Origin: a virus
Reading direction: 5' to 3' (one strand)
Length of the DNA: 64,000 bases
IMG/VR virus record: IMGVR_UViG_3300035695_000003
Location: 4,406-68,405 of that record
The notes beneath the pieces are model-generated. The model saw nothing but the letters and a program-made list of their open reading frames with translations. It ran no database searches and was not told where the DNA came from. Within the stretch, counting starts at the first letter, position 1, and the number at the start of each line of letters is the position of its first letter. Made by a program: the position numbers and the translations under genes. Positions 1 to 64,000 of the stretch are shown piece by piece.

Positions 1-502
1 CCGCGCCGTTCAAGAGCACGATGGAGCACGAGTAGCCGAGTGCCGCGGCGCGGGCCGCGAGGCTGTCGATCAGCGGACGTCCCGCCACGGCGGCGCGCGC
101 GACCGATTCCCACGCCCACACCTTCGGCCTGAGCTCCTCCAGCACGTGGAACATCTGGTACACGCAGCCGACCCGCGGATCGTTCTCCCACCAGTTGTCG
201 GCGATGCCGCGCTTCTGGGTGGGGCTCATGCCGGCCTGCGACCACGGGGCGCACGGCGGGTTGCCGTACACGAAGTCGATCTGTTCGTCTTTCAGCGCGG
301 CCAGCGGCCATCGCTCCGGGTCCGTCCAGATCTTGCCATCGAGCTCCGGATGGTTGAGCTTGCTGGTCGCGACGCCGAACGGGCCGTCTTCCAGATGCCC
401 GACGACCTGAAAGCCGGCGCGCTTCACGCCGACTGAAAATCCTCCGGCAAAAATGTACACGCCCAATGCCGTCAGTTTGGTCACCTTGCCGTCCTTTTGC
501 AA
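1..502 (-). CDS. C5-cytosine DNA methyltransferase; the 3' part runs off the window start (partial)
   Basis: Minus-strand translation reads ...LGVYIFAGGFSVGVKRAGF... (motif I F-x-G-x-G) and ...DFVYGNPPCAPWSQAG... (motif IV PC motif). There is no stop before position 1. Start estimated at TTG 502; the true start may lie upstream. Confidence 0.65.
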   Translation of the reverse strand, partial: MQKDGKVTKLTALGVYIFAGGFSVGVKRAGFQVVGHLEDGPFGVATSKLNHPELDGKIWTDPERWPLAALKDEQIDFVYGNPPCAPWSQAGMSPTQKRGIADNWWENDPRVGCVYQMFHVLEELRPKVWAWESVARAAVAGRPLIDSLAARAAALGYSCSIVLLNGA

Positions 503-915
503 GCTCGCATGTGGGCCATCTTTTCGTGCAGCTTTTGTGTGCCTAGCGCTTTCAGAGAGGCTCTTGCTCCTATCCGACCCTGCTCTGTTCGTTGCTCGGG
601 TGTCTGTCGATGCGTCGGGCTGTTGAGCGATCGCGTGGCCGTCGTGTTGCGAGACACAAGGGCAAACCCACGGCCCGCAAGATCGTCGGCCACGGCCTGC
701 TCTGCTCGGGCCAATGCCTGTCGCGACGCGCGCGGTAATTCTCTGACGATCACGCAATCGAGCCCAAGACGTGCCGCCAGCACCAACGTCGCGCGCGACT
801 CGCAGCACGAAGCGCTGCCCACATAGACGCCGAGCGGTCCCATGATGGCATAGACGCCTGATGTCACTTCGCGCCCTGTTCGCGTCGGTAGTATTCCACA
901 TCGCTCGCCTTGCAT
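481..915 (-). CDS. hypothetical protein (uncertain ORF)
   Basis: 144-aa ORF whose central part is not low-complexity (..VYAIMGPLGVYVGSASCCESRATLVLAARLGLD..). It overlaps the neighbours at both ends, so the true start is probably internal. Confidence 0.25.
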   Translation of the reverse strand: MQGERCGILPTRTGREVTSGVYAIMGPLGVYVGSASCCESRATLVLAARLGLDCVIVRELPRASRQALARAEQAVADDLAGRGFALVSRNTTATRSLNSPTHRQTPEQRTEQGRIGARASLKALGTQKLHEKMAHMRACKRTAR

Positions 916-1280
916 CGGTGTCCGAACGCCTTCACGGTCGCCATGATCTCGGCGCCGGTCTGTCCCTCGGCGATGCCCTTGCGGATGAGCTTCGCCTTCG
1001 TGATCGTGGGACCCTGGGAAGCCGGTCGAGGTTGCTCCGACTTGTTGTCCCGACCCGACGCTTGCGCCTTCGGGTTTCCCAGGGCCTCACGACGCGCACG
1101 GACACGCTCAGGCTCTTTGAGCCCCTTCGCGTCGTACCACGCCTTCTGCACCGCGTATCCCGTCGCGCCGTCGAGCGTTCCGACCGTGGCCATCAGGCCG
1201 TCGCGCAGCGGGTACGTCGTGCCGGCGACGACGATCTCGCCGATCTGCGTGTTCGGACCAGCTGTCGTTTCGTCAGTCAT
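864..1280 (-). CDS. hypothetical protein
   Basis: Balanced composition from MTDETTAGPNTQIGEIVVAG..; the upstream ORF extension is R/G-rich junk. Confidence 0.5.
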   Translation of the reverse strand: MTDETTAGPNTQIGEIVVAGTTYPLRDGLMATVGTLDGATGYAVQKAWYDAKGLKEPERVRARREALGNPKAQASGRDNKSEQPRPASQGPTITKAKLIRKGIAEGQTGAEIMATVKAFGHRCKASDVEYYRREQGAK

Positions 1281-1335
1281 GAGGCGCCAAAAATAACGTC
1301 GGGGGACGGCTCGCGCCATCCCCCGAACGTCGTGG

Positions 1336-2214
1336 TCAGAACTGCGGTCTCTTGGGCTGCTCGGCTTCCGGCGCCGCGCCCGTCTCGGCGTCCTGGTCGT
1401 CGGCCTTGGTCGGGTCGACCACCACCGTGCCGGCCATGATGGCCTTGCGGAACTCGGCGGCCATCTTGATCAGCGCCGGGGTCGCGAAGCCGCCCTCGGG
1501 AAACTGGGCGTCTCCGTCGATCGCCTGGAAGACGTAGTTCGCGAACGGCTGGCCGGCGCTGTTCTTCTCGCCGACGCTGGTGGCACGGTACACCCGCAGG
1601 AACACGGGGGCCGGACCCTTGGCCGTCGCGTACTTGTTCTGCGCCATGAGGATGAGCGTGTTCCACTTCCGGCTGCTCTTGAGCTGCGTCACCTTCATGC
1701 TCAAGACCGCCGGCGCCCACGCGGCGTCATGGTCCTGCACCAGCACGTAGTGCATCGCCGTCTCGACGACCTGGACGCGCTTGTCCGTGCCTTCGGCGCC
1801 CTTGCCCGGCACGAACAGCGGCTCCGTGCAGGCCTCGTCCTTGTAGCTGCCCAGGAACCCGCCGCCGTCCTGGCGGTCGATCCACTGGTTCCAGATCTTC
1901 TGGAAGGCCACGGGGATCACGATCACGCCGCCGTCTTCGGGCTTGAAGATCTCACCCGTGACGGTGTTGAACAGGTCGCCGATCTCGGCGCCCTTGATGT
2001 ACTTCGCGTGGGTCTTGTCAATCTGGGGACTCAGTCCCTGAATCAGGCCCAGGAACGGGGTGACCCTGTCCTTCTGACCCGCGTCTTGCGCGCCTTCGCC
2101 CGCGAACTCGCTGGCGAGCGCCGCCAGCTCCGCGTCGTACAGCGCCACGCCGGGCGAGGGCGCCGTCTTTTCCAGGGCCACGCCCGGCCCGCCCTTGCTC
2201 TGCTGCGTCGTCAT
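1336..2214 (-). CDS. conserved phage protein, possibly recombination-associated
   Basis: 292 aa from MTTQQSKGG..; globular composition (..QKIWNQWIDRQDGGGFLGSYKDEACTEPLF..). ATGA overlap with the upstream gene at 2211-2214. Confidence 0.5.
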   Translation of the reverse strand: MTTQQSKGGPGVALEKTAPSPGVALYDAELAALASEFAGEGAQDAGQKDRVTPFLGLIQGLSPQIDKTHAKYIKGAEIGDLFNTVTGEIFKPEDGGVIVIPVAFQKIWNQWIDRQDGGGFLGSYKDEACTEPLFVPGKGAEGTDKRVQVVETAMHYVLVQDHDAAWAPAVLSMKVTQLKSSRKWNTLILMAQNKYATAKGPAPVFLRVYRATSVGEKNSAGQPFANYVFQAIDGDAQFPEGGFATPALIKMAAEFRKAIMAGTVVVDPTKADDQDAETGAAPEAEQPKRPQF

Positions 2215-2726
2215 CCTTCGCCTCCCTTGGGTTTGACCAGCACCGCCACGGTCTCCATCGTGTGCGAGACGCCCGGCGGAATCGGCGTCCCGTCGTCCAA
2301 CCAGTCCTTGACCTGCGCGCGCAAGGTCTGCGCGTTCACCGTCTCCTTGACCAGGCCCGCGTACCCATTGGCCTTGAGCCACGCGAACGTCTCGGGCTGC
2401 ACGTCCTTCTTGATGTGCGCCCAGATCTCCACTCGCAGGTGGACGCGGGCACCCGACGCGTGCGTGAAGCCGCCTCGCCCGTCCGGCCTGATCATGCCGA
2501 GCTCTTGCATCAGCACCGGCAGTTCCTTCTTTCGGATCTCGTCGCGCCGCGCGGTCGCGGCCTTCAGCGATTCGTCCAACGCCTCGACCTGCTCGCTCAC
2601 CTCGATGAACCTGTTCACCAGGGCCTCGAGCCGGTTCTCCGTCTCCGCGGACGCCTGCTCGGGCGCGACCTCGTTCGCGTCCAGCGCCGCGGCCACGTCG
2701 GCCGGGATCCGATCTCCTCCGTCCAT
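2211..2726 (-). CDS. phage protein with an N-terminal coiled coil (Gam/Gp157-like?)
   Basis: Start ATG 2726 preceded by AGAGGAGAGACG. Coiled-coil N-terminus (ENRLEALVNRFIEVSEQVEALDESLKAATARRDEIRKKE). Family assignment is a guess. Confidence 0.5.
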   Translation of the reverse strand: MDGGDRIPADVAAALDANEVAPEQASAETENRLEALVNRFIEVSEQVEALDESLKAATARRDEIRKKELPVLMQELGMIRPDGRGGFTHASGARVHLRVEIWAHIKKDVQPETFAWLKANGYAGLVKETVNAQTLRAQVKDWLDDGTPIPPGVSHTMETVAVLVKPKGGEG

Positions 2727-2870
2727 CGTCTCTCTCCTCTCTAAGAAGCCGAATATACTATCATGGACGCTTTCTGGCCAGCTTTCGTCGCTGAACGGCG
2801 ATCGCTCGAAAAGCGGCGCGCGTCTCCCGATCAAACCGGTCGACCTTCTTGCCCCGCGTTCGACCCTTCT
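2727..2870 (-). promoter_or_regulatory. AT-rich intergenic island with a sigma70-like -10 element for leftward transcription
   Basis: 144-nt gap. Minus strand reads ..CCATGATAGTATATTCGGCTTCTTAGAGAGGAGAGACGATG (TAGTATATT then SD then ATG). Confidence 0.3.
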
Positions 2871-3233
2871 TCACAGGACGTTCAGGTCGACCACGACCGG
2901 ATAGTATCGATGCTCGTGCCGATCCCACTTCAGGACCGTGAATCGACCGCGGTTGGCCTTCGCCGCCGCCGCGCAGGCGATGCCGATAGCCACGGGGTCG
3001 CCGGCGGCCAGGATGAAGTCCTGGTCGGCGTAATCGGCGAGCTTGCGCCGGAGCTCTCGGACCACCGCCGCCGCGTTCAGGACGTTCGTCTGCCGACCCG
3101 TCTCGAGCAGCTGCTCGAGCGTCCCGTAGGCCAGCGCCGAGCTCAGGTCGATGCTCTTGAGCGTGTTGTCGGGCGCCTTGTACCGTGGCTCCTGCACCAC
3201 GTACACGATCGGGCCCCGCTCTGTCGTCGTCAT
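2871..3233 (-). CDS. hypothetical protein
   Basis: 120 aa from MTTTERGPIVYVVQEP..; SD GGCGGAGACG upstream. Confidence 0.5.
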   Translation of the reverse strand: MTTTERGPIVYVVQEPRYKAPDNTLKSIDLSSALAYGTLEQLLETGRQTNVLNAAAVVRELRRKLADYADQDFILAAGDPVAIGIACAAAAKANRGRFTVLKWDRHEHRYYPVVVDLNVL

Positions 3234-3396
3234 CTCTTCGTCTCCGCCTTTCGGGCGATCGTCGGGCACCCGCGCCGATGCTCCAGCTGCCGGGCCCAGT
3301 CGTTTCCGCTTCGCATCTCGTACACCTTGGCCCCGCAGTCGCGGCACCAGTCCACGGGGCGCCAGTCGGCGTCGCCTTTCCGCGGCGCGTGGCTCG

Positions 3397-3579
3397 TCAC
3401 TGTGCCAGCGTCCAGACGAACATGCCGAGCTGGACCAGCGCGCCGACCGCGTAGATCGCGCCGGCCTTGTACCCGTGCCACCGGAAGACGGCCCACGTCT
3501 TCAGCGCCGTCAAGAGGAAGCCCAGGCCGAACAGCACCGCCACCACGATCTTGTACGTCGTGCTCATCAGGGTCTCCAT
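3397..3579 (-). CDS. small membrane protein
   Basis: METLMSTTYKIVVAVLFGLGFLLTALKTWAVFRWHGYKAGAIYAVGALVQLGMFVWTLAQ; two hydrophobic helices. Confidence 0.5.
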   Translation of the reverse strand: METLMSTTYKIVVAVLFGLGFLLTALKTWAVFRWHGYKAGAIYAVGALVQLGMFVWTLAQ

Positions 3580-4031
3580 TGCAAGGCGTTGCCCGCCTTC
3601 GTCCAGAGCTGCTGCGCCAGGGTGAAGAGGATCGGCACCTGCAGCTCGTCCGCGACGTCGTGCCAGCTGATCTCGCGCCGGTACGGCTTGACCATCCACC
3701 CGAGCGCGTGGCCGCCCGCCTCCATCGGCAACGCGAACGCGCCGCCCACGAGCAGCACGGGCCACTTGACATTCGCCGCCTTCTCGATGCGGTCGAAGTG
3801 CGGGATCAGGTCGACCAGCCCGAGCTCCGGCTTCACCTCGACCAGCATCGCCGGCTGCCCGACGCGCATCAGCCCGAAGTCCGGGATCCATCCCTCGACG
3901 CCGACCTCGGGCTCATACTCCCAGCTGATCTTGCACAGGTCGAAGAACGCCGCCCAGCGGGCCTCGAGCCTGCTGCGGAAACGCACGCCGTGTGGGCCCA
4001 TCGTTTCAACGCCGTGTGGCATCAGATCCAT
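3567..4031 (-). CDS. PD-(D/E)XK-family nuclease
   Basis: ..RSRLEARWAAFFDLCKISWEYEPE..IPDFGLMRVGQPAMLVEVKPE.. (D..EVK motif). Only the last 154 aa of the 768-aa track ORF are protein-like. Confidence 0.6.
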   Translation of the reverse strand: MDLMPHGVETMGPHGVRFRSRLEARWAAFFDLCKISWEYEPEVGVEGWIPDFGLMRVGQPAMLVEVKPELGLVDLIPHFDRIEKAANVKWPVLLVGGAFALPMEAGGHALGWMVKPYRREISWHDVADELQVPILFTLAQQLWTKAGNALQWRP

Positions 4032-5986
4032 TCCTTCCAGGCATCGCCCGTCACCATGCGCGAGACGTCGCGCTTGCCGCGCAGGGCGCCGACGACGCGC
4101 TCGTCCACCGTGCCGCGGGCGATCACGTCCACGATGGCCACCGAATGCCGCTGCCGGACGCTCGACGCCCGGTCTTCCGACTGCAGCCTGCTCTCGAGAC
4201 TGAACCCGTTCGACACGTAGCAGATCGTGCGCGCCTGGTCCAGGTTGATGCCGAAGCCGCCCGTCTCGGTCTGTCCTACCAGAAACCGGACGCTCGAGTT
4301 CGGGTCTTGGAACGCCGTCCGCGCCGCGATCCGCCCGTGGTCGTCCACGCCGCCGTGAAACTCGACCACGGCGTCGGCGCCGTACTCGGCCCGCAGCGCG
4401 GTCGCGCAGGCCTCGATCTCTGGTCTGAACCGGCACCACACGATCATCTTGCCCTGCACGTCGCCCGCGAGCTCCATGACGGCGTCCACCTTCGGATTGC
4501 CGCCCGGGATCGGGCGCGCGATCGTCGGCGTGCCGTCGATCAGCTGCTCGGCCTCGGTCGTCTGCGCGGCCACGAAGCCGCCCGCGATCTGCGCGAGCCG
4601 GAGCATCTGGACGATCACGAGCTGAGCCGTGACCTTGCGCCCGTCCATCTCGGCCCGCATCTTCTGGACCATGTCGCGATAGATGCGCGTCTGCTCCGGC
4701 GTCATCTCGACGACGCGCTTCTGATACCCCTTCGGCGGCAGATCGAAGCACTCGTCGCGCGTGATCCTGAAGCTGTACGGGTCGATCAAGGCCTGGAGCT
4801 CGTCCAGGTGCTGATAGCCGAGCACCGCCTTGCCCTGGAACCCGCCCATCAGCGCGTACCGGTTGCGGAACGCGTAGAACGAGCCGAACCCGAGGATCTT
4901 CGGATCCAAGAACTCGAACTGCGAATACAGGTCCAGCGGGCCCTGCGTCGCCGGCGTGCCGGTCAAGATGCGCCGGATCTTGGCGTGGCGCCGGAGCGCC
5001 TGGGCCGCCTTCGTCCGCGCCGAACGCGGCGTCTTGATCCGCGTCGACTCGTCGATCGCCACGAACGTCGGCGCCCGCCGCACGAAGTCCATCGCGATCT
5101 TCGCACCGCGCGGCGTCGACAGCGCCTCGACGTTCATCACCAGCCAGCACATCTCGGTCTCGGAGCCTTCCAGCACGGCCGCGATCGCCTGCTCGTCTGC
5201 CTTGTTCGGCGACGACTGCCACGCCGCGGCCTTGTACGAGACGTAGTCCGGCATGTGCTCGGGCAACGCGTCCGTGACCCACTCGGTCTTGGTCGAGTTC
5301 GGCGCGATCACGAGCGCCTGCCGTACCTGACCGCGGATGTAGTTCCAGCACGCCGTGTCGATCGTCAGCTTCGTCTTCCCGGTCCGCTGCTCCGCGAACA
5401 CCGCGAACGCCGGCATGTCGCGACTGATCAGGAAGCAGCGCCGCTGCCAGTCGAACGGGGCCGGCCCGCCGTGCTTGTAGTCGTCCGGTCCGATCTTCGC
5501 GCGGAGCTCTTCCAGCGTCGCCTGCTTGTCGAGCGTCGCCTCCGTCCGCTCCGACTCGTGGGCGACGACCTCGTCGCGCCACGCCGCGGCCTGCGGGTCC
5601 CAGTCGGCCTGCGGGAACGCGGCGAGCAGGTACTGGACGTTGCGGCGCGTCGGCTTCGCGCGCCAGGCCTGGTCCGTCGTCGACCACGTCCGATAATCCG
5701 GGATGCGTCGGAGCCGCTCGAGATTCGACTGCGACCACGGGGTCTTGATCCGCAGCATGCCGCGGTGTGCGGTGATCGCGTAGCCCGTGGTCTTGGGCTC
5801 CGGGACGCCGGTCAGGTCGAAGCCGACCGCCCGCATGGCGTCCCACGTCTCTCGCGTCCAGGGCGCCTGCCACGTGCCCGTGCCGGCATCGAAGCGCCGG
5901 TTCGGCAACGAGCGCACCATGCGGAGCGATGCAGGCGTCGGCGCGAAGGTCATCACCAGCGTCTGATCTTTCAGTTCGATCTGCAT
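4022..5986 (-). CDS. SNF2/DEAD-like superfamily II helicase
   Basis: Start MQIELKDQ (TAATG overlap at 5986). Motif I FAEQRTGKT, motif II IDESTRIK (DExx), motif III ILTGTP, and C-terminal helicase motifs (QTETGGFGINL). Confidence 0.85.
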   Translation of the reverse strand: MQIELKDQTLVMTFAPTPASLRMVRSLPNRRFDAGTGTWQAPWTRETWDAMRAVGFDLTGVPEPKTTGYAITAHRGMLRIKTPWSQSNLERLRRIPDYRTWSTTDQAWRAKPTRRNVQYLLAAFPQADWDPQAAAWRDEVVAHESERTEATLDKQATLEELRAKIGPDDYKHGGPAPFDWQRRCFLISRDMPAFAVFAEQRTGKTKLTIDTACWNYIRGQVRQALVIAPNSTKTEWVTDALPEHMPDYVSYKAAAWQSSPNKADEQAIAAVLEGSETEMCWLVMNVEALSTPRGAKIAMDFVRRAPTFVAIDESTRIKTPRSARTKAAQALRRHAKIRRILTGTPATQGPLDLYSQFEFLDPKILGFGSFYAFRNRYALMGGFQGKAVLGYQHLDELQALIDPYSFRITRDECFDLPPKGYQKRVVEMTPEQTRIYRDMVQKMRAEMDGRKVTAQLVIVQMLRLAQIAGGFVAAQTTEAEQLIDGTPTIARPIPGGNPKVDAVMELAGDVQGKMIVWCRFRPEIEACATALRAEYGADAVVEFHGGVDDHGRIAARTAFQDPNSSVRFLVGQTETGGFGINLDQARTICYVSNGFSLESRLQSEDRASSVRQRHSVAIVDVIARGTVDERVVGALRGKRDVSRMVTGDAWKEWI

Positions 5987-6513
5987 TACAGGCCGATGCT
6001 CACCAGCGACACGAACGCCCGCGGCTTGGTCGGCGCGTCGAGCGCCGCCCCGAGCGCCAGCCGCGGCTCGATCTTGACCGGCAGCCCGAACACGCGGAAC
6101 AGCGTCAGTCCGCCCGACGACGCGTGCTTCGCCGCCGCGAGTGCCGAATCGTCGGCGGCCTTGAGATCGACGATCTCCTTGCGGAGCGTCGCGTTCTCCT
6201 TCTTCAGGTCCGAGATCTCGCCCGAGTCCGACGCCGCGGCCAGCTCGACCTTCGTGACGAGCGGCGCGCAGACCGGCGGGACGAGCTTCTCTGCCGCGCG
6301 AACGCCGGCCCACCGCGTCATGCGCACCGTGTCGGTCTTGGCAACGCGTCCGCCGAGGCTGTCCACCACGTGCTCGGCCGAGTCTGCCTCGGCCCTCAGT
6401 TCCTTGTTGGCGGCGAGCTCTGCGCGGACCGTCGGCCCCTTGACGAGACCGTCGACCGTCATGCCGGCGAAGAACGCCAGCACGACGACGATCAACCAAT
6501 AGCCGGCTTTCAT
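5986..6513 (-). CDS. membrane-anchored coiled-coil protein
   Basis: MKAGYWLIVVVLAFFAGMTV (TM) followed by a coiled coil (ISDLKKENATLRKEIVDLKAADD). ATGA coupling to the upstream gene. Confidence 0.55.
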   Translation of the reverse strand: MKAGYWLIVVVLAFFAGMTVDGLVKGPTVRAELAANKELRAEADSAEHVVDSLGGRVAKTDTVRMTRWAGVRAAEKLVPPVCAPLVTKVELAAASDSGEISDLKKENATLRKEIVDLKAADDSALAAAKHASSGGLTLFRVFGLPVKIEPRLALGAALDAPTKPRAFVSLVSIGL

Positions 6514-7853
6514 CGGGCCTCGATGAGCGGGAACGACCCGCCCCGCGCGATCTCGTCCACCGCGCCCAGGGTCGTCAGCGACGAGTCGCGGCCGAGCTCG
6601 GGCTTGTAGCTGCCCGCCCAGTAGGCCGCCTCGCGCTTCACGTCGCGGAGGTAGATCGGCACCTCGATGATCCGGCCGAGCTCCTCGTCGAACACTTCCA
6701 TGACCTGCGACGGCTCGTTGAAGGCCTTCATCTTGTTGAGCGCGAAGTCGTCGGTGCGCGTGAACGCGCCCGAGTGGATGGCCCGCGCGCCGTTGTCCGA
6801 GACGCCGACGTCCGTGTGAAAATGCCCGTACCAGAAGTAGTCGATCCGCTGGCCGGCCGTCGCCACCGCGGCCTGGACGCGCGCCTCGTGCTTCGCGAAG
6901 CCATACCAGGGAATGCTCCACGTGCCGACCACGTCGTCGCCGTGGTTGAGCGCGTTCACCCAGCCGCGGATGGACTGGTACGCCGAGTACGAGCGCGGCG
7001 CCAGCACCTGCACGCGGCCCTCTTCCTGATACTTCTTCAGCCGCATGCTGATCACCGTGGCGACCAGGAAGTCCAGGTTGTCGTGCGGGTCGCCGTAGTC
7101 CTTCTTCGTCGTCTGTCGCGGATGGTTGCCCGACAGGCACGTCACGATCACCTGCGGCACCACCTCCGCGAGCTGCGCGATCGCCTCGGCCTCGGCCTCG
7201 CCGATGGCGATGGCCGCGCGGATGTCGTTCCCGAAATGGTTCCGGTACTTCTGCCCGGGCAGATGCAGGTTGCCGTGCTGCGAGTCGCCCAGCTTCTGGA
7301 CCCAGAGCCGCTCGAAGCGGTAGCGCGGCAGATGCTGCCGGAGATACGCCGCCGTGACCTTGGCCCATCGTGCCAGCCGGATGCGGAACACGTCGAAGTT
7401 GTACCGCTCCAGCCCCCACGTGGCCTCGGCCGCGACGACCTCGTCCGCGTGCTCGTCCGTCAGGCTCACCGCGCCGTCGACCTCGAACTGGGCATTGGTC
7501 TGTTTCGGCAGATCGAGCGGGCGCGGATCCCACGGACGAATCTCGTCGCGGATCACCTCGGCAGCCTGCTCGACGATCGTCTTCTTGGCGTCCGCCTCGT
7601 CCAAGGCGGCGCGCAGGTCGCGCACCTGCTGGCGCGATTCCTTCAGCTGCCGCTCCGTGGACCTGAGGATCGGGTCGTCGGCCCGCACGGCCGGCTCGTG
7701 CTGCCCGTCGCCCAGCCTGCGGAGATGCTTGATGCCCTGGTCGTACGTGTTCTTCGAGATGCCGAGGTGATCGCGGATCACGTCGGCGGACTCGCCGCCT
7801 TCGCGCAGATCGCGCAGGCGGGCCAGGCGGTCGGGCGTCCAGACGAAGGGCAT
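6510..7853 (-). CDS. calcineurin-like metallophosphoesterase (SbcD/Mre11-like exonuclease)
   Basis: GDPHDN, TCLSGNHP, GHFHTD phosphoesterase motifs. N-terminal HTH-like region (GISKNTYDQGIKHLRRLG). Confidence 0.8.
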   Translation of the reverse strand: MPFVWTPDRLARLRDLREGGESADVIRDHLGISKNTYDQGIKHLRRLGDGQHEPAVRADDPILRSTERQLKESRQQVRDLRAALDEADAKKTIVEQAAEVIRDEIRPWDPRPLDLPKQTNAQFEVDGAVSLTDEHADEVVAAEATWGLERYNFDVFRIRLARWAKVTAAYLRQHLPRYRFERLWVQKLGDSQHGNLHLPGQKYRNHFGNDIRAAIAIGEAEAEAIAQLAEVVPQVIVTCLSGNHPRQTTKKDYGDPHDNLDFLVATVISMRLKKYQEEGRVQVLAPRSYSAYQSIRGWVNALNHGDDVVGTWSIPWYGFAKHEARVQAAVATAGQRIDYFWYGHFHTDVGVSDNGARAIHSGAFTRTDDFALNKMKAFNEPSQVMEVFDEELGRIIEVPIYLRDVKREAAYWAGSYKPELGRDSSLTTLGAVDEIARGGSFPLIEAR

Positions 7854-7857
7854 TTGA

Positions 7858-8340
7858 TCAGTCCTTGTAGAAGCGGAAGTATTCGCGGTCGATGTTGCCC
7901 GGGGGCACGACCTCGGTGCGCGTCGCGGCCCAGGCCGGCGCGGAGTCTTTCGGGACCATGGACGCGGGCGAATAGTACCACAGCGCGCCGAATCCCGGCG
8001 CGACAGCCAGGTATTCGCCCGACGACCAGACGTCGATGCAGCGCTGCACGTGCATCGGCTCCCAGAGCCCAGCCATCGCCTTGACCCAATAATCTTGCCG
8101 GCACACGGCGCTGAACTGGTTCTTCTGGAGCACGACCTCGACGGCCGTGCCCGGGAAGCGCGCGTCTGCCACCCGGTTCCTGATCACCTGACACACGGCC
8201 TTGATGGCCGGCACGATCATGTCCGCCGTGAACGTCCCCACGGGGGCGGGCGGGACCTCCGTCGCCGCCGTGCAGGCCACGACGTAGTCCGGCCCGTTGC
8301 AGTCGATCATGTCAAGTCTCCTCTCTTGGACGATCTTCAT
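7858..8340 (-). CDS. cell-wall hydrolase, SleB/CwlJ (Hydrolase_2) family; endolysin candidate
   Basis: MKIVQERR.. with ..VIRNRVADARFPGTAVEVVLQKNQFSAV.. (conserved QxNQFS core). The upstream 30 codons of the track ORF are the antisense of a tRNA. Confidence 0.65.
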   Translation of the reverse strand: MKIVQERRLDMIDCNGPDYVVACTAATEVPPAPVGTFTADMIVPAIKAVCQVIRNRVADARFPGTAVEVVLQKNQFSAVCRQDYWVKAMAGLWEPMHVQRCIDVWSSGEYLAVAPGFGALWYYSPASMVPKDSAPAWAATRTEVVPPGNIDREYFRFYKD

Positions 8341-8428
8341 GGCGCCGCCAGGATTCGAACCTGGGATGTTCACCACGTGGGTGGCGGTTTTACAGACCGC
8401 TGCCTTCAGCCTCTCAGACCACGTCGCC
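8340..8428 (-). tRNA. tRNA-Tyr (anticodon GUA), class II with a long variable arm
   Basis: Minus-strand sequence GGCGACG-UG-GUCU-GAGAGGCUGA-AGGC-A-GCGGU-CUGUAAA-ACCGC-CACCCACGUGGUGAACAUC-CCAGG-UUCGAAU-CCUGG-CGGCGCC-A. All four stems pair, with one A:G mismatch in the acceptor stem. Confidence 0.75.
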
Positions 8429-8445
8429 ATAGTCGTTGGTGACGG

Positions 8446-8691
8446 TCAAACAGACGGCATGTTCAGCTTGTCGTTCCCCACCGCCGTCACCCACATGCCG
8501 CCGACGAACGTCGCGAAGCCGGCGTCGAAGTTGTGCCGGATCGCCCAGTCGACGAAGATCTCGAGCGTCCCGAGCGCGGCCAGCGCGTAATGCGTGTCCA
8601 CCCAGAAGCTGGTCGCGAACCAGCCTTCGATCTTCGTCGCGACCTTCAGCGCGAGCGACGGGCGGGCGGGCACGGGCTGGATACCGCTCAT
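8446..8691 (-). CDS. hypothetical protein (lysis-cassette member?)
   Basis: 81 aa with an amphipathic/hydrophobic stretch (FATFVGGMWVTAVG). ATGA coupling to the upstream gene. Confidence 0.45.
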   Translation of the reverse strand: MSGIQPVPARPSLALKVATKIEGWFATSFWVDTHYALAALGTLEIFVDWAIRHNFDAGFATFVGGMWVTAVGNDKLNMPSV

Positions 8692-9017
8692 TGGCCGTCC
8701 ACGAAGTTGCGCCGTTCGCAGTCGTGCTTCTCCGCGGGCGTGTCCGCCACCAGGACGCAGGTCTGCTTCTTCATCTCGTGCCGGATGCCTTCCAGCTCTT
8801 TCAGCTGCAACGAGTCGCGGATCATCGTCGCGCGCTCGCGACCAGAGTCCGCGGACTCGTGGGCCTTCACGGCCTCGCGCGTCTCGGCCGCGTTGCTCGA
8901 CGCGTTGCCCGTGTTGTGCGCGATGGCCGCGACGCCGCCCGCGAGGGCGACGGCGAAGATCCCGACCGCGTATCCGACCGCCGTGGCGCCCTTGAGCGCC
9001 GCCCAGGCCCCCGGCAC
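8688..9017 (-). CDS. N-terminal TM plus coiled-coil protein (i-spanin/Rz-like architecture)
   Basis: AVGYAVGIFAVALAGGVAAIA (TM) followed by a charged coiled coil (RDSLQLKELEGIRHEMKKQ). Confidence 0.5.
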   Translation of the reverse strand: MPGAWAALKGATAVGYAVGIFAVALAGGVAAIAHNTGNASSNAAETREAVKAHESADSGRERATMIRDSLQLKELEGIRHEMKKQTCVLVADTPAEKHDCERRNFVDGQ

Positions 9018-9021
9018 GGGC

Positions 9022-9189
9022 TCACGCCTTCGGGGCGATGGACGTGATCTCCGCCTTCGCCTTGGCGCTGATCTTCAGCCAGAGCGACCGCAGGGTCACG
9101 TGGAGGAACGCGCCCGCCACGAGCGCCACGATCGTGTGGCCGGGGTTCGTGACGAAGCCGAGCAGAAAGCCGAAGAAGTCACCGATCAT
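9022..9189 (-). CDS. small two-helix membrane protein (holin-like); not in the ORF track (<60 aa)
   Basis: MIGDFFGFLLGFVTNPGHTIVALVAGAFLHVTLRSLWLKISAKAKAEITSIAPKA; basic C-terminal tail. Confidence 0.4.
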   Translation of the reverse strand: MIGDFFGFLLGFVTNPGHTIVALVAGAFLHVTLRSLWLKISAKAKAEITSIAPKA

Positions 9190-9230
9190 CGTCCAACTCC
9201 TTGAGAGGGGCCTTCATGGAGCTCGACAAT

Positions 9231-9824
9231 CTAGGCCTCGGCGCTGATCTGCGCCACCAGCCGGGGCAGCGTCCGCAGGCTCGCCCGCGTAGTCGTGCCC
9301 CGGAACAAGGACTTACGAAGCGCGTCCTGAGACGCCTTGAACGGCAGTTCCAGGAGCCCGTACTGGTTGAACGCCGCCAGCTCGAAGAGCCTGAGCAAGA
9401 ACCAGTCGTGCTCGACGCCGAGCAGGACGAACCCGCGTCCGCCGCTCGCCCGCCAGTCGATCAGCCAGCCGAGCTGGTCCGGCGTCAGCTCGATCGGGAT
9501 CTTCGTCTGGGGCCGCTTCGGCCAGGCCGGCACGTACTTGTGCTCGACCATGGCGACCTTGCCCTCGAAGCACGTGATGTCGTCCGGCGTGCCGCGGCCG
9601 GCGAAGCCTTCGGCCGGCAGCTTCCGGATGAAGGCGCGGTAGGTTTCTTTCCAGGCCCTGAGCACCGCGGCGCGGAAGGCCGCCTCGTCTTTCACCAGGG
9701 CCTCCAGCCTTTGATCCTGATCAGGGTCGGCCTCGTGTCCGAGAAGCACATCGCCTGGACCTCGTCCCAGCGAGCGATGTACCACGGATACCGACGTCCG
9801 CAGTGCGGGCAGGCGACGGTGCAC
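9231..9824 (-). CDS. hypothetical protein, possibly VRR-NUC/PD-(D/E)XK-like
   Basis: ..GTPDDITCFEGKVAMVEHKYVP.. (PD ... E-x-K spacing). The 5' third overlaps the deformylase 3' end (9692-9824), so the real start is probably internal. Confidence 0.35.
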   Translation of the reverse strand: MHRRLPALRTSVSVVHRSLGRGPGDVLLGHEADPDQDQRLEALVKDEAAFRAAVLRAWKETYRAFIRKLPAEGFAGRGTPDDITCFEGKVAMVEHKYVPAWPKRPQTKIPIELTPDQLGWLIDWRASGGRGFVLLGVEHDWFLLRLFELAAFNQYGLLELPFKASQDALRKSLFRGTTTRASLRTLPRLVAQISAEA

Positions 9825-10324
9825 TCGCCCGTCGTCGGATCTTTCTCAGCGCGGACGGGCTTGAACGGCGAGCCCCATTCGGTCGGGCCTATCCGCAGTC
9901 CGTGATCCGTGATCAGGACGCCGTCGAGATGATCGATCTCGTGCTGCGCGACCCGCGCCCGCATGCCGTTGAAGATGAATGGTTCGTCCGACTGCGAGTC
10001 CTTGACGACGATGCGCGTCGCGCGCCGAACGACGACGCTGACGCCCGGCAACGACAAGCAGCCTTCGAGTTGCGACCACGTCGACGTGCTGCGCTCGACA
10101 ATCACGGGGTTGACGAGCTTGATCCCCTGGACGTTGCAGACGCGCGCGTCGACGCCGATCTGCGGCGCGCTCAATCCCAGACCTAGGGCCGCGAAGCGCG
10201 TCCGTTCGAGTTCGTTGCTGATGTACCGCTCGGCGATCTCTTCGTCGAGCAGCACCCGCGCCTTCTTGCGAAGGTCCGGCGCGCCCTCGATCAGGACGAG
10301 CCTGAGCCCGTCGTCGTGCTTCAT
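9692..10324 (-). CDS. def: peptide deformylase with a C-terminal Cys-rich extension
   Basis: MKHDDGLRLV.., motif 1 GLSAPQIG, motif 2 EGCLSLPG, motif 3 HEIDHLDG; then ..GECTVACPHCGRR.. tail. Confidence 0.8.
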   Translation of the reverse strand: MKHDDGLRLVLIEGAPDLRKKARVLLDEEIAERYISNELERTRFAALGLGLSAPQIGVDARVCNVQGIKLVNPVIVERSTSTWSQLEGCLSLPGVSVVVRRATRIVVKDSQSDEPFIFNGMRARVAQHEIDHLDGVLITDHGLRIGPTEWGSPFKPVRAEKDPTTGECTVACPHCGRRYPWYIARWDEVQAMCFSDTRPTLIRIKGWRPW

Positions 10325-10611
10325 CGGCCCAGAGGCGGCGCCAGTCGGGTGCCGGGCGGCACGGCGAGGATCTTCGACTCGGGCGCGTCGTCGAGCGCGG
10401 TCTGGAAGAGCGCCACGATCCGGACGAGCTCGGCGCGACTGATCGGGTTCTGCGGCGTCTGAAGCACGAACAGCGTCACCGGAGGCGCGTTCGGATCTTG
10501 CACGACCGGCTTCGTCTCTGCCACGACGGCCAGCATGCCGCCCTGCGGGTTCTGCGGCGTCGGCTCGGAGAGCTCGACCCACCGCTTCTCGGAAAAGCTC
10601 TTCGTGGTCAT
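10321..10611 (-). CDS. hypothetical protein
   Basis: MTTKSFSEKRWVELSEPTPQN..; ATGA overlap with def. Confidence 0.5.
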   Translation of the reverse strand: MTTKSFSEKRWVELSEPTPQNPQGGMLAVVAETKPVVQDPNAPPVTLFVLQTPQNPISRAELVRIVALFQTALDDAPESKILAVPPGTRLAPPLGR

Positions 10612-11135
10612 GACTTCTCCTTCTTCGCGTAGAAGAGCGCGGCCGTCCCGGGCGACTTGGCCCGGTCGTCCACGAGGTTCCCGTGAGCGGTGGCGTCGGC
10701 GAGGATCGCCGCGCACGCGAGGATCGCGCCCAGGTTCGTGTTGCCTCTCTTGGAGTCGCGGTCGACGTCGTCGCCCGCCTCGTACGCCGCCACGTGGCGC
10801 TTGATCGCGGCGACGTAGACGCTGATCTTCACCGGCACGTCGCGGAAGTTGTACGCGCCGTACTTGTCCGCGCCTTCTTCCATCGTGTCGGCCGTCAACG
10901 CCGTAGCTGCCGGCGGCACGAGATGCAGCGCCAACTTCTTCGCGGCGGCCGCGGTCTTCGGATTGACTGCCGGCCGCTCAGGCGCGTTCTTGCCGTAACT
11001 GGCCCCGCATTTCGGACAGACCCAGAAGCCCTTGATCTTGTCGAGGATCGCCTCCTCGCATCCGAACTTGGTGCAGACGCTGGTCGGCGATAGGCCCTGG
11101 TCCTGATCCGTCGCGTAATTGGCGCGGGTCGTCAC
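10608..11135 (-). CDS. Zn-ribbon protein with a possible all-alpha NTP-pyrophosphohydrolase (MazG-like) domain
   Basis: GTG start in GTGA overlap. CTKFGCEE..CPKCG zinc ribbon; ..MEEGADKYGAYNFRD..NTNLGAILACAAILAD.. loosely resembles MazG/HisE-type EExxE helices. Confidence 0.4.
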   Translation of the reverse strand: MTTRANYATDQDQGLSPTSVCTKFGCEEAILDKIKGFWVCPKCGASYGKNAPERPAVNPKTAAAAKKLALHLVPPAATALTADTMEEGADKYGAYNFRDVPVKISVYVAAIKRHVAAYEAGDDVDRDSKRGNTNLGAILACAAILADATAHGNLVDDRAKSPGTAALFYAKKEKS

Positions 11136-11659
11136 GGCAACACCAGGGCCTTCACGACGTCGAGCCCCGACTGCAGGTCGCCCACGATGTAGCCCGCGAG
11201 CTGGTTCACCATCGCGTGGTGGTGCGGGTTCGTCTTGCCGAGCGCCACGACGTCCGTGGCGGCGTTCTTGACCGGCAGCGCCTGATACTCGACGCCGCCC
11301 TCCATGATCACGACGAGCGGCACGCGGAACGCGTCCGCCCATCCGATCTCGATCATGGACCCCACGGAGATGCGCTCGGCGCCGAGCAGGTTCATCAGCA
11401 CGACGTCGGCGCGACGCACGTCTTCCCGATCTCTGGTGCAGATGCCTTTCGGCGCGCTCAGGGGATGCACGCGCTGGTAGGCCTCGGGCGATCCGTCGAT
11501 CTTCTCCTCGCCTTTCAGGTACTGCTTCGCCCGCAGCGGGCTGAACCCGTCGATGTGCATCAGGTGCAGCGCGTACTTCGCCGCCTCGCGCCAGTCCGTC
11601 GCGCCGCCGTAGCTCAGGCCCGTGATCGGACCGGCAAGATAGACCCGGGGTCTGCTCAT
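11132..11659 (-). CDS. nucleoside 2-deoxyribosyltransferase-like protein
   Basis: N-terminal VYLAGPITG, ..ADVVLMNLLGAE..IEIGWADAFRVPLVVI.. typical of the Nuc_deoxyrib_tr/DNPH1-like fold. Confidence 0.55.
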   Translation of the reverse strand: MSRPRVYLAGPITGLSYGGATDWREAAKYALHLMHIDGFSPLRAKQYLKGEEKIDGSPEAYQRVHPLSAPKGICTRDREDVRRADVVLMNLLGAERISVGSMIEIGWADAFRVPLVVIMEGGVEYQALPVKNAATDVVALGKTNPHHHAMVNQLAGYIVGDLQSGLDVVKALVLP

Positions 11660-12168
11660 GCCGTCGTCTCTTTCGCCATGGCGTCCAGCACCGCCTGCGG
11701 CACCTTGCCGGGCTGCGCGGGCAGTGCCTTCGTCTTGCCCGTGGGCCTCGGCCTGAACAGCCGCGGGTCCTCGTGCCGTTGCATCAGCTGCTGTTGCGCG
11801 GCCGTCGCCTGGGCACGGGCGCGCTCGCGCCGGCTCATCGTGGCCTGGCGCACCTGCGCGTACAGCATCACCAGCTCTTGCGCCTGGAGCTGGGGATCGC
11901 CCGCCTCCGCGGCGACGGCCATGAGCTGCGCGATCCCGCCCACGCGGCGCTGGAGCGCGTCGCCCAGGCGCCCGCGCCGGCCCAGCACGTCGCCCAGCGT
12001 GCTCTGCAGCTTGGCGATCTCCATCGCCGCCGCCTGCGTCGCGACCTTGCTGACCACCAGCCCGTCCATGCCGCGCACGAGCCGGACGGCGAGGCCGAAG
12101 CGCAGCCGGCGCAGCGCCATCTTGACGCGCACGCCGAACGGCGGCCGCGGCATCGCGGGCATCGTCAC
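11656..12168 (-). CDS. hypothetical protein
   Basis: GTGA-coupled GTG start at 12168; moderate composition bias (A/R/Q-rich). Confidence 0.35.
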   Translation of the reverse strand: MTMPAMPRPPFGVRVKMALRRLRFGLAVRLVRGMDGLVVSKVATQAAAMEIAKLQSTLGDVLGRRGRLGDALQRRVGGIAQLMAVAAEAGDPQLQAQELVMLYAQVRQATMSRRERARAQATAAQQQLMQRHEDPRLFRPRPTGKTKALPAQPGKVPQAVLDAMAKETTA

Positions 12169-12380
12169 GGCGCCCGCGGGGCCCACGCCTCCGGCAGCCC
12201 CTCGGGTCTGAACTGGAGCCTGGAGATCTCCTCCGTCAGGAGCGTCGCCCGCTCCCCGTTCTTCCGCTCGACCAGCCAGCGCTTCGTCCATTCGCCCGTC
12301 TCCTTGGATTTCGTCTCGAACAAGAAGCAGCGCGGGACCTCTTCCCGCGCGCCGTTCGCGTACTCGACCAGGAAGGTCAC
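12165..12380 (-). CDS. hypothetical protein
   Basis: VTFLVEYANGAREEVPRCFLFETKSKETGEWTKRWLVERKNG..; GTGA overlap with the upstream gene. Confidence 0.45.
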   Translation of the reverse strand: MTFLVEYANGAREEVPRCFLFETKSKETGEWTKRWLVERKNGERATLLTEEISRLQFRPEGLPEAWAPRAP

Positions 12381-12589
12381 GCGGACCGCTTGCTGCCCGC
12401 GCTCGCCGCCCAGCCGCCGATCAGCAGCTCGAACCACAGCACCGCGCCCCAATGCGCGAGGTCCTGCGTCCAGCCCGCGTGGAACAGACAGTCAGCCGCC
12501 CAGATCGTCGCGAGCGGGCTCGCGAGCACCATCACCAGGGCCACGACGACGATCACCGCCGTGGTCGTGCAGCCGCCCAGCTTGCTCAT
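12377..12589 (-). CDS. small membrane protein
   Basis: MSKLGGCTTTAVIVVVALVMVLASPLATIW.. TM helix. Confidence 0.5.
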   Translation of the reverse strand: MSKLGGCTTTAVIVVVALVMVLASPLATIWAADCLFHAGWTQDLAHWGAVLWFELLIGGWAASAGSKRSA

Positions 12590-12837
12590 GACGTCCTCTT
12601 TGCTCGTTTGGGTTTGACCACGAGCTCGACGTCCCATGTCGCCCCGCAGCCGTTGGCGCATCGCCCGTCTTCCGTCGGCCGGTGGCCGAAGGTCCTGCAC
12701 CAGTTCTTCGCGAACTCCTCGCGCGCGACGGCGGTCGGACGACGATCGTCGCCCTTGCCCGCGCCGCGGACCTGTGCGTCGAGCGGCCGGTTCGACCGCC
12801 CCATGCTCTTGAAGTCGGCCTTCTCGTCGACCTGCAT
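12586..12837 (-). CDS. Cys-rich small protein
   Basis: ..NWCRTFGHRPTEDGRCANGCGATW.. Confidence 0.45.
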   Translation of the reverse strand: MQVDEKADFKSMGRSNRPLDAQVRGAGKGDDRRPTAVAREEFAKNWCRTFGHRPTEDGRCANGCGATWDVELVVKPKRAKRTS

Positions 12838-13262
12838 CAGCGACTGACCTTCCGCACGAGCGTCGACGTGAGCGTCGCCGTCGCGCCGGCTTTCAGCCCC
12901 CACTCAGCGAACGCCTCGAACACCGTGTTCAGCTGGATCGCGGCGCTCGACACCTCCACGGCGCGCGTTCGCGTTCCGAAGCTGAGCGTCTCTGTCTTCT
13001 CGGCCTTCACGACGGCCACGGGATCGAAGGGGCCGGGGACGAGCACGTCGACGATCTTGAGCAGGTGCCCGTCGATCTTGAGTCGGTCGCCGATCTTCGG
13101 CTCGCGCGGCGCCGGCGGCGTCTTCTTGGTCTGCTCCCATTCCCGACGACGCTGGATGTTGTCGATCTCTGACAACAGAGAATACGCGATCAGGGCGAGC
13201 TTCGCCTGCGTCTCGGCCTCGGTGATCGCCTGCCGCATCTCTTCCACGTTGATCTTCGACAT
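12837..13262 (-). CDS. hypothetical protein
   Basis: MSKINVEEMRQAITEAETQAKLALIAYS.. Confidence 0.5.
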   Translation of the reverse strand: MSKINVEEMRQAITEAETQAKLALIAYSLLSEIDNIQRRREWEQTKKTPPAPREPKIGDRLKIDGHLLKIVDVLVPGPFDPVAVVKAEKTETLSFGTRTRAVEVSSAAIQLNTVFEAFAEWGLKAGATATLTSTLVRKVSR

Positions 13263-13342
13263 GCTCGTTCCTTTCAGGTCAGAGTATTTGGCCACGTTCG
13301 AGACGAGACCCGAGAGCTGGCCGTATTCGCACCGCCAGCACA

Positions 13343-13660
13343 TCAGACGCCGCTGCCTTGCAGCCGCTCCGCGCGGTGCTGCTCCGCCGCCTCGTCGCCC
13401 AGGTTGATCCGGATGCGCTCCGTCTCCTCGTCGATCTCGGCCATCTCTTCGGGCGTCGGGTCCGGGCGCTTGTACGGCGGACGCTGCGCCACGGTGACCT
13501 CGGCGGTCGCTGCCGTCGCGCGGGTGATGTACGCCGCCGTCTCCCAGACCGCCAGCAGGCGGGCAAGGCCCGCGTCGTCCATGCGAACGACCACGTCGTC
13601 GAGCGCGTATTCCGCCGTCGCGACGTCGGGCTCGTCGATCAACACCTTCAGCTTGATCAT
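13343..13660 (-). CDS. hypothetical protein
   Basis: MIKLKVLIDEPDVATAEYALDDVVVRMDDAG.. Confidence 0.5.
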   Translation of the reverse strand: MIKLKVLIDEPDVATAEYALDDVVVRMDDAGLARLLAVWETAAYITRATAATAEVTVAQRPPYKRPDPTPEEMAEIDEETERIRINLGDEAAEQHRAERLQGSGV

Positions 13661-13971
13661 GCCAGGAGCTCCTTCATGAGGGCCGCGTGCATCTCGGCGA
13701 CGATGCCCGGGAGCGCGGTCGTGGTCTCGATATTCTTGCCGGTGGTCCACCACTTGCCTGCACGCGCGTTCTGCACGGACGGCACCGCCCCGACCTTGTC
13801 GCCCGTCACGAGCAGGTCCGCGATCAGCACCAGCGAGCCCTGCTCCATGTCGTAGTAGTACGTCCATCGGGGCACGCGGTTCAGGAGCGGCACCTGGTTC
13901 GCGTGCTGGACCATGTCCAGCGGCGTCGCGAACCGGTCCAGCACCGCCGCGAGCGTCTTGATGTCGGTCAC
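13657..13971 (-). CDS. hypothetical protein
   Basis: GTGA-coupled start; VTDIKTLAAVLDRFATPLDMVQHANQ.. Confidence 0.5.
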   Translation of the reverse strand: MTDIKTLAAVLDRFATPLDMVQHANQVPLLNRVPRWTYYYDMEQGSLVLIADLLVTGDKVGAVPSVQNARAGKWWTTGKNIETTTALPGIVAEMHAALMKELLA

Positions 13972-14153
13972 AGCTCGACCACCAGTTCGTCGTGAACCCG
14001 CACGAGGTTCGCGGCGGGATACGTCCTGCGCACCCAGTCCGCGATCCAGTCGGTCAGATCGCCACCGTATTCGGGATTGTCCATGACCGTCTTGTACTCT
14101 TCGATCTGCTGGGCAAGCGCGGCGCGAAACGCGACGAATTCTTCGTCGGTCAT
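13968..14153 (-). CDS. hypothetical protein
   Basis: MTDEEFVAFRAALAQQIEEYKTVMDNPEYGGDLTDW.. Confidence 0.5.
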   Translation of the reverse strand: MTDEEFVAFRAALAQQIEEYKTVMDNPEYGGDLTDWIADWVRRTYPAANLVRVHDELVVEL

Positions 14154-14344
14154 TGCGCACTCCAGTCGCAGGCCACCTTGTCGCCCGGACGCGTCGCGGG
14201 ACTCACGTACCTGCAGCGCTCGCCGTCGGTCGAGATGGCCGTGTAGGTCGTGTCCACGTGGACTTCGACCGTCACGTACTTCACGGTTGCCGGCGTCGAG
14301 CAGGCCGTGAGACCGGCAAGCGTCACGATCAGCAATCGCTTCAT
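14150..14344 (-). CDS. small lipoprotein
   Basis: MKRLLIVTLAGLTACSTPATV.. (signal peptide plus lipobox LAGLTAC). Confidence 0.5.
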   Translation of the reverse strand: MKRLLIVTLAGLTACSTPATVKYVTVEVHVDTTYTAISTDGERCRYVSPATRPGDKVACDWSAQ

Positions 14345-14346
14345 GG

Positions 14347-14835
14347 TCAATTCTCCTCTTTCACGAGTTGTTCGAACACCGCGTCGCCGTAGCCCGCCTC
14401 GCACCCCGCCTTCGCGGGGCCCCGACCGTACTCGCGCACGGCGGGGCCCCACACGGGGCAGACGGCGTGGAACTCCGCGAGGATCCTGACGCCGACGCAC
14501 GCCCCGCGGCGGAGGCCCGTCAGCGGTCCGTCGCCGCACTCGGCGACGAACGTCCCGTCCCAGTATTCAGGCCGCGCCTGCATGACGCCCAGCGCCCCGA
14601 CCGAGGACCGGGCCATCGTGTCCCCGGACCAGTCCTCCGCGTGGCTCACCGCCAGCGCGAGGTGGACCGGGACGCCGGCCTTGATCGCCTCTGCGCTGAC
14701 GGCCGAATCGCGGAGCTCGCTCATGCCGAGCGGCGCGACGCGCGCCGGGCCGGTCTTGATCGGCGCCAGCGACAACGCCGCCAGCACGGCCAGCGTGCTC
14801 ATCACCGCGTATGCCCATCGCCAGCCGCGCGTCAT
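14347..14835 (-). CDS. lytic transglycosylase (SLT domain) with signal peptide
   Basis: MTRGWRWAYAVMSTLAVLAALSLA.. signal; ..LALAVSHAEDWSGD..SSVGALGVMQ.. (SLT E-S ... GLMQ-type motifs). Confidence 0.7.
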   Translation of the reverse strand: MTRGWRWAYAVMSTLAVLAALSLAPIKTGPARVAPLGMSELRDSAVSAEAIKAGVPVHLALAVSHAEDWSGDTMARSSVGALGVMQARPEYWDGTFVAECGDGPLTGLRRGACVGVRILAEFHAVCPVWGPAVREYGRGPAKAGCEAGYGDAVFEQLVKEEN

Positions 14836-14926
14836 CCGATCTTCTTCTTGCCGTCGGTCGTAGATCACGAGTGGTCTCCGTCGGTCTGTCTGGGTTTCTG
14901 AGGCGCGCAATCTAACGCCTCGGGCG

Positions 14927-16771
14927 TCAGCGCGCCAGCTCGTTCGCGTCCATGGGATCGACGTTCTCTTGCAGCAGGTCGCGCATGTCGCGCCGGACGA
15001 CGCCGGCGTCGAGCGCCGCCTGCACGTAGGCCTGCAGCGCCTGGGCGCCGGTCTTGAGCCCTGCCCGGAGCGCCGCGTCCTTGATGCCGTCCTTCGCCTG
15101 CGCCGCCGTGGAGCCCGGATGCCGGCGCACCCAGTCCAGCACCACGGGGATCATGACGAGCGCCGGGTCGGGCGCCGCGTCCGTGACGCGGAACTCGGGC
15201 GGCGCGCCCGGATGCTCGACGAGCTCCGTCTCGAACGGGCGCCAGCCCACGATCCGACCGATCCCGATCGCCTCGCGGCGCGAGCCGCCGCCGCCCCGGT
15301 CGGGATTCCTGTAGATGATCACCTGGTCCACGGCACCGCCGATCGCCGTCGAGTCGCGGTACTCGTCCGAGGCGCCCTTCGGCGCGTGGTGGACGAGCGT
15401 GACCGCGGCGCCGCCCTTCTGGCAGACGCGTCGCAACGGGATCAGCGTGTTCACCCAGCCCGCGGATTGGCTCGCCTCTTCGACCGCCGCGAAGTGCGCC
15501 ATCGTGTCGATGACGACCCACGACGGATGAAGCCGTGTCAGCTCGGCCTCGAGCTCCGCGAGGCGACCGTCGAACTCGGCCGCGCGCGGGTACAAGACGT
15601 GCATCATCGCGGGGTCGCCGCCGAAGCGGACGAGGCGCTGCGCCACGTCGGCCTCGGGTTCTAAGTCGGCGCTTACCCAGAGCACGGAGCCCAGCGGACA
15701 CGTCTCGCCGAAGAACTTGCGACCGCGCGTCACCGCGGCCGCGGCGGCCGTCAGGAGCGTGGACTTGCCCGCCCACTTCTCGCGGCCCGCGAGCAGCGTC
15801 GTTCGGCCTTGCCAGGCGAGGCGCGGCACCACGGCGAGCGGCGGCCGCATCGTGTTCGGGTCTTTCAGGAGCTCTTCCACGCTGCGGGCGACGTTCGCCT
15901 CGGCCTCGACGCCGGCCCCGCCGCCCGGACGGGCCCGGCGCACCGTGTGCCGGAGCAGCGTGATCTGGTTGCGCGTCTCTTTCCACTTGTCGCGGAACAG
16001 CGCGCTCGCGGCCATCGCCTCGACGACGGCATTTTCCGTCGCGCCTGGCTGACGCCAGAGGATCTTCGCGAGGTCGAAGTCGGCCTCGGAGCGCCGACCT
16101 TCGTAGAACTCGCCCGCGTCGAACAAGGCAAAAAAGCGCCGCGCCTCGCGGCTGCCGCGCGCCTGCTCCACGAGCGACTTGGCCACGGCGTCGATCTCTG
16201 CCTGCGCCGCGGCCGGCGCGGGCGCCGTCGCCTCGGCGCCGCCCACGAACTTCTTGTGCAGGCCCGCGAGCGGCAGCGAGAGGTCCGGCAGCGCCGTCCG
16301 TCCCGGCTGCACCACGTCGCCCGTGATCGCGAAGTAGCGCGGGGACGACGCGTCGTACATCTCGACGTCGTCCTTGCGCTTGCCGCCCGCGGGGAGCGCG
16401 CCCCGCGCGATGAAGTGCAGTCCGGCGCCCGACTGGCTGCGCTCGACGTAGGCGCCCGCCAGCGCGCCCAGGAACTCGGCGGCGACGGCGTTCGGCCCGT
16501 CGGGCCCGAGCGCGTCGTCCAGGTCCACGCCGACGTACGACGTCGCCGTGAAGACGAACCCGACGCCCGAGTAGCCGCCGCCCGCGGCCAGCGCGAGCTG
16601 CGCGTCGCCGAACGACGCCCAGTCCCGCTCGTCCGTGGTCTTGGCCTTGCGACCGTCGATCGTGTACGGGACCTTCGTCTTCTTCGGACGCCCGACGTCT
16701 TCGAGACGCCAGAGCACCCACCGCTTGAGGCCGCGCAGCTCGGCCGGGATCTTCTCCGGATCGAGCGTCAC
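14927..16771 (-). CDS. bifunctional primase-polymerase (N-terminal) / P4-type replicative ATPase (C-terminal)
   Basis: Prim-Pol motifs ..VGVDLDD.. and ..SGAGLHF..; Walker A LAGREKWAGKSTL; Walker B ..WVVIDTM... Confidence 0.85.
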   Translation of the reverse strand: MTLDPEKIPAELRGLKRWVLWRLEDVGRPKKTKVPYTIDGRKAKTTDERDWASFGDAQLALAAGGGYSGVGFVFTATSYVGVDLDDALGPDGPNAVAAEFLGALAGAYVERSQSGAGLHFIARGALPAGGKRKDDVEMYDASSPRYFAITGDVVQPGRTALPDLSLPLAGLHKKFVGGAEATAPAPAAAQAEIDAVAKSLVEQARGSREARRFFALFDAGEFYEGRRSEADFDLAKILWRQPGATENAVVEAMAASALFRDKWKETRNQITLLRHTVRRARPGGGAGVEAEANVARSVEELLKDPNTMRPPLAVVPRLAWQGRTTLLAGREKWAGKSTLLTAAAAAVTRGRKFFGETCPLGSVLWVSADLEPEADVAQRLVRFGGDPAMMHVLYPRAAEFDGRLAELEAELTRLHPSWVVIDTMAHFAAVEEASQSAGWVNTLIPLRRVCQKGGAAVTLVHHAPKGASDEYRDSTAIGGAVDQVIIYRNPDRGGGGSRREAIGIGRIVGWRPFETELVEHPGAPPEFRVTDAAPDPALVMIPVVLDWVRRHPGSTAAQAKDGIKDAALRAGLKTGAQALQAYVQAALDAGVVRRDMRDLLQENVDPMDANELAR

Positions 16772-16980
16772 GCGGCGCTCGTGGGCCGCCGTCTCTGATA
16801 CACCGCGCCCTCGGGGGGCGGCAGCCGGAAGTGCCGCGCCACCAGCCGGCGCAGCACGAACGAGATCGTCTTGCCCTCGGCCTCGGCCTTCAGGCGCTCG
16901 TATTCCGCGGGCGCCAGCAGGGCATGCACGTGGACGAGCCCGCTCTTGGTGGTGGTCGGTCCTGCGCCTGGACGCCTCAT
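16768..16980 (-). CDS. ribbon-helix-helix (Arc/CopG-like) DNA-binding protein
   Basis: ..HVHALLAPAEYERLKAEAEGKTISFVLRRLVARHF.. beta-strand then two helices. Confidence 0.5.
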   Translation of the reverse strand: MRRPGAGPTTTKSGLVHVHALLAPAEYERLKAEAEGKTISFVLRRLVARHFRLPPPEGAVYQRRRPTSAA

Positions 16981-17162
16981 CGATCTGTCTCCGGTCTGGG
17001 TTCTGTCACGGCGGGCGACGATGATAGCATGGGTGCCCCGCCGGCGCCAGTGCCCCGGAGGAGCTCGGCGAGCGACAGCGTCGAAAACGAGGTCCGGCCA
17101 TCTTTCCAGTAGATCGCCACGCCTCTGGGGCCGACGAGCAGCAGGTGGACGACGTCGGTCAT
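16977..17162 (-). CDS. hypothetical protein
   Basis: MTDVVHLLLVGPRGVAIYWKDGRTSFSTLSLAELLRG.. Confidence 0.4.
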   Translation of the reverse strand: MTDVVHLLLVGPRGVAIYWKDGRTSFSTLSLAELLRGTGAGGAPMLSSSPAVTEPRPETDR

Positions 17163-17590
17163 GGTGTAGCCGACGGTCTGAAGAGAACGACCGGCTTGGC
17201 CTTTCCGTGCCATGCGCCTGCCAATGCCAGCAATTCGCGCTCGGGATCTGATCCCAAGATCGCCTGAAGCGCGATCCGATCGCCGATCGGAAGCGGTCTC
17301 CGGAGCTTCAACCAGACGTGACGATGCATCGCGCCGCTCTTCGACGGCAAGATGACTGGCTCGTCGAACGTGAGCACGTCGACGATGCCGCCGTGTTCCG
17401 CGGCGAGCGACTTCAAGAGCCTGAGTCCGTCAGAGAACCGGGACATGGCCGTGTCCGAGTCGACGTCCAGCTGGAGCGTCGTGTCGTCGGCGACGTCCGG
17501 GACCAGTCCCAGCTCGGCAGCGCGCCGCTCCATCCAGCCGTCGGTCAACGCGCCGAGTTCAGACTTCTTGAGGTACTTGAGATACGTCAT
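17159..17590 (-). CDS. hypothetical protein
   Basis: MTYLKYLKKSELGALTDGWMERRAAELG.. Confidence 0.5.
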   Translation of the reverse strand: MTYLKYLKKSELGALTDGWMERRAAELGLVPDVADDTTLQLDVDSDTAMSRFSDGLRLLKSLAAEHGGIVDVLTFDEPVILPSKSGAMHRHVWLKLRRPLPIGDRIALQAILGSDPERELLALAGAWHGKAKPVVLFRPSATP

Positions 17591-18033
17591 CGTTCCCCCG
17601 GATCCAGAAGGCCGAGCTGCCAGAAGAGCGACGGGTGGTGCGACGTGCCGAGCACCGCGTGGAGCAGCTCGTGGCGCACGGTCTTCGGGTCGTCGACGTG
17701 AAGGTCGGCCAAGAACACGGCATCGATCCCGTCGCCCACGTAGGCGCCGTAGCAGCGCGCCGCCCGGGCGCACGCGAAGGTGTTGCCCCTGAGCGCGTAG
17801 AACTGCAGGTCGTCGAAGCGCGCGGCCGGCCTGCACCCGCACTCCTGCACGAGCTCCGCCCACCAGATCCGGTATTGCGCGGGCGGGACGAAGGCGCGCG
17901 ACGCGTCGTGCGTCTCTACGACCCATCGTGCCAGCGCCTCGGGCGCCAGCGGGGCCTCGCGCGCGGGTCCCACGCAGGCGCCGATCAACAGCACGAACGC
18001 AAACGCAAGCTCAACCGTAGATGCGCACTTCAT
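17587..18033 (-). CDS. secreted lipoprotein with an HExxH zinc-metallopeptidase motif
   Basis: MKCASTVELAFAFVLLIGACVGP (lipobox); ..DPKTVRHELLHAVLG.. HExxH. Confidence 0.5.
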   Translation of the reverse strand: MKCASTVELAFAFVLLIGACVGPAREAPLAPEALARWVVETHDASRAFVPPAQYRIWWAELVQECGCRPAARFDDLQFYALRGNTFACARAARCYGAYVGDGIDAVFLADLHVDDPKTVRHELLHAVLGTSHHPSLFWQLGLLDPGER

Positions 18034-18490
18034 CGCATGCCTCCTTGTTGTGGCATTCGCCGCCATCGCAGTGGCACGTGTCTTCGTACGCTCCCCACAG
18101 ATGCCCGCACGTCTCGCACCGTCGTGACAGGCCAAACGGCCAGACGCGCCACGTCGGACCGCCGCGCCACTTGCCGACGAACGCGTGGCACTCGCGGCCC
18201 GCCCGCGTGACGAGCGTCTGCTCGTCGTAGCCCGACTCCAGCAGCCGGACGAACATGATCACCCGCTCGTTCTCGATCTCGAAGACCTCGCCCGCCATCT
18301 CGGTGCCTGGCCTCGGCACCGCGCAGGCGACGGTCCTCGGCAGCTCGGGCACCAGTGGACCGAACGCCGGTGCCAGGCTCCAGCCGTCCACGACGTCTTC
18401 CGCGACGAAGCTGACGCCGGCCTTCCCGGCCAGCATCCGGCCGTGCCAGGCCTGCCCGCGCTTCAGCGTGCCGTAGAAAAAGAACCTCAT
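18011..18490 (-). CDS. gamma-glutamyl cyclotransferase-like (AIG2/GGCT fold) with a C-terminal Cys/His cluster
   Basis: MRFFFYGTLKRG.. (YGTL motif); catalytic-Glu region EVFEIENE; C-terminal CETCGH..CHCDGGECHNKEAC. Confidence 0.75.
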   Translation of the reverse strand: MRFFFYGTLKRGQAWHGRMLAGKAGVSFVAEDVVDGWSLAPAFGPLVPELPRTVACAVPRPGTEMAGEVFEIENERVIMFVRLLESGYDEQTLVTRAGRECHAFVGKWRGGPTWRVWPFGLSRRCETCGHLWGAYEDTCHCDGGECHNKEACDEVRIYG

Positions 18491-19437
18491 CTGGTTCTCC
18501 GTCTCTGTCTGGTGGTCTGCCGTCGGCTCGGGTTCGGCCGACGGTCCTGGTCCACGTCTCTGAAGGCGGCGACGACGTCTTCGGCCGGGAAGTCGCGCCC
18601 GAGGCCCGTCGCCAGGTCTTTCGTCTGCACCGTCCACCTTCCGTCCGCGTACAGCGCGCCCGTCACGCGGTACTCTCGCGCCTCGAACTCGAACACCTGC
18701 TCCAAGGCGGCGGCCAACCCCGGATGACGCCCCGCGCAGGCCTCGAAGCTCCGCTCTTGGCCCGCGGGCGGCGCCTGCGCCTCTGCCCGTCCGCTCGACG
18801 AAACGAACACGCCCGCGATCACCGTCGCGTCTGCCGCGACGAGCCCCCGCCGCGCGAGCCGCGCGACGATGGCCCTGCGCCCCGTCGTCGCGACGGCGCG
18901 CTCCTCGATCAAGACCACGGCCCTGCTGCCGCCCGCGGCCGTGACCGCGTATCTGTTCTGCGGCGTGTCCAGCACCTCGACGCGCTGGCCGTCGTCCGCG
19001 AAGACCACGAGCGTCTGGTCCATCGCGCGGTACTCCATGGTCGCCGGCACGACGGCCACCACGTCGCGCCGCACCGACTCGCGCCGGGCACCGCAGCATT
19101 GGGCGCAGTCGCACCGGTCTCCGTCTGGACCCGGCTGACCATCGTACGCCGCGACCGCGCGCTCGATCGCCTGCATCAGCGACCTCGTGCTCGGCAATCG
19201 TTCTGGACTTCTCGTCTGGCCGGTCTCGGCGTCCACGTACCGCGCCGATGCCCACGACACCGGCGTTGCCGGCGTCGTCTGCGGCAAGACGTGGGCATGA
19301 CCCAGGATCTGCCCGTCGATGCTCTCTACGATCGCGCCTGCCGCGGCGCGCTCGATGGCACGAAGGTCTTCAAGACTGAAGCTGACGGACGTCCCGTCGC
19401 TGGTTCCGCCCGGGAAGAGGGGGCGACGATCAGGCAT
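18487..19437 (-). CDS. hypothetical protein
   Basis: 316 aa; globular composition through most of its length; CDCAQCCG motif. Confidence 0.5.
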   Translation of the reverse strand: MPDRRPLFPGGTSDGTSVSFSLEDLRAIERAAAGAIVESIDGQILGHAHVLPQTTPATPVSWASARYVDAETGQTRSPERLPSTRSLMQAIERAVAAYDGQPGPDGDRCDCAQCCGARRESVRRDVVAVVPATMEYRAMDQTLVVFADDGQRVEVLDTPQNRYAVTAAGGSRAVVLIEERAVATTGRRAIVARLARRGLVAADATVIAGVFVSSSGRAEAQAPPAGQERSFEACAGRHPGLAAALEQVFEFEAREYRVTGALYADGRWTVQTKDLATGLGRDFPAEDVVAAFRDVDQDRRPNPSRRQTTRQRRRTR

Positions 19438-20044
19438 CTGCCGGCGCTCCGACGACCGGCGTCGTCCGGCGCCAGCGACCGACGTCGCGCCCGTGATATT
19501 CCCGCGCCGTCACGTCGTGGAAGCCGCGCCCCGCGTCGTGCAGCACGCGGTGCACCACCGCCTCGGGATCGCGCAGCGTCTCCAGGTTGGGCCATTGCGG
19601 CACGAGCCAGTCGACGAAGGCGCGCACGTTCATCCGCCGCTCCACCCCGTCCACGGGGGCCTTCATGATCTGGTGGTCGCGGCCGCCTTCTTCGAGCGGC
19701 CCGCGGCCCAGGTGGCGCTCCAGGACGAGCGCCACGAACGTCGGGTCGCGCCTGAGGCCGCCCGCGGCCTTCCGCCGGGCCGAGAGCGCCCGCCGTTCAT
19801 GCGCGCGCGCCACGGCCTCGCTCGCCTTGTCCCAGCTGACCTGCGCCAGCGCGGCCGTGGCCATCTCGCGCCCGCGGTGGCCGCAGCGCCGGCACGCCAC
19901 GCCGTGGACGTTGCTGCCGCCCGCCTTCGCGTAGGCGACGGGCGCGGGCTCGCCGCACTTCGGGCATGGCCAGAGCCCCGGCCTGTCGTGCGTCAGGACC
20001 GGCGGCGCGACAGCTTCCGGTTCGCGTAGCGTCGTGCCGACCAC
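19430..20044 (-). CDS. Zn-ribbon protein
   Basis: GTG 20044 estimated; ..LWPCPKCGEP..VACRRCGH.. Confidence 0.4.
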   Translation of the reverse strand: MVGTTLREPEAVAPPVLTHDRPGLWPCPKCGEPAPVAYAKAGGSNVHGVACRRCGHRGREMATAALAQVSWDKASEAVARAHERRALSARRKAAGGLRRDPTFVALVLERHLGRGPLEEGGRDHQIMKAPVDGVERRMNVRAFVDWLVPQWPNLETLRDPEAVVHRVLHDAGRGFHDVTAREYHGRDVGRWRRTTPVVGAPADA

Positions 20045-20214
20045 TTCCGGTTCCAGCCCCGCGGGAATCGCCCTTCGCCCCAATGCGTTCCCGTCCGGCT
20101 GTCCACGTGCTGGCCATGGCTCCCCGACATCCGGCAATCGAAGTCCGGGGCCTTCGTGTTGTACTGATGCGCCGTGCATCGCGTCTCCTTGGGCTTTCGC
20201 TGTTCGTCGGTCAT
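19993..20214 (-). CDS. small basic protein
   Basis: GGGAGA SD 8 nt before ATG 20214; MTDEQRKPKETRCTAHQYNTKAPDFDCRMSGSHGQHVD..; its 3' end overlaps the next gene by 52 nt in another frame. Confidence 0.35.
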   Translation of the reverse strand: MTDEQRKPKETRCTAHQYNTKAPDFDCRMSGSHGQHVDSRTGTHWGEGRFPRGWNRKWSARRYANRKLSRRRS

Positions 20215-20229
20215 CGCAGGATCTCCCGT

Positions 20230-20574
20230 TCATGCCGTCCGGCGCGGGCCGCGCGGCCTGTTGAGCCGCGCGCCCGCCATGTGCTCCTCGTCGTACCAGC
20301 GCTCTGCCGCTTCCAGGTCCGCGTCCGTGATCCGTCCGTCGGCACCCGTCGCGCACAGCAGGCCGCGCGACACGCGCGGCGGTGCAGGCGGCGGACGTCG
20401 CCGGACCGCGCCGCGCAAGAGCGCGAGCGGCAGCCGGACGCAGAGCGTCGTGACGATCTCCGCCGCCGCGAGCAGGAGCGCGACCAGCCACGACGTGGCG
20501 AGCGCGGCGAGCCAGAGCCCGCCGAGCCCGCCCGCGCCGCCGCGCCTGCGCGACCCGCGCATCATCCCTCTCAT
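20230..20574 (-). CDS. possible membrane protein
   Basis: ..LGGLWLAALATSWLVALLLAAAEIV.. TM; the rest is R/P-rich, so uncertain. Confidence 0.3.
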   Translation of the reverse strand: MRGMMRGSRRRGGAGGLGGLWLAALATSWLVALLLAAAEIVTTLCVRLPLALLRGAVRRRPPPAPPRVSRGLLCATGADGRITDADLEAAERWYDEEHMAGARLNRPRGPRRTA

Positions 20575-20942
20575 CTCGCGTGCCGTCCTAGCGCGTTCCG
20601 CACGGACTCGGGCGTCAGCCGGAAGCGTCTGCCCGAGCTCGTTTCGGTCGCCTCGATGGGCATGCGGCGCGCCCGCGCGTTCCAGCCGGTGATGACGAAC
20701 GTGCGCCGTTGGATCGTCACCGTGCGGCCGAGGTCTTCAGCGGTCAGGCCAAAATGCCGGCCGAACACGCCGAAGCTGTGCTTGGCCATCGCGTCCGCCG
20801 TCCATTGCGCGCTGTTCGCCTCTTCCAGCGCCGCGATCAGCTCGCGCAGCAGCAGCGCCGGCAGCAGGTCCGCGTCCGCGGTCCCGACGGGCCAGGTGCG
20901 CGCCACCTCGTCCTTGATCTCTTGCAGTCGTCGCCTGTCCAT
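20571..20942 (-). CDS. hypothetical protein
   Basis: MDRRRLQEIKDEVARTWPVGTADADLLPALLLRELIAALEEANSAQW.. Confidence 0.5.
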   Translation of the reverse strand: MDRRRLQEIKDEVARTWPVGTADADLLPALLLRELIAALEEANSAQWTADAMAKHSFGVFGRHFGLTAEDLGRTVTIQRRTFVITGWNARARRMPIEATETSSGRRFRLTPESVRNALGRHAR

Positions 20943-21000
20943 GTGCCTCGCTTTCTCGTGTGCCGTAAGATAACATCTTTCACGCCGCAACGCCAGTGCG

Positions 21001-21174
21001 TCAGATCGGCTCCCAGCCGTCGCCGATCTGGCGCGCGTCGAGCACGTCCTCGTTGCCGTGCTTGTCGACGACCACGAACAGCGGGCCCTCGGGCTCGTCG
21101 TCGTGGCGCTCGAGGATGAAGCGCCAGCCGTCTTCGTCGGAGCGCTGCATGCCGGCCGTCGGCAGGTTAGCCAT
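21001..21174 (-). CDS. small acidic protein (not in ORF track)
   Basis: MANLPTAGMQRSDEDGWRFILERHDDEPEGPLFVVVDKHGNEDVLDARQIGDGWEPI. Confidence 0.35.
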   Translation of the reverse strand: MANLPTAGMQRSDEDGWRFILERHDDEPEGPLFVVVDKHGNEDVLDARQIGDGWEPI

Positions 21175-21553
21175 AGACCACCTCGCCGAACAGGCCCGCC
21201 TGCACCACCGCGTCCGCGTCGTCTGCGTCGTAGGTCTCGTCCATCACGTTCGCCCACGTGATCCGCGACAAGGGAAACTTGTCGTGGCTCGGCGCCTTCT
21301 TCGCGTCGTCCCAGCCGCCGACCGTCACCAGGTCGTCGTGCAGCCGTTGCAGTCCCAGCTTGATCGTGCCGAGGTCGATCCGGTGCTCCGGCTCGCCGTC
21401 GCGCTCGACTTCCACGACCACGGCGTAGGCGTCCAGTGCCGGCGCGCCGTCCCGCGTCGCCCAATGGTACGCCTTGCAGCGCGACCAGTAGCCGATCCCG
21501 CCTTCCAGCGCGGTCGTGAACAGGTCGTGCAGCAGCAGTTCGTCCTCGGTCAT
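21167..21553 (-). CDS. hypothetical protein
   Basis: MTEDELLLHDLFTTALEGGIGYWSRCKAYHW.. Confidence 0.5.
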   Translation of the reverse strand: MTEDELLLHDLFTTALEGGIGYWSRCKAYHWATRDGAPALDAYAVVVEVERDGEPEHRIDLGTIKLGLQRLHDDLVTVGGWDDAKKAPSHDKFPLSRITWANVMDETYDADDADAVVQAGLFGEVVYG

Positions 21554-21762
21554 GGGTCTCTCCCGCGCGAGTACACGGTCGTCGTGGTGCTGCCGTCTTG
21601 GTAGTCGAATGCCAGGTCGCGGTCCGCGCCACAACGGCAGCTCTGCTGCACTAGCTCGCCGTTGTCGAACGTCGTCTTCCACCGGTGCGCATGGACGCGA
21701 GGCCTCGCGCGCCGCGTCAGGCCCGCGCCGCGGCGCACCGTGGTTCTCCGGCCGTCAGCCAT
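21550..21762 (-). CDS. small Cys-containing protein
   Basis: ..ELVQQSCRCGADRDLAFDYQDGSTTTTVYSRGR.. Confidence 0.45.
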   Translation of the reverse strand: MADGRRTTVRRGAGLTRRARPRVHAHRWKTTFDNGELVQQSCRCGADRDLAFDYQDGSTTTTVYSRGRDP

Positions 21763-22045
21763 CGGCGTCTCGCGCCATGTCGCCGAGCTCTTCCTTCAGG
21801 CTCTTCATGAACTCGGTCTTGGTCATCGGCCGCGACACCCCGCGCGCCACCATGTGGCCGGGCATCTGCACGTCCCAGCTCTCGTAGGGCGTGTCGGCCA
21901 TCGCCTCGGCGATGTCGTTCGCCTCGGCGTCCGTGCACCGCACCACCGTCACGCCGATCTCGTCCAGCTTGCTCCAGCCCGAGAGCGTCGACAGCACGAC
22001 GTAGATCCGCTTCGTGCTTGCCTTCTTCGTCTTCTTTCTGGTCAT
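21755..22045 (-). CDS. hypothetical protein
   Basis: MTRKKTKKASTKRIYVVLSTLSGWSKLDEIGVTVV.. Confidence 0.5.
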   Translation of the reverse strand: MTRKKTKKASTKRIYVVLSTLSGWSKLDEIGVTVVRCTDAEANDIAEAMADTPYESWDVQMPGHMVARGVSRPMTKTEFMKSLKEELGDMARDADG

Positions 22046-22317
22046 ACCCGCCTCCCCTCGTCGAAGACGGACACCGGAAACCTGCGGCCGAGCGCGCCGT
22101 CTGCCGCGCCGCCCGCGTGGCGGGCCAAGAATCGCAGCCACGCCGCCGGGTCCAGCCACCACGTCGCCTGCTCCATCCGACCCGCGCCGCAGGCCCGCGC
22201 CGTGATCTTCCGCAGCCGGCGCTCCGTCTCCGCCACGACCCGCGTCCCCCGCGCGCCGCCCTGCTCCAGCGCGACGACCTGCACGGTCTCTTCGACCACG
22301 TCGCCTGTCCTGATCAT
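22042..22317 (-). CDS. hypothetical protein
   Basis: MIRTGDVVEETVQVVALEQGGARGTRVVAETERRLRKI.. Confidence 0.45.
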   Translation of the reverse strand: MIRTGDVVEETVQVVALEQGGARGTRVVAETERRLRKITARACGAGRMEQATWWLDPAAWLRFLARHAGGAADGALGRRFPVSVFDEGRRV

Positions 22318-22421
22318 CTGTGCCTCAGCAGCACGACGGCCAGGATCGTCAGCCACAACGCCACCGTGACGACGATCAGCAGCAGGTCTTTCCAGCTCTC
22401 GCCCTTCTTCCAGCCGCTCAT
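22314..22421 (-). CDS. tiny single-TM peptide
   Basis: MSGWKKGESWKDLLLIVVTVALWLTILAVVLLRHR. Confidence 0.3.
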   Translation of the reverse strand: MSGWKKGESWKDLLLIVVTVALWLTILAVVLLRHR

Positions 22422-22744
22422 CGCGTGCCCCGGTCGCCCGTCGCGCGCGCGACGTCGCAGTCTGCCGCGCAGCCCTGGTGGCGCATCCGCCCGCACCCCG
22501 AACAGCTGGCGCCGGAGTTCGACATCGGCTGCACCCATTGCGTCTGCCGGAGCAGCTCCGTCAGGTACTCGATCCGCCGCTCGTCGTGGTGATCCAGCGT
22601 CCAGCGCACGTGCGCCGTCGCCCCGATCACGTCGCGCGACTCGACGGAGCCGGCCACCTGCTCGGGCTGGCCGTGCTCGCCCGCGTGGTAGCGCTCGAGC
22701 AGCAACACCAGCAACTTCAGCTCGTCCTTGTCCAGCTTCTTCAT
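22418..22744 (-). CDS. hypothetical protein
   Basis: MKKLDKDELKLLVLLLERYHAGEHGQPEQVAG..; C-terminal CSGCGRMRHQGCAADC. Confidence 0.55.
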   Translation of the reverse strand: MKKLDKDELKLLVLLLERYHAGEHGQPEQVAGSVESRDVIGATAHVRWTLDHHDERRIEYLTELLRQTQWVQPMSNSGASCSGCGRMRHQGCAADCDVARATGDRGTR

Positions 22745-22771
22745 GCGTCGGTCCTTTCGTCGGGCTTCTCT

Positions 22772-22829
22772 GGCCTCGTCAGCGCGGGCCTGACCCGCGG
22801 ACCGGCCCGTGCGGGCGCCGGTTTCGGCC
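22772..22829 (-). ncRNA. type II hammerhead ribozyme (copy A)
   Basis: Minus-strand RNA: GGCC-GAAA-[helix III CCGGCGCCCGCACGGGCCGG]-U-C / cleavage / [helix I CGCGGG-UCAGG-CCCGCG]-CUGACGA-GGCC. Every invariant hammerhead core nucleotide is present (C3U4G5A6N7G8A9, G12A13A14, A15.1:U16.1, GUC cleavage triplet, G10.1:C11.1). The 5' G overlaps the UAG stop of the upstream gene. Confidence 0.8.
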
Positions 22830-23380
22830 TACCAGCGCGAGTCCCAGTCCTCCTCTTCGTAGGCCCGCACGTTCTCGACCAGCGTCGCCCGCTTCACGAG
22901 CCCGTGCCGAACCGCCGTCGCGACGCCCAGCTCGAAGTACGTCCGCGGCGCCTTCAGGACCCGCCGCAGCCGCTGCACCGTCGTGATCTCGTCCGTCACG
23001 TCTTCGCCGCCCGCGGCGTCGAAGCCCTCGATGAAGTGCTCCACGTCGTCGACGTCGACGCGGAGGATCCGCGCTGCCGCGCTCGTCTCGTTCGCCACGT
23101 CGTCGACCGAGTTCTTCATGAGGATCACCGCGGCCATCGCGCAGGCCTCGTCGTCGCGGTCGCACACCCACGCGCGCTCCGTCCCCGGCTCCACCGGCAC
23201 GTCGCGCGTCGCGAGCTGGTTCTGCTCGAGCGTCTCGAGCGCCTGCCGCTCGATGCCCCACGTGCCGGTCACCAGCGTCACGCGCCCGATCTTCTTCATG
23301 CGCCGGATCGACTGGTCCACGACCTCGCGCGTGGACGCCAGCGTGCCGTGCCGCCATCCCGATCTCTTCGGCTTCGCCAT
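22829..23380 (-). CDS. hypothetical protein; gene flanked by the two hammerheads
   Basis: 183 aa, MAKPKRSGWRHGTLASTREVVDQSIRRMKKIGRVTLVTGTWGIERQALE..; SD GAAAGGGGAG before ATG 23380. Confidence 0.6.
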   Translation of the reverse strand: MAKPKRSGWRHGTLASTREVVDQSIRRMKKIGRVTLVTGTWGIERQALETLEQNQLATRDVPVEPGTERAWVCDRDDEACAMAAVILMKNSVDDVANETSAAARILRVDVDDVEHFIEGFDAAGGEDVTDEITTVQRLRRVLKAPRTYFELGVATAVRHGLVKRATLVENVRAYEEEDWDSRW

Positions 23381-23402
23381 CGTGCTCCCCTTTCTTGGTT
23401 CT

Positions 23403-23468
23403 GGCCTCGTCAGCGCCGGCGTCTACCGGCGGACCTGCACGGGCCCGAAGGCCCGGCAGGTTTCGGCC
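23403..23468 (-). ncRNA. type II hammerhead ribozyme (copy B)
   Basis: Minus-strand RNA: GGCC-GAAA-[helix III CCUGCCGGGCC-UUCG-GGCCCGuGCAGG]-U-C / cleavage / [helix I CGCCGG-UAGACG-CCGGCG]-CUGACGA-GGCC. Same invariant core as copy A, with a UUCG-capped helix III. Confidence 0.8.
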
Positions 23469-23470
23469 TG

Positions 23471-23989
23471 CTACTCGACCAGCGCGATCCCGCCTTCGGG
23501 CGCGGGCTCCTCCTCGCCGAGCGTCTCCTCGGCCTCGGGCGTCGCCGCCGGCACGGGCTGCGCGGGCTGCGGCGCGGTCACCTGCCCGCCCTCCGCGCCC
23601 GTCAGGTACACGTGGCCCGTCAGCTGCACGATCTCCACGTCCCGGTCGGCGACCGTCTGGTTCTCCTGGAGCTCGCCCTGACACAGGTGGCTCACCTGCG
23701 GGTCCGCCAGGACGGCGTCGATCACGAGCGCCCGCGCCGCCTGCGCGCTGGCCGCCGCGACCACGAAGTTCCGCTGCTGCCGGCCCGTGGACTCGCCCGT
23801 GGCCGTGTCCATCACGTCGGCGTAGACGGTCGCCTTGAACAGCCGCCGCGCCACCGGGATCAGCCCGCCGGCACCCTTGATCGCGTGGATGGCGTCGGCC
23901 ACGGCGTACGAGCCGCCTTCGTCCGAGGCCTGGAACTGCTCCAGCAGGAGCCGGAGCGCCATCTTGCCCTTCTTGTGCATCGTCGACAT
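23471..23989 (-). CDS. hypothetical protein
   Basis: MSTMHKKGKMALRLLLEQFQASDEGGSYAVADAIHAIKGAGGLIPVARRLF.. Confidence 0.6.
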   Translation of the reverse strand: MSTMHKKGKMALRLLLEQFQASDEGGSYAVADAIHAIKGAGGLIPVARRLFKATVYADVMDTATGESTGRQQRNFVVAAASAQAARALVIDAVLADPQVSHLCQGELQENQTVADRDVEIVQLTGHVYLTGAEGGQVTAPQPAQPVPAATPEAEETLGEEEPAPEGGIALVE

Positions 23990-23993
23990 TCGT

Positions 23994-24227
23994 CTACTCC
24001 TCTTTCCGCAGGAAACCGGCCGCCACGAGCGAGGCCAAGAACCTCGCCGCCGTTGCCGGGTCGATCAGCGGGGCGCCCGGCCGCTGCTCGTGGCAGCGCC
24101 GGCTCACCTCGCGCATGTAGGGCCCCTTCTGGTCCATCTCCATCCACGCGGCGCGCGTCATCTTGCGCACCACGACCCGCGCCGTCGGGCCGGCGAACGT
24201 CTTGCCGCCGCCGTCCGCGTACCGCAT
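23994..24227 (-). CDS. hypothetical small protein translationally coupled to the GATase gene
   Basis: TGATG stop/start junction at 24225-24229; MRYADGGGKTFAGPTARVVVRKMTRAAWMEMDQKGPYMREVSRRCHEQ.. Confidence 0.4.
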   Translation of the reverse strand: MRYADGGGKTFAGPTARVVVRKMTRAAWMEMDQKGPYMREVSRRCHEQRPGAPLIDPATAARFLASLVAAGFLRKEE

Positions 24228-25246
24228 CAGTCCCCCTTTCCCGTCAGTGCCCGCCGCGCCTCGTCGCGCGCGGCCTCGTGGACCCACTTCCCGTCGCGCC
24301 ACTCGTCGCCGCGGCGCCAGCTGGTGGCCGCCACCGCGCACGAGGAACAGAGCCGGACCCCGTTGATCGTGGCCATCTCGAACGGCTTCCACAGGTCGAG
24401 GCACGACCCGCACTTCTCGTACTCCTGGCCGTTCTGGCCCCAGATCTTCGTCGTGCCGAGCTGGGCGCGCCGTTTCTTGCCGCCCTTCTTCTGCGTCTTC
24501 CCGGCCCACCACCAGCTGGCCCGCGGGCTCTCGCCCGGCCGGTAGCGCACGAGCACGCCTTCGTCCAGCTCGCTGGTGCCGTTGCACGTGAGCCGGCTCA
24601 GCTCGACGGCGGCCGTCAAGATGTCCTTCGTGCTCGCGAAGGCCACCGCGTTCAGCTCGGCGACCCGCGTCCGCCACAGGGGATTCCCGCGCCGCGTCAG
24701 CCACAGCTCGGGCTCTCCGTCCGTGCCCTGTCGGCCCAGCGCCAGCGCCAGCGAGCCCTCGGCGCGCCGGAGCATCTTGCCCCAGCCGGCCGCGGGCTCG
24801 ACCGCGAGCGCCGCGATGAGGTTCGCCGAGTCGACGGCGTAGGTCGTGCCGCCCCGCGCGACGAACCGCGCGTGGTTGTTGATCACGCCGTTGTGCACGC
24901 CGACCGTCTCCGTGCCGTCCTCGTCCGCGAAGGCGAACGGGTGCGCGTTGGCGTCGGTCACCGCGCCGTGCGTGGCGAACCGCGTGTGCCCCACCAGCGC
25001 GAGCGTCGCGCCGTTCGGGACCACGAGGGCCTTCCATGCCGGATCGGCGATCAGCTCCCACGCGGGCACCGCCCGCTTGAGCACGTGCGCTGGCTCGCCC
25101 GCGTCCAGCCTGTACAGGCCGGCCGAGTCCGTCCCCCGCGCCGTCGAGAGCGCCGCCAGGCTCGCCGCGAGGCGCGCCCAGCCTGCCTTCTCGGCCTCGG
25201 TCAGCGCCGGGCCCTTCGTTCTGATGATGCCGTAGATGCCGCACAT
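24227..25246 (-). CDS. class-II (Ntn-type) glutamine amidotransferase-like protein with a C-terminal Zn-finger
   Basis: Starts MCGIYGIIRT (Cys-2 nucleophile, hallmark of GATase-II/Ntn hydrolases); ..HTRFATHG..NAHPF.. core; C-terminal CGSCLDLWKPFEMATINGVRLCSSC. Confidence 0.8.
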   Translation of the reverse strand: MCGIYGIIRTKGPALTEAEKAGWARLAASLAALSTARGTDSAGLYRLDAGEPAHVLKRAVPAWELIADPAWKALVVPNGATLALVGHTRFATHGAVTDANAHPFAFADEDGTETVGVHNGVINNHARFVARGGTTYAVDSANLIAALAVEPAAGWGKMLRRAEGSLALALGRQGTDGEPELWLTRRGNPLWRTRVAELNAVAFASTKDILTAAVELSRLTCNGTSELDEGVLVRYRPGESPRASWWWAGKTQKKGGKKRRAQLGTTKIWGQNGQEYEKCGSCLDLWKPFEMATINGVRLCSSCAVAATSWRRGDEWRDGKWVHEAARDEARRALTGKGD

Positions 25247-25721
25247 CGTCTGCCGTTCTCCTTTCAGCGGAACGCGTAATGATAACACAAACTGCTGCCG
25301 ACGACCATCCCGAGTCGGCGTCGATGCTACTATCTCTGCTGTCAGATAATCTGACAGTCGATCCGATGTTACCAATCGTCGTGTTCGGAAACGGCCTGAA
25401 CACGTGTCGCACAAGTGTTTAGCGTGTTCGCGAGTGTTCGGAACACCGTCGCTGGCCGCGTAACTTCTTATGCCGCTTTTGTTCAGGTGCTCTCGGGCAA
25501 AATCGTCATTGCTAACATCACCTCCGTTCTGGGTCCACGGAACGCCGTAACTTCTTATGCCGCTTTTGTTCCGCGTGTTCCGCGAACAGCCGGAACATTG
25601 GCATTGGCGTCGTGTTCCGCCTGTTCAGACCCTTAGGTCTGAACGGCGAACACCCATGCCCGTGTCAGAACACCTTCGATCATGGCGCCGCGAGGAGTCG
25701 AACCCCGTCGGCGCGGTCTGC
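25247..25721. promoter_or_regulatory. palindrome- and repeat-dense regulatory island (operator cluster and/or origin)
   Basis: 19-bp perfect palindrome CTGTCAGATAATCTGACAG (25339-25357). At least 5 GTGTTC...GAACAC inverted repeats (25381-25403, 25426-25446, 25576-25592, 25609-25655 nested). 26-bp direct repeat CGTAACTTCTTATGCCGCTTTTGTTC at 25459-25484 and 25546-25571. Confidence 0.5.
25681..25706 (-). other. tRNA 3'-end-like fragment (24/26 identical to the 3' end of the tRNA-Tyr gene at 8338-8363); candidate att core or tRNA remnant
   Basis: catggcgccgcGaggaGtcgaacc versus catggcgccgcCaggaTtcgaacc. The remainder does not fold into a tRNA. Confidence 0.4.
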
Positions 25722-25916
25722 CTACTTCAGGTACAGCACCCAGCCCCGCCGGGTGACCGCCATGCCGTGGTCGATGCCCTGGTCCGTCATGAAGGCAGCG
25801 ACCTCGCCCGCCGTGCTGCCGTTGGTGAACAGCGCCTTGCCCTGCTCGATCACGAAGCCTGCCAGCCTGGCGATCGTCGCCTGGCCGAGCACGCCTCCTC
25901 TCGCGATGCGCGTCAT
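25722..25916 (-). CDS. small protein encoded directly downstream of the amidoligase gene
   Basis: SD GAAAGGACG 8 nt before ATG 25916; MTRIARGGVLGQATIARLAGFVIEQGKALFTNGSTAGEVAAFMTDQGIDHGMAVTRRGWVLYLK. Confidence 0.5.
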   Translation of the reverse strand: MTRIARGGVLGQATIARLAGFVIEQGKALFTNGSTAGEVAAFMTDQGIDHGMAVTRRGWVLYLK

Positions 25917-25935
25917 CTGATCAGCTCGTCCTTTC

Positions 25936-27090
25936 TCAGGCGGCCCGCCGGAAGGCGGTCCGGTAATAGTCGGGGTTCCGGTCGAACGTCCACCGCGCCA
26001 GCGTCCGCTGGACGGCGTCGCCCATCACGATCCGCGCGAGCGACCAGCGCCGCGCTTCCGTCCACGGGGGCAGCACGCGGCGCGCCGCCTGCCGCTCCGT
26101 GCCGTCCCACGTCCGCGTCCGCTGCACGTGCAGCTCCAGCGCCCTGTCGAGCTGGTCGTCCGTGCAGCGCTGCGCGAAGTCGACCACCCGCTGCGTCGCG
26201 AGCAGCCACCAGCCTGCCTTGTTCGCGTCGAGCGTGCCCTGATGCGCCCGCATCTCGACGCGGCCGTGCCGCCACCAGTTGGTGAGGTTCAGCGCCTGGT
26301 AGCGCCCGAGCCTGCGCACGTGCGCCGGCAGATCCGTCAGCGCCGCCGAGTCTTCTGCGAACTCGCGACCCCAACGCTCGGCAAACGTGTTGCGCCGCCT
26401 GTCCGTGGGCAGCGCCTCGTGCAACGGCGTGTCGAGCGCGCCCCAGAGCCTGATCAGTCGCTGGACGAAGCCCGTCGTCCGCGCGACCCGCGCCTCGTGA
26501 TGCACGTGGAAGCCGCAGCGCCTGTCGACCCGCGCGCCCGCCGCGACCAGCGCGTTCAGCACGGCCACGACCATCGGCCAGCTCGCCGCCGTGATGGCCG
26601 GCGTCACCATCTCCCACTCGCAGCTGCCGTCGGCCTTGACGTCCCACGTTCGCCCGGTCGAATGGCGATACTCGTGATCGTCGCTGACCTGCTGTTCCGG
26701 CCACGGCGCGAGCGCTTCCCGCACCACGTCGGCCCACTCCGAGCCCGAGCGATATCGCGCGCCCGGCCCGCTCGGGTTGACGAACTCGAACTCCAGCCCG
26801 AAGCGCCGCCGCTGGTCCAGCATCGCTGGATCGAACAGCTCGCCCGGCCCGTCGGGATCGCCCGACCAGCCGATCGGATCCGGCACCGCGTCTGGCAGCG
26901 TCAGCGGGCTCGCCGGCAATTGCCGGCTTCCCCGTTGCCGCGGCCCGCGCGCCGCCTCGCTCCGGTAATACGACAGCGTGTGTCGGGGATCGGCGCAGGT
27001 CGGATGCCTGTCTCTCAGCATCCGCAGCACCGCGTCGTCCGACGCGCCGTTCGCGATGTACTCGCGAACGTCATGCGCTATCGAAGGCAC
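25936..27090 (-). CDS. amidoligase-family (GCS2/glutamine-synthetase-like COOH-NH2 ligase) protein with an N-terminal ~45-aa repeat domain
   Basis: GTG start after AAAGGGGG. N-terminal VREYIANGASDDAVLRMLRDRHPTCADPRHTLSYYRSEAARG (the repeat domain), a linker, then ..RFGLEFEFVNPSG.. (amidoligase G-x-E-x-E-F start) and ..CGFHVHHE... Confidence 0.65.
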   Translation of the reverse strand: MPSIAHDVREYIANGASDDAVLRMLRDRHPTCADPRHTLSYYRSEAARGPRQRGSRQLPASPLTLPDAVPDPIGWSGDPDGPGELFDPAMLDQRRRFGLEFEFVNPSGPGARYRSGSEWADVVREALAPWPEQQVSDDHEYRHSTGRTWDVKADGSCEWEMVTPAITAASWPMVVAVLNALVAAGARVDRRCGFHVHHEARVARTTGFVQRLIRLWGALDTPLHEALPTDRRRNTFAERWGREFAEDSAALTDLPAHVRRLGRYQALNLTNWWRHGRVEMRAHQGTLDANKAGWWLLATQRVVDFAQRCTDDQLDRALELHVQRTRTWDGTERQAARRVLPPWTEARRWSLARIVMGDAVQRTLARWTFDRNPDYYRTAFRRAA

Positions 27091-27180
27091 CGTGCCCCCT
27101 TTCTGGTGAAGTCGCCTGCTCTTCGCGGCCGCTTGCGGCGAGGCCGCTTCGCCCTACACGCGAATGATAAACACGCGCGC

Positions 27181-27224
27181 GTAACAACCACGTAACGGAA
27201 TTGTAACAATCGTGTAACAAAACG
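27181..27224. repeat. four tandem 11-bp GTAAC iterons upstream of the amidoligase gene
   Basis: GTAACAACCAC|GTAACGGAATT|GTAACAATCGT|GTAACAAAACG; GTAAC at 27181, 27192, 27203, 27214 (one helical turn apart). Confidence 0.6.
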
Positions 27225-27294
27225 ATCGGTCCAACCCGTCGCCGTGCATGCCTAGCCGGCTCGCCGAGGAGCCGGCCCCCGCGCCCGTCGCGGA

Positions 27295-27489
27295 CTAGGC
27301 CAGTATCACCCTTATCGTCGGCACGCCGGCGGTTTCTTCGGCGCCGTACGTCTCGACTTCGACCGTGAACACCACCTTCTCGCCGACCCAGGCGTGCGAC
27401 ATCGTCGCGCCCCGCACCGATCTGTATTGCGGCAGCGCCGCGCAGATCGTCATCGCCTGGTCTTCGGTCAAGCCAGTGATGCGCTTCAT
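27295..27489 (-). CDS. hypothetical protein
   Basis: MKRITGLTEDQAMTICAALPQYRSVRGATMSHAWVGEKVVFTVEVETYG.. Confidence 0.45.
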   Translation of the reverse strand: MKRITGLTEDQAMTICAALPQYRSVRGATMSHAWVGEKVVFTVEVETYGAEETAGVPTIRVILA

Positions 27490-27632
27490 TTCAGGATCGC
27501 GGTCGCCGCCGCGAACCCCAGCAGCGCCCGCGCCCCGTACTTCGCGACGCCCTCCCACATCAGGCCGTCGGCGACCAGCAATCGCCGCATTTCGGCCTCC
27601 GACACCATCGCGGCCGCGCCGCGCTTCACCAT
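27486..27632 (-). CDS. hypothetical small protein
   Basis: MVKRGAAAMVSEAEMRRLLVADGLMWEGVAKYGARALLGFAAATAILK. Confidence 0.3.
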   Translation of the reverse strand: MVKRGAAAMVSEAEMRRLLVADGLMWEGVAKYGARALLGFAAATAILK

Positions 27633-27640
27633 CGCCAGTT

Positions 27641-27922
27641 TCACAGGTCTTCGCCACCTTTCTCGCCCTGCGTGGTGTTCGCTTCGTCTTCTGCGATCTT
27701 CTTCAGGTGCTCGTAGTCCGCCAACACGTCGGCGGCGCTCTGACACGCGATCGGCATCTCCTGCACGTAAACCTTGCAGCCGTCGACGATGCCGCTGATC
27801 GCCGCCCAGAGCGCGTCTGCCTCCAACTTGTCGCCGTAAAACTCCGTCACGTCGAGGTCGTTGTCGTCGTCGACGTCGATCAGTACCAGCAGCCACCGTT
27901 TCAATTCGCCGTCTTTCGCCAT
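27641..27922 (-). CDS. acidic hypothetical protein
   Basis: MAKDGELKRWLLVLIDVDDDNDLDVTEFYGDKLEADALWAAISGIVDGCKVYVQEM.. Confidence 0.5.
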   Translation of the reverse strand: MAKDGELKRWLLVLIDVDDDNDLDVTEFYGDKLEADALWAAISGIVDGCKVYVQEMPIACQSAADVLADYEHLKKIAEDEANTTQGEKGGEDL

Positions 27923-28080
27923 TTACAATCGCCACCTTTCTCGCCCTGCTCGGCGGGAAAACGCCCGCCTCGGCCAACGCCATCTTCTGCAAGTCGCCGG
28001 TCGGGAGTCGCACCCGTGGCCCGCATTCGGCCCGGCGAAACAGCAAGGCGGGGCGCCGACCGCTCGCCCCGCCAGTCGCC

Positions 28081-28404
28081 TCACGCCGCCGCGGCGCGCC
28101 GCGCTTCGCGCTGGTAGAACCGCAGCGTCCGGCGCGGGTTGACGCAGGTCGGATACTTCTCCATCACCATCTGCAGAATCGCCCGCTCGTCCGTCCCCGC
28201 CGCCAGCGCCGCCCTGACGTCTGCCGCGATTCCGCCGCGGGGCTTGACGTCAAGCGAAAACGCCGTCCGCGCTTCGCTCTTGTAGTACGCCAGGGTCCGC
28301 GCCGCATTCGCCGTCGCGGGAAAATCGCTGTGAATCATCGCCAGGATCTGCTCGTCGGACTGGCCAGCGGCCAGGGCACTGCGCACGGCCTGCGCGGTAG
28401 TCAT
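28081..28404 (-). CDS. protein made of two tandem copies of the ~45-aa repeat domain that also heads the amidoligase
   Basis: Repeat 1 VRSALAAGQSDEQILAMIHSDFPATANAARTLAYYKSEAR; repeat 2 VRAALAAGTDERAILQMVMEKYPTCVNPRRTLRFYQREAR; SD AAAGGGA before ATG 28404. Confidence 0.6.
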   Translation of the reverse strand: MTTAQAVRSALAAGQSDEQILAMIHSDFPATANAARTLAYYKSEARTAFSLDVKPRGGIAADVRAALAAGTDERAILQMVMEKYPTCVNPRRTLRFYQREARRAAAA

Positions 28405-28956
28405 TTTGACTCGTCCCTTTCTTGCGACACTCGCGTCAGCGCTACAGTGCAGCGTCCGCGCGATGTCAATCTTTCATACGGGGTAGCGCCCCGCGCGCCG
28501 CGAACCATCCTTCCGCCCGCGTGACCTAAAGCTACTAGCTTTATGGCGTAAAGCTAGTAACAATCGTGTAACGGAAAACCGTATATTTATAAGTCCCTCC
28601 GCCCCATGCCCGAGCACGAAAAATGTATAACTATACAGCCCGGTGAATAATTATTCATTTCATCGCGTCCGCGCGACATGCGCAGCGTGCGCGCTGCAAG
28701 ATAATGGCTCAAAGGCTGAAGGACGAAGGTCCGTCGCGCCGGCGCTGCAATTTCGGGGCGGGGGGTGCTGGAAAATCGGGCGGGGGCACTAGTCCGGCGA
28801 ATCGCATCCGGAATCGAGACTGATCCAGACCATGCGCGGACAACGGCTTGCAGCCCGTGGTCCCAGAACCTGGAAGCATGATTCGCGACGGTTCGCACGT
28901 GCGCCCACGATGCGCGCACTGGCGCGCACGACCCTCTCGACCTAGGTTCGCGACAC
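28405..28956. promoter_or_regulatory. AT-richer divergent control region between the leftward early and rightward late modules
   Basis: TTGACA at ~28448 (minus strand). GTAAC iterons AGTAACAATCGTGTAACGG (28555-28573). 15-bp palindrome AAAGCTACTAGCTTT (28526-28540). 12-bp perfect palindrome GAATAATTATTC (28644-28655). Bipartite motif at 28916-28951 (see findings). Confidence 0.5.
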
Positions 28957-29100
28957 ATGAAGACCATCCAGAAGGTTCAGCTGCAGTTGCCCGCGCCCGT
29001 CGCCCGTGCCTTGGCGAGGCGCGCCCTGAAGACGAACGAGCGTCCCGCCCAGCTCGCCGCGCGCCTGGTCCTGGAAGCGCTCTTCAGGAGGGTCCGGTGA
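28957..29100 (+). CDS. ribbon-helix-helix DNA-binding protein (47 aa; not in ORF track)
   Basis: MKTIQKVQLQLPAPVARALARRALKTNERPAQLAARLVLEALFRRVR; the first gene of the rightward module. Confidence 0.45.
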   Translation: MKTIQKVQLQLPAPVARALARRALKTNERPAQLAARLVLEALFRRVR

Positions 29101-29267
29101 GCGCCCCGAAGACCGTCGTGCAGGGGCCGCCGCTCAGATACTGTTGTCTGTGCGGGCAATGGCACGTCTGGTCGAGTGCCGGGTGCCCGAACCAGGGCGG
29201 CGAGAGCCCGGCGCGCCTGACGCCCGAGCAGGCCGAACGGCTCGGCGAGCTGATCCGCCGGGCATGA
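29097..29267 (+). CDS. small Cys-rich protein
   Basis: GTGA-coupled; ..RYCCLCGQWHVWSSAGCPNQ.. Confidence 0.4.
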   Translation: MSAPKTVVQGPPLRYCCLCGQWHVWSSAGCPNQGGESPARLTPEQAERLGELIRRA

Positions 29268-29683
29268 GCGTCACCTGCAGCTACGTCGCCGCGTCGGGGA
29301 AGTCCTGCACGCAGACCACGGGCCTCTTGCCCGGGGTCGACAATCTGCCGCTCTGCGCCTGGCACGACCCCGCCCGTGCCTCTGCCAGAAGGGCCGCTCA
29401 TCGCCGCGGGGAAAAGGCCCGCGAGTCCGGCGCGACGGAGACTCCGCCCCTGACCATGGCGGATCTGCCGATCCAAGAAGTGAACTCGCTCGACGACGCG
29501 GAGCGCCTCGCAAGATGGGCGGTGCTCCAGACGGCGATCGGCAGGCTCCATCCCCGCGCGGCGATGGCCGTGGCGGGGCTCTGCCGCGAGTACCGCATGG
29601 TCCACGCCGAGGCGAGCGCCCAGCAGCGGATCCGGGAGCTGGAAGCGCAGATCAAGGCGTCCAACGAGCGCAAGAAGAGCTGA
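29264..29683 (+). CDS. hypothetical protein (terminase small-subunit candidate by position)
   Basis: ATGA-coupled; MSVTCSYVAASGKSCTQTTGLLPGVDNLPLCAWHDP.. then a helical C-terminus. Confidence 0.45.
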   Translation: MSVTCSYVAASGKSCTQTTGLLPGVDNLPLCAWHDPARASARRAAHRRGEKARESGATETPPLTMADLPIQEVNSLDDAERLARWAVLQTAIGRLHPRAAMAVAGLCREYRMVHAEASAQQRIRELEAQIKASNERKKS

Positions 29684-29703
29684 TCAACCACCACGGAGGC
29701 ATC

Positions 29704-29967
29704 ATGAGCTGGGGCATCTCGTACGCGGCGCTGCACGATCAGGCGCTCGCAGAGTTCGACAAGCAGGCCGGGGCCGTGCTGAAGGGGCAGCCGAACCACG
29801 AGCAGCTCTTCGCGGGGCTGCGGACGACGCTCGAGGCGTATCTCGGCGAGATGAAGGGCTCTGCCTGGAACAACGGGGTGCTGGTCACGACCAGCGGCCA
29901 CGTGGGCGGGGACTACGGGACCGTCCAGCTCGACGTGAAGCCCGTCCGGATCGTCCTCGGTGCCTAA
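29704..29967 (+). CDS. hypothetical protein
   Basis: SD GGAGGC; MSWGISYAALHDQALAEFDKQAGAVLKGQPNHEQLF.. Confidence 0.45.
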   Translation: MSWGISYAALHDQALAEFDKQAGAVLKGQPNHEQLFAGLRTTLEAYLGEMKGSAWNNGVLVTTSGHVGGDYGTVQLDVKPVRIVLGA

Positions 29968-30316
29968 GGCGACCTTCGTTCTCGGACCTCCGGCCTCTGG
30001 GAAGACCACCTTCGTGAAGAAAGAGCTCCCCGACGCCGTCCACGTGGTGAGCCCGTGGCAGGAGAGCTCCCAGATGGTGGGCCTGGCGGCCCGCGAGGCC
30101 GAGCGGACGTTCAAGAAGGCCCTCGCGGAGCAGAAAGACGTCGCCGTCGAGAGCGTTTCCGCCAGAGAGGCGCGCCGGCGGGCCGATCTGGCCGCCCGGG
30201 CGGGCTACGAGGTCAACTGGCACGTCATCGCGTGTCGTCATCCGCGGAAAGTGACGCCCGAGGCCGCCTACGGGACGTTCCGGTGCCTCGACTGCGGCGT
30301 CGAAGGGACGGTCTGA
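29960..30316 (+). CDS. small P-loop NTPase
   Basis: Walker A FVLGPPASGKTTFV; C-terminal CLDCG. Confidence 0.55.
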   Translation: MPKATFVLGPPASGKTTFVKKELPDAVHVVSPWQESSQMVGLAAREAERTFKKALAEQKDVAVESVSAREARRRADLAARAGYEVNWHVIACRHPRKVTPEAAYGTFRCLDCGVEGTV

Positions 30317-30317
30317 C

Positions 30318-31904
30318 GTGCCGACGGGGATCGACAGGCGCCGGCTCGCGACGCTCGAGCGCGAATGGGGCGAAGAGCTCGCGCGGCGAGAGCGCGAAGG
30401 CCAAGAGACGGACTACACGCGCTACGCGGACGATCCCGAGGGCTTCGTCCGCGAGGTGCTGCACGACGACAAGGTCTGGAGCGCGCACGACGAGGCGGAT
30501 CCCGAGATCGGCGGCACGCTCGAGATCATCCGGAGCGTGAAGGACAACGCCCAGACGGTCGTGCGCGGCGCCAACGCCATGGGGAAGGACCACACGGCGG
30601 CCGAGATCATCTGCTGGTGGGTGTACGCGTGCCACGGGCTGGCCATCGTCACGGGCCCGACGCAGCGGCAGGTCGACGAGATCGTGTTCGGCCGCGAGAT
30701 CAAGGGCCAATGGGCGCGCGCCGGACTCCCGGGCCGCGCCTTCGCCCGTGCCTTGCGCCCCGACTACGGCACCGACGACGTGAACGAGGACGGCACGTTC
30801 GCGTGGGGCGCCCTCGGGTTCGTCTCGACGGACCACTCGCACCTCACGGGCCATCACGGGCCCCGCGTCTTGTGCGTCGTGACGGAAGGCCAGGGCGTGG
30901 AAGACATGGTGTTCGACGCCATGTTCAACAACGCCACGGGCGCGAACGACCGGCTCTTGGTCGTCGGGAATCCGACGGACCCGGGCGGCCGGTTCTACAA
31001 GTCGACGAAGCCGGGCTCTGGCTGGCATTCCATCCGGCTCCGGGCCCAGGACCATCCGAACATCAGCCGCGAGGGTGCCAGGCCCGGCGACGACGGCTGG
31101 ATCTGGGGCGGACCCTCGCGCGAGTGGCTGGAGCGCGTCCGCCGCGAGACCCGCGACGAAGGCGGCGAGCGCAGCCGGTTCTGGCAGGTGTTCGTCGAGG
31201 CCCAGTTCCCCGAAGGCGCGACGGACGGCCTCGTGCCGAAGTCGTGGGTGCTCGCGGCCTTCAAGCGCTGGGAGACGGGCGACCGCGCCGCGGGCAACGG
31301 CCGGCCGCTCGTGATCGCGATCGACCCGATGCGGACGGGCGGCGACCACTGCGCGCTCTCGCCCGTGACGGGTCCCGTCGTCCACCCGCTGTATCACTTC
31401 CGGCCCGACGAGCGGAACCCGACGCTCGACATGGTGGCGAAGTGCGAGGCGCTCGCGGCCGCGTACGGCGCGATCGGGGCCGGGGCCGGCAGATCCGTGA
31501 CCTTCGTCGTGGACTCCGCGCTCATGGGCGGCGGCGTGATCGACGTGATGCGCTCGCGCGGCTGGGACGTGGTGGACTGGAACGGGAAGCGACGGGCCTC
31601 GGACGCCGAAGAGCCCGCGCGCTTCCTGGACATGCGCGCGTGGGGCTACTGGCTCCTGCGCGAGGCGTTCCGGCAGAACGTCCCCGTGATCAGGCCGGAC
31701 GACGGGCTCCTGGAAGACCTGATGGCGACGCGCTACGAGACGGGCGCCGCGGACCAGATCAAGATCATCGACAAGAAAGAGATCCGGCGGACGCTCGGGC
31801 ATTCGCCCGACAAGGCGGACGCCGTCATGATGGCCTGGACCATCGCCAACGGCGGCGGCTACGGCCGCGGTGCCGGAGACCCCGACGTGGACTACGGGAT
31901 ATGA
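30318..31904 (+). CDS. terminase large subunit
   Basis: 528 aa. ATPase region (..VVRGANAMGKDHTAAE.., ..LCVVTEGQG..) followed by a nuclease-like region (..LVIAIDPMRTGGDHCAL.., ..SPDKADAVMMAW..). Sits at the head of the structural module. Confidence 0.75.
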   Translation: MPTGIDRRRLATLEREWGEELARREREGQETDYTRYADDPEGFVREVLHDDKVWSAHDEADPEIGGTLEIIRSVKDNAQTVVRGANAMGKDHTAAEIICWWVYACHGLAIVTGPTQRQVDEIVFGREIKGQWARAGLPGRAFARALRPDYGTDDVNEDGTFAWGALGFVSTDHSHLTGHHGPRVLCVVTEGQGVEDMVFDAMFNNATGANDRLLVVGNPTDPGGRFYKSTKPGSGWHSIRLRAQDHPNISREGARPGDDGWIWGGPSREWLERVRRETRDEGGERSRFWQVFVEAQFPEGATDGLVPKSWVLAAFKRWETGDRAAGNGRPLVIAIDPMRTGGDHCALSPVTGPVVHPLYHFRPDERNPTLDMVAKCEALAAAYGAIGAGAGRSVTFVVDSALMGGGVIDVMRSRGWDVVDWNGKRRASDAEEPARFLDMRAWGYWLLREAFRQNVPVIRPDDGLLEDLMATRYETGAADQIKIIDKKEIRRTLGHSPDKADAVMMAWTIANGGGYGRGAGDPDVDYGI

Positions 31905-32116
31905 TCATCTTGCGCGAGCGCGGGGACGGGACGCCCCTCTGGGGCGGACGGCGCTCCGCGCCGGCGTCGAGGCCGCCGGCGCCTGAGAGACGTCCGCGCC
32001 AGGCACGGTGCCTCAGGCCAGGCTGCGGGGCGCCGCTCAGGCTAACCGTCAGCGCCAGAAAGCCTTGGCCCGTGCTCGTCTGCGCCGTGGACCCGCGCCA
32101 CAGGGAAGAGGCGTAG
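31901..32116 (+). CDS. possible small Cys-containing protein overlapping the terminase stop
   Basis: MIILRERGDGTPLWGG..CLRPGCGAPLRLTVSARKPWPVLVCAVDPRH; G/R/P-rich, weak. Confidence 0.2.
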   Translation: MIILRERGDGTPLWGGRRSAPASRPPAPERRPRQARCLRPGCGAPLRLTVSARKPWPVLVCAVDPRHREEA

Positions 32117-32246
32117 CACGAGAGACGCCTGACGTCTAGATTCGCGACTCGGAATGGTCCCGCCGAAGGGCGCTGCCTGCGGCGGCCAAGCGGCCGGAGC
32201 CCTCGCGCGGGGTAACCGGCCGGCCATTTTTTCTAGGAGGTCGTCC

Positions 32247-32516
32247 GTGGCCATCACCGACATGGGTCCCGTCGTCATGCACGAGGGCGCAGGCATGAAC
32301 AGGCAAGGCAGCACGAGCACGCCGCGCAGGCCGCAGGCGCGCAGGCCCGGCATCCGCCGGCTCAAGGCCCGGCGCCCCGCGAAGAAGGCCCCGCGCGCGA
32401 AGACGCGCGGCGGCCGGACGGTCCAAGACAGCGAGAACAACCCCAACGTCGCCGGGTATCACACCGCCGCCGTGGACGCCCCCCTGGGCTACCAGGGCAT
32501 GTTCGGCGCCAAGTGA
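32247..32516 (+). CDS. highly basic small protein
   Basis: AGGAGG 6 nt before GTG 32247; ..RRPQARRPGIRRLKARRPAKKAPRAKTRGGR.. Confidence 0.45.
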   Translation: MAITDMGPVVMHEGAGMNRQGSTSTPRRPQARRPGIRRLKARRPAKKAPRAKTRGGRTVQDSENNPNVAGYHTAAVDAPLGYQGMFGAK

Positions 32517-32524
32517 GGAATCAC

Positions 32525-32764
32525 ATGATCGCTCCCGACAGCACCACCCACCACGACGGCGGCCCGGCGGCCGACAAGCAGATCGACGGCGCCGAGCTCT
32601 ACGCGCTCGGTCCCGACGGCGCGCCGCTTCACGACAAGCATTCGATCAAGCGGCTCCACGACGGTGCCGTGAAGGACGGCCGCACGACGGACGCGGCCTA
32701 CCTGCACGGGCATCTCGAGCGGCGCTTCGGGGGTGGCGGCGGCCACCACGCCGACAGCTACTGA
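32525..32764 (+). CDS. hypothetical protein
   Basis: SD GAGGAA; MIAPDSTTHHDGGPAADKQIDGAELYALGPDG.. Confidence 0.45.
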   Translation: MIAPDSTTHHDGGPAADKQIDGAELYALGPDGAPLHDKHSIKRLHDGAVKDGRTTDAAYLHGHLERRFGGGGGHHADSY

Positions 32765-32949
32765 TGCCCAAGGCGTTCGCGAGCCAGGCACAGGCACGGG
32801 CGTTCCACGCCGTGGCGGCCGGTCGTTCCACGATCGGCATCCCGCGGCGCGTCGCGCAAAAGGCGGTCGCAGAGAACGCGGGCCGCAAGATCGGCGGGCT
32901 GCCGTACAAGGTCCGCCGCCTGAAGTCCACCAAGATCCGGAGCGCGTGA
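32764..32949 (+). CDS. hypothetical small protein
   Basis: ATGA-coupled; MPKAFASQAQARAFHAVAAGRSTIGIPRRVAQKAVAENAGRKIGGLPYKVRRLK. Confidence 0.45.
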   Translation: MPKAFASQAQARAFHAVAAGRSTIGIPRRVAQKAVAENAGRKIGGLPYKVRRLKSTKIRSA

Positions 32950-32950
32950 G

Positions 32951-34831
32951 ATGGGCAACGCCAGCGGCGGCAACACCGGCAGCGCGAGTCCTTTCGGCTA
33001 CGGGATGAGCGGCAGCTTCGGCTCGTATCTCTCGGGGTACGGGCTGCGCGTGCCGTCCATCGCGGGAATCACGCAGCCGCTGCTGACGCCGACCTCGTGG
33101 CTCGACTTCATCGCCGAAGACTACGGGTTCAACGTCGGCCGATGGGTCTACGCGCGTGAACATTATACCGGTGAAGTTGCGGCGCCCTGGCGCATCTCGG
33201 CCTACCTGATCCGGAAGAAGATCGGCGAGACGATCGAGGCCTTCGAGGAGCGCGTGCTGCTCGCGGACTACACGCCGTATTTCGGCGCCGTGGTCGACAC
33301 GCTGGCGGGCATGCTCGTCGCGCGCGAAGACGAGACGGACCGCACGTGGGGCAAGAACGCGAAGGGCCGCTCGACCAAGAAGATGGGTCCGCTCGGACAG
33401 ATCCACGACCAGAGCACGATCCTCGGCCGTCTGTGGGTCGATGCCGACGGCCAGCACAACTCGTGGACGAGCCTGTGGCAGATGCTCGCCACGGAGCTCG
33501 TCGCCGTGCACACGTCGTGGATCTTCGTCGACGGCGGCGCGAACGGGCTCGACCCGAAGATCAAGCTGGTGCAGGCCGAGGCCGTGAGCAACTGGCTCTA
33601 CGACCCCGACGGCAAGACGCTGATCCAGGCACTGATGAAGATCCACATCGACGTCCGCACGAGCGTCAAGGAAAATCCGCGGACGGGCTGGGAGACGCAG
33701 TGGGTCCTCTTCACCGTCGACGGCTGGCAGCGCTGGCACAAGGTCCGCAAGGAGGTCGCGGGCCAGGGCGCGTCGAACGACCAGACGGTCGTCGAGGTGC
33801 CCGAGATGATCGACGAGGGCACGTGGCACTACGAGACGCGCGCGGGCGACCGGACCATCCCGCTGCTCCGCGTGTCGCTGCCGCTCAAGCGCAACGTCGG
33901 GTACCTGCTCGCGCGGAAGTGCAACGCGATCTTCAACAAGGAATCGGAGCGCGACCACCTGCTCCGGTTCGCGACGTTCCCGCTCCTGAACATCGTCGCC
34001 GAAGACACGATGTTCAAGCGCATCGAAGACCGGCTCCGGCTCGGCAGCCGCGTGCTGCAAGCCAAGCCCACGGGCGGGGCGTCGGGCGCGCACCACTTCA
34101 TCGCGCCGCCCGCAGAGCCCGCGAAGACGATGGCGGACGCGATCAAGGAAAAGGTCGAGGCGTTCTACGCCGTGGCCTTCCGCGAGTTCGCGAGCGCCGT
34201 GTCGAACTTCAACCGCGACCGCGTCACGGCCACCGAGGTCTTGACGCAGCGCGAGGTCGGCCTCGAGGCGTTCCTCGCCGTCGTGTCGACCGCCGTGGAC
34301 AACGCCGAGAACCAGACGCTCTGGTTCCTGGAGCAGACGGTCTTCCCGAAGGACAAGAGCAAGTGGGGCCAGGCCCGCGTGGAACGGCCGAAGAACTTCG
34401 GGCCGATCAACCCCGCGCAGGCGATCGAGGCGCTGAAGGCGCGCTACGTCGGCGGCGGTCCGCTGCCCGCGGGACGCGCGGCGCAGATCAGCGCGATCAA
34501 GCGCATCGCCGAGTTCGACGGCATCGAGTTCGACGAGAACGAGATCAGCGAGGCCCTGGACTCGGCGCAGCTCGCGCAGTTCGCGGCGACGGTGCAGCTG
34601 ATCTGGCCCGACGCGCCCGACGAGCTCAAGGCCGAGATCATCGCGCAATGGGGCGAGTCGGCAGGGTACGGCACCAAGGACGACCTCAAGACGAAGGCCC
34701 TGGCGCAGCTCGAAAAGAACGCCAAGGCCAACGCCCAGAAACCGTCTAAGCCGGCCGGCGGCAACGCGAACGGCCCTCCCAAGAACGACGCGGATCCCAC
34801 CCGCGTGGACACGGCCGGCATGAACGCCTGA
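32951..34831 (+). CDS. portal protein (by size, position and composition)
   Basis: 626 aa immediately after the terminase block; acidic C-terminus. Confidence 0.55.
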   Translation: MGNASGGNTGSASPFGYGMSGSFGSYLSGYGLRVPSIAGITQPLLTPTSWLDFIAEDYGFNVGRWVYAREHYTGEVAAPWRISAYLIRKKIGETIEAFEERVLLADYTPYFGAVVDTLAGMLVAREDETDRTWGKNAKGRSTKKMGPLGQIHDQSTILGRLWVDADGQHNSWTSLWQMLATELVAVHTSWIFVDGGANGLDPKIKLVQAEAVSNWLYDPDGKTLIQALMKIHIDVRTSVKENPRTGWETQWVLFTVDGWQRWHKVRKEVAGQGASNDQTVVEVPEMIDEGTWHYETRAGDRTIPLLRVSLPLKRNVGYLLARKCNAIFNKESERDHLLRFATFPLLNIVAEDTMFKRIEDRLRLGSRVLQAKPTGGASGAHHFIAPPAEPAKTMADAIKEKVEAFYAVAFREFASAVSNFNRDRVTATEVLTQREVGLEAFLAVVSTAVDNAENQTLWFLEQTVFPKDKSKWGQARVERPKNFGPINPAQAIEALKARYVGGGPLPAGRAAQISAIKRIAEFDGIEFDENEISEALDSAQLAQFAATVQLIWPDAPDELKAEIIAQWGESAGYGTKDDLKTKALAQLEKNAKANAQKPSKPAGGNANGPPKNDADPTRVDTAGMNA

Positions 34832-35021
34832 GGGGGCACTGGCGCGCGAGGCGCGCCATGCACTAGATTCGCCGCCTTACGAGACCAGCGACGCCCGCGG
34901 CGTCCGCTCTCCTCCGCAGCATGCCGTTCCCGCGAGACCAGACTCCACCACGACGACGAACACCACGACCCGCTCCGCGATTCGGAGCGGGTCATCTCGC
35001 ACACTTTCGGAGGACGCACCG

Positions 35022-35234
35022 ATGGCCACGCTTCCCGAGCTTCCCGCGCTGAAGGAACCCGCCGCGGGTCCCAACCAGGAATCCTTTTACACGAAGAGCA
35101 TCGGTCGCGGCGACGCGTGCATCACGGAGCACCCGGACACCGGGAACTACGTGGACGGCAACGTGAGCGCGCCCGACGGTCCGCTCTTCAAGGGCCCGCA
35201 GGTGGCGCCGAGCTCCGAGCTCAGCCTGAAGTAA
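35022..35234 (+). CDS. hypothetical small protein
   Basis: MATLPELPALKEPAAGPNQESFYTKSIGRGDACITEHPDTGNYVDG.. Confidence 0.45.
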   Translation: MATLPELPALKEPAAGPNQESFYTKSIGRGDACITEHPDTGNYVDGNVSAPDGPLFKGPQVAPSSELSLK

Positions 35235-35344
35235 GCAGGTCATAACGGGACGCGGACGGCGCGCAGGCGCCTCCGTGGACTCGGCCGACCGCAGGCGGCA
35301 CCTGCGAGAACGACCGCGCGAGGGACGAGGCGCGAGGAGGCAGC

Positions 35345-36184
35345 ATGGCCGGCGAGACGATGACGTTCACGATCACGGGAGCGGACGGGCAGGAGCAGCA
35401 GGTCACGGTTCCCGCGGACTCGGTGTACAGTGCCGTCGAAGGCGCGGGGTACATCAAGCCCGACAAGGTCGGCAAGGACATCGAGCGCCGGGTGGCCTCG
35501 ATCATCAAGAACAAGGGACTCCGGGACCCCAAGGAGCTCCTGACCGACGACGAGTTCCTGGCGCAGGCGCGCGAGGGCTTCGTCAAGGCCGAAGAGGCGA
35601 GCGGCGCCAAGGACCAGCTCCGCGAGGCGCTGGACAAGCAGGCCCGCGAGATCGAAAACGGCAAGCTCAAGCCGTTGCAGGATCAGCTGGCGGCACGGCA
35701 GGCCAAGGAAGACGTGCTGCTGGCCCGCGACATGGAGCGGCAGATCTTGAACGCGGCCCGCGAGGCCGGCGTCCAGGAACGGTTCCTGAAGTCGCGCAAC
35801 GGCCGTCCGCCGTTGATCGTGCAGCAGCTGCAGGACATGTTCGCCTACGACGACGACACGAGCGAGTTCTACGCCTCGAAGGGCGAAGACTTCGTCTTGT
35901 CGAAGAAGGACGGCGACAACACGTATCAGACGATCGCCGAGGCGATCGAAGAGTGGGCGCAGGACCCCGCCAACGCGGACCTGCTGGACAAGTCGGGACA
36001 GCCGGGCCCCTCGCGCGAGCGGACGGGCAACGGCGGCGGTGGCCGGCATGAGCCGGGCATCGTGATCCTCTCCGAAGAGGAAGCCTCCGACACGCCCACG
36101 TGGACCAAGGCGCTCGCCTCCGTCAACGGCGACGCCAGCAAGATCCGCGTCAAGCGGAACGCAGAACGCAACCTGTTCATGTGA
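35345..36184 (+). CDS. scaffolding protein candidate
   Basis: SD GAGGAGG. Long charged coiled coil (..DQLREALDKQAREIENGKLKPLQDQLAARQAKEDVLLARDMERQIL..) directly upstream of the capsid gene. Confidence 0.5.
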   Translation: MAGETMTFTITGADGQEQQVTVPADSVYSAVEGAGYIKPDKVGKDIERRVASIIKNKGLRDPKELLTDDEFLAQAREGFVKAEEASGAKDQLREALDKQAREIENGKLKPLQDQLAARQAKEDVLLARDMERQILNAAREAGVQERFLKSRNGRPPLIVQQLQDMFAYDDDTSEFYASKGEDFVLSKKDGDNTYQTIAEAIEEWAQDPANADLLDKSGQPGPSRERTGNGGGGRHEPGIVILSEEEASDTPTWTKALASVNGDASKIRVKRNAERNLFM

Positions 36185-36261
36185 CCGTAGGCGGCCGGCC
36201 GGCCGCCGTCGGCAACACCATCGCGCCGGCTCAACGGCCGACCTAAACCGGAGGATTCACC

Positions 36262-37407
36262 GTGGCCAACCTGCTCACCAGCGGGCTCGCGTACAACCCG
36301 TACTTCTACGCGCAGACCGCGCTGCAGGTGCTCTACAAGCGCCTGGGCATGGCGTTCTACGTCAACCGCTCCATCGAGCGCGACAAGGGCTCGGCCAAGG
36401 GCGACACCATCCAGCTCCGCCGGCCCAAGAGCCGCACGCCGCAGAACATGCCGATCGCACTGGCATCGTTCGCGGACGTCACCCCGGACTACACCAACCT
36501 GGTGATCAACCAGTGGATGGGCGACGGCTTCCGGCTGACGGACAAGGAAAAGACCCTGACGCCCGAGATGTTCGTCACGGAGCACATCGCTCCCGTGGCC
36601 GCGGGCATCGCGGACCAGATCGACCAGAACCTGGCCGGCCTGGCGCTGGAGTGCCCCTGGATCGTGGCGGCCGACGGCACCACGCCGACGAACGACTTCG
36701 GCAACGCGCGGCTCACCCTGCTCCAGAACAAGGCGCCGCTCGTCAACGAGCGGGACTACGCGTACCAGACGGATCCCATCATCCAGTCCCGGTACGAGAA
36801 ATCGCTCACCTTCCTGCAGGCCAACACCGCGACGGACGCGGCCCTGCAGCGCGAAGGCCAGCTCGGCGTGAAGTTCGGGTTCCGCATCTTCCCGAACCAG
36901 AACGCGCCGACCTACGCGACCGGCACGGGCGCGCTGACCAGCCCGATCACGTCTGCCAGCCCCGCGGTCGGGGCGACGCAGATCACGATCACCGGGACGT
37001 CCGGTTCCGGCACGCTGAAGCGCGGCACGGTGATCACGATCACCGGCGACCCGCAGCTGTACGCGGTCACCGCGGACGCGGCCGTCGGCGCGACCAGTGT
37101 CACGGTCTCGATCTCGCCCGCCCTCGCGGCGGCGCCGAGCAACGGCACCGTGGTCAGCTTCACGCAGACCTCGTCCAACTCGATCGGCCTCGCGTTCCAC
37201 AAGAACGCGTTCGCCCTCGTGCTGCAGCCGCTCGAGGACGCGGGCCCGGGCATCATCAGCGCCACGGTGACCGACCCGATCACCAACCTGTCCATGCGCT
37301 CGCGCGTGTGGGGAGACGGCGGGTCCGGCGCGACCTTCTGGGCGCTCGACGCCCTCTGGGGTTACAAGACGCTCAACCCGAACCTCGCGACGCGCGTCCA
37401 GATCTAA
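36262..37407 (+). CDS. major capsid protein
   Basis: 381 aa; GTG after GGAGG; follows the scaffold gene; composition typical of HK97-fold coat proteins. Confidence 0.6.
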   Translation: MANLLTSGLAYNPYFYAQTALQVLYKRLGMAFYVNRSIERDKGSAKGDTIQLRRPKSRTPQNMPIALASFADVTPDYTNLVINQWMGDGFRLTDKEKTLTPEMFVTEHIAPVAAGIADQIDQNLAGLALECPWIVAADGTTPTNDFGNARLTLLQNKAPLVNERDYAYQTDPIIQSRYEKSLTFLQANTATDAALQREGQLGVKFGFRIFPNQNAPTYATGTGALTSPITSASPAVGATQITITGTSGSGTLKRGTVITITGDPQLYAVTADAAVGATSVTVSISPALAAAPSNGTVVSFTQTSSNSIGLAFHKNAFALVLQPLEDAGPGIISATVTDPITNLSMRSRVWGDGGSGATFWALDALWGYKTLNPNLATRVQI

Positions 37408-37479
37408 GCGGACGCGGGTCAGACACCTCTGGCGGCGGCCTTCGGGCCGCCGCCTGACCCCGTGATCACGGAGACCAGC

Positions 37480-37809
37480 ATGACGCAGAGCATCCACGCC
37501 TCGGCCGCGGCCGAGATGAGCTTCACCAACGCGAAGGCACGTCTCGGCGACGGACCCATCGAGACCCACGAGGTCTTCGACAAGACGACCGGCGCGGTGA
37601 TCGTCGTGGACCATCGGACGTTCGACGAGAACACGATGACGCACGACGAGCTCGAGGCCAAGACCGCGGCGGCGGCACACGCCAAGCAGGCGGCGGCCGA
37701 CGCCCTGATCAACGCCAAGGCCCTCGCGGCCGAGGCGGCGGCGAAGGCGAAGGCGCTGGCAGAGGCGGCCGAAGAGGCCGAGAAGGCTGCCAAGGCTTCC
37801 GAGCAGTAA
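37480..37809 (+). CDS. Ala/Lys/Glu-rich helical protein (head decoration?)
   Basis: MTQSIHASAAAEMSFTNAKARLGDGPIETHEVF.. then an AEAAAKAKALAEAAEEAEKAAKA tail. Confidence 0.45.
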   Translation: MTQSIHASAAAEMSFTNAKARLGDGPIETHEVFDKTTGAVIVVDHRTFDENTMTHDELEAKTAAAAHAKQAAADALINAKALAAEAAAKAKALAEAAEEAEKAAKASEQ

Positions 37810-37890
37810 GCGTTCGCCCAGCACGACCTGTACCAGATCCCGCGCCGGCCGGCACGTCCGGTCGGCGCGGTCTTCTTTTCGGGAGCAACC

Positions 37891-38055
37891 ATGCGCAAGC
37901 CCAAGCTCGGAAGCGGCGCCCGCTTCAAGCACCTGAAGTCGTCCCTGCAGGGACGCGGCGGGGTCAAGAACCCCGGTGCCCTGGCAGCGTTCATCGGACG
38001 CAAGAAGTACGGCGCGACCAAGTTCGCGCGCCTGTCGGCCGGCGGCAAGAAGTGA
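37891..38055 (+). CDS. small basic protein (54 aa; not in ORF track)
   Basis: SD GGGAG; MRKPKLGSGARFKHLKSSLQGRGGVKNPGALAAFIGRKKYGATKFARLSAGGKK. Confidence 0.35.
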   Translation: MRKPKLGSGARFKHLKSSLQGRGGVKNPGALAAFIGRKKYGATKFARLSAGGKK

Positions 38056-38075
38056 CCCGGGTCTAGGAGATCACG

Positions 38076-38618
38076 ATGGCGACGCCGTATTTCGACACGA
38101 CCAATCCGGCGACGCTGCTGCTCCTGCCGCCCGCCTATCGCAACGACCCGGAGCTGAAGAACGTCGCGGCGCTGGCCGAGGCGATGGTGATCGGCTGGTA
38201 CACGATGAACCCGCCGTACTTCTTCTACACGGCGGCCAGCGTGGCCAACGTCAGCCAGTGGATCTGGCCGTCCACGGAGCGCGGCGGCGGCGAAGACATC
38301 ACGACCCAGAACGCGCCGCTCAACGCCGTGGTCCCGAGCCTGCGGGTGTACCTCACGGGCTACAAGCAGGACGCGTCGGACACCCTGGTCGACCCGAACC
38401 TGAAGATCGCGCTCCAGATGGCGATCGCGTCCGTGGTCGCCTGGACGCTCGCGCAGTGGAAGGAATTCGAACCGGGCGTCGCCAGCGTCACGCAGCAGGG
38501 CGTCGCCGGTCCCAGCAGGTCGCGGACGTTCCGGCCCTACGCGGAGAGCTCGTTCCCGCCCGACTGGAACATGCTCCTGGAGCCGTTCAACTCGAAGCCC
38601 GTCACCTGGGCGTTGTGA
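38076..38618 (+). CDS. head-tail joining region protein
   Basis: SD TAGGAGA; MATPYFDTTNPATLLLLPPAYRNDPELKNVAALAEAMVIGWY.. Confidence 0.5.
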   Translation: MATPYFDTTNPATLLLLPPAYRNDPELKNVAALAEAMVIGWYTMNPPYFFYTAASVANVSQWIWPSTERGGGEDITTQNAPLNAVVPSLRVYLTGYKQDASDTLVDPNLKIALQMAIASVVAWTLAQWKEFEPGVASVTQQGVAGPSRSRTFRPYAESSFPPDWNMLLEPFNSKPVTWAL

Positions 38619-38627
38619 GGAGATGAG

Positions 38628-39032
38628 ATGTCGCAGATCGCTCTGCTGTCCGGTTCCGGACTCGCCGGCAACGCCGCGGCAACGCTGATCAGCACCGTGA
38701 TCGGCGACTCGAACACGCAGCCCTACGCGCTGATGATCGTATTCGACGTCACGTTCGTGGGCGGCACGACCCCGACGCTCCAGCTGATCCTGGAGGCGGT
38801 CGATCCCGTCTCGGGCAAGTTCGTCCAGTGGGGCACGGCCTTCACCGCGGTCAACGCGAATGGGACCTTCACCTACGTGGTCGCGCTCGGCGTCGGCGCC
38901 GCCAGTGGCGGCGTGACCGCCACGGTGAACCTGCCCGTGCCGACGTTCTTCCGGGTGCGGACGGTCGCGGGCGGCACGATCGGGACGGTGAGCTTCACCG
39001 CCACGGGATTCATCATCCCGCTGAACAACTGA
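38628..39032 (+). CDS. structural protein
   Basis: SD GAGGAG; beta-rich (..TFTYVVALGVGAASGGVTATVNLPVPTFFRVRTV..). Confidence 0.5.
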   Translation: MSQIALLSGSGLAGNAAATLISTVIGDSNTQPYALMIVFDVTFVGGTTPTLQLILEAVDPVSGKFVQWGTAFTAVNANGTFTYVVALGVGAASGGVTATVNLPVPTFFRVRTVAGGTIGTVSFTATGFIIPLNN

Positions 39033-39036
39033 TCCG

Positions 39037-39558
39037 ATGGACGACCAGGTCTTCGGCGATCTCGAAGGCCGGCTGCGCGAAGGTCTCAGCGACGACCAGG
39101 TCAGCAGGATCGCCATGGCGACGCGGGCCAGCTTTCAGGCGCAGTTCCAGTCGGCCGGCGCATACGGTGGGACCCCGTGGGCGATGCTCGCGGAGAGCAC
39201 GCTCCGGAAGAAGCGCGGTCGGAGCGCGCAGATCCTGGTAGACACCGAGGCCTTGATCGACAGCCTCACCGTTCCGGGCGCGCCGCACAGCATCGTCCAG
39301 CGGATCGGACCGTGGGACGTCGAGGTCGGCACGGACCTGCCGTACGCCGCGCTGCACCAGGCCGGCACGCGCAAGATGCCGCAGCGCGAGCTGATCACCG
39401 ATCAGATGGTCGAGCAGGAGGCCGACGAGATCAGCGAGCACGTCGCCGACTACGTGCTGGGCGGCGACGAAGGCGCCGAGCACGGGTTGCTCGGATCGGC
39501 CGAGAACGTCGGCGAAGACCTGGCAGAAGGCCTCGAAGGCCTGGAGGGATTGCTCTGA
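39037..39558 (+). CDS. virion morphogenesis / head-tail adaptor-like protein
   Basis: MDDQVFGDLEGRLREGLSDDQVSRIAMATRASFQAQFQSAG.. with an acidic C-terminus. Confidence 0.45.
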   Translation: MDDQVFGDLEGRLREGLSDDQVSRIAMATRASFQAQFQSAGAYGGTPWAMLAESTLRKKRGRSAQILVDTEALIDSLTVPGAPHSIVQRIGPWDVEVGTDLPYAALHQAGTRKMPQRELITDQMVEQEADEISEHVADYVLGGDEGAEHGLLGSAENVGEDLAEGLEGLEGLL

Positions 39559-40145
39559 TGCCGCAGGCCGAGGTCGTCCGGGCAGTCGCCGACTGGCTCG
39601 GGCAAGACGTGAACACGAGGATCTCTGGAGTGCCCGTCGATCCCGGCGAGCTGCCGCCACCGCCGATCGCGGCATACGTGGTGGCGGATCGGACGCTGCA
39701 GACGCCGACGCCGAACGATCTCGCGATCTTCGACGAGAGCCGACACCTGTTCGCGGCCATGGGGCAAGAGCCGCCGGCCGGATCGACGCCGGCGCTGTAT
39801 CTCTGGTGCCGGACGGCGCTGGTGATGGAAGGGGAACCGACGCCCGACGGGCAGATTCGCAAGTCGCGCTCGCCCGTGCAGGTCTCGGTGATGTACATCG
39901 CCCGCAACTCGGTGCGGCAAGACGCCATCCGAGACGGAACGCGGACACTCAGGGCGGTCGCGCGCAGCCTGCGCGAGCTGTCCAAGAACCAGAACGACAT
40001 GGCCCGCCAGCGCAACGGCATCTACCTGGTGCTCGGCGAGGGGCCGATGGTGATCGATCCGATCGTCAGCTCGATCGGCAAGGCCACGTGTGCAGGCGTC
40101 CTGACGGTCGGCTATTACGTCAGGGACATGACCCCGTCGTACTGA
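39558..40145 (+). CDS. structural protein (neck/tail completion?)
   Basis: ATGA-coupled; MPQAEVVRAVADWLGQDVNTRISGVPV.. Confidence 0.5.
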   Translation: MPQAEVVRAVADWLGQDVNTRISGVPVDPGELPPPPIAAYVVADRTLQTPTPNDLAIFDESRHLFAAMGQEPPAGSTPALYLWCRTALVMEGEPTPDGQIRKSRSPVQVSVMYIARNSVRQDAIRDGTRTLRAVARSLRELSKNQNDMARQRNGIYLVLGEGPMVIDPIVSSIGKATCAGVLTVGYYVRDMTPSY

Positions 40146-40158
40146 GGAGAGCATCTCG

Positions 40159-40320
40159 ATGGTGACCTACATCATGCCGAACGGCGAGCGCGTCCCCGTG
40201 CCCCAGGACGTGGTCAGTCAGGGACCCGCGGCCGAGCAGGCGTTCTACGACGGGCAGCTGGCGCGCCTCGCGGCAGAGGCCGCGGACGCGGCGCCGGTTC
40301 TCACGGACGGAGGGAAGTAA
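40159..40320 (+). CDS. small protein (53 aa; not in ORF track)
   Basis: SD GAGGAGA; MVTYIMPNGERVPVPQDVVSQGPAAEQAFYDGQLARLAAEAADAAPVLTDGGK. Confidence 0.35.
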   Translation: MVTYIMPNGERVPVPQDVVSQGPAAEQAFYDGQLARLAAEAADAAPVLTDGGK

Positions 40321-40323
40321 CCC

Positions 40324-41385
40324 ATGACGGCCCCGAAGACACTCGTCTCGTGGGGATACTCGGCGAAGCTCGAGTCCACCTACGGCACCATCAACGCCAA
40401 CGGCGTCGCCGACGGGATCCTGCTCACCAAGATCCCGACGCTCGACTTTCCCAAGTGGCTGAACGAAGGCGACCGCGGCGTCACGCCCGCGGGCGGGCGG
40501 CGCCAGGCCGTCGCGGCGTCCGGCCGGTGGGGCACCATCAAGGCCGAGGCCGAAGGCATCGGCTCGAAGGGCGGCGTCGCCTACTCGGCCAGCATCAAGC
40601 CGCACCTGGACGTCCTGAACCAGATCTCGGGGTTCAACGTCACGAGCGCGTTCACGGCCGGCCACGAGTTCTACCAGTACGTGCCCGAGAGCCAGCCGTC
40701 GGCGCTCGCGAGCGCGACCACGGAGGCCGTGGTGGCCGGGCAGCTGTACCGGCTCTTCGGTGCCTACGGCGATCTGTCCATCGCGGCCAACGGTCCGATG
40801 GTGCCGCTGTTCACGTACGACCTGAACGGCGTGGCCGACATCATCGTCGACCAGGCGATCCCGGCGTACACCAGCTATCCGCTCATGAACGACCTGCCGT
40901 CCAAGGCCGACTCGATCGGCCTCAAGATCGGACTGTTCACGGCGGGCGTCGTGAAGAGCTTCTCGTTCAAGGCAAACCGGAACATCAAGGGCGCGCGGGT
41001 GGCCATGTCGGGCGGCCTGATCGCCGGTCACGCGGGCTTCACCCCGGCCTATCGCGACCCGACGTTCGAGGTCGTGATCGAGCGGTGCGCGACGCTCGCC
41101 ACGGTCACCCCGTGGAACACGGCGACCACGCTCAACCCGTACCGGCTGAAGGAAGACAAGATCCCCGTCGTCTTGCAGATCGACATCGGGTCGCAGCAGT
41201 ATCACCGGTGGCACCTGTACAGCGGGTCCGGGCTCACGGTCGAGGTGCCGAACCCGACCGCCCAGGCCGTGCTCAAGGAAGTCAAGGACACCGGCGAAGG
41301 GGCCACCGCGACGTGGACGCTGACGTTCGAGCTCTTCGAGTCGACGTACGGCGCCAACGACGCCTTCAGCCTGCTCTGGAATTGA
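40324..41385 (+). CDS. major tail protein candidate
   Basis: 353 aa, beta-rich, immediately before the tail chaperone/TMP block. Confidence 0.45.
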   Translation: MTAPKTLVSWGYSAKLESTYGTINANGVADGILLTKIPTLDFPKWLNEGDRGVTPAGGRRQAVAASGRWGTIKAEAEGIGSKGGVAYSASIKPHLDVLNQISGFNVTSAFTAGHEFYQYVPESQPSALASATTEAVVAGQLYRLFGAYGDLSIAANGPMVPLFTYDLNGVADIIVDQAIPAYTSYPLMNDLPSKADSIGLKIGLFTAGVVKSFSFKANRNIKGARVAMSGGLIAGHAGFTPAYRDPTFEVVIERCATLATVTPWNTATTLNPYRLKEDKIPVVLQIDIGSQQYHRWHLYSGSGLTVEVPNPTAQAVLKEVKDTGEGATATWTLTFELFESTYGANDAFSLLWN

Positions 41386-41413
41386 TCACTACTCAACTGG
41401 ACGGGAGCTCATC

Positions 41414-41893
41414 ATGGCTGAACGGTACAACTGGGGTTTCGGGCGCGTCGCGCTCGCGGCCTCGACGGCGAAGTCGATCGCCTCGCTCACGACGCCGTCG
41501 ACGCGTCGTCTCTGGATTCGACGCTGGACGCTGACGTTCGACGGCACCCCGAACGCCCAGGCCGGGGTCGTGCCGGTCAAGGTCGAGTTCTTCCGCGGCG
41601 TCTCGCTCGCTGGCGCCGTATGGACCGCGACACCTCCGACGGCAGTGCCGACCGACCCGTCGGGCGTGGCCGCGCTGCACACGCCCACGTGGAACGCGAC
41701 CACGGAGCCGACCAGCTTCGCCGCGGGGGTATACCTGATCCCGCCGTTCGACATTCCCCCGACCAACGGGCTGATCGTGCCGAACGCGGTCGACGCGAAC
41801 TGGCTGATCCCCGTGAGCTCGACCTTCGTCTGTCGCGTCACGCCCGGAGCGGCCGCGGTAGACGTCTCGCTGAGCCTCGAGCTCGAGGAGTAA
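41414..41893 (+). CDS. structural protein
   Basis: SD GGGAG; MAERYNWGFGRVALAASTAKSIASLTTP.. Confidence 0.5.
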   Translation: MAERYNWGFGRVALAASTAKSIASLTTPSTRRLWIRRWTLTFDGTPNAQAGVVPVKVEFFRGVSLAGAVWTATPPTAVPTDPSGVAALHTPTWNATTEPTSFAAGVYLIPPFDIPPTNGLIVPNAVDANWLIPVSSTFVCRVTPGAAAVDVSLSLELEE

Positions 41894-41896
41894 TCG

Positions 41897-42910
41897 GTGT
41901 TCCCCACGTCCGTGGGGGCACGATATGCTCCTCGGTTCGTGCCGATCGTCGTTCCGCCTGCAAACGCGCCGCTCCTTCTCGGCCTCACGCGAGACATCGG
42001 CAGCGCCGCGGGCGGAGCGACGCTCGACGTTCGGGGATGGAACTTCACGTCCGACGCCGCCGTCACGATCGGCGGCGTTTCTGCATCGTCTGTCATCTTC
42101 ATGGGGTCGACGCGCGTCCGCGTCACCACGCCGGCCGTCTCGGCCGGCGTCCACGACGTCGTGCTCATGCAGGCGAGCGGTTCGGCAACCATCGTCGCCG
42201 GCTACGAGACGGTCGCCGTTCCTGGCACGACGTTCGGCGCGTCGTCGTTCTCGAGCGGCGTTCTCACGCCGTTCACGGTTGTCGGCACCGGCGTCGCCAT
42301 CTCTAACGATTACGCCGAGCCGGGCGGCACGCGATGTTGCAAGTGCGTCGCCGACGGCGCCAACACCAACGAAGAAAGCCTTCAGCTCACGCTTCCTGCC
42401 AATTCGTCGTCGTTGAACGCCGCCGCGGGCGTGTGGGTCCGGTGGCACAGCATCATTCCCGACGCGACCTTCTCACAGATCACGGGCCAGATCAAGGGCA
42501 CCGTCTTCCGGTTCAACAACCTCGGCGCAGGCGAATGGCCCCACGAAGGCGTGGGCCCTCAGGTCGACTCGGATCCGGCCGCGGCGAGCGGTTTCGGTCT
42601 CGGATCGTTCTTCACGGGGAACGTGCACACCGGGACATATTACAGATATGGTCGGTGGGTCGAGCACCTCATGTGGTGCAAGCGCACCACCGGCGTCAGC
42701 GGGCGCGTGCGCCTCTTCATGGGCGTCGGCGGAATGCTGAAGGCGTGCTACGACTCGACGCAGGCCGTCTTCGGCACCGATCCGACGACGGACACGTTCG
42801 CGTTCCGCGTCGGATGCGTGTTCAATCAAGGCAACGTGTCGGCGATCGGCAATCTTCTCTATTACATCGGCAACTTGTCGTTGGCCGACGGACTGGCGCC
42901 GGGCATATGA
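41897..42910 (+). CDS. structural protein with an Ig/TIG-like N-terminal region
   Basis: ..TLDVRGWNFTSDAAVTIGGVSASSVIFMGSTRVRVTTPAVSAGVHDVVL.. Confidence 0.5.
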   Translation: MFPTSVGARYAPRFVPIVVPPANAPLLLGLTRDIGSAAGGATLDVRGWNFTSDAAVTIGGVSASSVIFMGSTRVRVTTPAVSAGVHDVVLMQASGSATIVAGYETVAVPGTTFGASSFSSGVLTPFTVVGTGVAISNDYAEPGGTRCCKCVADGANTNEESLQLTLPANSSSLNAAAGVWVRWHSIIPDATFSQITGQIKGTVFRFNNLGAGEWPHEGVGPQVDSDPAAASGFGLGSFFTGNVHTGTYYRYGRWVEHLMWCKRTTGVSGRVRLFMGVGGMLKACYDSTQAVFGTDPTTDTFAFRVGCVFNQGNVSAIGNLLYYIGNLSLADGLAPGI

Positions 42911-44583
42911 GCACCCCACTGTTGTCTGACGGCGCTCCCGTCTTGACCTCAGGATCTGGCAACTCGGTATCTTGGACGCAGACGCTCACGAGCAACGCGA
43001 CGGCATTCGTCGTGCTCGTCGGACGGCGCGGCGGCACGGGCACCTCTGGGATCACGATCGCCGGACAGGCGCTCGCGCTGCTCGTGTCGAGCTCCAACTC
43101 GGGATACAGCTTCGACATCTGGGGGCTGATCAGCCCGCCCACAGGCAGCAACCTCTCCGTGGTCGTGACGAACACCGGCGCGCCGACGTTCGCGAACTGC
43201 TGCGGGCAGGCATACGACGGTCCGACGGCGTTTGGCGGCACCGCGACGTCGCCGGCGCATTGCGGCGAGCTGTCGACATCCGAGGCGTCGCTCTGCGTGT
43301 TCGGGACGTTCTGGAACATGGCCAGCGGCACGGCGGTCAACCTGGACCTGTGGCCGAACTATCTCACGACGCTGGGCACTGCGACCGTCGGCGCGGGCGG
43401 CAGCCTGAGCCAATTCTTCGTGGGCAGCGTGCCGGGAAGCGGCGCGATCGGGGCGGCGGGCTTCGGGGTGGACCTGGTCGCGCTGACCGGGCTCACGACG
43501 CCGGCCCTGGCTGCCGTGGAACTGATCGGCACGGAAGACAACCCGCCTCCAGCGCCCGACGGCACGATCTTTCACGACACGCGTGCCGGGGGCGCGCAGG
43601 ACATCACCGTCGCCACGTCGCTGGCAGATGCCTTGACGCGTTCTGGCTACAACAACAGCACGAGTCCCGCGGCACAATTCACGACCTCGTTCGCGAAGAA
43701 TCCGTCGGGACGCGCGTTCGTGTTGCCGTGGACGGCCGGTCAGGCCAACTCGCTCTATCTTGAAAAAGCGGGCGTGACGATCTCACCCATCCTCTGTTGG
43801 CAATACAAGGTGTGGTGGGGGACGGTGGCAGGTGACGGGATCGCCTTCGGCGCGGTGGGCGACTACGATCACTTTCAGCCCGTCGGATCGGGACAATCAC
43901 ACAAGTGGTTCGTGCTGTTTCGCAAAGATCCCGGGCACACGCCGCCGGTGCCGAACGATGAACGGTTCACCATCGTCTACGGCAAAGACACCGGCGGCGT
44001 GCTGCGCGGTCTATTTCTCGACGTGGACGGTCGATGCCTGACCCAAGGGACGTCGACGGGCGGCAACACCGCGACGACGCTCAACGACACGGGCGCGGGT
44101 TTCGTGATCGCGGGCGTTTCTGTCGGCGACAACATTCACATCTACGCCGGGACGGGCGCGTCTGCCACGTGGGCCCCGGTGACGTCGGTAGGCGCGACGC
44201 AGCTGGGCGTCGCGTCGTGGCCCGCCGGAACGCCGGACGCGACCTCGCAATATCGGGTGCTGAAGGCCGTGACGGACGAGTATTTCCAGAACGATCCGGC
44301 CGTCAATTTCGGCGTGGTCGCCGCGATCAATCTGAACGACTTCATCGGACAGGTCGTGACGGTGACGGTGAAGATCAAGGTCGCGAGCTCTCCGCTTGCC
44401 CTGGACGGATACTGCAAGATCTGGATCAACAACCAGCTGTGGCTGTACATCAAGAACCAGCCGTTCGGAGACTTGCCCATCGGCGACATCCAGATGGGCG
44501 GTCCGACCTGGAACAATCCAGGGTCGGTGCGAAACTTCAGCGACTACCGTTGGGACATGGTGGGCTGGTCGCCGGCGAGCTAA
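42907..44583 (+). CDS. tail fiber/receptor-binding-like protein
   Basis: ATGA-coupled; 558 aa, Gly/Thr/Ser-rich beta protein; C-terminal ..LALDGYCKIWINNQLWLYIKNQPFGDL.. lectin-like. Confidence 0.5.
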   Translation: MSTPLLSDGAPVLTSGSGNSVSWTQTLTSNATAFVVLVGRRGGTGTSGITIAGQALALLVSSSNSGYSFDIWGLISPPTGSNLSVVVTNTGAPTFANCCGQAYDGPTAFGGTATSPAHCGELSTSEASLCVFGTFWNMASGTAVNLDLWPNYLTTLGTATVGAGGSLSQFFVGSVPGSGAIGAAGFGVDLVALTGLTTPALAAVELIGTEDNPPPAPDGTIFHDTRAGGAQDITVATSLADALTRSGYNNSTSPAAQFTTSFAKNPSGRAFVLPWTAGQANSLYLEKAGVTISPILCWQYKVWWGTVAGDGIAFGAVGDYDHFQPVGSGQSHKWFVLFRKDPGHTPPVPNDERFTIVYGKDTGGVLRGLFLDVDGRCLTQGTSTGGNTATTLNDTGAGFVIAGVSVGDNIHIYAGTGASATWAPVTSVGATQLGVASWPAGTPDATSQYRVLKAVTDEYFQNDPAVNFGVVAAINLNDFIGQVVTVTVKIKVASSPLALDGYCKIWINNQLWLYIKNQPFGDLPIGDIQMGGPTWNNPGSVRNFSDYRWDMVGWSPAS

Positions 44584-44598
44584 CCACGCGAGGACGTC

Positions 44599-45738
44599 AT
44601 GAGCCAGTTGTTCTTCAACAACTTCACGTCGTCGATCACCGACAACCCGCTGACCATCGGCGCGACGACGATCAACCTGCACGCCGGCGACGGCGCGCGT
44701 CTCCCGGCGATCGTGAACGCGGGCGATTACTATTATCTGACCCTGTCGAGCGGGTCGCCAGAGTCCGCGTGGGAGATCGTCAAGGTGACGGCCCGCGCGA
44801 CCGACGCGCTTACGGTCGTTCGTGGGCAAGACGGCACGGCCGCGGCGTCGTGGACGACGGGCACCGCGATCAGCGGACGTCTGTCTGCCGTGACGATGAA
44901 GGCCGCCGTGCTCGCGGCGACGCCGTTGCTGGCGGCGCATCCGTCGGGCCCGTCGGCGACGGACCTGGCCGCATATCCCCTGCGGTGGTCTCGGCAAGAG
45001 CTGTTCGTCCAAGACGACGACGCGATCCCGCGCGCGATCGCGACGAGCTTCGCGTATCGGAACGTCGTCATGATCCTCGCGGCACAGGCCACGGGAACCA
45101 GTCTGATCACCGACGGCAGCAGCGCGGGCGTGGGGCCGGCCAGCACCGATTACGTGGCGTCGCAGCCCGGCAACCAGTACACCAGCGCGGTCGCGGCCAA
45201 CTCGCCGGCAGGTCTGCGGTCGTCGTCGTCTGACATGCGGTGGTGGCGCGGCAACGCCGCGGGCCTCGGCGGGTTCTTCGCACATTGTCGCGTGACCATC
45301 GGTGCCCTCGCGTCTGACCAGCGGGCGTTCATCGGCCTGACGACGAACACCGGAGCGCTCGCCACCGATCCGAGCGCCGCCGGCGGCAACTTCATCGGCA
45401 TCGCGGCAGACGCCGCAGACGTGAATCTCCAAATCATGTCGCGCGACGGCACCACGGTCAACAAAATCGACCTGGGGGTCAAGAAGGACACCGTCAACAA
45501 GCCGAACCAGATGCTGGACATCTACATGTATTGCGCGTCGAACAGCTCGACGATCTACGTCACCGTCGATTCGTGGAGCGCCAGCACGAAAACCAACCTG
45601 GTGACGAACCAGGCAGTGACGACCAACATCCCGTCGGCGACGTCGTTCATGAAGTTGTGCGCAGATCTCTGCAGCACCGCCACCGACACGGTGGCGGTGG
45701 TCTTGCGCCACGTTCGGTCGGTGCTCGAGAGCAACTGA
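44599..45738 (+). CDS. tail fiber/structural protein
   Basis: SD GAGGA; 379 aa. Confidence 0.5.
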   Translation: MSQLFFNNFTSSITDNPLTIGATTINLHAGDGARLPAIVNAGDYYYLTLSSGSPESAWEIVKVTARATDALTVVRGQDGTAAASWTTGTAISGRLSAVTMKAAVLAATPLLAAHPSGPSATDLAAYPLRWSRQELFVQDDDAIPRAIATSFAYRNVVMILAAQATGTSLITDGSSAGVGPASTDYVASQPGNQYTSAVAANSPAGLRSSSSDMRWWRGNAAGLGGFFAHCRVTIGALASDQRAFIGLTTNTGALATDPSAAGGNFIGIAADAADVNLQIMSRDGTTVNKIDLGVKKDTVNKPNQMLDIYMYCASNSSTIYVTVDSWSASTKTNLVTNQAVTTNIPSATSFMKLCADLCSTATDTVAVVLRHVRSVLESN

Positions 45739-46352
45739 TGCCGAACCTGATGCCCCTGAACGGCGCGACGCTCGACGGCGTCGTTCCCCCGCCCACCGGG
45801 GCGACGGTCAGGGTCTTCGCGGCCACGGCGTTCGTCGGCAGCCTCGCGATCGATCTTCCGGCATCCGGCGCGATCGCGCGCGTGGTCGTGCCGTCGCCGC
45901 CGACCTACGCGGCGCTCGGCGGCGTCTCGTTCGTCGATCTCGCAGACGCCATCGCCGCGGCCGTGTTCCCGTTCACGGTGCGTCCGGTCATCGCGCCGCC
46001 CGCGCCGCTGGTCTTGGTCGGCAAGACCGTGTTCGTCGCCCCGTCGTCCGTCGCGACGCCCGCGCCCGAGACGCGGGGCACGCAGCCCATGGCGCCCCCG
46101 AGCGCCCCGCCGCGCATCTTGTCGGGCAGCATCACGGTGATCGCGCCCGCCGTCCTCACGACGAACATCGTCGGGATCATCGTCTCGACCGTGCGCACTC
46201 TCGTCGCGTTCCGGCGCAGCCAGGACGTCGTCGCGATCATCGCGCCCGTCCCGTCTATGATCGTCGTCGCGGCGAGACCGACGGTCGATCTCGTCGCTCC
46301 GAGACCGTTCGCCACGGTCTATGCCCCGCTCGGTCCTCCAGGAGGTCAATGA
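45738..46352 (+). CDS. structural protein
   Basis: ATGA-coupled; Ala/Val/Pro-rich 204 aa. Confidence 0.45.
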   Translation: MPNLMPLNGATLDGVVPPPTGATVRVFAATAFVGSLAIDLPASGAIARVVVPSPPTYAALGGVSFVDLADAIAAAVFPFTVRPVIAPPAPLVLVGKTVFVAPSSVATPAPETRGTQPMAPPSAPPRILSGSITVIAPAVLTTNIVGIIVSTVRTLVAFRRSQDVVAIIAPVPSMIVVAARPTVDLVAPRPFATVYAPLGPPGGQ

Positions 46353-46750
46353 TGTCGTCTCCCGTGGTCGTCAATCTCGTGGGATTCGCCGCCGGCAACG
46401 ACGTCGACGTGAACCTCACCATCCCGAACGTCAACACGGCAGACGCGCTCGTCACCGGCAAGTTGATGGTCAAGGCCAAGTACACCGATCTCGACGTCGC
46501 GGCGATCTGCTCGCTTGCCATCTCGACGTCGCCCGCGGCTGCCGGTCAGATCACCGACGACGGACACGTCACCGGCACCGCGCTCGCGGTGTTCACGTTG
46601 CCGGCGTCGGTCACGATCAGCTTCGTCGATCCCACGACGTTCAAGTCATTGCCGCTCGTGTGGGACTGCAAGTTCTACACGGTCGCCGGCAAGAAGTACA
46701 CGCCGGCCCACGGCACGATCGGCTTCGCGCCACCCGTGGTTCAGGCCTAA
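46349..46750 (+). CDS. structural protein
   Basis: MMSSPVVVNLVGFAAGNDVDVNLTIPNVNTADALVTGKLMVKAKY.. Confidence 0.5.
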   Translation: MMSSPVVVNLVGFAAGNDVDVNLTIPNVNTADALVTGKLMVKAKYTDLDVAAICSLAISTSPAAAGQITDDGHVTGTALAVFTLPASVTISFVDPTTFKSLPLVWDCKFYTVAGKKYTPAHGTIGFAPPVVQA

Positions 46751-46764
46751 AACAGGAGAAGATC

Positions 46765-47184
46765 ATGTTCGACGCGCTCGCCTACGTCAAGGCGCTCGAG
46801 ACCCCGACGTACAAGGACGTCGACGGCACGGTGCATCTCGGCCGGCTGATCGGCGCCGACACCTTCATCAAGCTCGCGCCGCGCATGCGCACCAAGAAGG
46901 CCGACGGCAGTCCCGACGTCGCGGCCATCAACCGGACCATGCTGGCGATCTGCAACGCGATGTTCCCGCCCGACCGGTGGCGCCCGTGGCGCAAGAGCGT
47001 CGCGCACCGCATCTGGCAGCTGCCGCCCTCCGGCCGCATGCGCGCGGTGTACGATTTTTTGGCTTCCCAGGCGACGGCGATGGGGATGACCCCGCCGGAG
47101 CTCCCTGGGACGTCCCCAGCATCGACACAGAGCTCCGGCGCCGCGGTCAGCCCGTCCCCCGACTCCCCGACCTCTGGTTCCTGA
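46765..47184 (+). CDS. tail assembly chaperone (G-like, short product)
   Basis: SD AGGAGAAG; MFDALAYVKALETPTYKDVDGTVHLGRLIGADTFIKL.. Confidence 0.55.
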   Translation: MFDALAYVKALETPTYKDVDGTVHLGRLIGADTFIKLAPRMRTKKADGSPDVAAINRTMLAICNAMFPPDRWRPWRKSVAHRIWQLPPSGRMRAVYDFLASQATAMGMTPPELPGTSPASTQSSGAAVSPSPDSPTSGS

Positions 47185-47441
47185 CCCGGTTCCATCTGGA
47201 GTACCCGGGGCTCTATTACAAGTGGGGTCGTGGCTGGGACGAGACCGACGACCGCACGATCCCGCACCGGCTGTTCCAGCTGTTCTTGTCGTGCCTCGTG
47301 GCGCCGCAGGCCGAGCGCGAGCTCGAAGGCATGCGCGCGGTCGCGGGGGGCATGGGGCTCGCGATGGGCGGCGACAAGCCCGAGGTGCAGGCCGCGGTGC
47401 GCGGCCTCGTCAAGACCGCCTTCCCGGAGCGTTTCGAATGA
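46765..47441 (+). CDS. tail assembly chaperone frameshift product (GT-like; -1 shift at 47055-47061)
   Basis: Slippery heptamer T_TTT_TTG in the zero frame. The -1 frame continues to 47441 with a protein-like C-terminus ..FLTRFHLEYPGLYYKWGRGWDETDDRTIPHRLFQLFLSCLVAPQAERELEG.. and ends ATGA-coupled to the next gene. Confidence 0.5.
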
Positions 47442-47749
47442 CCTTGCCGTCCTGGCTGAACCCGCCGTTCTGGTACAAGTGGCCCTCGCTGCCCACGGAG
47501 CTCTTGAGCGGCGCGCTCTGCTTCGGGCTCGGCGCGGGCCTCGCCGCGCTCTGGATCGTCACGGCGGGCGTCCACGTCAAGGACGTCCGCGCGTTCGTCC
47601 CCCTCGCCACCCGCCCCGCCGTGGTCGTCGGTCTCGTCTACGAGCTGTTCTTCGACCGGCACGGCTTCTCCTGGACCGACGTGCTCCAGCGCGTCGCCGG
47701 CATCGTGCTCGCCGCCCTCCTCGTCCTCGCAGTCGCGCAGATCGTCTGA
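47438..47749 (+). CDS. membrane protein
   Basis: Three hydrophobic helices (..LSGALCFGLGAGLAALWIVTAGV.., ..VVVGLVYELFF.., ..VAGIVLAALLVLAVAQIV). Confidence 0.5.
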   Translation: MTLPSWLNPPFWYKWPSLPTELLSGALCFGLGAGLAALWIVTAGVHVKDVRAFVPLATRPAVVVGLVYELFFDRHGFSWTDVLQRVAGIVLAALLVLAVAQIV

Positions 47750-47757
47750 GGTAGCCC

Positions 47758-49878
47758 ATGGCCGGCGTCGTCAATCGTTCCATCAGCCTCCTCGTCAGCG
47801 TCCGAGACGCCGCGTCTCAGGTCTTCGGACGCCTGCAGGCGTCGCTCGACAGCCTCCTCTCGAGCTCGAACCTGCTCACCGCCGCCTTCGAGGCGATGGT
47901 GGGCGGCGCGATTGCCGAAGGCGTCGAGCACCTGGTCGGCCTGTTCGCCGACGAGGAGCTCGCGGTCGTCCGGCTCAACGCCGCGCTCCGGTTCACCGGC
48001 CGGTACTCCGACGACGCCACGGACGCCATCCAGAAGATGGCTGCCCAGATCCAGGCCACGACGACCGTCAGCCGCGTGCAGTTCATCGAGCTGAGCTCGT
48101 CGATCGCGCAGATCGCCCGCCAGATCACCCCGGAGCAGGTCGCCGAGGTGGCCAAGATGGCCATCGGGCTCTCCGAGGCCACGGGACGCAGCGTCGAGAA
48201 CACCGCGATCATGATCGCGAAGACGCTCGAAGGCCACACCAACGCGCTCCAGCGCTGGGGCATCCAGGTCGACGCCACCGCCAGCCAGCAAGAGAAGTTC
48301 CAGGAGCTCTTCCGGCAGCTCGCGCCGATGTTCGGCGTGGCGCTCGAGGCGGCCGACACGCTGTCCGGGCAGATCGAGCGCGCCAAGAACGCGTTCACGG
48401 ACATGGAGCGCGTGATCGGGCAGGTGATCGTCCAGGTGCTGGGGCTCGACGAGAAGTCGAAGACCATCACGTCGACGCTCGTCAAGTGGACCCAGGAGAT
48501 CCGCAACAACTTCGGCGAATGGGTCCATTACGGCGAGGTCGTCGTCGCCGTGCTGGAGGCCGTCTTCGCGTCGGTCAAGTACCTGGTGACCGGGTTCTTC
48601 GACATCGGGAAGATCGCGGGCGACGCGTTCGCGGTGCTGATCGAGGGCGCCTGGGACTCCGTCAAGATCCTGTTCAACATCGGCGCCGTGATCGGCGACA
48701 GCATCAACTACGCGTTCAACTGGGTCTCGTCGAAGTGGGTGGACTTCGACAACTGGCTGATCGACCAGGTCAACAAGCTGCTGCTGAAGCTCCCGGACAA
48801 GGTCCGATCGTTCTTCAACATCCAGCCGTTCGAGCACCTGACGAACGAGTTCGCCGAGAACCTCGTCGACAACGGGAAGCGGATCCAGCAGCACCTGACG
48901 GACATCAAGTCCGACTTCGTCGACCTCGGCGCGTCGGCCCAGATCCACCTCGCGGACGCCAAGAAGGCGCTTGACGACCTGAACAGCGGCGCGATCGACT
49001 TCGCCACCGCGTGGGAGCGGGTCACCGCCGCGCTCGCGAAGCCCGCGCCGGGACCGACGCGGTCCGTGAGCGGCACGCCGTCCCACGAGGGCGGCGGGTC
49101 CAACTTCGCGCCGCCCGAGCTCCCGAGCGCGACCGACGTGATCGCCGAGCTCGGCAAGGAGCAGAAGGAGAACGAGAACGCCTTCAAGGCCGGCCTCATC
49201 ACGTGGGACCAGTACAACGCGAAGATCAAGGAGCTGCGGACGAGCGCGATGGAGCTCTTCCCGGAGCTCACGAACCTGAAGGACAAGCTGGACCTCTCGG
49301 GCATCATCGCGAAGCTCAAGGGCGAGAACCTCGGCGACACGATCCGGCGCGCGTTCGGCCTGGACCAGGCCAGCGCGCTCGACGACCTCAAGAAGACCAA
49401 CGAGGAGCTCGGCAAGCAGTCGAAGGCCATCGGGACCGACATGACGCAGGCGATCATGGACTCGATCGCCGCCCACGGGAAGTTCGGCGAGACGGTGCAG
49501 AAGGAGGTCGGCAAGGCCGCCGCGGCCTATGCCAAGCTGGACTTCGCCCACGCGCTGGAAGAGCTCGCGGCGGGCATCGCGGCGCTGTTCATCAACCCGG
49601 GCGCGTCGGCCGCGCACTTCCAGGCGGCCGAGACCTATGCCGTCGCGGGCGCGGCCATGGGCGCGATCGCGGGCGCCACGGGGGGCTTCGCGGGCGGCGG
49701 GGGCGGCGCCGCGTCGAACGCCGCGTCGCAGACCCAGGCCGTCACGGACCTCGCGGGCGGCAACGTCGTCATCAACGTGCCCAACACGTTCACGTCGGAT
49801 CCCGCGTTCTGGGACGCCCTGCTGGGCGGCCTGGAGCAGGCGGGGCTCCGCCGCATCACCGTCACCAGCCAGGGCTGA
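47758..49878 (+). CDS. tape measure protein
   Basis: 706 aa, largely alpha-helical, follows the frameshifted chaperone; Gly-rich C-terminal segment. Confidence 0.65.
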   Translation: MAGVVNRSISLLVSVRDAASQVFGRLQASLDSLLSSSNLLTAAFEAMVGGAIAEGVEHLVGLFADEELAVVRLNAALRFTGRYSDDATDAIQKMAAQIQATTTVSRVQFIELSSSIAQIARQITPEQVAEVAKMAIGLSEATGRSVENTAIMIAKTLEGHTNALQRWGIQVDATASQQEKFQELFRQLAPMFGVALEAADTLSGQIERAKNAFTDMERVIGQVIVQVLGLDEKSKTITSTLVKWTQEIRNNFGEWVHYGEVVVAVLEAVFASVKYLVTGFFDIGKIAGDAFAVLIEGAWDSVKILFNIGAVIGDSINYAFNWVSSKWVDFDNWLIDQVNKLLLKLPDKVRSFFNIQPFEHLTNEFAENLVDNGKRIQQHLTDIKSDFVDLGASAQIHLADAKKALDDLNSGAIDFATAWERVTAALAKPAPGPTRSVSGTPSHEGGGSNFAPPELPSATDVIAELGKEQKENENAFKAGLITWDQYNAKIKELRTSAMELFPELTNLKDKLDLSGIIAKLKGENLGDTIRRAFGLDQASALDDLKKTNEELGKQSKAIGTDMTQAIMDSIAAHGKFGETVQKEVGKAAAAYAKLDFAHALEELAAGIAALFINPGASAAHFQAAETYAVAGAAMGAIAGATGGFAGGGGGAASNAASQTQAVTDLAGGNVVINVPNTFTSDPAFWDALLGGLEQAGLRRITVTSQG

Positions 49879-49881
49879 GGC

Positions 49882-51579
49882 ATGGCCGTCGAACGCGTCT
49901 TCCGCATCTACTGGGGTCCCACGCTCGAGAACGCGCTGGACTTCGCCTGGCCCGTCGCGGGCACGTCGCCCGTGGCCTGGCGCGCCCCGCGCGACGGCTC
50001 GGAGCAGGTGCTCAACGGCGCGTCCACGATCGGGTGGATCACGGGACGCCACTACCGGTACAAGGTCACGGCACAGTATTTCGCGCTGCCGCAGTTCGCG
50101 GGCGGGGTCGGGCTCCAGGCCTTCATGGACTGGGCGTCGGACTCGAACGCGTTCACGGTCGTGCCGAACCTGAACGCGCCCGGGCTCACGGTGCCCGGTT
50201 GCTATCTCGAGGGACCCTTCACGCAGACGAAGGTGGCGCTCGAGGGCGACGCCTCGCAGACGCTCGACCTGACCTTCCTCCATCCCACCGTGGACCTGGG
50301 TCTCGCGTTCCGGGGACTCTTCTTCGAATACGCGGCGGGCGGCAGCCTGACCGATCCGGTCGACTACGCGTTCGCGCGCGCCAGCGGGTCGTACGAGCTC
50401 AACTGGCAAGGCTACCTGCACCAGAACGCGAGCGGGGTGATCGGCGACGGTCACTATCCGACGCCGTTCGTCTCCGGGCTCCAGACCACCCTGTTTCACA
50501 ACGCGGTCACGAACGACCTCTTCGCGCCCGTCGACTTGACCAACGCGATCTGGACGAAGACCGACGTCACCATCGCGGCCGACGCGTCGACGGCGCCCGA
50601 TCAGACGCTCACGGGCGACCTCATCGTCGAGGCCCTGGACGGCGCGCCGACGTTCCATTCGGTCGTGAACAACACCAACTGGTCCGTGACCGCGGGCGAC
50701 GTCGTGACCGCCGTGGCCTTCGTCAAGTCCGGCGGCCGGTTCAAGGGACGCGTGTACATCTCCGACACCACGGCCACCGACCGGTGCGGGATCGAGTACG
50801 ACCTGCATGCCGGCACCGTGGCCTCCGCGACCGGCGGCGCCGGCGTCTTGCTGGGGAGCTTCATCACGCCGATGGCGAACGGCTGGTCCATGCTCTGGTG
50901 GCGCGGCACCGTGAACGGCACCAGCACGTCGCTCAAGGCGGTCCTGACCATGGAGGACGCGACGGGCGCCACGTCGTACACGGGAGACGGCGCGAGCGGG
51001 ACGTATTTCTGGGGCATGACCGCGGTCCACGGGTCGCAGCACACCGTGGCGACCTACGTGCCGAGCGGATCGCCGACCGCGAGCGACGCGCTGAGCGCGC
51101 CCTTCGCCGTGCCCCCGCAGGGCATGTGGTTCTACGTCAAGGGCGTGAACGTCATGCCGCAGGTCAACTTCACGACGCTCGTGGCGATCGGCAGCTTCAC
51201 GGCACCCAACTGGCGCTTCACGCTCAACCAGAGCGCGACGATCTTGGCCATGGGATCCGGCAACACCAGCGGCGCGCGCAACGCGAGCGTCGCCGGTCTC
51301 GGCCTGGCGCAGTTCGGCGCGGTGTTCGAGGTCTTCGGCTCGGTCGACGCCAACGGCGTCTGCAACATCCGGCTGTCGATCAACGGCGGTCCAGAGACCG
51401 CGGGCGGCGCGACGACCGCCCTGGCGCTGCCGGCGAGCTTCGGGGTGCCGACGATCTGGATCGCCAACGACAGCGGCAACAGTCCCATGGCGCAGGCCCT
51501 CTCGGTGGTCCGCGTCGGCCCCTACGTCCCGACGGGGATCGGCGCCGTCACGACGATCGCCCAGGCGAGGATGACATGA
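49882..51579 (+). CDS. distal tail protein (paralogous to the next two genes)
   Basis: 565 aa. Residues ~1-150 align with the 51576-52031 product; residues ~210-330 align with the 52028-53311 product. Confidence 0.55.
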   Translation: MAVERVFRIYWGPTLENALDFAWPVAGTSPVAWRAPRDGSEQVLNGASTIGWITGRHYRYKVTAQYFALPQFAGGVGLQAFMDWASDSNAFTVVPNLNAPGLTVPGCYLEGPFTQTKVALEGDASQTLDLTFLHPTVDLGLAFRGLFFEYAAGGSLTDPVDYAFARASGSYELNWQGYLHQNASGVIGDGHYPTPFVSGLQTTLFHNAVTNDLFAPVDLTNAIWTKTDVTIAADASTAPDQTLTGDLIVEALDGAPTFHSVVNNTNWSVTAGDVVTAVAFVKSGGRFKGRVYISDTTATDRCGIEYDLHAGTVASATGGAGVLLGSFITPMANGWSMLWWRGTVNGTSTSLKAVLTMEDATGATSYTGDGASGTYFWGMTAVHGSQHTVATYVPSGSPTASDALSAPFAVPPQGMWFYVKGVNVMPQVNFTTLVAIGSFTAPNWRFTLNQSATILAMGSGNTSGARNASVAGLGLAQFGAVFEVFGSVDANGVCNIRLSINGGPETAGGATTALALPASFGVPTIWIANDSGNSPMAQALSVVRVGPYVPTGIGAVTTIAQARMT

Positions 51580-52031
51580 CCTTCACCGCCGTCGCCGGAC
51601 CCGGCCGGGTGGTCCAGTTCCTCTGGGGCGCCCGTGCCCAGAACACGCTGACCTTCGCGTATCCGGCCTCGATCGACCAGGCACGGTTCTGGCGCGAGCC
51701 CCGCAAAGGCTCGGAGCAGGTCGTGATGAACAGCCTGGCCGAGTCCTGGACCAGCGCGCGCGACTACATGGCCGAGGTCCAGATGCGGTGGCTCCAGCCG
51801 TCGTTCTGGTCGGGACACGCCGGCGTCCAGGCCTTCCTCGACTGGGCGACGGGCGGCGGCGCGTTCACCTTCGTGCCGGACGCCGGCGGCGCGCCGCTCT
51901 TCGGCCTGGCGGGCTGCCTCCTGGTCTCGCCCTTCGAGTCGCAGGTGCCGGGCATCGAGCAGGACGGCTCGCAGAGCTACGACCTGACCTTCCGCAATCC
52001 CATCTTCGACCTCGGACTCTCCTGGCGATGA
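51576..52031 (+). CDS. tail protein, paralog of the N-terminal domain of the 49882 gene
   Basis: ATGA-coupled. Shared W.R.P..GSEQV ... QAF.DWA ... F.VP ... PF ... DLTF..P..DLGL..R pattern. Confidence 0.55.
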   Translation: MTFTAVAGPGRVVQFLWGARAQNTLTFAYPASIDQARFWREPRKGSEQVVMNSLAESWTSARDYMAEVQMRWLQPSFWSGHAGVQAFLDWATGGGAFTFVPDAGGAPLFGLAGCLLVSPFESQVPGIEQDGSQSYDLTFRNPIFDLGLSWR

Positions 52032-53311
52032 CGATGATCCTCGACTACGCGCCCGGCGCGAGCCTGAGCGACCCGACCCCGTGGTCGGTCGTTCGCGCGC
52101 ACCCGACGGTCGGGGCGACCTCGTTCTCGAAGGCCGGGCTCGTCGCGCTCTCGGCGGTCAACGTCATTCGCGACAATCATTATATCAACGGCGTTCGCAC
52201 GACCCTGCTCGAACCGTCGACCGTCAACCTGTTATTGCAATCGCAGGCCTGGGGCACCACGTGGGTGCCGAACACGCTTTCCGGCACGATCAACAACCAG
52301 GGCGCGGCGCCTGACGGGACGACGACCGCCAGTGCCGTCGTGCCCGACGGGACGAGTTCGTCGCAGCACGGGGTGGGACAGGCCGTCACGGTGGCGGCTG
52401 GAGACTTCTTCGCCGCGGCGTGCTTCCTCAAGGCCAACGGATACACGGGCGCCCAGATCGTCGTGCAAGGCACGAGCGGCTTTGCCACGTGGTTCATGGA
52501 CACGGCGCTCGGCACGATCGCCGTGGCCGGAAACAGCGTGTACGCGGCGACCGGGGCGTTCGCGGTTCCGCTCGGCAACGGCTGGTTCTGGTTCGGCGTC
52601 TGGGGTCGCACGGCGACGGACACCAGCGTGACGGTTCGCGTCCGCTGCTTCGACACGGCCGCCCACGCGCAGACGACGACCGCGTTCGTCGGGAACGGGT
52701 CTGGCATGCTCGGGTGGGGTGCCCAGTTCGAGCACTCGAACACGGTCCCGCTGTTGCCGACGAGCTACGTCGCGACGACCACCGTTGCGTTGGGGCGCGA
52801 CAACGACGTCGTGTCGACTCCGTGGCCGATCCAGACGGTGCCCGTCTGGGGCTACGTGAAGTTCTTTGATCTCGGCTGGTCGCAACGCGCTGCCTTCGAA
52901 GACCTGCTCTCGCTCTGCGACGCGTCGCTCGGCAATCCACGATTCCGTCTCACGGCCGGCAGCGGCTCGGTCGGCGCGGCGCCGAGCCATCGGGCGAACT
53001 ACGCGTCGGGCGTCGGCACCAAACAGTCGGCCGCCATCCTGACCCCCGGCGTTGACTATCAGGACAGCGTCGAGCTGTTCTGGCAATTGTTCGGCGACGG
53101 GTCCGTCGGGCTGCAGCGCTCGATCAACGGCGGGGCGGTCGCGTCGGTCGTGGACGCCGGCGCGTCCCCGGACTTCATGGACTTCGCTGCCAAGGTCTCG
53201 ACCGGCATCGTCTTGTTCTTGAACACGACGGCATCCATGGGTCTCGTCCGGCTGAAGCTCGGCCTTGATCCCACCCGCATCACCACCCTGGCGCAGGGAG
53301 CCGCGGCGTGA
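52028..53311 (+). CDS. tail protein, paralog of the central domain of the 49882 gene
   Basis: ATGA-coupled; ..AACFLKANGYTGAQIVVQGTSGFATWFMDTALGTIAVAGNSVYAATGAFAVPLGNGWFWFGVWG.. Confidence 0.55.
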   Translation: MTMILDYAPGASLSDPTPWSVVRAHPTVGATSFSKAGLVALSAVNVIRDNHYINGVRTTLLEPSTVNLLLQSQAWGTTWVPNTLSGTINNQGAAPDGTTTASAVVPDGTSSSQHGVGQAVTVAAGDFFAAACFLKANGYTGAQIVVQGTSGFATWFMDTALGTIAVAGNSVYAATGAFAVPLGNGWFWFGVWGRTATDTSVTVRVRCFDTAAHAQTTTAFVGNGSGMLGWGAQFEHSNTVPLLPTSYVATTTVALGRDNDVVSTPWPIQTVPVWGYVKFFDLGWSQRAAFEDLLSLCDASLGNPRFRLTAGSGSVGAAPSHRANYASGVGTKQSAAILTPGVDYQDSVELFWQLFGDGSVGLQRSINGGAVASVVDAGASPDFMDFAAKVSTGIVLFLNTTASMGLVRLKLGLDPTRITTLAQGAAA

Positions 53312-56300
53312 GCCAAATCCTTCCCGTCTACCGACTGACGGCCTTCCAGCCGATCACGGTCGATCCCACCGAGGCGTCGTACCTGACGCCGATCGCGGGC
53401 GCGCCGCATGCCGACAACTTCATGGTCGCGACGAGCGAGGGCATCCTGGGTCCCGACGGCACGACGACCTGCAAGCCGTACCTGGGCATGCCGACGGGCC
53501 GGCGCGGCCGGATCGACCTGATGTCCAAGAAGACGGACACGGGCGAGATCAGCTTCGACCTGCTCGACGCGCGCGTCGTGCCGGGCGGCCTCAACACCAC
53601 CCGGTGGGTGACCGCCTTCGTCGGCACGGCCATGCAGCTGCCCCAGTTCACCCGCGTCAAGGTGCTCGTCGAAGAGTCGCTGGACGGCGGGATCACCTGG
53701 ACGCCGTTCTTCACGGGACGCGTCAGTCGGCTCGGCCTGAAGAGCGGCTCGCGCGCCGTCATGACGCTCACTGTGCGCGACATGTCCGCGGACATGACCT
53801 TCGACGCCTTCGTCGGCATGCCCCACGAGCTCGTGCGCCAGACCGCGCCCCGCGCGGTGACGAGCGCGACGAGCACCACCCTGACGGACACGACGCTGGC
53901 ACTCGGCACGAATGTCAAGGCAGGTGCCGTGCTCACGATCGTCGCTGGCACCGGCGTCGGTCAGGCCCGCCAGGTGATCAGCAACACGGCGACGACCTTC
54001 ACCATCGCCGCCTGGGGCATCGTGCCGGACACCACGTCGCGCTACGCGCTCGGCTACGCGCAGCTGGTCAGCGTCATGCCGGTCGGCTTCGTGCGCCCGT
54101 ACGGGGTCGCCCCGACCACGCCCGAGCTCACGGGCACCATCTCGAGCGTCGACGCGACCAACGGCTGGGCGCTGATCGCGGTCGGGTCCTCGCAGCTGAA
54201 CCTGCCCGGGAACCTGCTGACCGGGACGCTCCAGCTGACCACGACGCCCGCCTCGATGAGCCCGTGGAACGTCCCGCAGGCGTCCGGCACGGACGCGACC
54301 AAGATCGTCCCGACGTTCACGGGCCTCGCGATCGCGCACGTGACGAACCTGAACACCGGGCAAGAAGGAGACTTCTACGCCGGCTACGGGTACTCGACCA
54401 AGTCGCTGCTGGGTCTCGGCTCGGGCCTGTTGTCGGGCTTCATGACGTCGCTCTGGGCGCTCTCGATTCGTCCCGTGACCTATCCCATCGGCGTGGCCAC
54501 GGGCACGCCGCAGGCCAACGGCGCGCAGGCCGCGAACCCGACGGCGCCGTCCGCCACGGTCACGACCAAGGGCTGGACGATCTCCACGACCAACATTCTC
54601 GGGGCCGGCGACGTGATCAGCTTTGCCGGCCACGCGCAGCGCTACTTCGTGCAGGTCGCGGCCAACTCGGACGGCTCCGGCAACGCGACGCTCACGCTCT
54701 CGCCCGGGCTCCAGTCGGCCGTGGCGAACGGCGAGGCGATCACGGTCCAGCAGTCGTCGAACCGGATGGCCGTTCCCAGCGTCAACACGCCGATCAAGTT
54801 CCACGTCGTCTGCGACATCCCGCTCGCGGACGGCGGCGGCACGTCGCCCGTCTTCGACACCAACGGCCGTCAGACCGGCACGACGCCCAAGCCCGGCAAC
54901 CTGATGCTGATCAACGACGTGCATCCGGCCCAGGTGCTCAAGGACGCGCTGCTCGGCTATTACGGCAGGTTCTTCAAGCCGACGTTCGACGCGCATTCGC
55001 AGCCGAGCCTGTTCTTGCCCGCGGGCAAGAACATCGGCGATCCCTATTATGCCTTCAACGTCCAGAACACCGATCCCGTGGGCGACGGGCGCCACGGGTT
55101 CAACGCGCTCATCGCGGACACGAGCTTCCCGAGCTTCCGCTGCATCGTCGATCAGCAGATGCCGCTGCGCGACTTCGTCGAGAAGTACATCTGCCAGCCG
55201 TACGGCATCGGGTATTATTTCGACGGCGCGGGCAACTTCGTGCCCGTCGACATGCGGCAGCCAACGTCGATCCCCGGCGGCACGATCACGATCACGGACG
55301 TGGACCTCGTCGACGACAAGCCCGCCGTCTGGACCTACGATCCGACGCAGGCCACCACGTCGGGACACTACACCGTCTATGCCGAGGCGATCTTCCAGCC
55401 GATCCAGGCGACGATCATCCCCGGCCTGCCGTTCCCCGTCATCAGCACCAAGATGTTCGCGGTCGCGGCGGGACAGGTGCAGGACTACGGTCTCGGCAAC
55501 GCGGCGCTCGGCCAGAAGCCCTACAACGTCGATTACAAGGGTTTCCGGGCGATGCCCAACGAGAGCGCGCTCTGGATCGGTTACGCGGGCTTCCCGTTCA
55601 TCATCCCGCGCTACCAGCTGATCACGCAGCAGGCGATCAGCCAGGCCATCGCGACCGTGGCGCGCCCCTTCGGGCAGGGCGCCCAGATCGTCGTGCTCAA
55701 CGCGGTGCGCAACGCCAACACCGCCAACGTCTTCCCCGGCTCGTTCATCGTCGTGAACGTCGCGGCGAACGTCGACACGGCGTCCAACACGCGCGGGCCC
55801 GCCCGCCTCGTGCTGGTGACCGAGCGCGCGGAGAACGGCGCCGAGGTCAAGATCACCGGCTTCGACTGGGGCGTCACGATCACCTCCGTCGCGCCCACGC
55901 TCGGCACGCCCGCGACGCTCGCGGGCGACGCGGCGCATTCTTGCACGTGCCTCGTCACGGCCAACGCCTCGGGCGACCCCGTCGAGGCGTGGATCAACGT
56001 CACGAGCACCGCGGTCGGCAGCCGGCCCGCGGACTCCGATCCCGGTTGGTTCTTCGTGGGCCGCGCCCCCGGGACCTGGACCTTCACGGCCCGCGGGCTG
56101 CCCGCCGGCACGCGCGTCTGGTGGCGCGGCCGCACGGCGCCGTATCGGATCGGCAACCTGTTCGGCAACAAGGTGCTCGTCAACGCGCTGAAGCTCCCGA
56201 GCGCGTGGGCCTACGGCGCCGCGTCCGTGGACCTCACGAGCCTCTCGGCGCCGACCGGCCTGACGTCGCCCTTCGTCGGCCAGACGCTGATCGACGTGAC

Positions 56301-56571
56301 CTGGGCAAACCCCGACTCGACGAAGATCGTCGAGATCTGGCTGTCGTTCCCGGCCACGACGGGCGCCGCGCAGTTCTTGGCCAAGCTGCCGCCTGGCTCG
56401 ACCCAGTACGTGATCACGGGCCTCAGCCCGAGCTCCACCTACCGGGTCCGCGTTCGCACGGTCGACTCTGTCGGCGGCTTCGCCGAGGCCACGGTCGACG
56501 TCACGACCGCGGCCGGCATCCCCGTCATCCAGCCGCCGATCGCGACCCGCGGCGGCCACCTGATGTTCTGA
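53308..56571 (+). CDS. large tail protein (host-specificity/central fiber) with a C-terminal FN3-like module
   Basis: GTGA-coupled; 1087 aa; C-terminal ..LTSPFVGQTLIDVTWANPDSTKIVEIWLSF..YVITGLSPSSTYRVRVRTV.. (FN3 signature). Confidence 0.6.
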   Translation: MSQILPVYRLTAFQPITVDPTEASYLTPIAGAPHADNFMVATSEGILGPDGTTTCKPYLGMPTGRRGRIDLMSKKTDTGEISFDLLDARVVPGGLNTTRWVTAFVGTAMQLPQFTRVKVLVEESLDGGITWTPFFTGRVSRLGLKSGSRAVMTLTVRDMSADMTFDAFVGMPHELVRQTAPRAVTSATSTTLTDTTLALGTNVKAGAVLTIVAGTGVGQARQVISNTATTFTIAAWGIVPDTTSRYALGYAQLVSVMPVGFVRPYGVAPTTPELTGTISSVDATNGWALIAVGSSQLNLPGNLLTGTLQLTTTPASMSPWNVPQASGTDATKIVPTFTGLAIAHVTNLNTGQEGDFYAGYGYSTKSLLGLGSGLLSGFMTSLWALSIRPVTYPIGVATGTPQANGAQAANPTAPSATVTTKGWTISTTNILGAGDVISFAGHAQRYFVQVAANSDGSGNATLTLSPGLQSAVANGEAITVQQSSNRMAVPSVNTPIKFHVVCDIPLADGGGTSPVFDTNGRQTGTTPKPGNLMLINDVHPAQVLKDALLGYYGRFFKPTFDAHSQPSLFLPAGKNIGDPYYAFNVQNTDPVGDGRHGFNALIADTSFPSFRCIVDQQMPLRDFVEKYICQPYGIGYYFDGAGNFVPVDMRQPTSIPGGTITITDVDLVDDKPAVWTYDPTQATTSGHYTVYAEAIFQPIQATIIPGLPFPVISTKMFAVAAGQVQDYGLGNAALGQKPYNVDYKGFRAMPNESALWIGYAGFPFIIPRYQLITQQAISQAIATVARPFGQGAQIVVLNAVRNANTANVFPGSFIVVNVAANVDTASNTRGPARLVLVTERAENGAEVKITGFDWGVTITSVAPTLGTPATLAGDAAHSCTCLVTANASGDPVEAWINVTSTAVGSRPADSDPGWFFVGRAPGTWTFTARGLPAGTRVWWRGRTAPYRIGNLFGNKVLVNALKLPSAWAYGAASVDLTSLSAPTGLTSPFVGQTLIDVTWANPDSTKIVEIWLSFPATTGAAQFLAKLPPGSTQYVITGLSPSSTYRVRVRTVDSVGGFAEATVDVTTAAGIPVIQPPIATRGGHLMF

Positions 56572-56577
56572 GGTCCC

Positions 56578-58398
56578 ATGTCCATCGACGCCACGGTTCC
56601 CGTCTATCCGCCGCTCGTCCTCGCCTTCGGCAACGTCGTCACGGTCCAGCCGTCCGACGCCACGAAGCGCATCGAGGTCTGGCGCGCGCCCGACAACGGC
56701 TCCGGTGCTCCCAACGACGCCGCGGCGGTGACGTGCGCCACGCTGCCGCCGTCGCCGCTCGGCGGCGTCTCGTTCGTGGACCCGCTGCCGAACGACGGCG
56801 CGCTGCGCTTCTACAAGAGCCGGCATCTGGACGACGCGGGCAACGCGTCGGCGTTCACGGCCTACTCCGACGGCCTCGCGCCCGTGCTCATCACGGGCAC
56901 GACCTTGCTGGAGCCCATGGCCGCGTTCGGGGCCATCGTCGACGCGCTGACGAACACCCGGTACGAGATCCGGTTCGCCTCGACCTATCTGGATCCCGAC
57001 GGCATCGACGGGATGCAGAGCTACATCGACTTCACGGCCACCACGAACTTCATGCGCATCGGTCACGCGCCCGTGGCCATCAGCTCGTCGACGAACGCCA
57101 GCCCGATCGCGGTCACCACCGGCACGGCCCACGGGTACACGACGGGCGACGCGGTCACGATCCGCGGGCACCTGGTCAACACGAACGCCAACGGCACCTG
57201 GACGGTGACCGTCTCGAGCTCGACGGTCTTCACCCTGAACGGCTCGACGGGCAACGGCGTCGGCGCCGCGACGGGGCACGCCGTGGGCCTGGAGCTCACG
57301 GTCGCGCCCGACGGCACGCTCACGAGCTACGGCAACATCGTCACGCGCTCGATCAAGGTGCTCGACACCAACAACGCCGTCATCATGGACGTCGAGAGCG
57401 GCAAGCGCATCTTCGGCATCCCGATCGCGACGTCCGTGGACAGCGGGGCGACGCTCACGGTCGACCTGTCGACGGGCCTGACCAACCAGATCCGCCTGAC
57501 GAACAGCGCCGCGGTCATCACACTCACGAACCCCACCGACGGCGGCCGCTACCGGTTCTGGCTCCAGCAGGACACGACGGGCAGCAGGGCCTTCCCGACG
57601 TTCCTGGACCAGTTCGGGCAGAACATGCTGATGTTCACGAACGACACGCCGCCGACCTTGACGACGACGCCGGGCGCGATCGACATCTTCGAGCTGGAAT
57701 ACCGGAAGAACCCTCGCGGGTTCTACACGTGCATGCCGTTGCAGGCCAACGTGTTGACGCCCGCGCCGATCCTCGAGAGCGTCACGGGGACGGGGCTCGC
57801 CACGGCGGGCACCACAATCAACGTGAACATGCCCGCGGGCGGAAGCTCGGTCGCCGTCGGCGACCTGCTCTTGGTCCTGCTCGACATCAACACGTCGACC
57901 GCCAACACGCCGGCCGGCTGGACGCTGATCACGAGCGTCGGCCACGGCGGGTCGAGCGGCGGCCTGTACCTGTTCGGGAAGGTCTCGTTGACCGGCACGG
58001 AGGGCGGCACGACGGTCGCCTTCACGACGGCAGGCGCCACGACGATGGCCGCGCAATGCATCCAGGTGCGTCGGTGGTCCGGCGTGCTGGCGCAGGTCTA
58101 CGCCGTGGCGGCGACCGGCGGCAGCGTCAGCGCGAATCCGCCTCCGCCGGCCTTGACGCCCGGTCCGACGGACCGGTTCTTGTGGCTCGCGGTCTGCGGC
58201 TCGCAGGGCGCGCCGACGATCAGCGCGTACCCGTCCAGCTTCACCAACGGGACGCAGCAGACGTCCGGCGGCGCCAACTCGCAGGTGGCGAGCGCGCGCC
58301 GGTTCCTCTACGCGTCGACGCTGACGCCCGGGACCTTCACGCTGTCGTCGTCTCAGTTCTGGGCGACCATGACGATCGCGATCAGCAATCCGTTCTGA
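56578..58398 (+). CDS. tail fiber protein
   Basis: SD GAGG; 606 aa, Thr/Gly/Ala-rich; the last gene before the terminator. Confidence 0.55.
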   Translation: MSIDATVPVYPPLVLAFGNVVTVQPSDATKRIEVWRAPDNGSGAPNDAAAVTCATLPPSPLGGVSFVDPLPNDGALRFYKSRHLDDAGNASAFTAYSDGLAPVLITGTTLLEPMAAFGAIVDALTNTRYEIRFASTYLDPDGIDGMQSYIDFTATTNFMRIGHAPVAISSSTNASPIAVTTGTAHGYTTGDAVTIRGHLVNTNANGTWTVTVSSSTVFTLNGSTGNGVGAATGHAVGLELTVAPDGTLTSYGNIVTRSIKVLDTNNAVIMDVESGKRIFGIPIATSVDSGATLTVDLSTGLTNQIRLTNSAAVITLTNPTDGGRYRFWLQQDTTGSRAFPTFLDQFGQNMLMFTNDTPPTLTTTPGAIDIFELEYRKNPRGFYTCMPLQANVLTPAPILESVTGTGLATAGTTINVNMPAGGSSVAVGDLLLVLLDINTSTANTPAGWTLITSVGHGGSSGGLYLFGKVSLTGTEGGTTVAFTTAGATTMAAQCIQVRRWSGVLAQVYAVAATGGSVSANPPPPALTPGPTDRFLWLAVCGSQGAPTISAYPSSFTNGTQQTSGGANSQVASARRFLYASTLTPGTFTLSSSQFWATMTIAISNPF

Positions 58399-58411
58399 TC
58401 TGATCCGGCTA

Positions 58412-58448
58412 ACAAAAAGGCCCCTCGATCGAGGGGCCTTTTGCTTTA
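58412..58448. terminator. bidirectional rho-independent terminator between the convergent late (+) and early (-) units
   Basis: AAGGCCCCTCGA/TCGAGGGGCCTT 12-bp perfect inverted repeat, followed by TTTTGCTTT on the plus strand and TTTTTGTT on the minus strand. Confidence 0.6.
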
Positions 58449-60470
58449 TCCGTTGTTTGCCGCGTCGACCGCGGCCTTCAGCGATGCCGTCGGCGCCTCT
58501 TCGTCAGGATCTTCCTTGATCAGCGCGCCCCAGGAATCGCCCGCCTTGATGTCGGCCCGGATCGGCACGCGGAGCTCGGGACCGTCGGACGGCCCCCAGT
58601 CCTCCATCGCCTCGCGCAGCCTCTTCATGAAGACGTCTTGCTGCTCGCGCGGGACCGACAGGTCCATCTCGTCGTGGACCGTGAGGTGCAAGAACGTGTC
58701 GCGCCAGTCGACGAGCGAGGCCACCCGCACCATCGCCTTCTTCATCAGGTCGGCCGCGGAGCCCTGGAGCAGGTAGTTGAGCGCGCGGTACGTGCCCGCG
58801 TGGACCTCGCCCGGCCGCGAGCGGAACTGCTTGCCGCTCGCCTCGACGCGGCGCCGCATCTCCTCGATCGTCGGGAACCGGCAGCGCCGCCCGCCCCACG
58901 TGGTGATGTAGCCGCGCCGGTTCGCGCGCTGGTCCGCCAGCCGGTAGATCTGCGCGACCTCGGGCACCTTCTCGTCGTAGATCCCCACGACCTCTTTCCA
59001 GAGCTCGACGCTGATGCCCGCCGTGGCCGCCGCCTTGGCCAGCCCCGCGCCGTACACCTTCGCGAAGTTGACGTTCTTGGTCCGGCGCCGGTTGCAGATG
59101 TCCATCCGGTCGATCAAGAGCGTCAGCATGCAGTGGAAATCCGCGCCGACGATCGAGTGGTCCTTGCCGCAGGCCCGACAGATCTCCGACGGCTGCGGCC
59201 TGTTGTACGCGTCCGCGATCGAGCCGCCCGCGTAGTGCCCCAGGAACCGGTACTCGATCTGCGAGTAGTCGGCCTTGACCCACGCGTGGTCTGGCGACCA
59301 CGGCACGAACAGGCTCCGGATCAGCCGGCCCGGCGCCGGATGACGGTCGCCCGGGACGTTGTGGAGCGAAGACCCGAACCGGCCCGTGACCGTGCCGTAG
59401 CGCTTGCCCGCCTCGGTCTGCACGGGCAACGGGTGAAACTCGCCGTGGACGAGGTCCTGCTCGTCGGCCTCGCCCAAGATGTACGAGTCGATGAACGTGC
59501 CCTGGAGCTTCGAGAGCTCGCGCACGTCGAGCAGCGTCCGCGCCGCGGGATGCTGCTCGGCCGCCGCCTCGAGCGCCGCCTTCACGACGGAGTCGTTGCC
59601 GGACTCCGTCTCGCCGACGGCCGGGATCTCGAGCGCCCGGAACACCGGCGCCGACTGCTTGGTGCTCGGCACGATCCACTCGGCGTTCGGCGGCATGGGA
59701 AAGCCCGCCTGCTCGGCGATCTCTGCCCAGCGCGTCTTGGCCCGTCCCAGCTCGGCGGCGAGGCCTGCCCGCGCCCGCTCGGCCCGCGCCCGGTCGATCC
59801 GCACGCCCGCCATGGTCATGTTGACCGTGACCGGGATGATCTGCGTCTCGAGCCGGTACACGCTGCCCAGTCCCTGCTGCTCGATCAGCGCCACGTTCCG
59901 GTCGTGGAGCTCCAGCGTGAGGTCCGAGTCGCCGACAGCGTACGGCGCGACGAGGTCTCCCGGGGCGCGCCAGAAGTTCTTGGCCTGGACCGAGTGCCAC
60001 GGCTTGCCGCCGAACTGCGCGGCGCACCATTCGACCAGGTAGCCGTCGTCCTTGTGCTTGTTCAGGTACTTGCCGCAGAGCCGTTCCAGCGAGTACGACG
60101 GCTCTTGCTCGTTCAGCAGCGCGGCGCTCGTGCCCGCGTCGCAGAAGTTCGGCAAGAGCGTCGGCCACGTCAAGATGCCTTCCTGCACCAGCATCTTGAG
60201 ATCGTACGGCGCGTTGAAGAAGACGGCCAAGAGCTCCGGCCGATGGAGGAACTCGCGCCGGAACCAGTCGGCCGCCTCGCCGCGGGAGCAGTTGTTCCCG
60301 CCGCCCTCGTGGCCCCAGCACATGTACCACCCGTGGTAGCCGGGGCCTTCGTCGTCGGGCACGGAGACGCTGATGCCCACGGGACGACGGAGGCGGATCT
60401 GCTCCTCCGTCGTCGTCTCCGTGTCGACGCCGGCCCGGTCGTAGCGCGCCAGGTCCGGGAAGACCGTCAC
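58446..60470 (-). CDS. polA: DNA polymerase I (family A) with a 3'-5' exonuclease domain
   Basis: GTG start in GTGA overlap. Exo motif ..AGVDTETT..; Pol motif A ..VKADYSQIEYRFL..; motif B ..RRRTKNVNFAKVYG..; motif C ..VHDEMDL... Confidence 0.85.
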   Translation of the reverse strand: MTVFPDLARYDRAGVDTETTTEEQIRLRRPVGISVSVPDDEGPGYHGWYMCWGHEGGGNNCSRGEAADWFRREFLHRPELLAVFFNAPYDLKMLVQEGILTWPTLLPNFCDAGTSAALLNEQEPSYSLERLCGKYLNKHKDDGYLVEWCAAQFGGKPWHSVQAKNFWRAPGDLVAPYAVGDSDLTLELHDRNVALIEQQGLGSVYRLETQIIPVTVNMTMAGVRIDRARAERARAGLAAELGRAKTRWAEIAEQAGFPMPPNAEWIVPSTKQSAPVFRALEIPAVGETESGNDSVVKAALEAAAEQHPAARTLLDVRELSKLQGTFIDSYILGEADEQDLVHGEFHPLPVQTEAGKRYGTVTGRFGSSLHNVPGDRHPAPGRLIRSLFVPWSPDHAWVKADYSQIEYRFLGHYAGGSIADAYNRPQPSEICRACGKDHSIVGADFHCMLTLLIDRMDICNRRRTKNVNFAKVYGAGLAKAAATAGISVELWKEVVGIYDEKVPEVAQIYRLADQRANRRGYITTWGGRRCRFPTIEEMRRRVEASGKQFRSRPGEVHAGTYRALNYLLQGSAADLMKKAMVRVASLVDWRDTFLHLTVHDEMDLSVPREQQDVFMKRLREAMEDWGPSDGPELRVPIRADIKAGDSWGALIKEDPDEEAPTASLKAAVDAANNG

Positions 60471-61219
60471 GACGCGATCTTCTCGAAGACCAGCGTGCTG
60501 GTCTGCTTGCCGGGGAGCGGCTTCACCGCCACCTGCCCGGCCGTCGTCCGGCCGGGCAAGATGCTGGTCTTGAAGTAGTACCAGGCATCCGCCGCCGAGT
60601 CGAACGGGCGAACGTCGACGCGACCTTCGTCGAACTTGATGTCGACGACCTCGCTGCCGTCGATCACCAGCGCGTACTTCGTCGGGGCCGCGCTCTCGAC
60701 CGCGAAGACCTCGCCGAGCTCGTAGCTCACGGCGCCCGCGCACCACGGGCTGCCCACGGTGCCCGCCTTTTCGCACTTGCGCGTGTGGAGCTCGACGCGC
60801 CGCAGCAGGTCGGCGACGTGGAGATGCACCGCGTCCATGGTCAGCTGGCCGTTGTTCGACCAGCCCGTCTTGTCGGTGCCGACGAAGTACAACGTCGACT
60901 CGTTCTGGAAGGCGCTGGAGCGCCAGCGCACCGCGTAGCCCTTGAACGTCTTGGTCGTGCCCATCGTGACCTCCACCTTGGGGTGTAAGAGACCGTCCAG
61001 CATCACCTGGATCGTGTGCCGCGCGCGCGGCAGCCGGCACTTGCAGCAGACGCCGGGACGTCCCAGCTCTTCCGCGTAGGCGCAGAGCGTCATGGTGCTG
61101 CCGCCCGGCCGCCAGTCGAACATCATCTTCTCAGAATCGCCCGGCGGCGCCACGAGGAACGCCAGTCCCTTCGGGACGGCCGACGAGACGACGACCTTCA
61201 GGCCAAAGAGATCCTTCAT
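60467..61219 (-). CDS. hypothetical protein
   Basis: MKDLFGLKVVVSSAVPKGLAFLVAPPGDSEKMMFDW..; globular composition over 250 aa. Confidence 0.55.
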   Translation of the reverse strand: MKDLFGLKVVVSSAVPKGLAFLVAPPGDSEKMMFDWRPGGSTMTLCAYAEELGRPGVCCKCRLPRARHTIQVMLDGLLHPKVEVTMGTTKTFKGYAVRWRSSAFQNESTLYFVGTDKTGWSNNGQLTMDAVHLHVADLLRRVELHTRKCEKAGTVGSPWCAGAVSYELGEVFAVESAAPTKYALVIDGSEVVDIKFDEGRVDVRPFDSAADAWYYFKTSILPGRTTAGQVAVKPLPGKQTSTLVFEKIAS

Positions 61220-61229
61220 CGTTCTGCTC

Positions 61230-61811
61230 CTATTCGAGGGTGACGGAGGACGTCGGCTGCGCCGCGGCCTCCGCGTTGTGGACGCCGGCGCCGGTCGAGT
61301 AGAACCCGTGCTCGTCCACGATGAGCCGGTAGGCGCGGACCTTCGCGTAGGTCGTCAGGTACAGGCGCGGGTTCTTCAGGCCGTACTGGCCCAGGTCCAG
61401 CTCGTTCACCGCCGCCTGCTCCACCATGTCGGGGTCGCATTCGGCCTCGGCGTGGCTCGACAGGTGCTGGGCCACGGCGCCGACCGCCAGGCTCGCGACC
61501 GTCAGCTCCGGGTTCTGCATCGTGGCGTACAGCGTCTTCAGGTCGTCGATCTCGTAGCCGATGACGCCGGCGAACGTGACCGTCTTGCCGTCCGTGGTCG
61601 TGACCGTCTGCGGCGCGAGGCTCGCGAAGTGGAGCCGGACCTCTTGCCGGTAGACGACGTCCAGGTACGGGACGCGGAAATGCAGCCCCGGCCCGTACTC
61701 CGCCGGCGGACCGCCCGCGCGGACGCGCAGGGCGCGCTCCCACGGAGCGACCACGAACCACCAGACGAACAGCGCCCAGAACCTGAGAAAGAGCCCGATG
61801 AGGGCGTTCAC
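61230..61811 (-). CDS. SPFH/band-7-like membrane protein (tentative)
   Basis: GTGA-coupled GTG; ..LIGLFLRFWALFVWWFVVAPW.. TM then ..YRQEVRLHFASLAPQTVTTTDGKTVTFAGVIGYEIDD... Confidence 0.4.
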   Translation of the reverse strand: MNALIGLFLRFWALFVWWFVVAPWERALRVRAGGPPAEYGPGLHFRVPYLDVVYRQEVRLHFASLAPQTVTTTDGKTVTFAGVIGYEIDDLKTLYATMQNPELTVASLAVGAVAQHLSSHAEAECDPDMVEQAAVNELDLGQYGLKNPRLYLTTYAKVRAYRLIVDEHGFYSTGAGVHNAEAAAQPTSSVTLE

Positions 61812-62044
61812 GACAGGACGGGTCCCACCGGGACGAGCACGACCTGTTCGAGACACCCGATGATCTCGTAGGGCGCCCGGAAGATCTCGTCGTTGCGCCG
61901 GCCGTAGGCCGACACCTCGTTCAGGAGCTGCGTGACGCTCGAGAAGATCGTGGCGCGCTCGACCGGCACGTACGAGAGGTACTCGGGACCGAACCACACG
62001 TAGTTGTCTGAGCCCGGCACCTTGTGCTTGATCACGAACTTCAT
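61808..62044 (-). CDS. hypothetical protein
   Basis: MKFVIKHKVPGSDNYVWFGPEYLSYVPVERATIFSSV.. Confidence 0.5.
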   Translation of the reverse strand: MKFVIKHKVPGSDNYVWFGPEYLSYVPVERATIFSSVTQLLNEVSAYGRRNDEIFRAPYEIIGCLEQVVLVPVGPVLS

Positions 62045-62074
62045 GGTCTGCCTTCCTCCGTGAGGGCGTTCATC

Positions 62075-62572
62075 TCAAGTCCAGTCTCTCACACGACGTC
62101 TCGTCGCTAATATGATGTTGAAGTGAGTGAACCACGTCTCGATCGCGTTCACCATCGTCAGCTCCCAATGATGGATCGCGAACGGCATCCCAACGCGCTG
62201 TTCCATCAGATTGCACCGCACGCACAACACGGCTACGCAGTCGTCGGTCGCGTGGTCGTGATGAATGACGAGTCGTCCCCAATGTCCGTCGACCGGTTCG
62301 TCGCCGCATCCCTGGCATGCTCCGACCAAGCGCTTCACGAGCCACGCGACATGTGGCCTGAGACTACTGTACGACGCATGCGGTTTCGCCGATGCGAGCA
62401 ACGCGTCGAGTTCTTTTCCGAGCGTCCAGTCTGGAGGCACGATGCCATAATCGTCGGCCAGACCGACGCCGCTCACGGGCTCCTCGGATCTAATATCTTG
62501 CGAGCCGCCCAGCTTGCCAGACGTTCGAGGCGCGTCTTTTCCGGCCAAGGAACGTCGTGCGGCACGCTCCAT
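62075..62572 (-). CDS. endonuclease VII-family (His-Me finger) recombination endonuclease
   Basis: ..CQGCGDEP..RLVIHHDHATDDCVAVLCVRCNLMEQR.. (endo VII signature: C-x2-C, HHDH, LC-x2-CN). Start uncertain. Confidence 0.65.
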   Translation of the reverse strand: MERAARRSLAGKDAPRTSGKLGGSQDIRSEEPVSGVGLADDYGIVPPDWTLGKELDALLASAKPHASYSSLRPHVAWLVKRLVGACQGCGDEPVDGHWGRLVIHHDHATDDCVAVLCVRCNLMEQRVGMPFAIHHWELTMVNAIETWFTHFNIILATRRRVRDWT

Positions 62573-62642
62573 TGGACGCGTGCCCAGCGGAGCGCACGAT
62601 GGTAGTTGGACCAGAGCGCCATTCTCTCTGCCAAGGCGCGAA

Positions 62643-63410
62643 TCATGCCTTCCTCAGGTGCCAGCAGTTGTTCCGGCACGCGTCCGGGTATAGCGGCGCC
62701 AGGAACGTGCAGAGCACGTCGTAGGAGTAGTAGGCCGAGAGCTCCGCCATCAGCGCGCGCTGCTCCTCGGTGGCCGCCTTCTTGAGGGCCGGGATGTTCC
62801 CGAACGTCCCGAAGCGGCGCACCACCCGCCAGCCGCCTTCGGCGAAGAGGTCCGCCAGCTCCTGGACCTCGAACTCGTGGATGTGGTTCCGCGCCCGCGC
62901 CTTGCCGTCGTAGACGGGTGTCGAGACGAGGAAGTCGATCCCCTCGTCGGCGACCCGCGCGACGTTCTTGACGAGCCTGAGCGCGCTCGCGGGCTGCATG
63001 TGCTCGACGACCTCGAAGCAGGTCGCGAGCTGGAACGGCCCGAACGGCTGCACCTTCGCGAAGCCCTCCTCCGAGGTGAAGTCCGTCTCGTCGAGGATCT
63101 TCACGCGGTCGATGTCGGGCTTGTCCTTGATCTTGTTCAGGTCGACCCCGACGTACTGGACCGGGAGCCGAGACTGGTACGGCGTGCCCACGAGCACCTT
63201 CATCAGGGGCAGCTCGGGCCCGCAGCCCACGTCCAGGACGTTCTGGCCGCCCGGCGCGAAGCGGCTGGCGAAGCCCCAGCGGAAGTAGTGCGCCGCGTAG
63301 TCGCGATGCACCCACTTCCCGTGGACCCGCTCGTGCAGGCTCGTCTTGTCGAAGTCGCGCTCGCCGCGCTCGTCTGCGCCGCGGCGGATCGGCTGAGCAC
63401 TCGTCGTCAT
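62643..63410 (-). CDS. class I SAM-dependent methyltransferase
   Basis: MTTSAQPIRR..; motif I VLDVGCGPE, post-I ..VGVDLN.., ..CFEVVEHM... Confidence 0.7.
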   Translation of the reverse strand: MTTSAQPIRRGADERGERDFDKTSLHERVHGKWVHRDYAAHYFRWGFASRFAPGGQNVLDVGCGPELPLMKVLVGTPYQSRLPVQYVGVDLNKIKDKPDIDRVKILDETDFTSEEGFAKVQPFGPFQLATCFEVVEHMQPASALRLVKNVARVADEGIDFLVSTPVYDGKARARNHIHEFEVQELADLFAEGGWRVVRRFGTFGNIPALKKAATEEQRALMAELSAYYSYDVLCTFLAPLYPDACRNNCWHLRKA

Positions 63411-63661
63411 CGTCCCCCCTCCGGTTGATCGTCGCTCTGCGCGGGCCGCGCGTCGACGAACCGCAGCAGCCGCGCGCTCTTGCACCAGGTCACGGTCGTG
63501 CCGTCCGGCACCGCGACCGCGTGGTTCCCGAACAGGATCACCTGCGTCTGCAACGGCCGGCACGTCGGCGCCGTAACCGACACGATCATCGTCCCGGCGA
63601 GGAACCCTGCCAGCGCCGTGATGAAGCCGAGGGCGAACGCCCCACGATCTTTGTCGTTCAC
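63407..63661 (-). CDS. small membrane protein
   Basis: GTGA-coupled; ..GAFALGFITALAGFLAGTMIVSV.. Confidence 0.4.
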   Translation of the reverse strand: MNDKDRGAFALGFITALAGFLAGTMIVSVTAPTCRPLQTQVILFGNHAVAVPDGTTVTWCKSARLLRFVDARPAQSDDQPEGGR

Positions 63662-64000
63662 GGCGCGTACCGTTTCCGGACGAACTCGCACGCGGCGATC
63701 GTGTCCGTGAAGACGGCGCGGGCGAGGCCCGCGAGGAACCCGTCCACGCGCTTGGCCGTGCAGACGAAGATCACGGGCACGCCGCGCGCGACGGCGTAGC
63801 CGACCTCGGCCGCCATGCCGTAGACGAAGGGGTAATCGTCCTGATACGCGATCACGACGTCGGCCGCGTCGATCGCCTGCAGGTCCGCGCCGACGTAGCA
63901 GCCCGGGATGTCCTTGGGGCCGATGAACGACGGCTTTTCCGGGTCCGCGATCTTGTACGACTTGCCGAGGCAGGCGACGACGTCTTTCTTCCACGTCCCG
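63658..64000 (-). CDS. second nucleoside 2-deoxyribosyltransferase-like protein; its 5' end runs off the window (partial)
   Basis: ..IGPKDIPGCYVGADLQAIDAADVVIAYQDDYPFVYGMAAEVGYAVARGVPVIFVC..; no start codon before position 64000. Confidence 0.5.
   Translation of the reverse strand, partial: GTWKKDVVACLGKSYKIADPEKPSFIGPKDIPGCYVGADLQAIDAADVVIAYQDDYPFVYGMAAEVGYAVARGVPVIFVCTAKRVDGFLAGLARAVFTDTIAACEFVRKRYAP

Follow-up and report, generated by a model that had tools for sequence, protein, structure and literature searches.

Operator/promoter clusters of phages are exemplified by OR/OL of lambda and by the face-to-face pR and pL of coliphage 186. Small dimeric proteins bind cooperatively to arrays of short repeats in the case of the omega repressor heptads of pSM19035 and of the ParG boxes of the parH centromere. 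Iterons are usually phased on the helical repeat, and those of P4 ori and crr, with the sequence TGTTCACC, are bound by the alpha primase-helicase. Morons, known from lambdoid phage genomics, are independent cassettes located between adjacent genes of one phage and absent from its relatives. A tRNA 3'-end fragment adjoining direct and inverted repeats is the textbook layout of an attP site.

The island described here, a 475-bp repeat-rich gap between genes of an uncultivated phage, was analysed within a 64,000-nucleotide stretch of the phage genome (hereafter, the window). It resembles the lambda and 186 clusters in bringing together palindromic sites and promoter-like elements within a non-coding segment of a few hundred bp that heads an early transcription unit, and 186 in that two promoter-like elements converge on one palindrome. 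Unlike in lambda and 186, a repressor gene is neither adjacent nor recognisable, the spacings between half-sites vary, and the region, whose promoter/operator activity we infer, lies within an operon as a recent insertion and not in an immunity region. With the omega heptads and ParG boxes the island shares a 5-bp core repeated in direct and inverted orientation, a sub-helical spacing of 8–10 bp and ->-> <-<- blocks, but its core sequence is unrelated, and no RHH protein and no ParA/ParF partner is detectable in the phage. We favour, with a probability of roughly one half, the interpretation of the island as an acquired internal promoter/operator region.

The repeat island and its half-sites

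The gap at 25247–25721 is non-coding. GC content is flat across codon positions of the ORFs that can be drawn in it (0.55/0.57/0.53), while genuine genes here have a GC3 of ~0.9. The gap is located directly 5' of the minus-strand class-II glutamine amidotransferase (GATase) gene, whose ATG is at 25246, in agreement with the initial annotation, which had placed it upstream of the GATase operon. The genes around the gap and the repeats in it are the following:

24227..25246, minus strand: class-II glutamine amidotransferase gene, 339 aa (MCGIYG..., Pfam GATase_6), the first gene downstream of the island
25247..25721, no strand: repeat island, 475-bp non-coding gap with a GC content of 56.2%, the minimum among the gaps of the window
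25722..25916, minus strand: orphan ORF64, 64 aa, GC3 0.94 (true coding bias), co-inserted with the island
25936..27090, minus strand: Amidoligase_2 gene, which directly adjoins the GATase gene in all relatives
25254..25274, no strand: variant inverted pair CGTTC-N11-GAACG, flanking the GATase ribosome-binding site (GGAG) on both sides
25339..25357, no strand: 19-bp perfect palindrome CTGTCAGATAATCTGACAG, candidate operator between face-to-face promoter-like elements
25381..25404, no strand: inverted pair GTGTTC-N11-GAACAC
25416..25446, no strand: half-site cluster TGTTTAGCGTGTTCGCGAGTGTTCGGAACAC, three direct half-sites and one inverted
25459..25484, minus strand: 26-bp direct repeat, copy B, same sequence as copy A
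25525..25544, no strand: variant inverted pair CGTTC-N10-GAACG, between both direct repeats
25546..25571, minus strand: 26-bp direct repeat, copy A, GAACAAAAGCGGCATAAGAAGTTACG on the minus strand (GAACA-N15-GTTACG)
25567..25597, no strand: 31-bp imperfect palindrome of two inverted 14-mer units, TGTTCCGCGTGTTC-CGC-GAACAGCCGGAACA; ->-> <-<-, spacings 9, 8, 9
25609..25655, no strand: nested imperfect palindrome in which TGTTC-N4-TGTTC and GAACG-N3-GAACA flank a 14-nt palindromic centre; a ->-> <-<- unit

The 19-bp palindrome and the two perfect 26-bp direct repeats, 87 bp apart, had been pointed out before, and both are present as described. The palindrome occurs once in the window, and the direct repeats have no further copy there even with 3 mismatches allowed. 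At least five GTGTTC-Nx-GAACAC inverted repeats had also been counted; three to four exact pairs are found as hexamers, and the others hold only as pentamers. The nested palindrome exists, but its centre is GTTCAGACC-CTTA-GGTCTGAAC, with the next base of the right arm being G and not A (GAACG).

A search of the window revealed that 9 of its 55 GTGTTC/GAACAC hexamers fall within 25381–25673, a clustering matched by none of 20,000 random placements. Exact TGTTC/GAACA pentamers occur 14 times in the 475 bp, or 2.95 per 100 bp compared to 0.25 window-wide (12-fold). The clustering of these half-sites in the island is highly significant. Counted as (T/C)GTTC, ~20 half-sites are present, arranged in ->-> <-<- units with a phasing of 9 bp (range 8–10). 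Inverted pairs have spacings of 1, 3, 10, 11 and 13 nt, and since these vary, the pairs do not fit a simple dimeric repressor. Copies of the 14-mer unit scattered outside the island were discarded, those at 47272 and 6088 lying in coding frames.

Neither close to the island nor elsewhere in the 68-kb genome could a repressor, HTH or RHH protein be recognised, in line with the earlier remark that no repressor is obvious in the vicinity. The accompanying suggestion that RHH proteins are encoded at 16768 and 28957 did not hold, as no RHH or other DNA-binding match was found with Pfam and PHROGs, lenient thresholds included.

Several known classes of sites were considered and rejected. The Verrucomicrobia LexA box, TGTTC-N4-GAACA, has half-site pentamers identical to those of the island (PMC4951493). 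Unlike this box, the island, with the pair spacings given above, has no N4 dyad; its best match to the box has 3 mismatches, and the window contains none within 1 mismatch and six scattered ones at 2. A scan for LexA operators of four clades (TGTTC-N4-GAACA, GAAC-N4-GTTC, GTTC-N7-GTTC and CTGT-N8-ACAG, as defined in PMC4951493) gave best matches with 1–3 mismatches and none exact. A parS/parC centromere was dismissed, with no partition genes found and 5 mismatches out of 15 in the best parS match. For a CRISPR mini-array, no Rfam CRISPR-DR family was matched at E <= 10, and only two 26-nt repeats with a 61-nt spacer make an atypical geometry. As regards T7-like phage promoters, the 26-mer has no other copies, and an RNA polymerase gene is absent from the phage, though present in one relative. 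An ECF-sigma-type promoter (GGAAC-N16-18-GTT) in the direct repeats was discounted too: the motif occurs 4 times in the window compared to 3.6 expected, and its matches in the island are a by-product of the high GAACA density.

Megablast and blastn searches against GenBank phages returned no homologue of the island. Scanning viral and metagenome contigs for exact island patterns produced unrelated low-GC matches only, collagen-like coding repeats among them, and the 26-mer had zero copies in metagenome contigs. Judged by these searches, the repeat island is unique to this uncultivated phage.

Promoter-like elements and shared early motifs

The extended -10 motif TGnTAnnnT occurs four times in the island, compared to 0.35 expected from the island composition, and 1 of 5,000 shuffles contained four. 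These elements, together with two related features outside the island, are:

25279..25287, minus strand: extended -10-like element TGTTATCAT, 33 nt upstream of the GATase ATG
25325..25333, plus strand: extended -10-like element TGCTACTAT, rightward (antisense), facing into the palindrome
25366..25374, minus strand: extended -10-like element TGGTAACAT, leftward, presumed transcription start ~2 nt before the palindrome
25510..25518, plus strand: extended -10-like element TGCTAACAT, rightward, between the direct repeats
27181..27218, minus strand: four direct repeats of GTTAC(A/G), spaced by exactly 11 bp and located 5' of the amidoligase gene
28557..28572, minus strand: exact 16-mer GTTACACGATTGTTAC, related control element of the divergent early region

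All six TGnTAnnnT matches in a 13-kb stretch with contig gene calls are confined to the non-coding 15%, and elsewhere in the phage extended -10 motifs are restricted to non-coding DNA upstream of early genes. TATCAT has 4 copies in 64 kb, and three of them, on the minus strand (17021, 25279 and 27164), are located just upstream of the leftward replication operon, GATase gene and amidoligase gene. The element TGTTATCAT is likely the proximal promoter of the GATase gene; the CGTTC-N11-GAACG pair lies just downstream of it. The 19-bp palindrome is situated exactly between two converging -10 elements, 5 and 8 nt from them. A full -35/-10 sigma-70 scan passed zero promoters across the 16.5-kb early region, and promoters are therefore called here by the -10 element only.

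Each 26-bp repeat contains GTTACG, a motif common to two other early control regions. In the window GTTAC is under-represented (15 copies compared to ~25 expected), and 9 of the 15 copies lie in three early non-coding regions, 8 of those 9 on the transcribed strand. Two of the three GTTAC-bearing early regions also have the exact 16-mer GTTACACGATTGTTAC in common. The multi-operator switch put forward in the initial annotation thus gains indirect support from the enrichment of -10 motifs, from the palindrome placed between facing motifs and from the sharing of GTTACG with other early regions, but a cognate regulator is not recognisable.

The 689-bp insertion and its tRNA-Tyr-like hairpin

The island and ORF64 together constitute a 689-bp insertion that splits the amidoligase–GATase gene pair. 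In six related GATase lineages (40–52% identity) the distance between the two genes ranges from -22 to +103 nt, and no counterpart of ORF64 or of the island is present at these loci. No homologue of ORF64 was found among 5.8 billion proteins; HMMER matches were artefacts from tandem-repeat proteins, and the predicted fold is uninformative. By comparison of gene order, the 689-bp segment is a moron-type insertion between genes adjacent in relatives. Like morons, it is found in one genome between genes that abut in relatives and consists of an orphan ORF and lower-GC DNA. Unlike in morons, the order is ORF first and then the repeat-rich non-coding gap of 475 bp, the segment is not bracketed by its own promoter and terminator, and the cassette seems to give resident downstream genes a promoter. 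Two relatives, L013 and L016, have a large gap beside the amidoligase–GATase pair with palindromes and different repeats, GAGCAC at 11-bp spacing, which are clearest in L016.

At the beginning of the island a tRNA-like element was found:

25685..25714, minus strand: hairpin GCGCCG-A-CGGGG-TTCGACT-CCTCG-CGGCGC, starting 7 nt past the ORF64 stop codon and resembling a tRNA T-arm plus acceptor 3' strand

Positions 25680–25704 are identical at 23 of 25 nucleotides, on the same strand, to the 3' terminus of the tRNA-Tyr that the phage itself encodes (8337–8361), and the local alignment with tRNA-Tyr scores 40, compared to a maximum of 33 over 1,454 random genome pieces. Of the tRNA parts, the hairpin has the T-arm and the 3' acceptor strand only. 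No tRNA or tmRNA was detected in the gap by ARAGORN or by an Rfam scan at gathering thresholds, and the Rfam tRNA model was absent at E <= 10. A match to the tRNA-like family mascRNA-menRNA was obtained at 25684–25740 (minus strand) with 28.5 bits and E = 0.0013, below the gathering score. Paralogy of the island and the tRNA-Tyr locus past the 25-nt core was rejected, since flank alignments did not surpass shuffles. The hairpin distal to ORF64 has z = -1.4, which is unexceptional for GC-rich sequence, and lacks a U-tract.

Since a tRNA 3'-end fragment beside ~400 bp of direct and inverted repeats follows the attP layout, and since the segment is demonstrably inserted (the genes abut in relatives), we considered whether the island could be an attP-like site, relic or active, or the scar of a mobile insertion, with the tRNA 3' end as core and the repeats as arm-type sites. 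Such an origin appears quite unlikely. No integrase, excisionase or transposase is encoded by the circular genome of 68.3 kb, of which the 4.3 kb beyond the window were covered too, and representative genomes from 185,579 species contain no exact copy of the 22-nt tRNA end. A degenerate scan for the tRNA end yielded 54 unrelated tRNAs or fragments, with no tRNA-Tyr and none like the fragment, whose closest relative is the tRNA-Tyr of the phage itself. The insert junctions show no target-site duplication, their similarity being no higher than among other gene starts.

The hairpin also bears on a possible function at the RNA level. The sense transcript would then form stable stem-loops headed by the tRNA-like structure, acting as processing sites (for RNase P, Z or III), as stabilisers or in translational control of GATase. 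Folding of the entire gap does surpass that of shuffles (z = -3.95), and as RNA the nested palindrome attains -34.4 kcal/mol (z = -6.9), but DNA palindromes fold as RNA too, so folding scores cannot separate the two readings. Also in favour are the T-stem of the hairpin, in which pairing is preserved by a compensatory change from C-G in the phage tRNA-Tyr to G-C, its G-U pairs, which are functional only in sense RNA, and the bracketing of the GATase ribosome-binding site by an inverted pair. The match to a tRNA-like Rfam family points the same way, though it is under the gathering score and its statistical support is limited to the 25-nt 3' core. Among the ->-> <-<- units, pentamer sequences do not vary, whereas the 4-nt spacers are divergent and non-complementary between the arms (2x2 internal loops, a 2-nt indel), the opposite of what selection for hairpins predicts. 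This pattern of conservation is, as far as the compared units indicate, of protein type and not of hairpin type. We consider an RNA-level role of the island unlikely and retain the interpretation of the island as a promoter/operator region.

A possible replication origin versus proposed transcription control

An iteron-type origin was the other function proposed for the island in the initial annotation. An initiator, perhaps the primase-helicase or ORF64, would recognise the TGTTC units and 26-bp repeats as iterons, and the origin would be activated by transcription from the promoters of the island. With a replisome of its own (PolA, an NrS-1-like primase with an AAA_25 helicase, SNF2), the phage needs an origin, and the island, the gap with the lowest GC, offers numerous short repeats of either orientation, a pair of perfect direct repeats and promoter-like elements. 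Like P4 with its ori and crr, the phage has a primase-helicase and carries a repeat containing TGTTC in both orientations, and the closest island copy, TGTTCGCC, has one mismatch to the P4 iteron. The island differs from P4 in several respects: an exact P4 iteron and an AT-rich element are both missing, relatives lack the segment, and the replicase of the phage is of another family (NrS-1-like HBD and AAA_25).

Other features argue against an origin at this place. The AT-richest 40-mer of the island has 57.5% AT compared to the window maximum of 72.5% at 28621–28660, in the divergent region. No DnaA box is found in the island within 2 mismatches, and GC skew has no inflection at 25.5 kb, its sole trend change being at ~29 kb. 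The primase-helicase gene (14927–16771) is 8.5 kb away, the neighbours of the island being the amidoligase gene, the orphan ORF and the GATase gene, with no initiator among them. Multiple repeat copies are present (~20 half-sites, and two 26-bp repeats 87 bp apart), but the 9-bp phasing (8–10) differs from the helical 10.5–11 or 21–22 usual for iterons, a mixed result. Finally, the segment is an insertion missing in all six relatives, which implies that the ancestral origin is located elsewhere. The proposal of an iteron-type origin is not supported by these data, and we regard it as unlikely. From its sequence features, the island is most likely a promoter-and-binding-site region for downstream early genes and not a replication origin.

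In the scheme that we infer, the island, as the non-coding part of a lineage-specific insertion into an ancestrally contiguous gene pair, would serve as internal transcription control for GATase and the leftward early genes behind it. Transcripts from upstream would read through the amidoligase gene and ORF64 and then reach the stable tRNA-Tyr-derived hairpin, where they may be ended or processed. Transcription would restart within the island from host-type extended -10 promoters, TGGTAACAT (25374–25366) and TGTTATCAT (25287–25279). The 19-bp palindrome would be the site for a dimeric regulator controlling both face-to-face promoter elements. The ~20 (T/C)GTTC half-sites and the two GAACA-N15-GTTACG repeats might bind one or two further proteins cooperatively, which would set promoter activity or timing.

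A bolder version, which we hold to be highly improbable, would make the whole 689-bp insert a portable, self-contained control cassette of an undescribed kind. Its components would be an orphan gene, a tRNA-derived hairpin for ending or processing transcripts, and a ~20-site array serving as a titration sponge or nucleoprotein insulator for a TGTTC-binding host or phage protein, and the resident metabolic and replication operon would thereby be rewired.

If the island does act as a promoter/operator region, it would be a clear case of rewiring of a phage operon, in which a short insertion splits a conserved, translationally coupled pair and brings new promoters and binding sites to all downstream genes, those for replication included. 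Current understanding would not be overturned, and the value of the locus is mainly that of a well-defined experimental target. Half-sites of the form gTGTTC(c/g)G in 9-bp-phased ->-> <-<- units, GTTAC repeats at 11 bp and TGnTATCAT elements may be used as probes for finding regulators in this high-GC phage lineage. Of minor interest is the hairpin derived from tRNA-Tyr, a possible example of how tRNA fragments come to be reused as RNA signals. As a separate observation, the phage lineage appears to have a DNA-modification gene set.

Repeat content and layout of the island

The 475-bp non-coding gap at 25247-25721 (the island) is bounded by the stop codon of ORF64 (25722), an orphan 64-aa reading frame, and the ATG (25246) of the class-II glutamine amidotransferase (GATase) gene, both on the minus strand. 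Its GC content, 56.2%, is the lowest of any non-coding stretch in the window, and the ORFs inside it do not have the codon-position GC bias typical of real genes. Every element listed in the initial annotation was found. Neither the perfect 19-bp palindrome (25339-25357) nor the perfect 26-bp direct repeat (copies at 25459 and 25546) recurs elsewhere in the window when up to 3 mismatches are tolerated. Of the window's 55 GTGTTC/GAACAC hexamers, nine fall inside 290 bp, as do 14 of its 161 TGTTC/GAACA pentamers; 0 of 20,000 random placements matched either count, and pentamer enrichment was detected in no other gap of the window. The repeat clustering is real and far beyond chance.

Elements of the island in the order read on the transcribed (minus) strand; arrows are half-site orientations
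Hairpin GCGCCG-A-CGGGG-TTCGACT-CCTCG-CGGCGC, 7 nt past the ORF64 stop codon
Two ->-> <-<- units, each arm TGTTC-N4-TGTTC with 9-bp phasing
Direct-repeat copy A (25546-25571), CGTTC-N10-GAACG pair, direct-repeat copy B (25459-25484)
-> <- <- cluster, GTGTTC-N11-GAACAC pair, 19-bp palindrome
CGTTC-N11-GAACG pair, the last element, bracketing the GATase ribosome-binding site

Half-sites follow the consensus gTGTTC(c/g)G. Their pentamers do not vary; the 4-nt spacers inside the arms do (CGGC, CGCG, CGCC, TAGC), with no complementarity between arms, as protein recognition would predict and selection on an RNA or cruciform stem would not. Known grammars that use this half-site were checked and discarded, namely LexA boxes of four clades (definitions from PMC4951493), parS and an ECF-type promoter; NrS-1-type primase recognition motifs (PMC8718748) are too short to inform. 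The sole exact copy of the 14-mer unit TGTTCCGCGTGTTC outside the island, at 6088-6101 (-) within the SNF2 helicase gene, encodes LFRVFG and is probably a codon-usage coincidence.

The island and ORF64 as an insertion with a tRNA-like hairpin

A search of 5.8 billion proteins revealed 13 GATase homologues besides itself at E <= 1e-10, the closest 40-55% identical. The distance between the amidoligase (Amidoligase_2, 25936-27090 (-)) and GATase genes is -22 to +103 nt in six of six lineages with recovered gene order and 689 bp in this phage; no counterpart of ORF64 or of the island's non-coding DNA was found at the relatives' loci. Judged by this comparison, the island and ORF64 are an insertion splitting the amidoligase-GATase pair. 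An insertion of this kind could be a relic of recombination; no target-site duplication was found, the two junctions are no more alike than other gene starts, and we consider this reading of the island unlikely. ORF64 itself has no homologue among the 5.8 billion proteins. Its full-HMMER matches were only summed weak matches to polyubiquitin-like tandem-repeat proteins, regarded as artefacts, and a single-sequence structure model (pLDDT 72) had no significant structural neighbour.

Upstream of their amidoligase gene, the two related lineages L013 and L016 have a large gap of 0.8-1 kb that is likewise rich in repeats. Those repeats are unrelated to the ones here: GAGCAC at 11-bp spacing, clearest in L016, and a CTTTGCGACACAAAG palindrome. 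The GAGCAC repeats stand where this phage has its GTTAC array (27181-27218), so the layout is conserved there and the sequence is not.

Compared with the rest of the window, the island matches best at 25680-25704, which overlaps the hairpin; the partner is 8337-8361, the 3' end of the phage tRNA-Tyr (23/25, same strand), extending 3 nt past the discriminator base. The local alignment score is 40, compared with a maximum of 33 among 1,454 random genome pieces; outside the 25-nt core similarity is not significant. Two changes set the T-stem apart from that of tRNA-Tyr, C-G to G-C (compensatory) and A-T to G-T, and both preserve base pairing in the sense RNA. The tRNA-like Rfam family mascRNA-menRNA matches with 28.5 bits (E = 0.0013), short of the gathering score of 42.5, by pairing CGGCGCC with GGUGCUG, which lies within the final part of ORF64; the minimum-energy fold favours a simple 11-bp hairpin instead. 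No full tRNA was called in the island by ARAGORN or by an Rfam gathering-threshold scan, and the Rfam tRNA model was absent at E <= 10. It is unlikely that the island is an RNA-level processing or stability element.

Representative genomes of 185,579 species do not contain the exact 22-nt tRNA end, and a degenerate 3'-end pattern matched 54 tRNAs or tRNA fragments, all unrelated and none for Tyr. Together with the match to the phage tRNA-Tyr, this argues that the hairpin is a piece of a tRNA-Tyr like the phage's own and not of a sequenced host tRNA. Given such an origin and the absence of an integrase (the window and the 4.3 kb beyond it yielded no integrase, no partition protein and no recognisable repressor), reading the hairpin or island as attP is unlikely.

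For many of the bacterial matches to the degenerate pattern (loci L030, L031, L043, L053, L062 and others), no tRNA was called within 95 nt upstream; such matches may mark the ends of integrated elements, as leftover tRNA 3' fragments. The phage tRNA-Tyr (8340-8428 (-)) has anticodon GTA, a long variable arm and an A-G mismatch in the acceptor stem (GGCGACG/CGGCGCC); no bacterial tRNA-Tyr with its 3' end was found among the 185,579 species.

Predicted early control signals and the proposed role of the island

The genome of this high-GC (~68%) tailed phage is circular in assembly at ~68,278 bp (68,308-bp Logan contig, single assembly). GenBank phages gave zero nucleotide matches to the window, and the terminase is only ~30% identical to Streptomyces phage terminases. 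Genes lie on the minus strand from 1 to ~28,400 and on the plus strand from 28,957. The phage's proteins include DNA polymerase A, an NrS-1-like primase plus AAA_25 helicase, an exonuclease and the SNF2 helicase; a tRNA-Tyr gene and a rich nucleotide-metabolism set are also carried.

A full -35/-10 sigma-70 scan of the 16.5-kb early region gave zero matches. A -35 element is not always required: extended -10 promoters can function in its absence. Of the 11 extended -10 motifs (TGnTAnnnT) in the window, four are in the island, where 0.35 are expected from its own dinucleotide composition (four were reached by 1 of 5,000 shuffles). All six copies in the 13 kb with contig gene calls, 15% of it non-coding, are non-coding. 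Of the four TATCAT hexamers in 64 kb, three lie on the minus strand and closely precede leftward genes.

Promoter-like and GTTAC motifs
25374-25366 and 25287-25279, leftward: extended -10 copies, island
25325-25333 and 25510-25518, rightward: extended -10 copies, island
33 nt before the GATase ATG, minus strand: TGTTATCAT (TATCAT), the copy at 25287-25279
Just upstream of amidoligase, minus strand: TATCAT copy
17021-17029 (-): TGCTATCAT (TATCAT), upstream of the operon with a 70-aa protein and the primase-helicase
27181-27218 (-): upstream of amidoligase, direct repeats of GTTAC(A/G), four copies spaced by exactly 11 bp
28557-28572 (-): two GTTAC, divergent early region
Island: three GTTAC, one per 26-bp repeat and a third at 25368-25372 on the other strand, inside the TGGTAACAT element

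Two converging -10 elements flank the 19-bp palindrome, one hexamer 5 nt and the other 8 nt away from it; a protein bound to the palindrome would cover both predicted start sites. Further extended -10 motifs occupy short gaps that immediately precede leftward genes: TGCTATCAT, TGTTATCTT (20967-20975 (-)) and TGATAGTAT (2755-2763 (-)). One of the genes behind them is the head of a replication operon, and together they may outline an early promoter signature.

GTTAC is under-represented in the window (15 copies, ~25 expected), and nine copies lie in three non-coding regions within 3.2 kb, eight of them on the transcribed strand; 0 of 20,000 random placements reached this clustering. On the minus strand each 26-bp repeat reads GAACA-N15-GTTACG, and the amidoligase-upstream array and the divergent early region (28557-28572) have an exact 16-mer, GTTACACGATTGTTAC, in common. 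The motif thus ties the island to what are predicted to be the other early control regions.

The initial annotation had proposed a multi-operator switch or an iteron-type replication origin. The former agrees with the promoter-motif enrichment and the palindrome between converging -10s; the latter was not supported. Many repeats, low GC, predicted internal promoters and a likeness to the P4 iteron are generic resemblances to an origin. Against them, the island reaches at most 57.5% AT over 40 bp, compared with 72.5% at 28621-28660, no DnaA box, GC-skew inflection or adjacent initiator gene was found, repeat phasing is 9 bp, and the whole insert is missing from every relative. An origin in the island is therefore unlikely. 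If one is near, the divergent intergenic region 28405-28956 is a better candidate, as it is for early promoters; AT content over 40 bp reaches its window maximum there (28621-28660), and a perfect inverted repeat of 11 bp, TACTAGCTTTA/TAAAGCTAGTA, lies at 28533-28559.

The most economical explanation, with a probability of about 0.5, is that the island is an acquired internal promoter/operator region: the insertion would have split the operon, and the island would then re-drive GATase and downstream early genes. The figure is no higher because promoter activity and all protein binding are predictions and no recognisable repressor was found. The island is best filed as an uncharacterised example of an already known element type.

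The nucleotide-metabolism and modification genes lie at 9692-12291, 17587-18135 and 62643-63563 and in the 4.3 kb outside the window (L019:3283-8387). They encode a thymidylate-synthase-like protein, dGTP_diPhyd_N, two nucleoside deoxyribosyltransferases, a MazG-like PRA-PH protein, an AAA_33 kinase-like protein, a C5 DNA methylase, Methyltransf_23, a GGACT-like protein, amidoligase and GATase, a combination that suggests a DNA hypermodification pathway. The phage also carries peptide deformylase (9692-10582 (-)), an auxiliary gene better known from cyanophages. The N-terminal ~56 residues of the amidoligase (26923-27090 (-)) are paralogous to the repeated domain of a 107-aa protein (28081-28404 (-)) encoded by the first gene of the leftward operon (DNA repeat 26946-27033 and 28095-28182, 72% identity; both proteins match phrog_17767). 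A 77-aa gene directly after GATase (23994-24227 (-)) keeps its position in relatives (76-79 aa there); its product has a weak, sub-threshold HTH_IclR match (E = 0.006) and may bind DNA as a partner of the amidoligase/GATase module.

Follow-up and report, generated by a model that had tools for sequence, protein, structure and literature searches.

The element lying between an amidoligase gene and a class-II glutamine amidotransferase (GATase) gene of this phage is derived from a tRNA sequence, of which it retains roughly 25-35 bases comprising the T arm and the 3' acceptor strand. The reading that we favour, with moderate confidence, is that it represents a truncated second phage tRNA gene, which now forms a 3' stem-loop on a leftward transcript and is not a recombination site. 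The preliminary description of the 64,000-nucleotide stretch analysed here (the window) had put the segment forward as a candidate attP core and, alternatively, as a decayed tRNA duplication. The coordinates of the features discussed below are collected in Table 1.

The relationship to tRNA is evident from a comparison with the end of the phage tRNA-Tyr gene, which ARAGORN places at 8339-8429 on the minus strand. The 24-mer CATGGCGCCGCCAGGATTCGAACC, which is the plus-strand reading of positions 8338-8361, is encountered again at 25681-25704 with two mismatches. A second match to this 24-mer was present in none of 100 dinucleotide shuffles, even when up to three mismatches were allowed, and a blastn search with positions 25200-26000 as query against the whole window returned a single notable match, between 25680-25704 and 8337-8361 (23/25 identical, E=0.003). 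The similarity noticed in the preliminary description is thus real, with the proviso that its count of 24 out of 26 should read 22 out of 24 for the string then quoted, or 22 out of 26 when 25681-25706 is compared with 8338-8363; likewise, the identity that was said to run 2 nt beyond the tRNA end extends for 3 nt (UGA) if the Rfam end at 8340 is adopted. The sequence GGTTCGANTCC occurs exactly in the tRNA gene and in the fragment and nowhere else in the window. Chance resemblance without tRNA ancestry could be considered for an element that is short and located in G+C-rich sequence, but it is already refuted by the shuffles, and a canonical T arm followed by an identical 8-nt acceptor/discriminator segment and three identical trailer bases also speaks against it, as does the restriction of GGTTCGANTCC to these two sites. 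We regard such a coincidence as exceedingly improbable.

The fragment is not a functional tRNA gene. In agreement with the earlier statement that no complete tRNA can be folded here, ARAGORN reported no tRNA around the fragment at its default and -ps settings, the Rfam tRNA model gave nothing at E<=10 and nothing at its gathering score, and the sequence 5' of the T arm has no significant similarity to tRNA-Tyr; a complete cloverleaf with an anticodon arm is not recognised by tRNA models. A "tRNA-Phe" obtained with ARAGORN at a 70% threshold is an artefact, being a poor prediction with mismatched stems. A full-length decayed tRNA was considered when affine local alignment hinted at similarity in the 5' flank, and was rejected because this similarity to tRNA-Tyr is not significant when judged against random segments of the same strand (local p ~0.62, global p 0.39-0.80). 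A segmental duplication that included a neighbouring gene was also rejected, as no similarity was seen by eye between gene 51, the orphan gene beside the fragment, and the gene upstream of tRNA-Tyr (8446-8691). Significant identity is therefore partial, and the canonical tRNA features are confined to the identical part, as expected of a truncated tRNA gene (tDNA).

Table 1. Positions of the tRNA-derived element, its components and the surrounding features (window coordinates; components of the hairpin are given in the order in which they are read on the minus strand).
Feature	Positions	Strand	Details
tRNA-Tyr (GUA), the sole intact tRNA gene of the phage	8340-8428	minus	Rfam RF00005, 43.2 bits
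GATase gene, downstream neighbour	24227-25246	minus	PHROG and Pfam GATase_6
Insertion (gene 51, tRNA fragment and island), 689 bp	25247-25935	minus	between amidoligase and GATase
Non-coding repeat/palindrome island, 433 bp	25247-25679		GC ~53% versus ~69% for the genome
tRNA-derived hairpin ("minihelix")	25680-25714	minus	23/25 match to tRNA-Tyr 3' end; MFE fold
Hairpin 5' strand, GCGCCG	25714-25709	minus	pairs with the 3' acceptor strand
Bulged A	25708	minus	
T stem, CGGGG	25707-25703	minus	
T loop, UUCGACU	25702-25696	minus	
T stem, CCUCG	25695-25691	minus	
3' acceptor strand, CGGCGCC	25690-25684	minus	
Discriminator A (A73)	25683	minus	
Trailer, UGA	25682-25680	minus	
Orphan 64-aa gene (gene 51)	25722-25916	minus	GC3 0.96 in frame; called in public contig
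GGUGCUG, alternative acceptor partner in the Rfam mascRNA-menRNA alignment	25734-25740	minus	within the CDS of the 64-aa gene
Amidoligase gene, upstream neighbour	25936-27090	minus	Pfam PF12224, E=9e-18

The GCGCCG sequence located immediately 5' of the T arm is complementary to the acceptor strand, and the remnant consequently has the shape of a tRNA minihelix, in which an acceptor stem is stacked on the T arm and the D, anticodon and variable regions are absent. The structure GCGCCG-A-CGGGG-UUCGACU-CCUCG-CGGCGC was the minimum free energy (MFE) fold in all contexts that were folded, with energies from -19.4 to -20.5 kcal/mol. Its stem comprises 11 bp, contributed by a 6-bp acceptor-like stem and a 5-bp T stem, and is interrupted by one bulged A, with the T loop at its tip. 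The base at 25715, which would be the first of the 5' acceptor strand, is C rather than G. On the 3' side, the 7-nt acceptor strand, the discriminator A and the three trailer bases are the same as those of tRNA-Tyr. The T arm is canonical: it retains G53, T54, T55, C56, A58 and C61 as well as five pairs, including one G-U.

All four differences from tRNA-Tyr fall within the T arm. Pair 50:64 has changed from C-G to G-C, which is compensatory, pair 51:63 from A-U to G-U, which preserves a wobble pair, and the remaining change is at the variable loop position 59. In a random-substitution test, which was devised post hoc, four substitutions preserved both the pairing and the universal bases in 0.7% of trials when restricted to the T arm and in 0.12% overall. 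Since pairing and universal bases have been kept, the T arm points to descent from a different, once-functional tRNA or to a selected hairpin, and not to neutral decay of a tRNA-Tyr copy; the pattern of substitution is accounted for equally well by descent from another tRNA and by present selection on the hairpin in a different role. The earlier suggestion of a decayed tRNA duplication accordingly lies closer to the evidence than the attP proposal as far as a tRNA remnant is concerned, but a copy of tRNA-Tyr is not supported, homology to that gene being undemonstrable outside 25-28 nt.

A more elaborate tRNA-like fold was also considered. The Rfam mascRNA-menRNA family (RF01684) matches positions 25684-25740 with 28.5 bits (E=0.0023 in a 1.2-kb search), which is below its gathering score of 42.5, and the match is missing from a gathering-threshold scan of the whole window. 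The GGUGCUG partner that this alignment employs probably arises by chance, as 16% of 45-nt stretches are expected to include a GGYGYYG partner at random. The tRNA-like fold has an energy of -17.9 kcal/mol, compared with -28.2 kcal/mol for the MFE structure, and an ensemble probability of 2.5e-8. A mascRNA-like cloverleaf was rejected as the main fold on the grounds of its sub-threshold score, its position 10 kcal/mol above the MFE and the 16% chance frequency of its 5' strand.

Loss of the middle of the gene is the simplest history for the fragment, since it would account for the retention of a canonical T arm and of both acceptor strands, for the missing D and anticodon regions and for the abrupt end of tRNA similarity at the boundary of the T stem: a single internal deletion, removing approximately positions 8-48 of the tRNA gene, would yield the minihelix directly. 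The 5' two-thirds of the gene may equally have been lost when it was joined to the orphan gene, in which case the hairpin would have been kept or extended by selection afterwards. As no relative carrying the element was found, either history must be regarded as conjectural.

The genome in which the element resides could be completed. Proteins of the window are present with exact identity on a Logan contig of 68,308 bp and on a JGI contig of 68,405 bp. In the Logan contig a stretch of 4,278 bases connects the end of the window to its start, with exactly identical flanks, and the two assemblies close the genome as a circle of 68,278 bp. The Logan and JGI contigs exceed this unique sequence by 30 and 127 bases respectively, which we infer to be the k-mer overlaps of circular assemblies. 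The genome does extend beyond the window, as had been anticipated, though by 4,278 bp only. According to a gene map based on GC3 frame analysis, the minus strand carries genes 1-56 as far as position 28404, after which come a divergent control region (28405-28956), structural genes on the plus strand to 58398 and then replication genes on the minus strand.

The previous observation that the window contains no integrase holds for its 98 genes when compared with Pfam and for the proteins that were scanned against PHROGs. At E<=1e-3 the 98 genes matched 27 Pfam families, with no Phage_integrase, Resolvase, Recombinase or transposase domain among them, and comparison of 20 larger proteins with PHROGs revealed no integrase, adding instead an exonuclease, a peptide deformylase, a dATP/dGTP pyrophosphohydrolase and a Lar-like protein. 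The preliminary description recommended that an integrase be looked for in the rest of the genome, and none is encoded in the additional 4,278 bp: its nine larger genes gave no integrase or recombinase with Pfam at E<=0.1 or among precomputed matches. This 4.3-kb remainder encodes the rest of a C5 methylase, a PRA-PH/MazG-like protein, a P-loop kinase-like protein, a thymidylate-synthase homologue and small proteins. Other genes of the phage specify DNA polymerase A, SNF2 and AAA_25 helicases and enzymes of nucleotide and DNA modification, and the gene content looks to be of the lytic-phage type.

These results bear directly on the possibility that the fragment is an attP core, active or relic, which would act as the common core for integration of the phage, of an ancestor or of a cassette gained in the past into a host tRNA gene. 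In its detailed form this reading would place the crossover in the T loop and would interpret the TGTTC repeats of the adjoining island as arm-type sites and gene 51 as an excisionase-like protein. The extent of the fragment, which covers the T arm, the acceptor strand and a few bases beyond the tRNA, does resemble that of a T-loop-type att core, for which the classes of att-site sublocation in tRNA genes reportedly described by Williams in NAR in 2002 are the source. In addition, the inverted repeat, with 11 bp on either side of a 7-nt spacer, recalls the core site of a tyrosine recombinase, the flank is relatively A+T-rich and rich in repeats, gene 51 is small and gives a weak winged-helix-like prediction, and tRNA-Met genes with the same 3' acceptor strand serve as att sites in Conexibacter-like genomes. 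The principle behind T-loop-type att cores in tRNA genes has been documented (PMC4383910).

An attP site requires a site-specific (tyrosine) integrase that is encoded by the element and normally adjacent to it, whereas the neighbours of the fragment are the amidoligase, the orphan 64-aa gene and the GATase, and the scans of the closed genome revealed no tyrosine or serine recombinase or transposase. Lytic functions (DNA polymerase A, helicases, exonuclease, a thymidylate-synthase-like protein, nucleotide- and DNA-modification genes) argue in the same direction. Integrated copies flanked by attL/attR would be expected of such a site; exact matches to the proteins were found only on a free contig of ~68.3-68.4 kb that assembles as a circle, and among these matches no integrated copy was seen. 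Arm-type repeats are expected on both sides of a core, but the repeats here are confined to one side. The fold matches of gene 51, on which an excisionase-like interpretation would draw, are not significant (E>=1).

The search for a host tRNA led to a similar conclusion. The 20-mer TTCGACTCCTCGCGGCGCCA, which spans the T loop and the remainder of the 3' end, was not found exactly in any of 185,579 species genomes (one genome per species), a set from which the true host may be absent. A host tRNA gene (attB) whose 3' part coincides with the core, so that the tRNA would be restored on integration, as the preliminary description had envisaged for a host match, is thus not found among these genomes. 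With the acceptor strand kept constant, a degenerate pattern (GGTTCGANTCCNNGCGGCGCCA) identified 37 loci, the majority being tRNA-Met(CAT) genes from Conexibacter, Solirubrobacterales and other Actinomycetota MAGs. In these nearest tRNAs, from Conexibacter-like Actinomycetota, the T stem and T loop differ from those of the fragment and nothing is shared upstream. Several of the tRNA-Met loci are accompanied by one or two extra copies of the last ~48 nt of the tRNA, which we take as the mark of elements that have integrated at tRNA-Met. The att cores in these Conexibacter-like genomes start in the anticodon loop, and when compared with the fragment they match at only 21/25 positions in the T arm and acceptor strand, which is no better than tRNA-Tyr, and at 4/17 positions upstream.

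To the extent that the attP proposal can be tested, neither an integrase nor a matching host tRNA was found, and an active attP site is largely refuted. In view of the extent of the fragment and its 11-bp/7-nt/11-bp geometry we retain a small chance for an active or relic att site, including the version with arm-type repeats and an excisionase, and consider it quite unlikely as a whole. Two related candidates were considered. The first, an Islander-type island bounded by the fragment and tRNA-Tyr, was discarded because the 17.3-kb interval has the wrong polarity, the 50.9-kb interval contains structural and replication genes, and there is no integrase. The second, a Xer/dif-like site for host recombinases, has a similar geometry, but the element does not appear to resemble the dif consensus, which is A+T-rich.

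The context of the fragment was examined in related contigs (L004, L005, L006, L046, L047, L048 and JGI 3300045391). In 7/7 of these the amidoligase and GATase genes overlap, abut or sit 83 nt apart, and the same gene of 77-79 aa comes after the amidoligase-GATase pair; orthology and synteny were checked at 42%, 48% and 49% identity. The adjacency of the two genes in all seven relatives identifies the 689 bp that separate them in this phage as a lineage-specific insertion, which splits an otherwise contiguous amidoligase-GATase operon and has the tRNA fragment at an edge. The GATase protein begins with MCGIYG. Searches for relatives that possess the element itself gave nothing in phage, viral or metagenome DNA collections: the region had no match among 50,697 phage records by megablast or blastn, tblastn of the putative portal against phages and an amidoligase search of IMG/VR were empty, and neither the fragment nor the 26-nt repeat of the island was recovered when IMG/VR was scanned for exact patterns. 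A degenerate pattern recovered only two unrelated phage tRNA-like sites in IMG/VR, and a metagenome scan for the fragment gave only two chance matches in unrelated coding sequence.

Gene 51, which constitutes the coding part of the insertion, found only itself among 5.8 billion proteins and matches no Pfam or PHROG family. A single-sequence AF2 model (pLDDT 72) has two helices and a beta hairpin; when this was compared with the PDB using Foldseek nothing significant was obtained (E>=1), although several of the weak top matches are winged-helix proteins. The remainder of the insertion is the non-coding island, which contains 14 TGTTC/GAACA pentamers (48 per kb compared with 2.3 per kb elsewhere, a 20-fold enrichment), nine GTGTTC hexamers, two perfect 26-nt direct repeats and two perfect palindromes with 9-bp arms. 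All 14 pentamers are located at 25382-25672 on one side of the fragment, the other side being coding sequence from which they are absent.

The fragment was correctly described as lying next to this palindrome island, since the closest GTGTTC copy (25668-25673) is 7 nt away. Such proximity raises the possibility that the fragment is a DNA-level component of the island, as part of an iteron origin or of an operator array, for which gene 51 might be the regulator, and that its tRNA ancestry is incidental. Besides directly adjoining an island with so strong an enrichment in repeats and palindromes, the fragment contains a T loop region, GGGGTTCG, that is one base off the island consensus (C/G)GTGTTC(C/G). 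As the island motif is only a 5-6-mer, a match with one mismatch carries little weight. The hairpin arms (GCGCCG.CGGGG) are unlike every repeat of the island, this is the only element there to match tRNA, and none of the neighbouring genes is assigned a replication-initiator or regulator function. We therefore view a DNA-level role as unlikely.

A role of the tRNA remnant at the level of RNA is suggested by its position and strand. The hairpin is situated within a block of genes that lie uniformly on the minus strand, and on the coding strand 7 nt separate the UAG stop codon of gene 51 (25724-25722) from its first base. Given this location just past a stop codon on the coding strand, the message of the amidoligase and gene 51 should carry the element at its 3' end. 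The end of this transcript would then fold into the 11-bp G+C-rich stem-loop, at approximately -20 kcal/mol, which may define the 3' boundary of the upstream transcription unit and shield it. Protection could be achieved by blocking 3'->5' exonucleases, by presenting a tRNA-like substrate to RNase P or RNase Z, or by both; the hairpin is a candidate substrate of RNase P or RNase Z by its shape, namely a 6-bp acceptor-like stem, a bulged A, a 5-bp T stem and a canonical T loop. The island behind the hairpin could supply regulatory sites or a promoter for the GATase and downstream genes. A candidate extended -10 element, TGTTATCAT, is present at 25287-25279 on the minus strand, 32 nt before the GATase start, as a consensus match only, and a two-hexamer scan for promoters found none. 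The role that we favour for the hairpin is that of a 3' boundary element of this transcription unit, though the hairpin may also be inert.

Termination of the conventional kind does not appear to be involved. The hairpin stem (-19.4 kcal/mol) is followed by the tail CAUGAUCGAA, in which there is no U tract, and a consensus terminator scan reported none at the hairpin. Terminators with a U tract are found elsewhere in the phage (58405-58445, after 1336 and after 37809). Given that the clear terminators of this phage possess a U tract and the hairpin does not, it is not a standard intrinsic terminator, which consists of a G+C-rich stem-loop and a subsequent run of U.

A further possibility is that the minihelix is a functional tRNA mimic, which would be released from the transcript as a small RNA by tRNA-processing enzymes. 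It would then serve, for instance, as a decoy or competing substrate of host enzymes or defence nucleases whose target is the acceptor/T-arm half of tRNA. Acceptor/T-arm minihelices are substrates of RNase P and of the CCA-adding enzyme. The retention of the universal T-arm nucleotides and of all stem pairs in spite of four differences would be in accordance with such a function, but recent descent from a working tRNA accounts for it just as well. Also compatible are the complementary 5' strand that completes the acceptor-like stem, the chance of which is estimated from composition at ~1-2%, and the weak Rfam match to the tRNA-like mascRNA family; the score of this match, however, is well under the gathering score, and the cloverleaf-like fold is thermodynamically disfavoured. 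No relative with the element was found, and we consider a mimic very unlikely. Similarly improbable is a speculative extension in which a lytic phage keeps a minimised tRNA on the 3' end of an mRNA, either to be released as a decoy or to punctuate a polycistronic transcript in the manner of mitochondrial tRNAs.

The main value of this analysis is a correction. Lysogeny cannot be deduced from the mere finding that a phage carries a tRNA 3' fragment, and it would be wrong to label this phage temperate or to predict its host by means of an "attP". As by-products, the genome is seen to be complete at 68,278 bp and apparently lytic, and the fragment is recognised as the edge of a recent 689-bp insertion that has brought an orphan gene and a dense repeat array into a conserved operon. 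A demonstration that the hairpin is processed as a tRNA mimic would add a small case of a tRNA remnant put to new use as an RNA boundary element.

The element invites comparison with several known systems. Like an intrinsic (Rho-independent) terminator, it is a G+C-rich stem-loop a few bases past a stop codon, from which it differs in having no U tract. mascRNA, at the 3' end of MALAT1 (RF01684), and other embedded tRNA-like substrates are similar in placing a mimic of the acceptor stem and T arm at the 3' end of a transcript; in contrast to mascRNA, the score here (28.5) is below the gathering score (42.5), and a simple hairpin is preferred to cloverleaf-like pairing. Phage-encoded substrates of RNase P include the precursor of the C4 RNA of P1 and P7 and the M3 RNA of phi80. 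The attP cores of phages and islands that integrate into tRNA genes, such as mycobacteriophage L5 (tRNA-Gly), P4 (tRNA-Leu) and P22 (tRNA-Thr), and the tRNA-Met repeats of Conexibacter, share with the fragment a tRNA 3' segment that runs just past the end of the tRNA and a relatively A+T-rich, repeat-rich flank. They are distinguished from it by the combination seen here of no integrase, no identical host tRNA, one-sided repeats and genes of lytic type.

The closest parallel is with the tRNA gene fragments of prokaryotes and phages. Known fragments usually stem from site-specific integration and mark the end of an island beside an integrase gene. The present element resembles them in consisting of a 3' portion without the rest of the cloverleaf, and in that an intact tRNA gene which shares its acceptor strand is located on the same replicon in the same orientation. 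It differs in that there is no integrase and a complementary 5' strand makes it a hairpin. The polarity is also wrong for an island, the fragment being upstream of the intact gene in the 17-kb interval, while the other interval between the fragment and tRNA-Tyr contains essential genes of the phage. Partial tRNA genes (tDNAs) nevertheless form a recognised class (PMC9897764, PMC4383910), of which this truncated tRNA gene is a new example.

Together with the 4,278 bases outside the window, read at positions 5133-9410 of L003 (a stretch of Logan contig SRR11729748_17627), the window forms a closed circle of 68,278 bp, the corresponding JGI contig being 68,405 bp long. At the DNA level the phage matches none of 50,697 GenBank phages, and its putative portal likewise finds no protein-level match among them. 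The gene set suggests that the phage DNA is modified; among its members are an amidoligase, a GATase, a GGACT-like protein, a thymidylate-synthase homologue, several nucleoside 2-deoxyribosyltransferases and a dATP/dGTP diphosphohydrolase. The phage also encodes a PRA-PH/MazG-like protein and two methyltransferases, one of them a C5 cytosine methylase.

The amidoligase and GATase genes and a gene for a 77-aa protein form a contiguous triplet that is conserved in distantly related contigs (L004, L005, L006, L046, L047 and L048), some of which encode a T7-like RNA polymerase. In contrast to these relatives, only this phage has 689 bp inserted between the amidoligase and GATase genes (25247-25935), and this insertion includes an orphan gene. 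The dense repeat island within this insertion has a GC content of ~53%, compared with ~69% for the genome, and contains 14 TGTTC/GAACA pentamers within ~290 bp, a 20-fold enrichment, as well as nine GTGTTC hexamers. It looks like a candidate operator or iteron array. A lone GAACAC-n-GTGTTC palindrome with the same motif is present at 12918-12930, close to a boundary of minus-strand genes at ~12.8-12.9 kb, and may represent a further putative site for a protein that binds the island.

The region separating the leftward from the rightward gene block is A+T-rich in places and includes palindromes, among them TAAAGCTACTAGCTTTA and GAATAATTATTC; it probably constitutes the early promoter/operator region. 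A terminator of textbook form separates the DNA polymerase operon from the tail-end gene that converges on it, and shows that U-tract terminators are in use in the host.

Sequence features of the phage and tRNA-Met(CAT) repeat loci in Actinomycetota
Feature	Location	Description
Repeat island	25247-25679	TGTTC/GAACA pentamers, GTGTTC hexamers, direct repeat, palindromes
Perfect palindrome in island	25339-25357	CTGTCAGAT-a-ATCTGACAG
Perfect direct repeat in island	25459-25484 / 25546-25571	26 nt
Perfect palindrome in island	25623-25644	GTTCAGACC-ctta-GGTCTGAAC
Divergent control region	28405-28956	Between leftward and rightward gene blocks
Bidirectional intrinsic terminator	58405-58445	AAAAAGGCCCCTCGATCGAGGGGCCTTTTTG
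tRNA-Met(CAT) repeat loci	L015 (2328, 4735, 6064); L018 (2588, 1491); L025 (6593, 2266)	
Further tRNA-Met(CAT) repeat loci	L016, L023, L027, L029	

At the tabulated loci, which belong to MAGs of Conexibacter, Solirubrobacterales and other Actinomycetota, a tRNA-Met(CAT) gene has one or two extra copies of its last ~48 nt behind it, extending from the anticodon loop to 4 nt beyond the tRNA end. Such 3'-end copies are the hallmark left when elements, single or in tandem, integrate at that tRNA. The phage tRNA-Tyr gene (8340-8428) does not encode CCA, and its acceptor stem (GGCGACG / CGGCGCC) contains an A5.G68 mismatch; the Conexibacter-type tRNA-Met has exactly the same 3' acceptor strand.

Follow-up and report, generated by a model that had tools for sequence, protein, structure and literature searches.

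A domain of about 45 residues, carried by a 107-aa tandem protein and by the N-terminus of an amidoligase in the 64-kb stretch of viral DNA analyzed here (the window), may be a DNA-binding regulator of the operons of both genes, acting via GTTAC sites. This reading draws on sequence comparisons and structure models; it is supported but unproven, and we assign it a probability of roughly 45%. Within the window, phased GTTAC repeats occur solely in front of these two genes, and the domain therefore probably binds them and controls both operons.

To locate the domain and its surroundings, the coordinates of all features are collected in Table 1. The original prediction placed the domain twice in tandem in the 107-aa protein and once at the amidoligase N-terminus, and BLASTP bears out both placements: residues 1–47 and 56–107 of the 107-aa protein align to each other (self-alignment, E = 2e-8), and both align to amidoligase residues 1–50 (46% and 41% identity; E = 1e-12, obtained with unit 2, and 5e-9). 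These three copies in two proteins were correctly listed, but a fourth, weaker one at the C-terminus of a 151-aa ORF (864–1319, minus strand) had been missed; no iteron lies upstream of it. The enzyme belongs to Amidoligase_2 (PF12224; 65.4 bits vs a cut-off of 22), and the gap between its domain unit and the Pfam match is ~43 aa, not the ~55-aa linker described earlier. The 107-aa gene opens a leftward operon (GC3 0.85) and has a homologue, P0002, with 70% identity in contig L001, where the ATG start codon of the amidoligase is also kept. The same domain–amidoligase architecture occurs in P0004, P0040, P0051 and L131. A class II glutamine amidotransferase (GATase), encoded downstream, accompanies the amidoligase in all relatives (tblastn support from L131, L009 and L010); PHROG matches cover its long ORF from residue 57 on. 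A conserved small protein is encoded after the two enzymes in the window, L131 and L009.

Table 1 Features of the domain genes and their control regions in the window.
Feature	Position	Strand	Basis
Site 1: four GTTAC pentamers in 11-bp phase (two 18-bp units)	27181..27218	-	Sequence, repeat counts
Site 2: one GTTAC-N6-GTTAC pair	28557..28572	-	Sequence, repeat counts
TATCAT, -10-like hexamer, putative promoter element	27164..27169	-	Read from sequence
TAGCTT, -10-like hexamer, putative, 22 nt past site 2	28529..28534	-	Read from sequence
Palindrome CTAGCTTTATGGCGTAAAGCTAG abutting site 2	28535..28557	.	Sequence
GC-rich hairpin GCCGGCTC-N6-GAGCCGGC, between 107-aa operon and amidoligase promoter	27245..27266	-	Sequence; kept in L001
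Gene of 107-aa protein with two tandem domain units	28081..28404	-	ORF call
Domain unit 1 of 107-aa protein, residues 1–47	28264..28404	-	Alignment, BLASTP, domain HMM score 53.8
Domain unit 2 of 107-aa protein, residues 56–107	28084..28239	-	Alignment, BLASTP, domain HMM score 50.3
Amidoligase_2 enzyme with one N-terminal domain unit, 384 aa	25936..27090	-	Pfam PF12224 E 9.2e-18, residues 94–297
N-terminal domain unit of amidoligase, residues 1–50	26941..27090	-	Alignment, BLASTP, domain HMM score 47.7
Fourth, weaker domain copy, C-terminus of 151-aa ORF	876..1007	-	Six-frame hmmsearch E 2.4e-6
Class II glutamine amidotransferase, start at Met-Cys	24227..25246	-	Pfam GATase_6 E 6.2e-10; PHROG
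Conserved small protein, about 77–83 aa	23997..24245	-	Comparison with L131, L009

The original prediction had also proposed a small helical domain, and AlphaFold models agree with it, giving a three-helix, HTH-like bundle for each unit. For a single unit (AF2, 9-sequence alignment), helices were predicted at residues 3–12, 17–27 and 34–49 with a pLDDT of 88.9, in the compact, right-handed three-helix arrangement of about 45–60 residues that is looked for in an HTH domain. The loop between helices 2 and 3 comprises six residues (28–33, conserved FPxAxT) instead of the tight 3–4-residue HTH turn. In the model of the entire 107-aa protein, two three-helix bundles are joined by a disordered linker at residues 47–56 (pLDDT 78.6). 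A Foldseek search of this two-domain model against the PDB returned nothing with E < 0.7; the DNA-binding domains of SETMAR and Mos1 were among the fold matches, and a BFVD structure search yielded uncharacterised proteins only. A ribbon-helix-helix (RHH) fold was rejected for the unit, with a helix beginning at residue 3, three helices in the AF2 model and no RHH Pfam match.

Arrays of GTAAC repeats in an 11-bp phase had been described before both genes, with a near-identical core common to the two, and repeat counts confirmed each of these points. GTAAC-N6-GTAAC has exactly four matches in 64 kb (27181, 27192, 27203 and 28557) vs 0.01 expected, a number reached in 0 of 100 shuffles, and every one of them precedes the 107-aa gene or the amidoligase gene. 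In gene orientation, which is the minus strand for both, the repeats read GTTAC. The common core is a 16-mer, GTAACAATCGTGTAAC, present in identical copies at 27203–27218 and 28557–28572; the 18-mer, with up to three mismatches allowed, was found in the window solely at these arrays. We suggest that the functional unit would be the 18-bp site CCGTTACACGATTGTTAC. Site 1 is positioned about 90–130 nt upstream of the amidoligase start, and site 2, in the divergent control region 28405–28956, some 150 nt ahead of the 107-aa gene.

Putative promoter elements accompany both sites. The hexamer TATCAT is located 22 nt past the third and 11 nt past the last pentamer of site 1, and in L009 and L131 a hexamer of the same form, TAnC[AT]T, follows the pairs at 21–33 nt. 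A sigma-70 scan of 25200–29200 found no canonical promoter, so the -10-like hexamers rest on our own reading. The direction of TAGCTT is ambiguous because a palindrome adjoins it. On its plus strand this palindrome has the 12-mer CTTTATGGCGTA, which also adjoins site 2 of L009 and L131. The hairpin at 27245–27266 is without a U-tract and was not called by a terminator scan, and the sole hit of an Rfam scan of 25200–29100 was tRNA-like and below threshold.

From these elements, the following mechanism can be sketched. The 107-aa protein would present two domains on one chain, with some 10 flexible residues between them, and each domain would read one pentamer of a head-to-tail GTTAC-N6-GTTAC pair, whose pentamers would lie one helical turn apart on the same DNA face. 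One such pair would serve the protein's own operon and two pairs the amidoligase–GATase operon. The presumed promoters show a -10-like hexamer (TAnC[AT]T) but no -35 hexamer, and counted from the putative transcription start the midpoints of the pairs fall at about -32, -42 and -54. These positions fit an activator that also autoregulates, with repression as another possibility.

Relatives of the window provide the comparative evidence. A phased pentamer pair lies upstream in 5/5 loci with a domain-fused amidoligase (the window and four other contigs); four of them read GTTRC-N6-GTTRC, and the fifth, L010 (P0051), reads cTTGC-N6-GTTAC on the opposite strand. L001, with an amidoligase 57% identical to the window's, keeps both genes, TATCAT and all four pentamers of site 1 (L001 811–858). 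L009 (P0040) and L131 (amidoligase 41%, PolA 63.5% identical to the window's) are more distant; in each, one GTTRC-N6-GTTRC pair precedes the domain-fused amidoligase and a second the next operon (two per locus vs 0.01–0.04 expected). The pentamer is uniform per genome, with GTTGC at 4/4 positions in L009 and GTTAC in L131 (4/4), the window (6/6) and L001 (4/4). Overall identity between the L009 and L131 amidoligases is 79%, but in helix 3 of their N-terminal domains just 6/14 positions agree, which makes it the lowest-identity 14-aa segment outside the disordered linker; the GTTAC/GTTGC difference between genomes coincides with this hot spot of helix-3 divergence. The helix-3 signature DVxFYRW is common to the amidoligase of L131 and its second domain protein. 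In the phage lineage of the window, the domain would be expected to recognise the pentamer GTTRC. No such pair was found near the gene in amidoligase loci without the domain (L133, L136, L138 and L139).

A search for the domain next to GTAAC arrays in other phages had been proposed as a check, and its outcome is divided: four related contigs add to the association, but most family members examined lack the repeats and many arrays lack the domain. No phased repeats precede the domain genes of PaMx28, PaMx74, DoCa6 and Donnerlittchen, and no pair lies upstream of the 78-aa domain copy of L131. Members with tandem units (L008, L140, L141 and L143) are likewise without phased pentamers and have just GCATCA[CT] heptads beside an RHH gene, which are more likely operators of the adjacent RHH protein. 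Conversely, a scan of IMG/VR for four phased GTTAC repeats returned at least 119 loci, none encoding the domain within 5 kb and all unrelated to the window phage except for a weak SNF2 match. The association of iterons and domain is therefore lineage-specific and not general, and such arrays can be read by other proteins as well. All five positive loci come from a single phage lineage and are thus not independent.

These domain-free arrays also favor a rather unlikely alternative, in which another factor acts at the pentamers, as operators or activator sites, and the domain genes are simply some of the genes that it controls. This factor could be the small protein of 77–83 aa, an RHH-looking 47-aa ORF (28957–29100) or a host regulator of the OmpR/PhoB type. 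The second site of L009 and L131, which precedes genes not encoding the domain, would be in line with such a factor. Against it, close relatives switch between G and A in concert, which points to a co-evolving factor encoded by the phage. The small protein accompanies amidoligase and GATase in three phages and matches HTH_IclR weakly (E = 0.007, below the cut-off), but the substitutions that distinguish its L009 and L131 versions are scattered and form no hot spot. For the 47-aa ORF, Pfam gave no match, and no homologue of it was found in the L131 and L009 stretches compared.

For the host regulator, the layout is suggestive: 11-bp-phased direct pentamers near -35 are the classic arrangement of the OmpR/PhoB family, whose members, including GlnR, bind head-to-tail on direct repeats overlapping -35. 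Actinobacterial GlnR boxes read gTnAc-n6-GaAAC, repeated twice (PMC10235972); GTTAC fits the a-site, and the operon has nitrogen-type enzymes. However, the four pentamers of site 1 are all GTTAC, so that the b-site GaAAC is absent and matched at only 3/5 positions, and the GTTGC of L009 breaks gTnAc at 4/4 pentamers. Nor is an actinobacterial host indicated: TerL is merely 30% identical to that of Streptomyces and Arthrobacter phages, whereas PolA (33%), Pam3_Gp34 and the domain-carrying isolated phages point to Gram-negative hosts, with PolA and the isolated phages pointing to proteobacterial phages. Moreover, OmpR, PhoB and GlnR have a winged helix with β-sheets, whereas the unit in the window is predicted to be all-helical, has 50 residues and lacks a receiver domain. 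Owing to the b-site mismatch, the GTTGC variant and the unsupported actinobacterial host, GlnR/PhoB-type host regulation was rejected as the leading model.

Beyond the window, the domain appears to define a new HTH-like family that is almost entirely phage-associated, and its units may be members of a mainly phage-borne, three-helix DNA-binding family. It had been called previously undescribed, which holds for the window's copies as far as Pfam, NCBIfam and the PDB are concerned (no significant match with single sequences or profiles) but not for PHROGs, where it matches the N-terminus of PHROG 17767 (E = 5.5e-10 for the 107-aa protein and 2.3e-5 for amidoligase residues 1–56), nor in view of the at least 471 protein clusters (50% identity), mostly from phages, that a profile search retrieved. 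Matches to phrog_17767 are confined to profile positions 1–56 of 247. In its members (PaMx28 gp47, PaMx74 gp47, DoCa6 gp51 and Donnerlittchen gp25), the first ~50 residues are the same domain (32–40% identity); unlike the proteins of the window, they continue after a single copy with ~190 C-terminal residues that lack a counterpart in the window's proteins, and no GTTAC iterons lie upstream of their genes. Some family members, such as P0064 (31.4 bits, above the cut-off) and P0073, match Pfam DUF7552 (PF24422) over helix 3 and the C-terminal extension, and weak matches to DUF5069 (PF16798) recur; for the window's copies, neither is significant (best E = 0.01, 16 bits vs a cut-off of 27). DUF7552 and DUF5069, like phrog_17767, are families without an assigned function. 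A TrpA alpha-chain match (E = 0.006) was dismissed as a fortuitous hit to part of a TIM barrel.

Word-indexed homologue searches gave only two matches for the 107-aa protein and eight for the amidoligase; it took PHROGs, tblastn on phage genomes and a full HMM scan to reveal the family. No relative emerged from viral, metagenome or genome collections when these were scanned with the domain alignment or the window's amidoligase alone; an alignment of four amidoligases retrieved domain-less amidoligases from genomes and IMG/VR, plus one metagenome locus, L131. No prophage relative was found in GTDB genomes.

The company that the domain keeps bears on two further alternatives. In the family, it is fused to SNF2 (P0129), Prim-Pol/PriCT_2 (P0161), integrase and Lsr2_DNA-bd modules, occurs together with an AT-hook (KRGRGRPKG) in P0025, alternates with H1-like KAAK repeats in P0017 and is present in two copies in MuF-ART head proteins (12 members). 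Such partners, along with exposed helix-3 residues (YRS, KK) and a basic C-terminal extension (KAGxxVPTS..RxRK) that are strongly conserved across the family, would also suit non-specific nucleic acid binding, as a DNA tether or in nucleoid association, which would keep enzymes and ejected head proteins on DNA and leave the iterons as unrelated promoter elements. Apart from the hot spot, helix 3 is strongly conserved family-wide (YRS..KK), a pattern that is equally compatible with a common, non-specific target and with specific recognition. We nevertheless regard non-specific binding as improbable: the window's copies are only weakly basic and without the KK tail, and such binding explains neither the uniformity of the pentamer per genome and the helix-3 hot spot nor why the window's only sites precede two genes with closely related copies.

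Other fusion partners (RpiB, Peptidase_M48, ART and DUF6745), like the amidoligase, have no obvious DNA substrate, which could indicate a protein–protein or targeting module that recruits proteins to complexes or packages them into capsids with no DNA contact. This we hold to be very improbable: the co-variation of site and helix 3 and the conservation of promoter-proximal sites would then be coincidence, and AT-hook, H1-like, Lsr2, SNF2 and Prim-Pol associations are typical of DNA-binding modules. Taken together, the original reading of a sequence-specific DNA-binding module gains from the predicted fold, the conserved pairs, the co-variation and the fusions, and loses from the absence of iterons in most members examined and from the domain-free arrays.

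A regulator acting on the GTTAC sites would have partial precedents. Lambda CII, a homotetramer whose subunits each have a single HTH, is an activator on TTGC-N6-TTGC direct repeats that straddle the -35 region in 10-bp phase. The window resembles it in the short direct repeat with a 6-bp spacer, the location in the -35 region of phage promoters without a -35 hexamer and a phage-encoded (here predicted) HTH-type regulator, but differs in its unrelated sequence, two domains per chain, 11-bp phasing and sites that are putative. In MarA/SoxS/Rob (AraC family), Myb R2R3 and paired/mariner domains, two HTH units of one polypeptide enter successive major grooves. The 107-aa protein is similar in having two predicted HTH-like units per chain, with SETMAR and Mos1 among the fold matches of the model, but has no sequence kinship to these proteins, whose units are not near-identical and whose sites are not simple direct repeats.

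The amidoligase itself recalls the trigger enzymes BirA, PutA and NadR, which have an N-terminal DNA-binding domain and repress their own operon. It shares with them a small N-terminal DNA-binding-like domain, with cognate-looking upstream sites at five loci, and differs in the enzyme and the fold (wHTH in BirA, RHH in PutA); its autoregulation is our inference. Through the fused copy, the enzyme would itself have affinity for the GTTAC sites; this could allow feedback on its own promoter in the manner of BirA and PutA, or keep the enzyme on the phage DNA. A bolder version, which we consider distinctly improbable, is that the domain is a new class of sequence-reading module, with tandem copies reading one pentamer per unit and the amidoligase fusion acting as a promoter-parked, DNA-targeted ligase. 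Such an enzyme could sense its substrate and switch its own operon like a BirA/PutA trigger enzyme, or alternatively could attach an amino-acid-type group to the DNA or to proteins bound there.

For the domain, the window and its relatives offer a first concrete, testable target in the 18-bp site, with GTTGC as a natural specificity variant that is accompanied by a diverged helix 3. Should the amidoligase copy bind its own promoter, it would be a phage example among the few enzymes that regulate their own transcription and would give a handle on the unexplained amidoligase–GATase gene pair that recurs in phage genomes. More broadly, hundreds of 'hypothetical' phage proteins would gain an annotation from a function for this domain family, among them MuF-ART head proteins and the products of conserved early-region genes in phages of Pseudomonas, Xanthomonas, Stenotrophomonas and Janthinobacterium.

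The ~45-aa repeat unit occurs, as originally noted, twice in tandem in the 107-aa protein encoded at 28081-28404(-), whose residues 1-47 and 56-107 align with each other (BLASTP E 2e-8), and once at the N-terminus of the Amidoligase_2 protein (25936-27090(-)), where residues 1-50 align with both units (E 1e-12 and 5e-9). These three closely related copies have [RH]TLxxYxxEA in common. The amidoligase linker, put at ~55 residues beforehand, comprises about 43, because the Pfam ligase domain begins at residue 94 (match 94-297). ORF 864-1319(-) ends in a fourth, weaker copy and has no iteron upstream. The expected small helical domain was also seen in AlphaFold2 models: the 107-aa protein is predicted as two three-helix bundles with a disordered linker at residues 47-56 (single sequence; pLDDT 78.6), and the single unit has helices at 3-12, 17-27 and 34-49 (nine-sequence alignment; pLDDT 88.9).

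The domain had been called previously undescribed, and sequence searches of the window's copies against Pfam, NCBIfam and PDB indeed returned nothing significant; however, both window proteins match the N-terminal ~50 positions of phrog_17767 (PHROGs, E 5.5e-10 and 2.3e-5), a PHROG of unknown function that is the domain's sole database home, and profile similarity places the domain in a large unannotated family. A profile from nine units, run against 1.84 billion representative proteins, retrieved 471 clusters at E ≤ 1e-3, of which 52 reached E ≤ 1e-10 (family consensus tIadiIRagIaaGKtNeeILaaVkaaFPdAnTsaACVaWYRSkMKKaG). In the majority architecture the domain is N-terminal in proteins of about 230-270 aa. 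It is C-terminal on SNF2 (P0129) and on Prim-Pol/PriCT_2 (P0161), present in two copies in MuF + ADP-ribosyltransferase head proteins (12 members) and as a tandem pair or triplet in small proteins; it also sits beside an AT-hook on an RpiB enzyme (P0025) and alternates with histone-H1-like KAAK tracts (P0017). Other partners are Peptidase_M48, DUF6745, integrase and Lsr2_DNA-bd, and two further amidoligase clusters (P0040 and P0051) bear the domain. We consider it improbable that the domain tethers to DNA non-specifically, and more improbable still that it is a protein-interaction module. A few members reach Pfam DUF7552 across helix 3 and a basic extension; a literature search found no paper mentioning DUF7552, and a polyvalent-protein survey does not name the domain.

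In phage genomes, tblastn located the unit as the N-terminal part of hypothetical proteins (223-256 aa) from Pamexvirus (PaMx28 gp47, PaMx74 gp47), Bosavirus (DoCa6 gp51, Bosa) and Janthinobacterium phage Donnerlittchen, and internally in a 1192-aa 'minor head protein' from Xanthomonas phage FMYAK-P1. The domain HMM also picks up neighbours of the phrog_17767 gene (E 1e-7 to 1e-10), on both sides in PaMx74 and Donnerlittchen and on one side in PaMx28 and DoCa6; these four phages therefore carry a small paralogue cluster, which adjoins a thymidylate synthase, dCMP deaminase and DHFR module.

The window, taken from a JGI contig of 68.4 kb, is phage-like (68% GC) and encodes PolA, SNF2 and a primase-type AAA protein. 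Its TerL is 30% identical to actinophage TerL and its PolA 33% identical to PolA of proteobacterial phages; a search of GTDB genomes turned up no relative. The phased repeats proposed to precede both genes are present as GTAAC-N6-GTAAC at 27181, 27192, 27203 and 28557 (four observed in the window, 0.01 expected), and allowing the iteron 18-mer three mismatches adds no further place in the window. Read in the direction of the genes, the unit is CCGTTACACGATTGTTAC; the amidoligase start is preceded, at 90-130 nt, by two units with 22-bp spacing (site 1, 27181-27218), and the 107-aa gene, at about 150 nt, by one (site 2, 28557-28572).

Features of the window and of related loci

Feature	Position	Strand	Remark
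tRNA-Tyr (GTA) gene	8339-8429	-	among early genes; overlaps end of ORF 7858-8430
Repeat-rich intergenic region	25247-25721		between 64-aa ORF 25722-25916(-) and GATase (class II glutamine amidotransferase) start
Minus-strand genes	left end of window to 28404	-	
Divergent control region	28405-28956		552 bp
Palindrome	28535-28557		CTAGCTTTATGGCGTAAAGCTAG; abuts site 2
Structural genes	start past control region	+	
TerL	30318-31904	+	
Portal	32951-34831	+	
Domain-HMM-scoring flanking gene	PaMx28 (L002) 4873-5421		
Domain-HMM-scoring flanking genes	PaMx74 (L003) 2458-2772, 3752-4438		
Domain-HMM-scoring flanking gene	DoCa6 (L004) 2460-2792		
Domain-HMM-scoring flanking genes	Donnerlittchen (L005) 2295-2891, 3351-4358		
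Intergenic heptad region, P0089	L140 2860-3010		
Intergenic heptad region, P0061	L141 2860-3010		
Intergenic heptad region, P0029	L143 1875-2027		

A search of other phages for arrays beside the domain gave a divided answer: pairs occur at four relative loci with a domain-fused amidoligase (L001, L009, L131 and, imperfectly, L010), but not in four isolated phages or three tandem-unit relatives. L001 (2.25 kb) codes for part of a homologue of the 107-aa protein and for an amidoligase, 57% identical to the window's, that bears the N-terminal unit; the four GTTAC pentamers are all retained, in L001 as a perfect 22-bp tandem, and TATCAT follows as in the window. In L009 (encoding P0040), GTTGCaatcccGTTGC precedes the amidoligase and GTTGCacgatcGTTGC the next operon; L131, from the window's phage lineage (PolA 63.5%, GATase 46% identical), has GTTACaatcctGTTAC upstream of the amidoligase and GTTACaggactGTTAC upstream of the next operon, where 0.01-0.04 pairs per locus would be expected by chance at L009 and L131. 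L010 (P0051) has cTTGC-N6-GTTAC on the opposite strand. No pair lies near the gene at four amidoligase loci lacking the N-terminal unit. The pentamer is uniform inside each genome, position 4 being G in L009 and A in the others. Between L009 and L131 the amidoligases share 79% identity, and their least conserved 14-residue stretch outside the disordered linker is helix 3 of the N-domain (TPACVAYYRSEARR vs DERDVAFYRWQTRR, 6/14 identical); a separate 78-aa single-unit protein of L131 has a DVxFYRW signature in common with the amidoligase copy there.

In the four isolated phages, the phrog_17767 genes lack phased repeats and are served by ordinary TATAAT promoters. The three tandem-unit relatives (P0089, P0061, P0029) have a common neighbourhood, each divergent from a 110-aa ribbon-helix-helix (RHH_1) gene, with four intergenic GCATCA[CT] heptads that co-vary between loci and look like RHH operators; variable defence-type cargo then follows (GmrSD_N, HEPN, DNA methylase, Vsr). 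Our IMG/VR scan found at least 119 loci (L011-L129) with four GTTAC at 11-bp phase in unrelated phages, many being TGTTACA arrays with variable spacers, with, for example, groups at 65-67% GC (L040, L046, L063, L071, L078, L091, L101) and 34% GC (L011, L026, L048, L079); among the matches listed, none had the domain within 5 kb. Evidently, proteins other than the domain can read similar arrays. Taken together, the isolated phages, RHH-linked relatives and domain-less arrays therefore make the iteron-domain link specific to the window's lineage. That a different factor reads the window's sites is in our view unlikely; candidates are a co-conserved small protein (23997-24245), the RHH-looking ORF 28957-29100 and a host OmpR-family regulator, whereas the comparison with GlnR fails, since neither the b-site nor the GTTGC variant fits.

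ORF 28957-29100(+) (47 aa) is the first of the rightward operon. By eye it resembles an RHH protein (VQLQLP, then two helices), and it has no match in Pfam, PHROG or NCBIfam. It is divergent from the 107-aa gene, as the RHH_1 gene is from the distant tandem-unit relatives.

At a probability of roughly 0.45, we favour a reading in which the 107-aa protein would read one GTTAC-N6-GTTAC unit with two heads, each domain taking one pentamer, head-to-tail, and would control both the operon it belongs to and that of the amidoligase and GATase; the amidoligase-borne copy would be directed to these sites too, either for BirA/PutA-like feedback or for tethering. A promoter scan detected no canonical sigma-70 promoter in the amidoligase/107-aa region. 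A TAnC[AT]T hexamer follows the pairs at a conserved distance. In the window this is 22 nt at site 2 and, at site 1, 22 nt from the third pentamer (11 nt from the fourth); at site 2 it is 21 nt in L009 and L131 alike, and at site 1 it is 25 nt in L009 and 33 nt in L131. Taking this hexamer as a -10 element puts the centre of the pairs near -42, with additional positions at about -32 and -54 and no -35 hexamer. The position near -42 would then be an activator's, and the fourth pentamer of site 1, inside the promoter spacer, could also repress. The plus strand of the palindrome reads TAGCTTTATGGCGTA, and the 12-mer CTTTATGGCGTA is common to the palindrome and site 2 of L009 and L131, where it comes after the hexamer and, unlike in the window, has the pair upstream on its own strand; which direction window site 2 serves is therefore ambiguous. 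Past the palindrome, within 28535-28660, lies a stretch unusually AT-rich for this genome (…TATATTTATAAG…AAAAATGTATAACTATAC…AATAATTATTCATTTCAT).

In the repeat-rich region before the GATase, 26 nt at 25459-25484 recur exactly, in direct orientation, at 25546-25571, and 9 of the window's 55 GTGTTC/GAACAC hexamers lie inside 25381-25668 as inverted pairs. The region is absent in L009 and L131, where the GATase directly follows the amidoligase; a second set of operators, an origin and an inserted element are possible explanations. A tRNA-like element at 25684-25740(-) matches Rfam mascRNA-menRNA below the gathering score (28.5 bits, E 0.0074), with no ARAGORN call. An exact 21-nt repeat, TCGCCACCTTTCTCGCCCTGC (27651-27671 and 27929-27949; coding strand GCAGGGCGAGAAAGGTGGCGA, including the ribosome-binding site), stands just upstream of two consecutive small genes, with a copy in L001 too.

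If the proposed system holds, it would resemble lambda CII and PhoB-type activators in its direct repeats at -35, and MarA-type and paired-type two-HTH readers as well as trigger enzymes in its mode of working, although the window domain is by sequence a member of none of these. We regard the domain as a new HTH-like family with a plausible cognate site. The binding question is cheap and concrete, and its answer could annotate several hundred phage protein clusters; the domain's function could also illuminate the recurrent amidoligase-GATase pair of phages.
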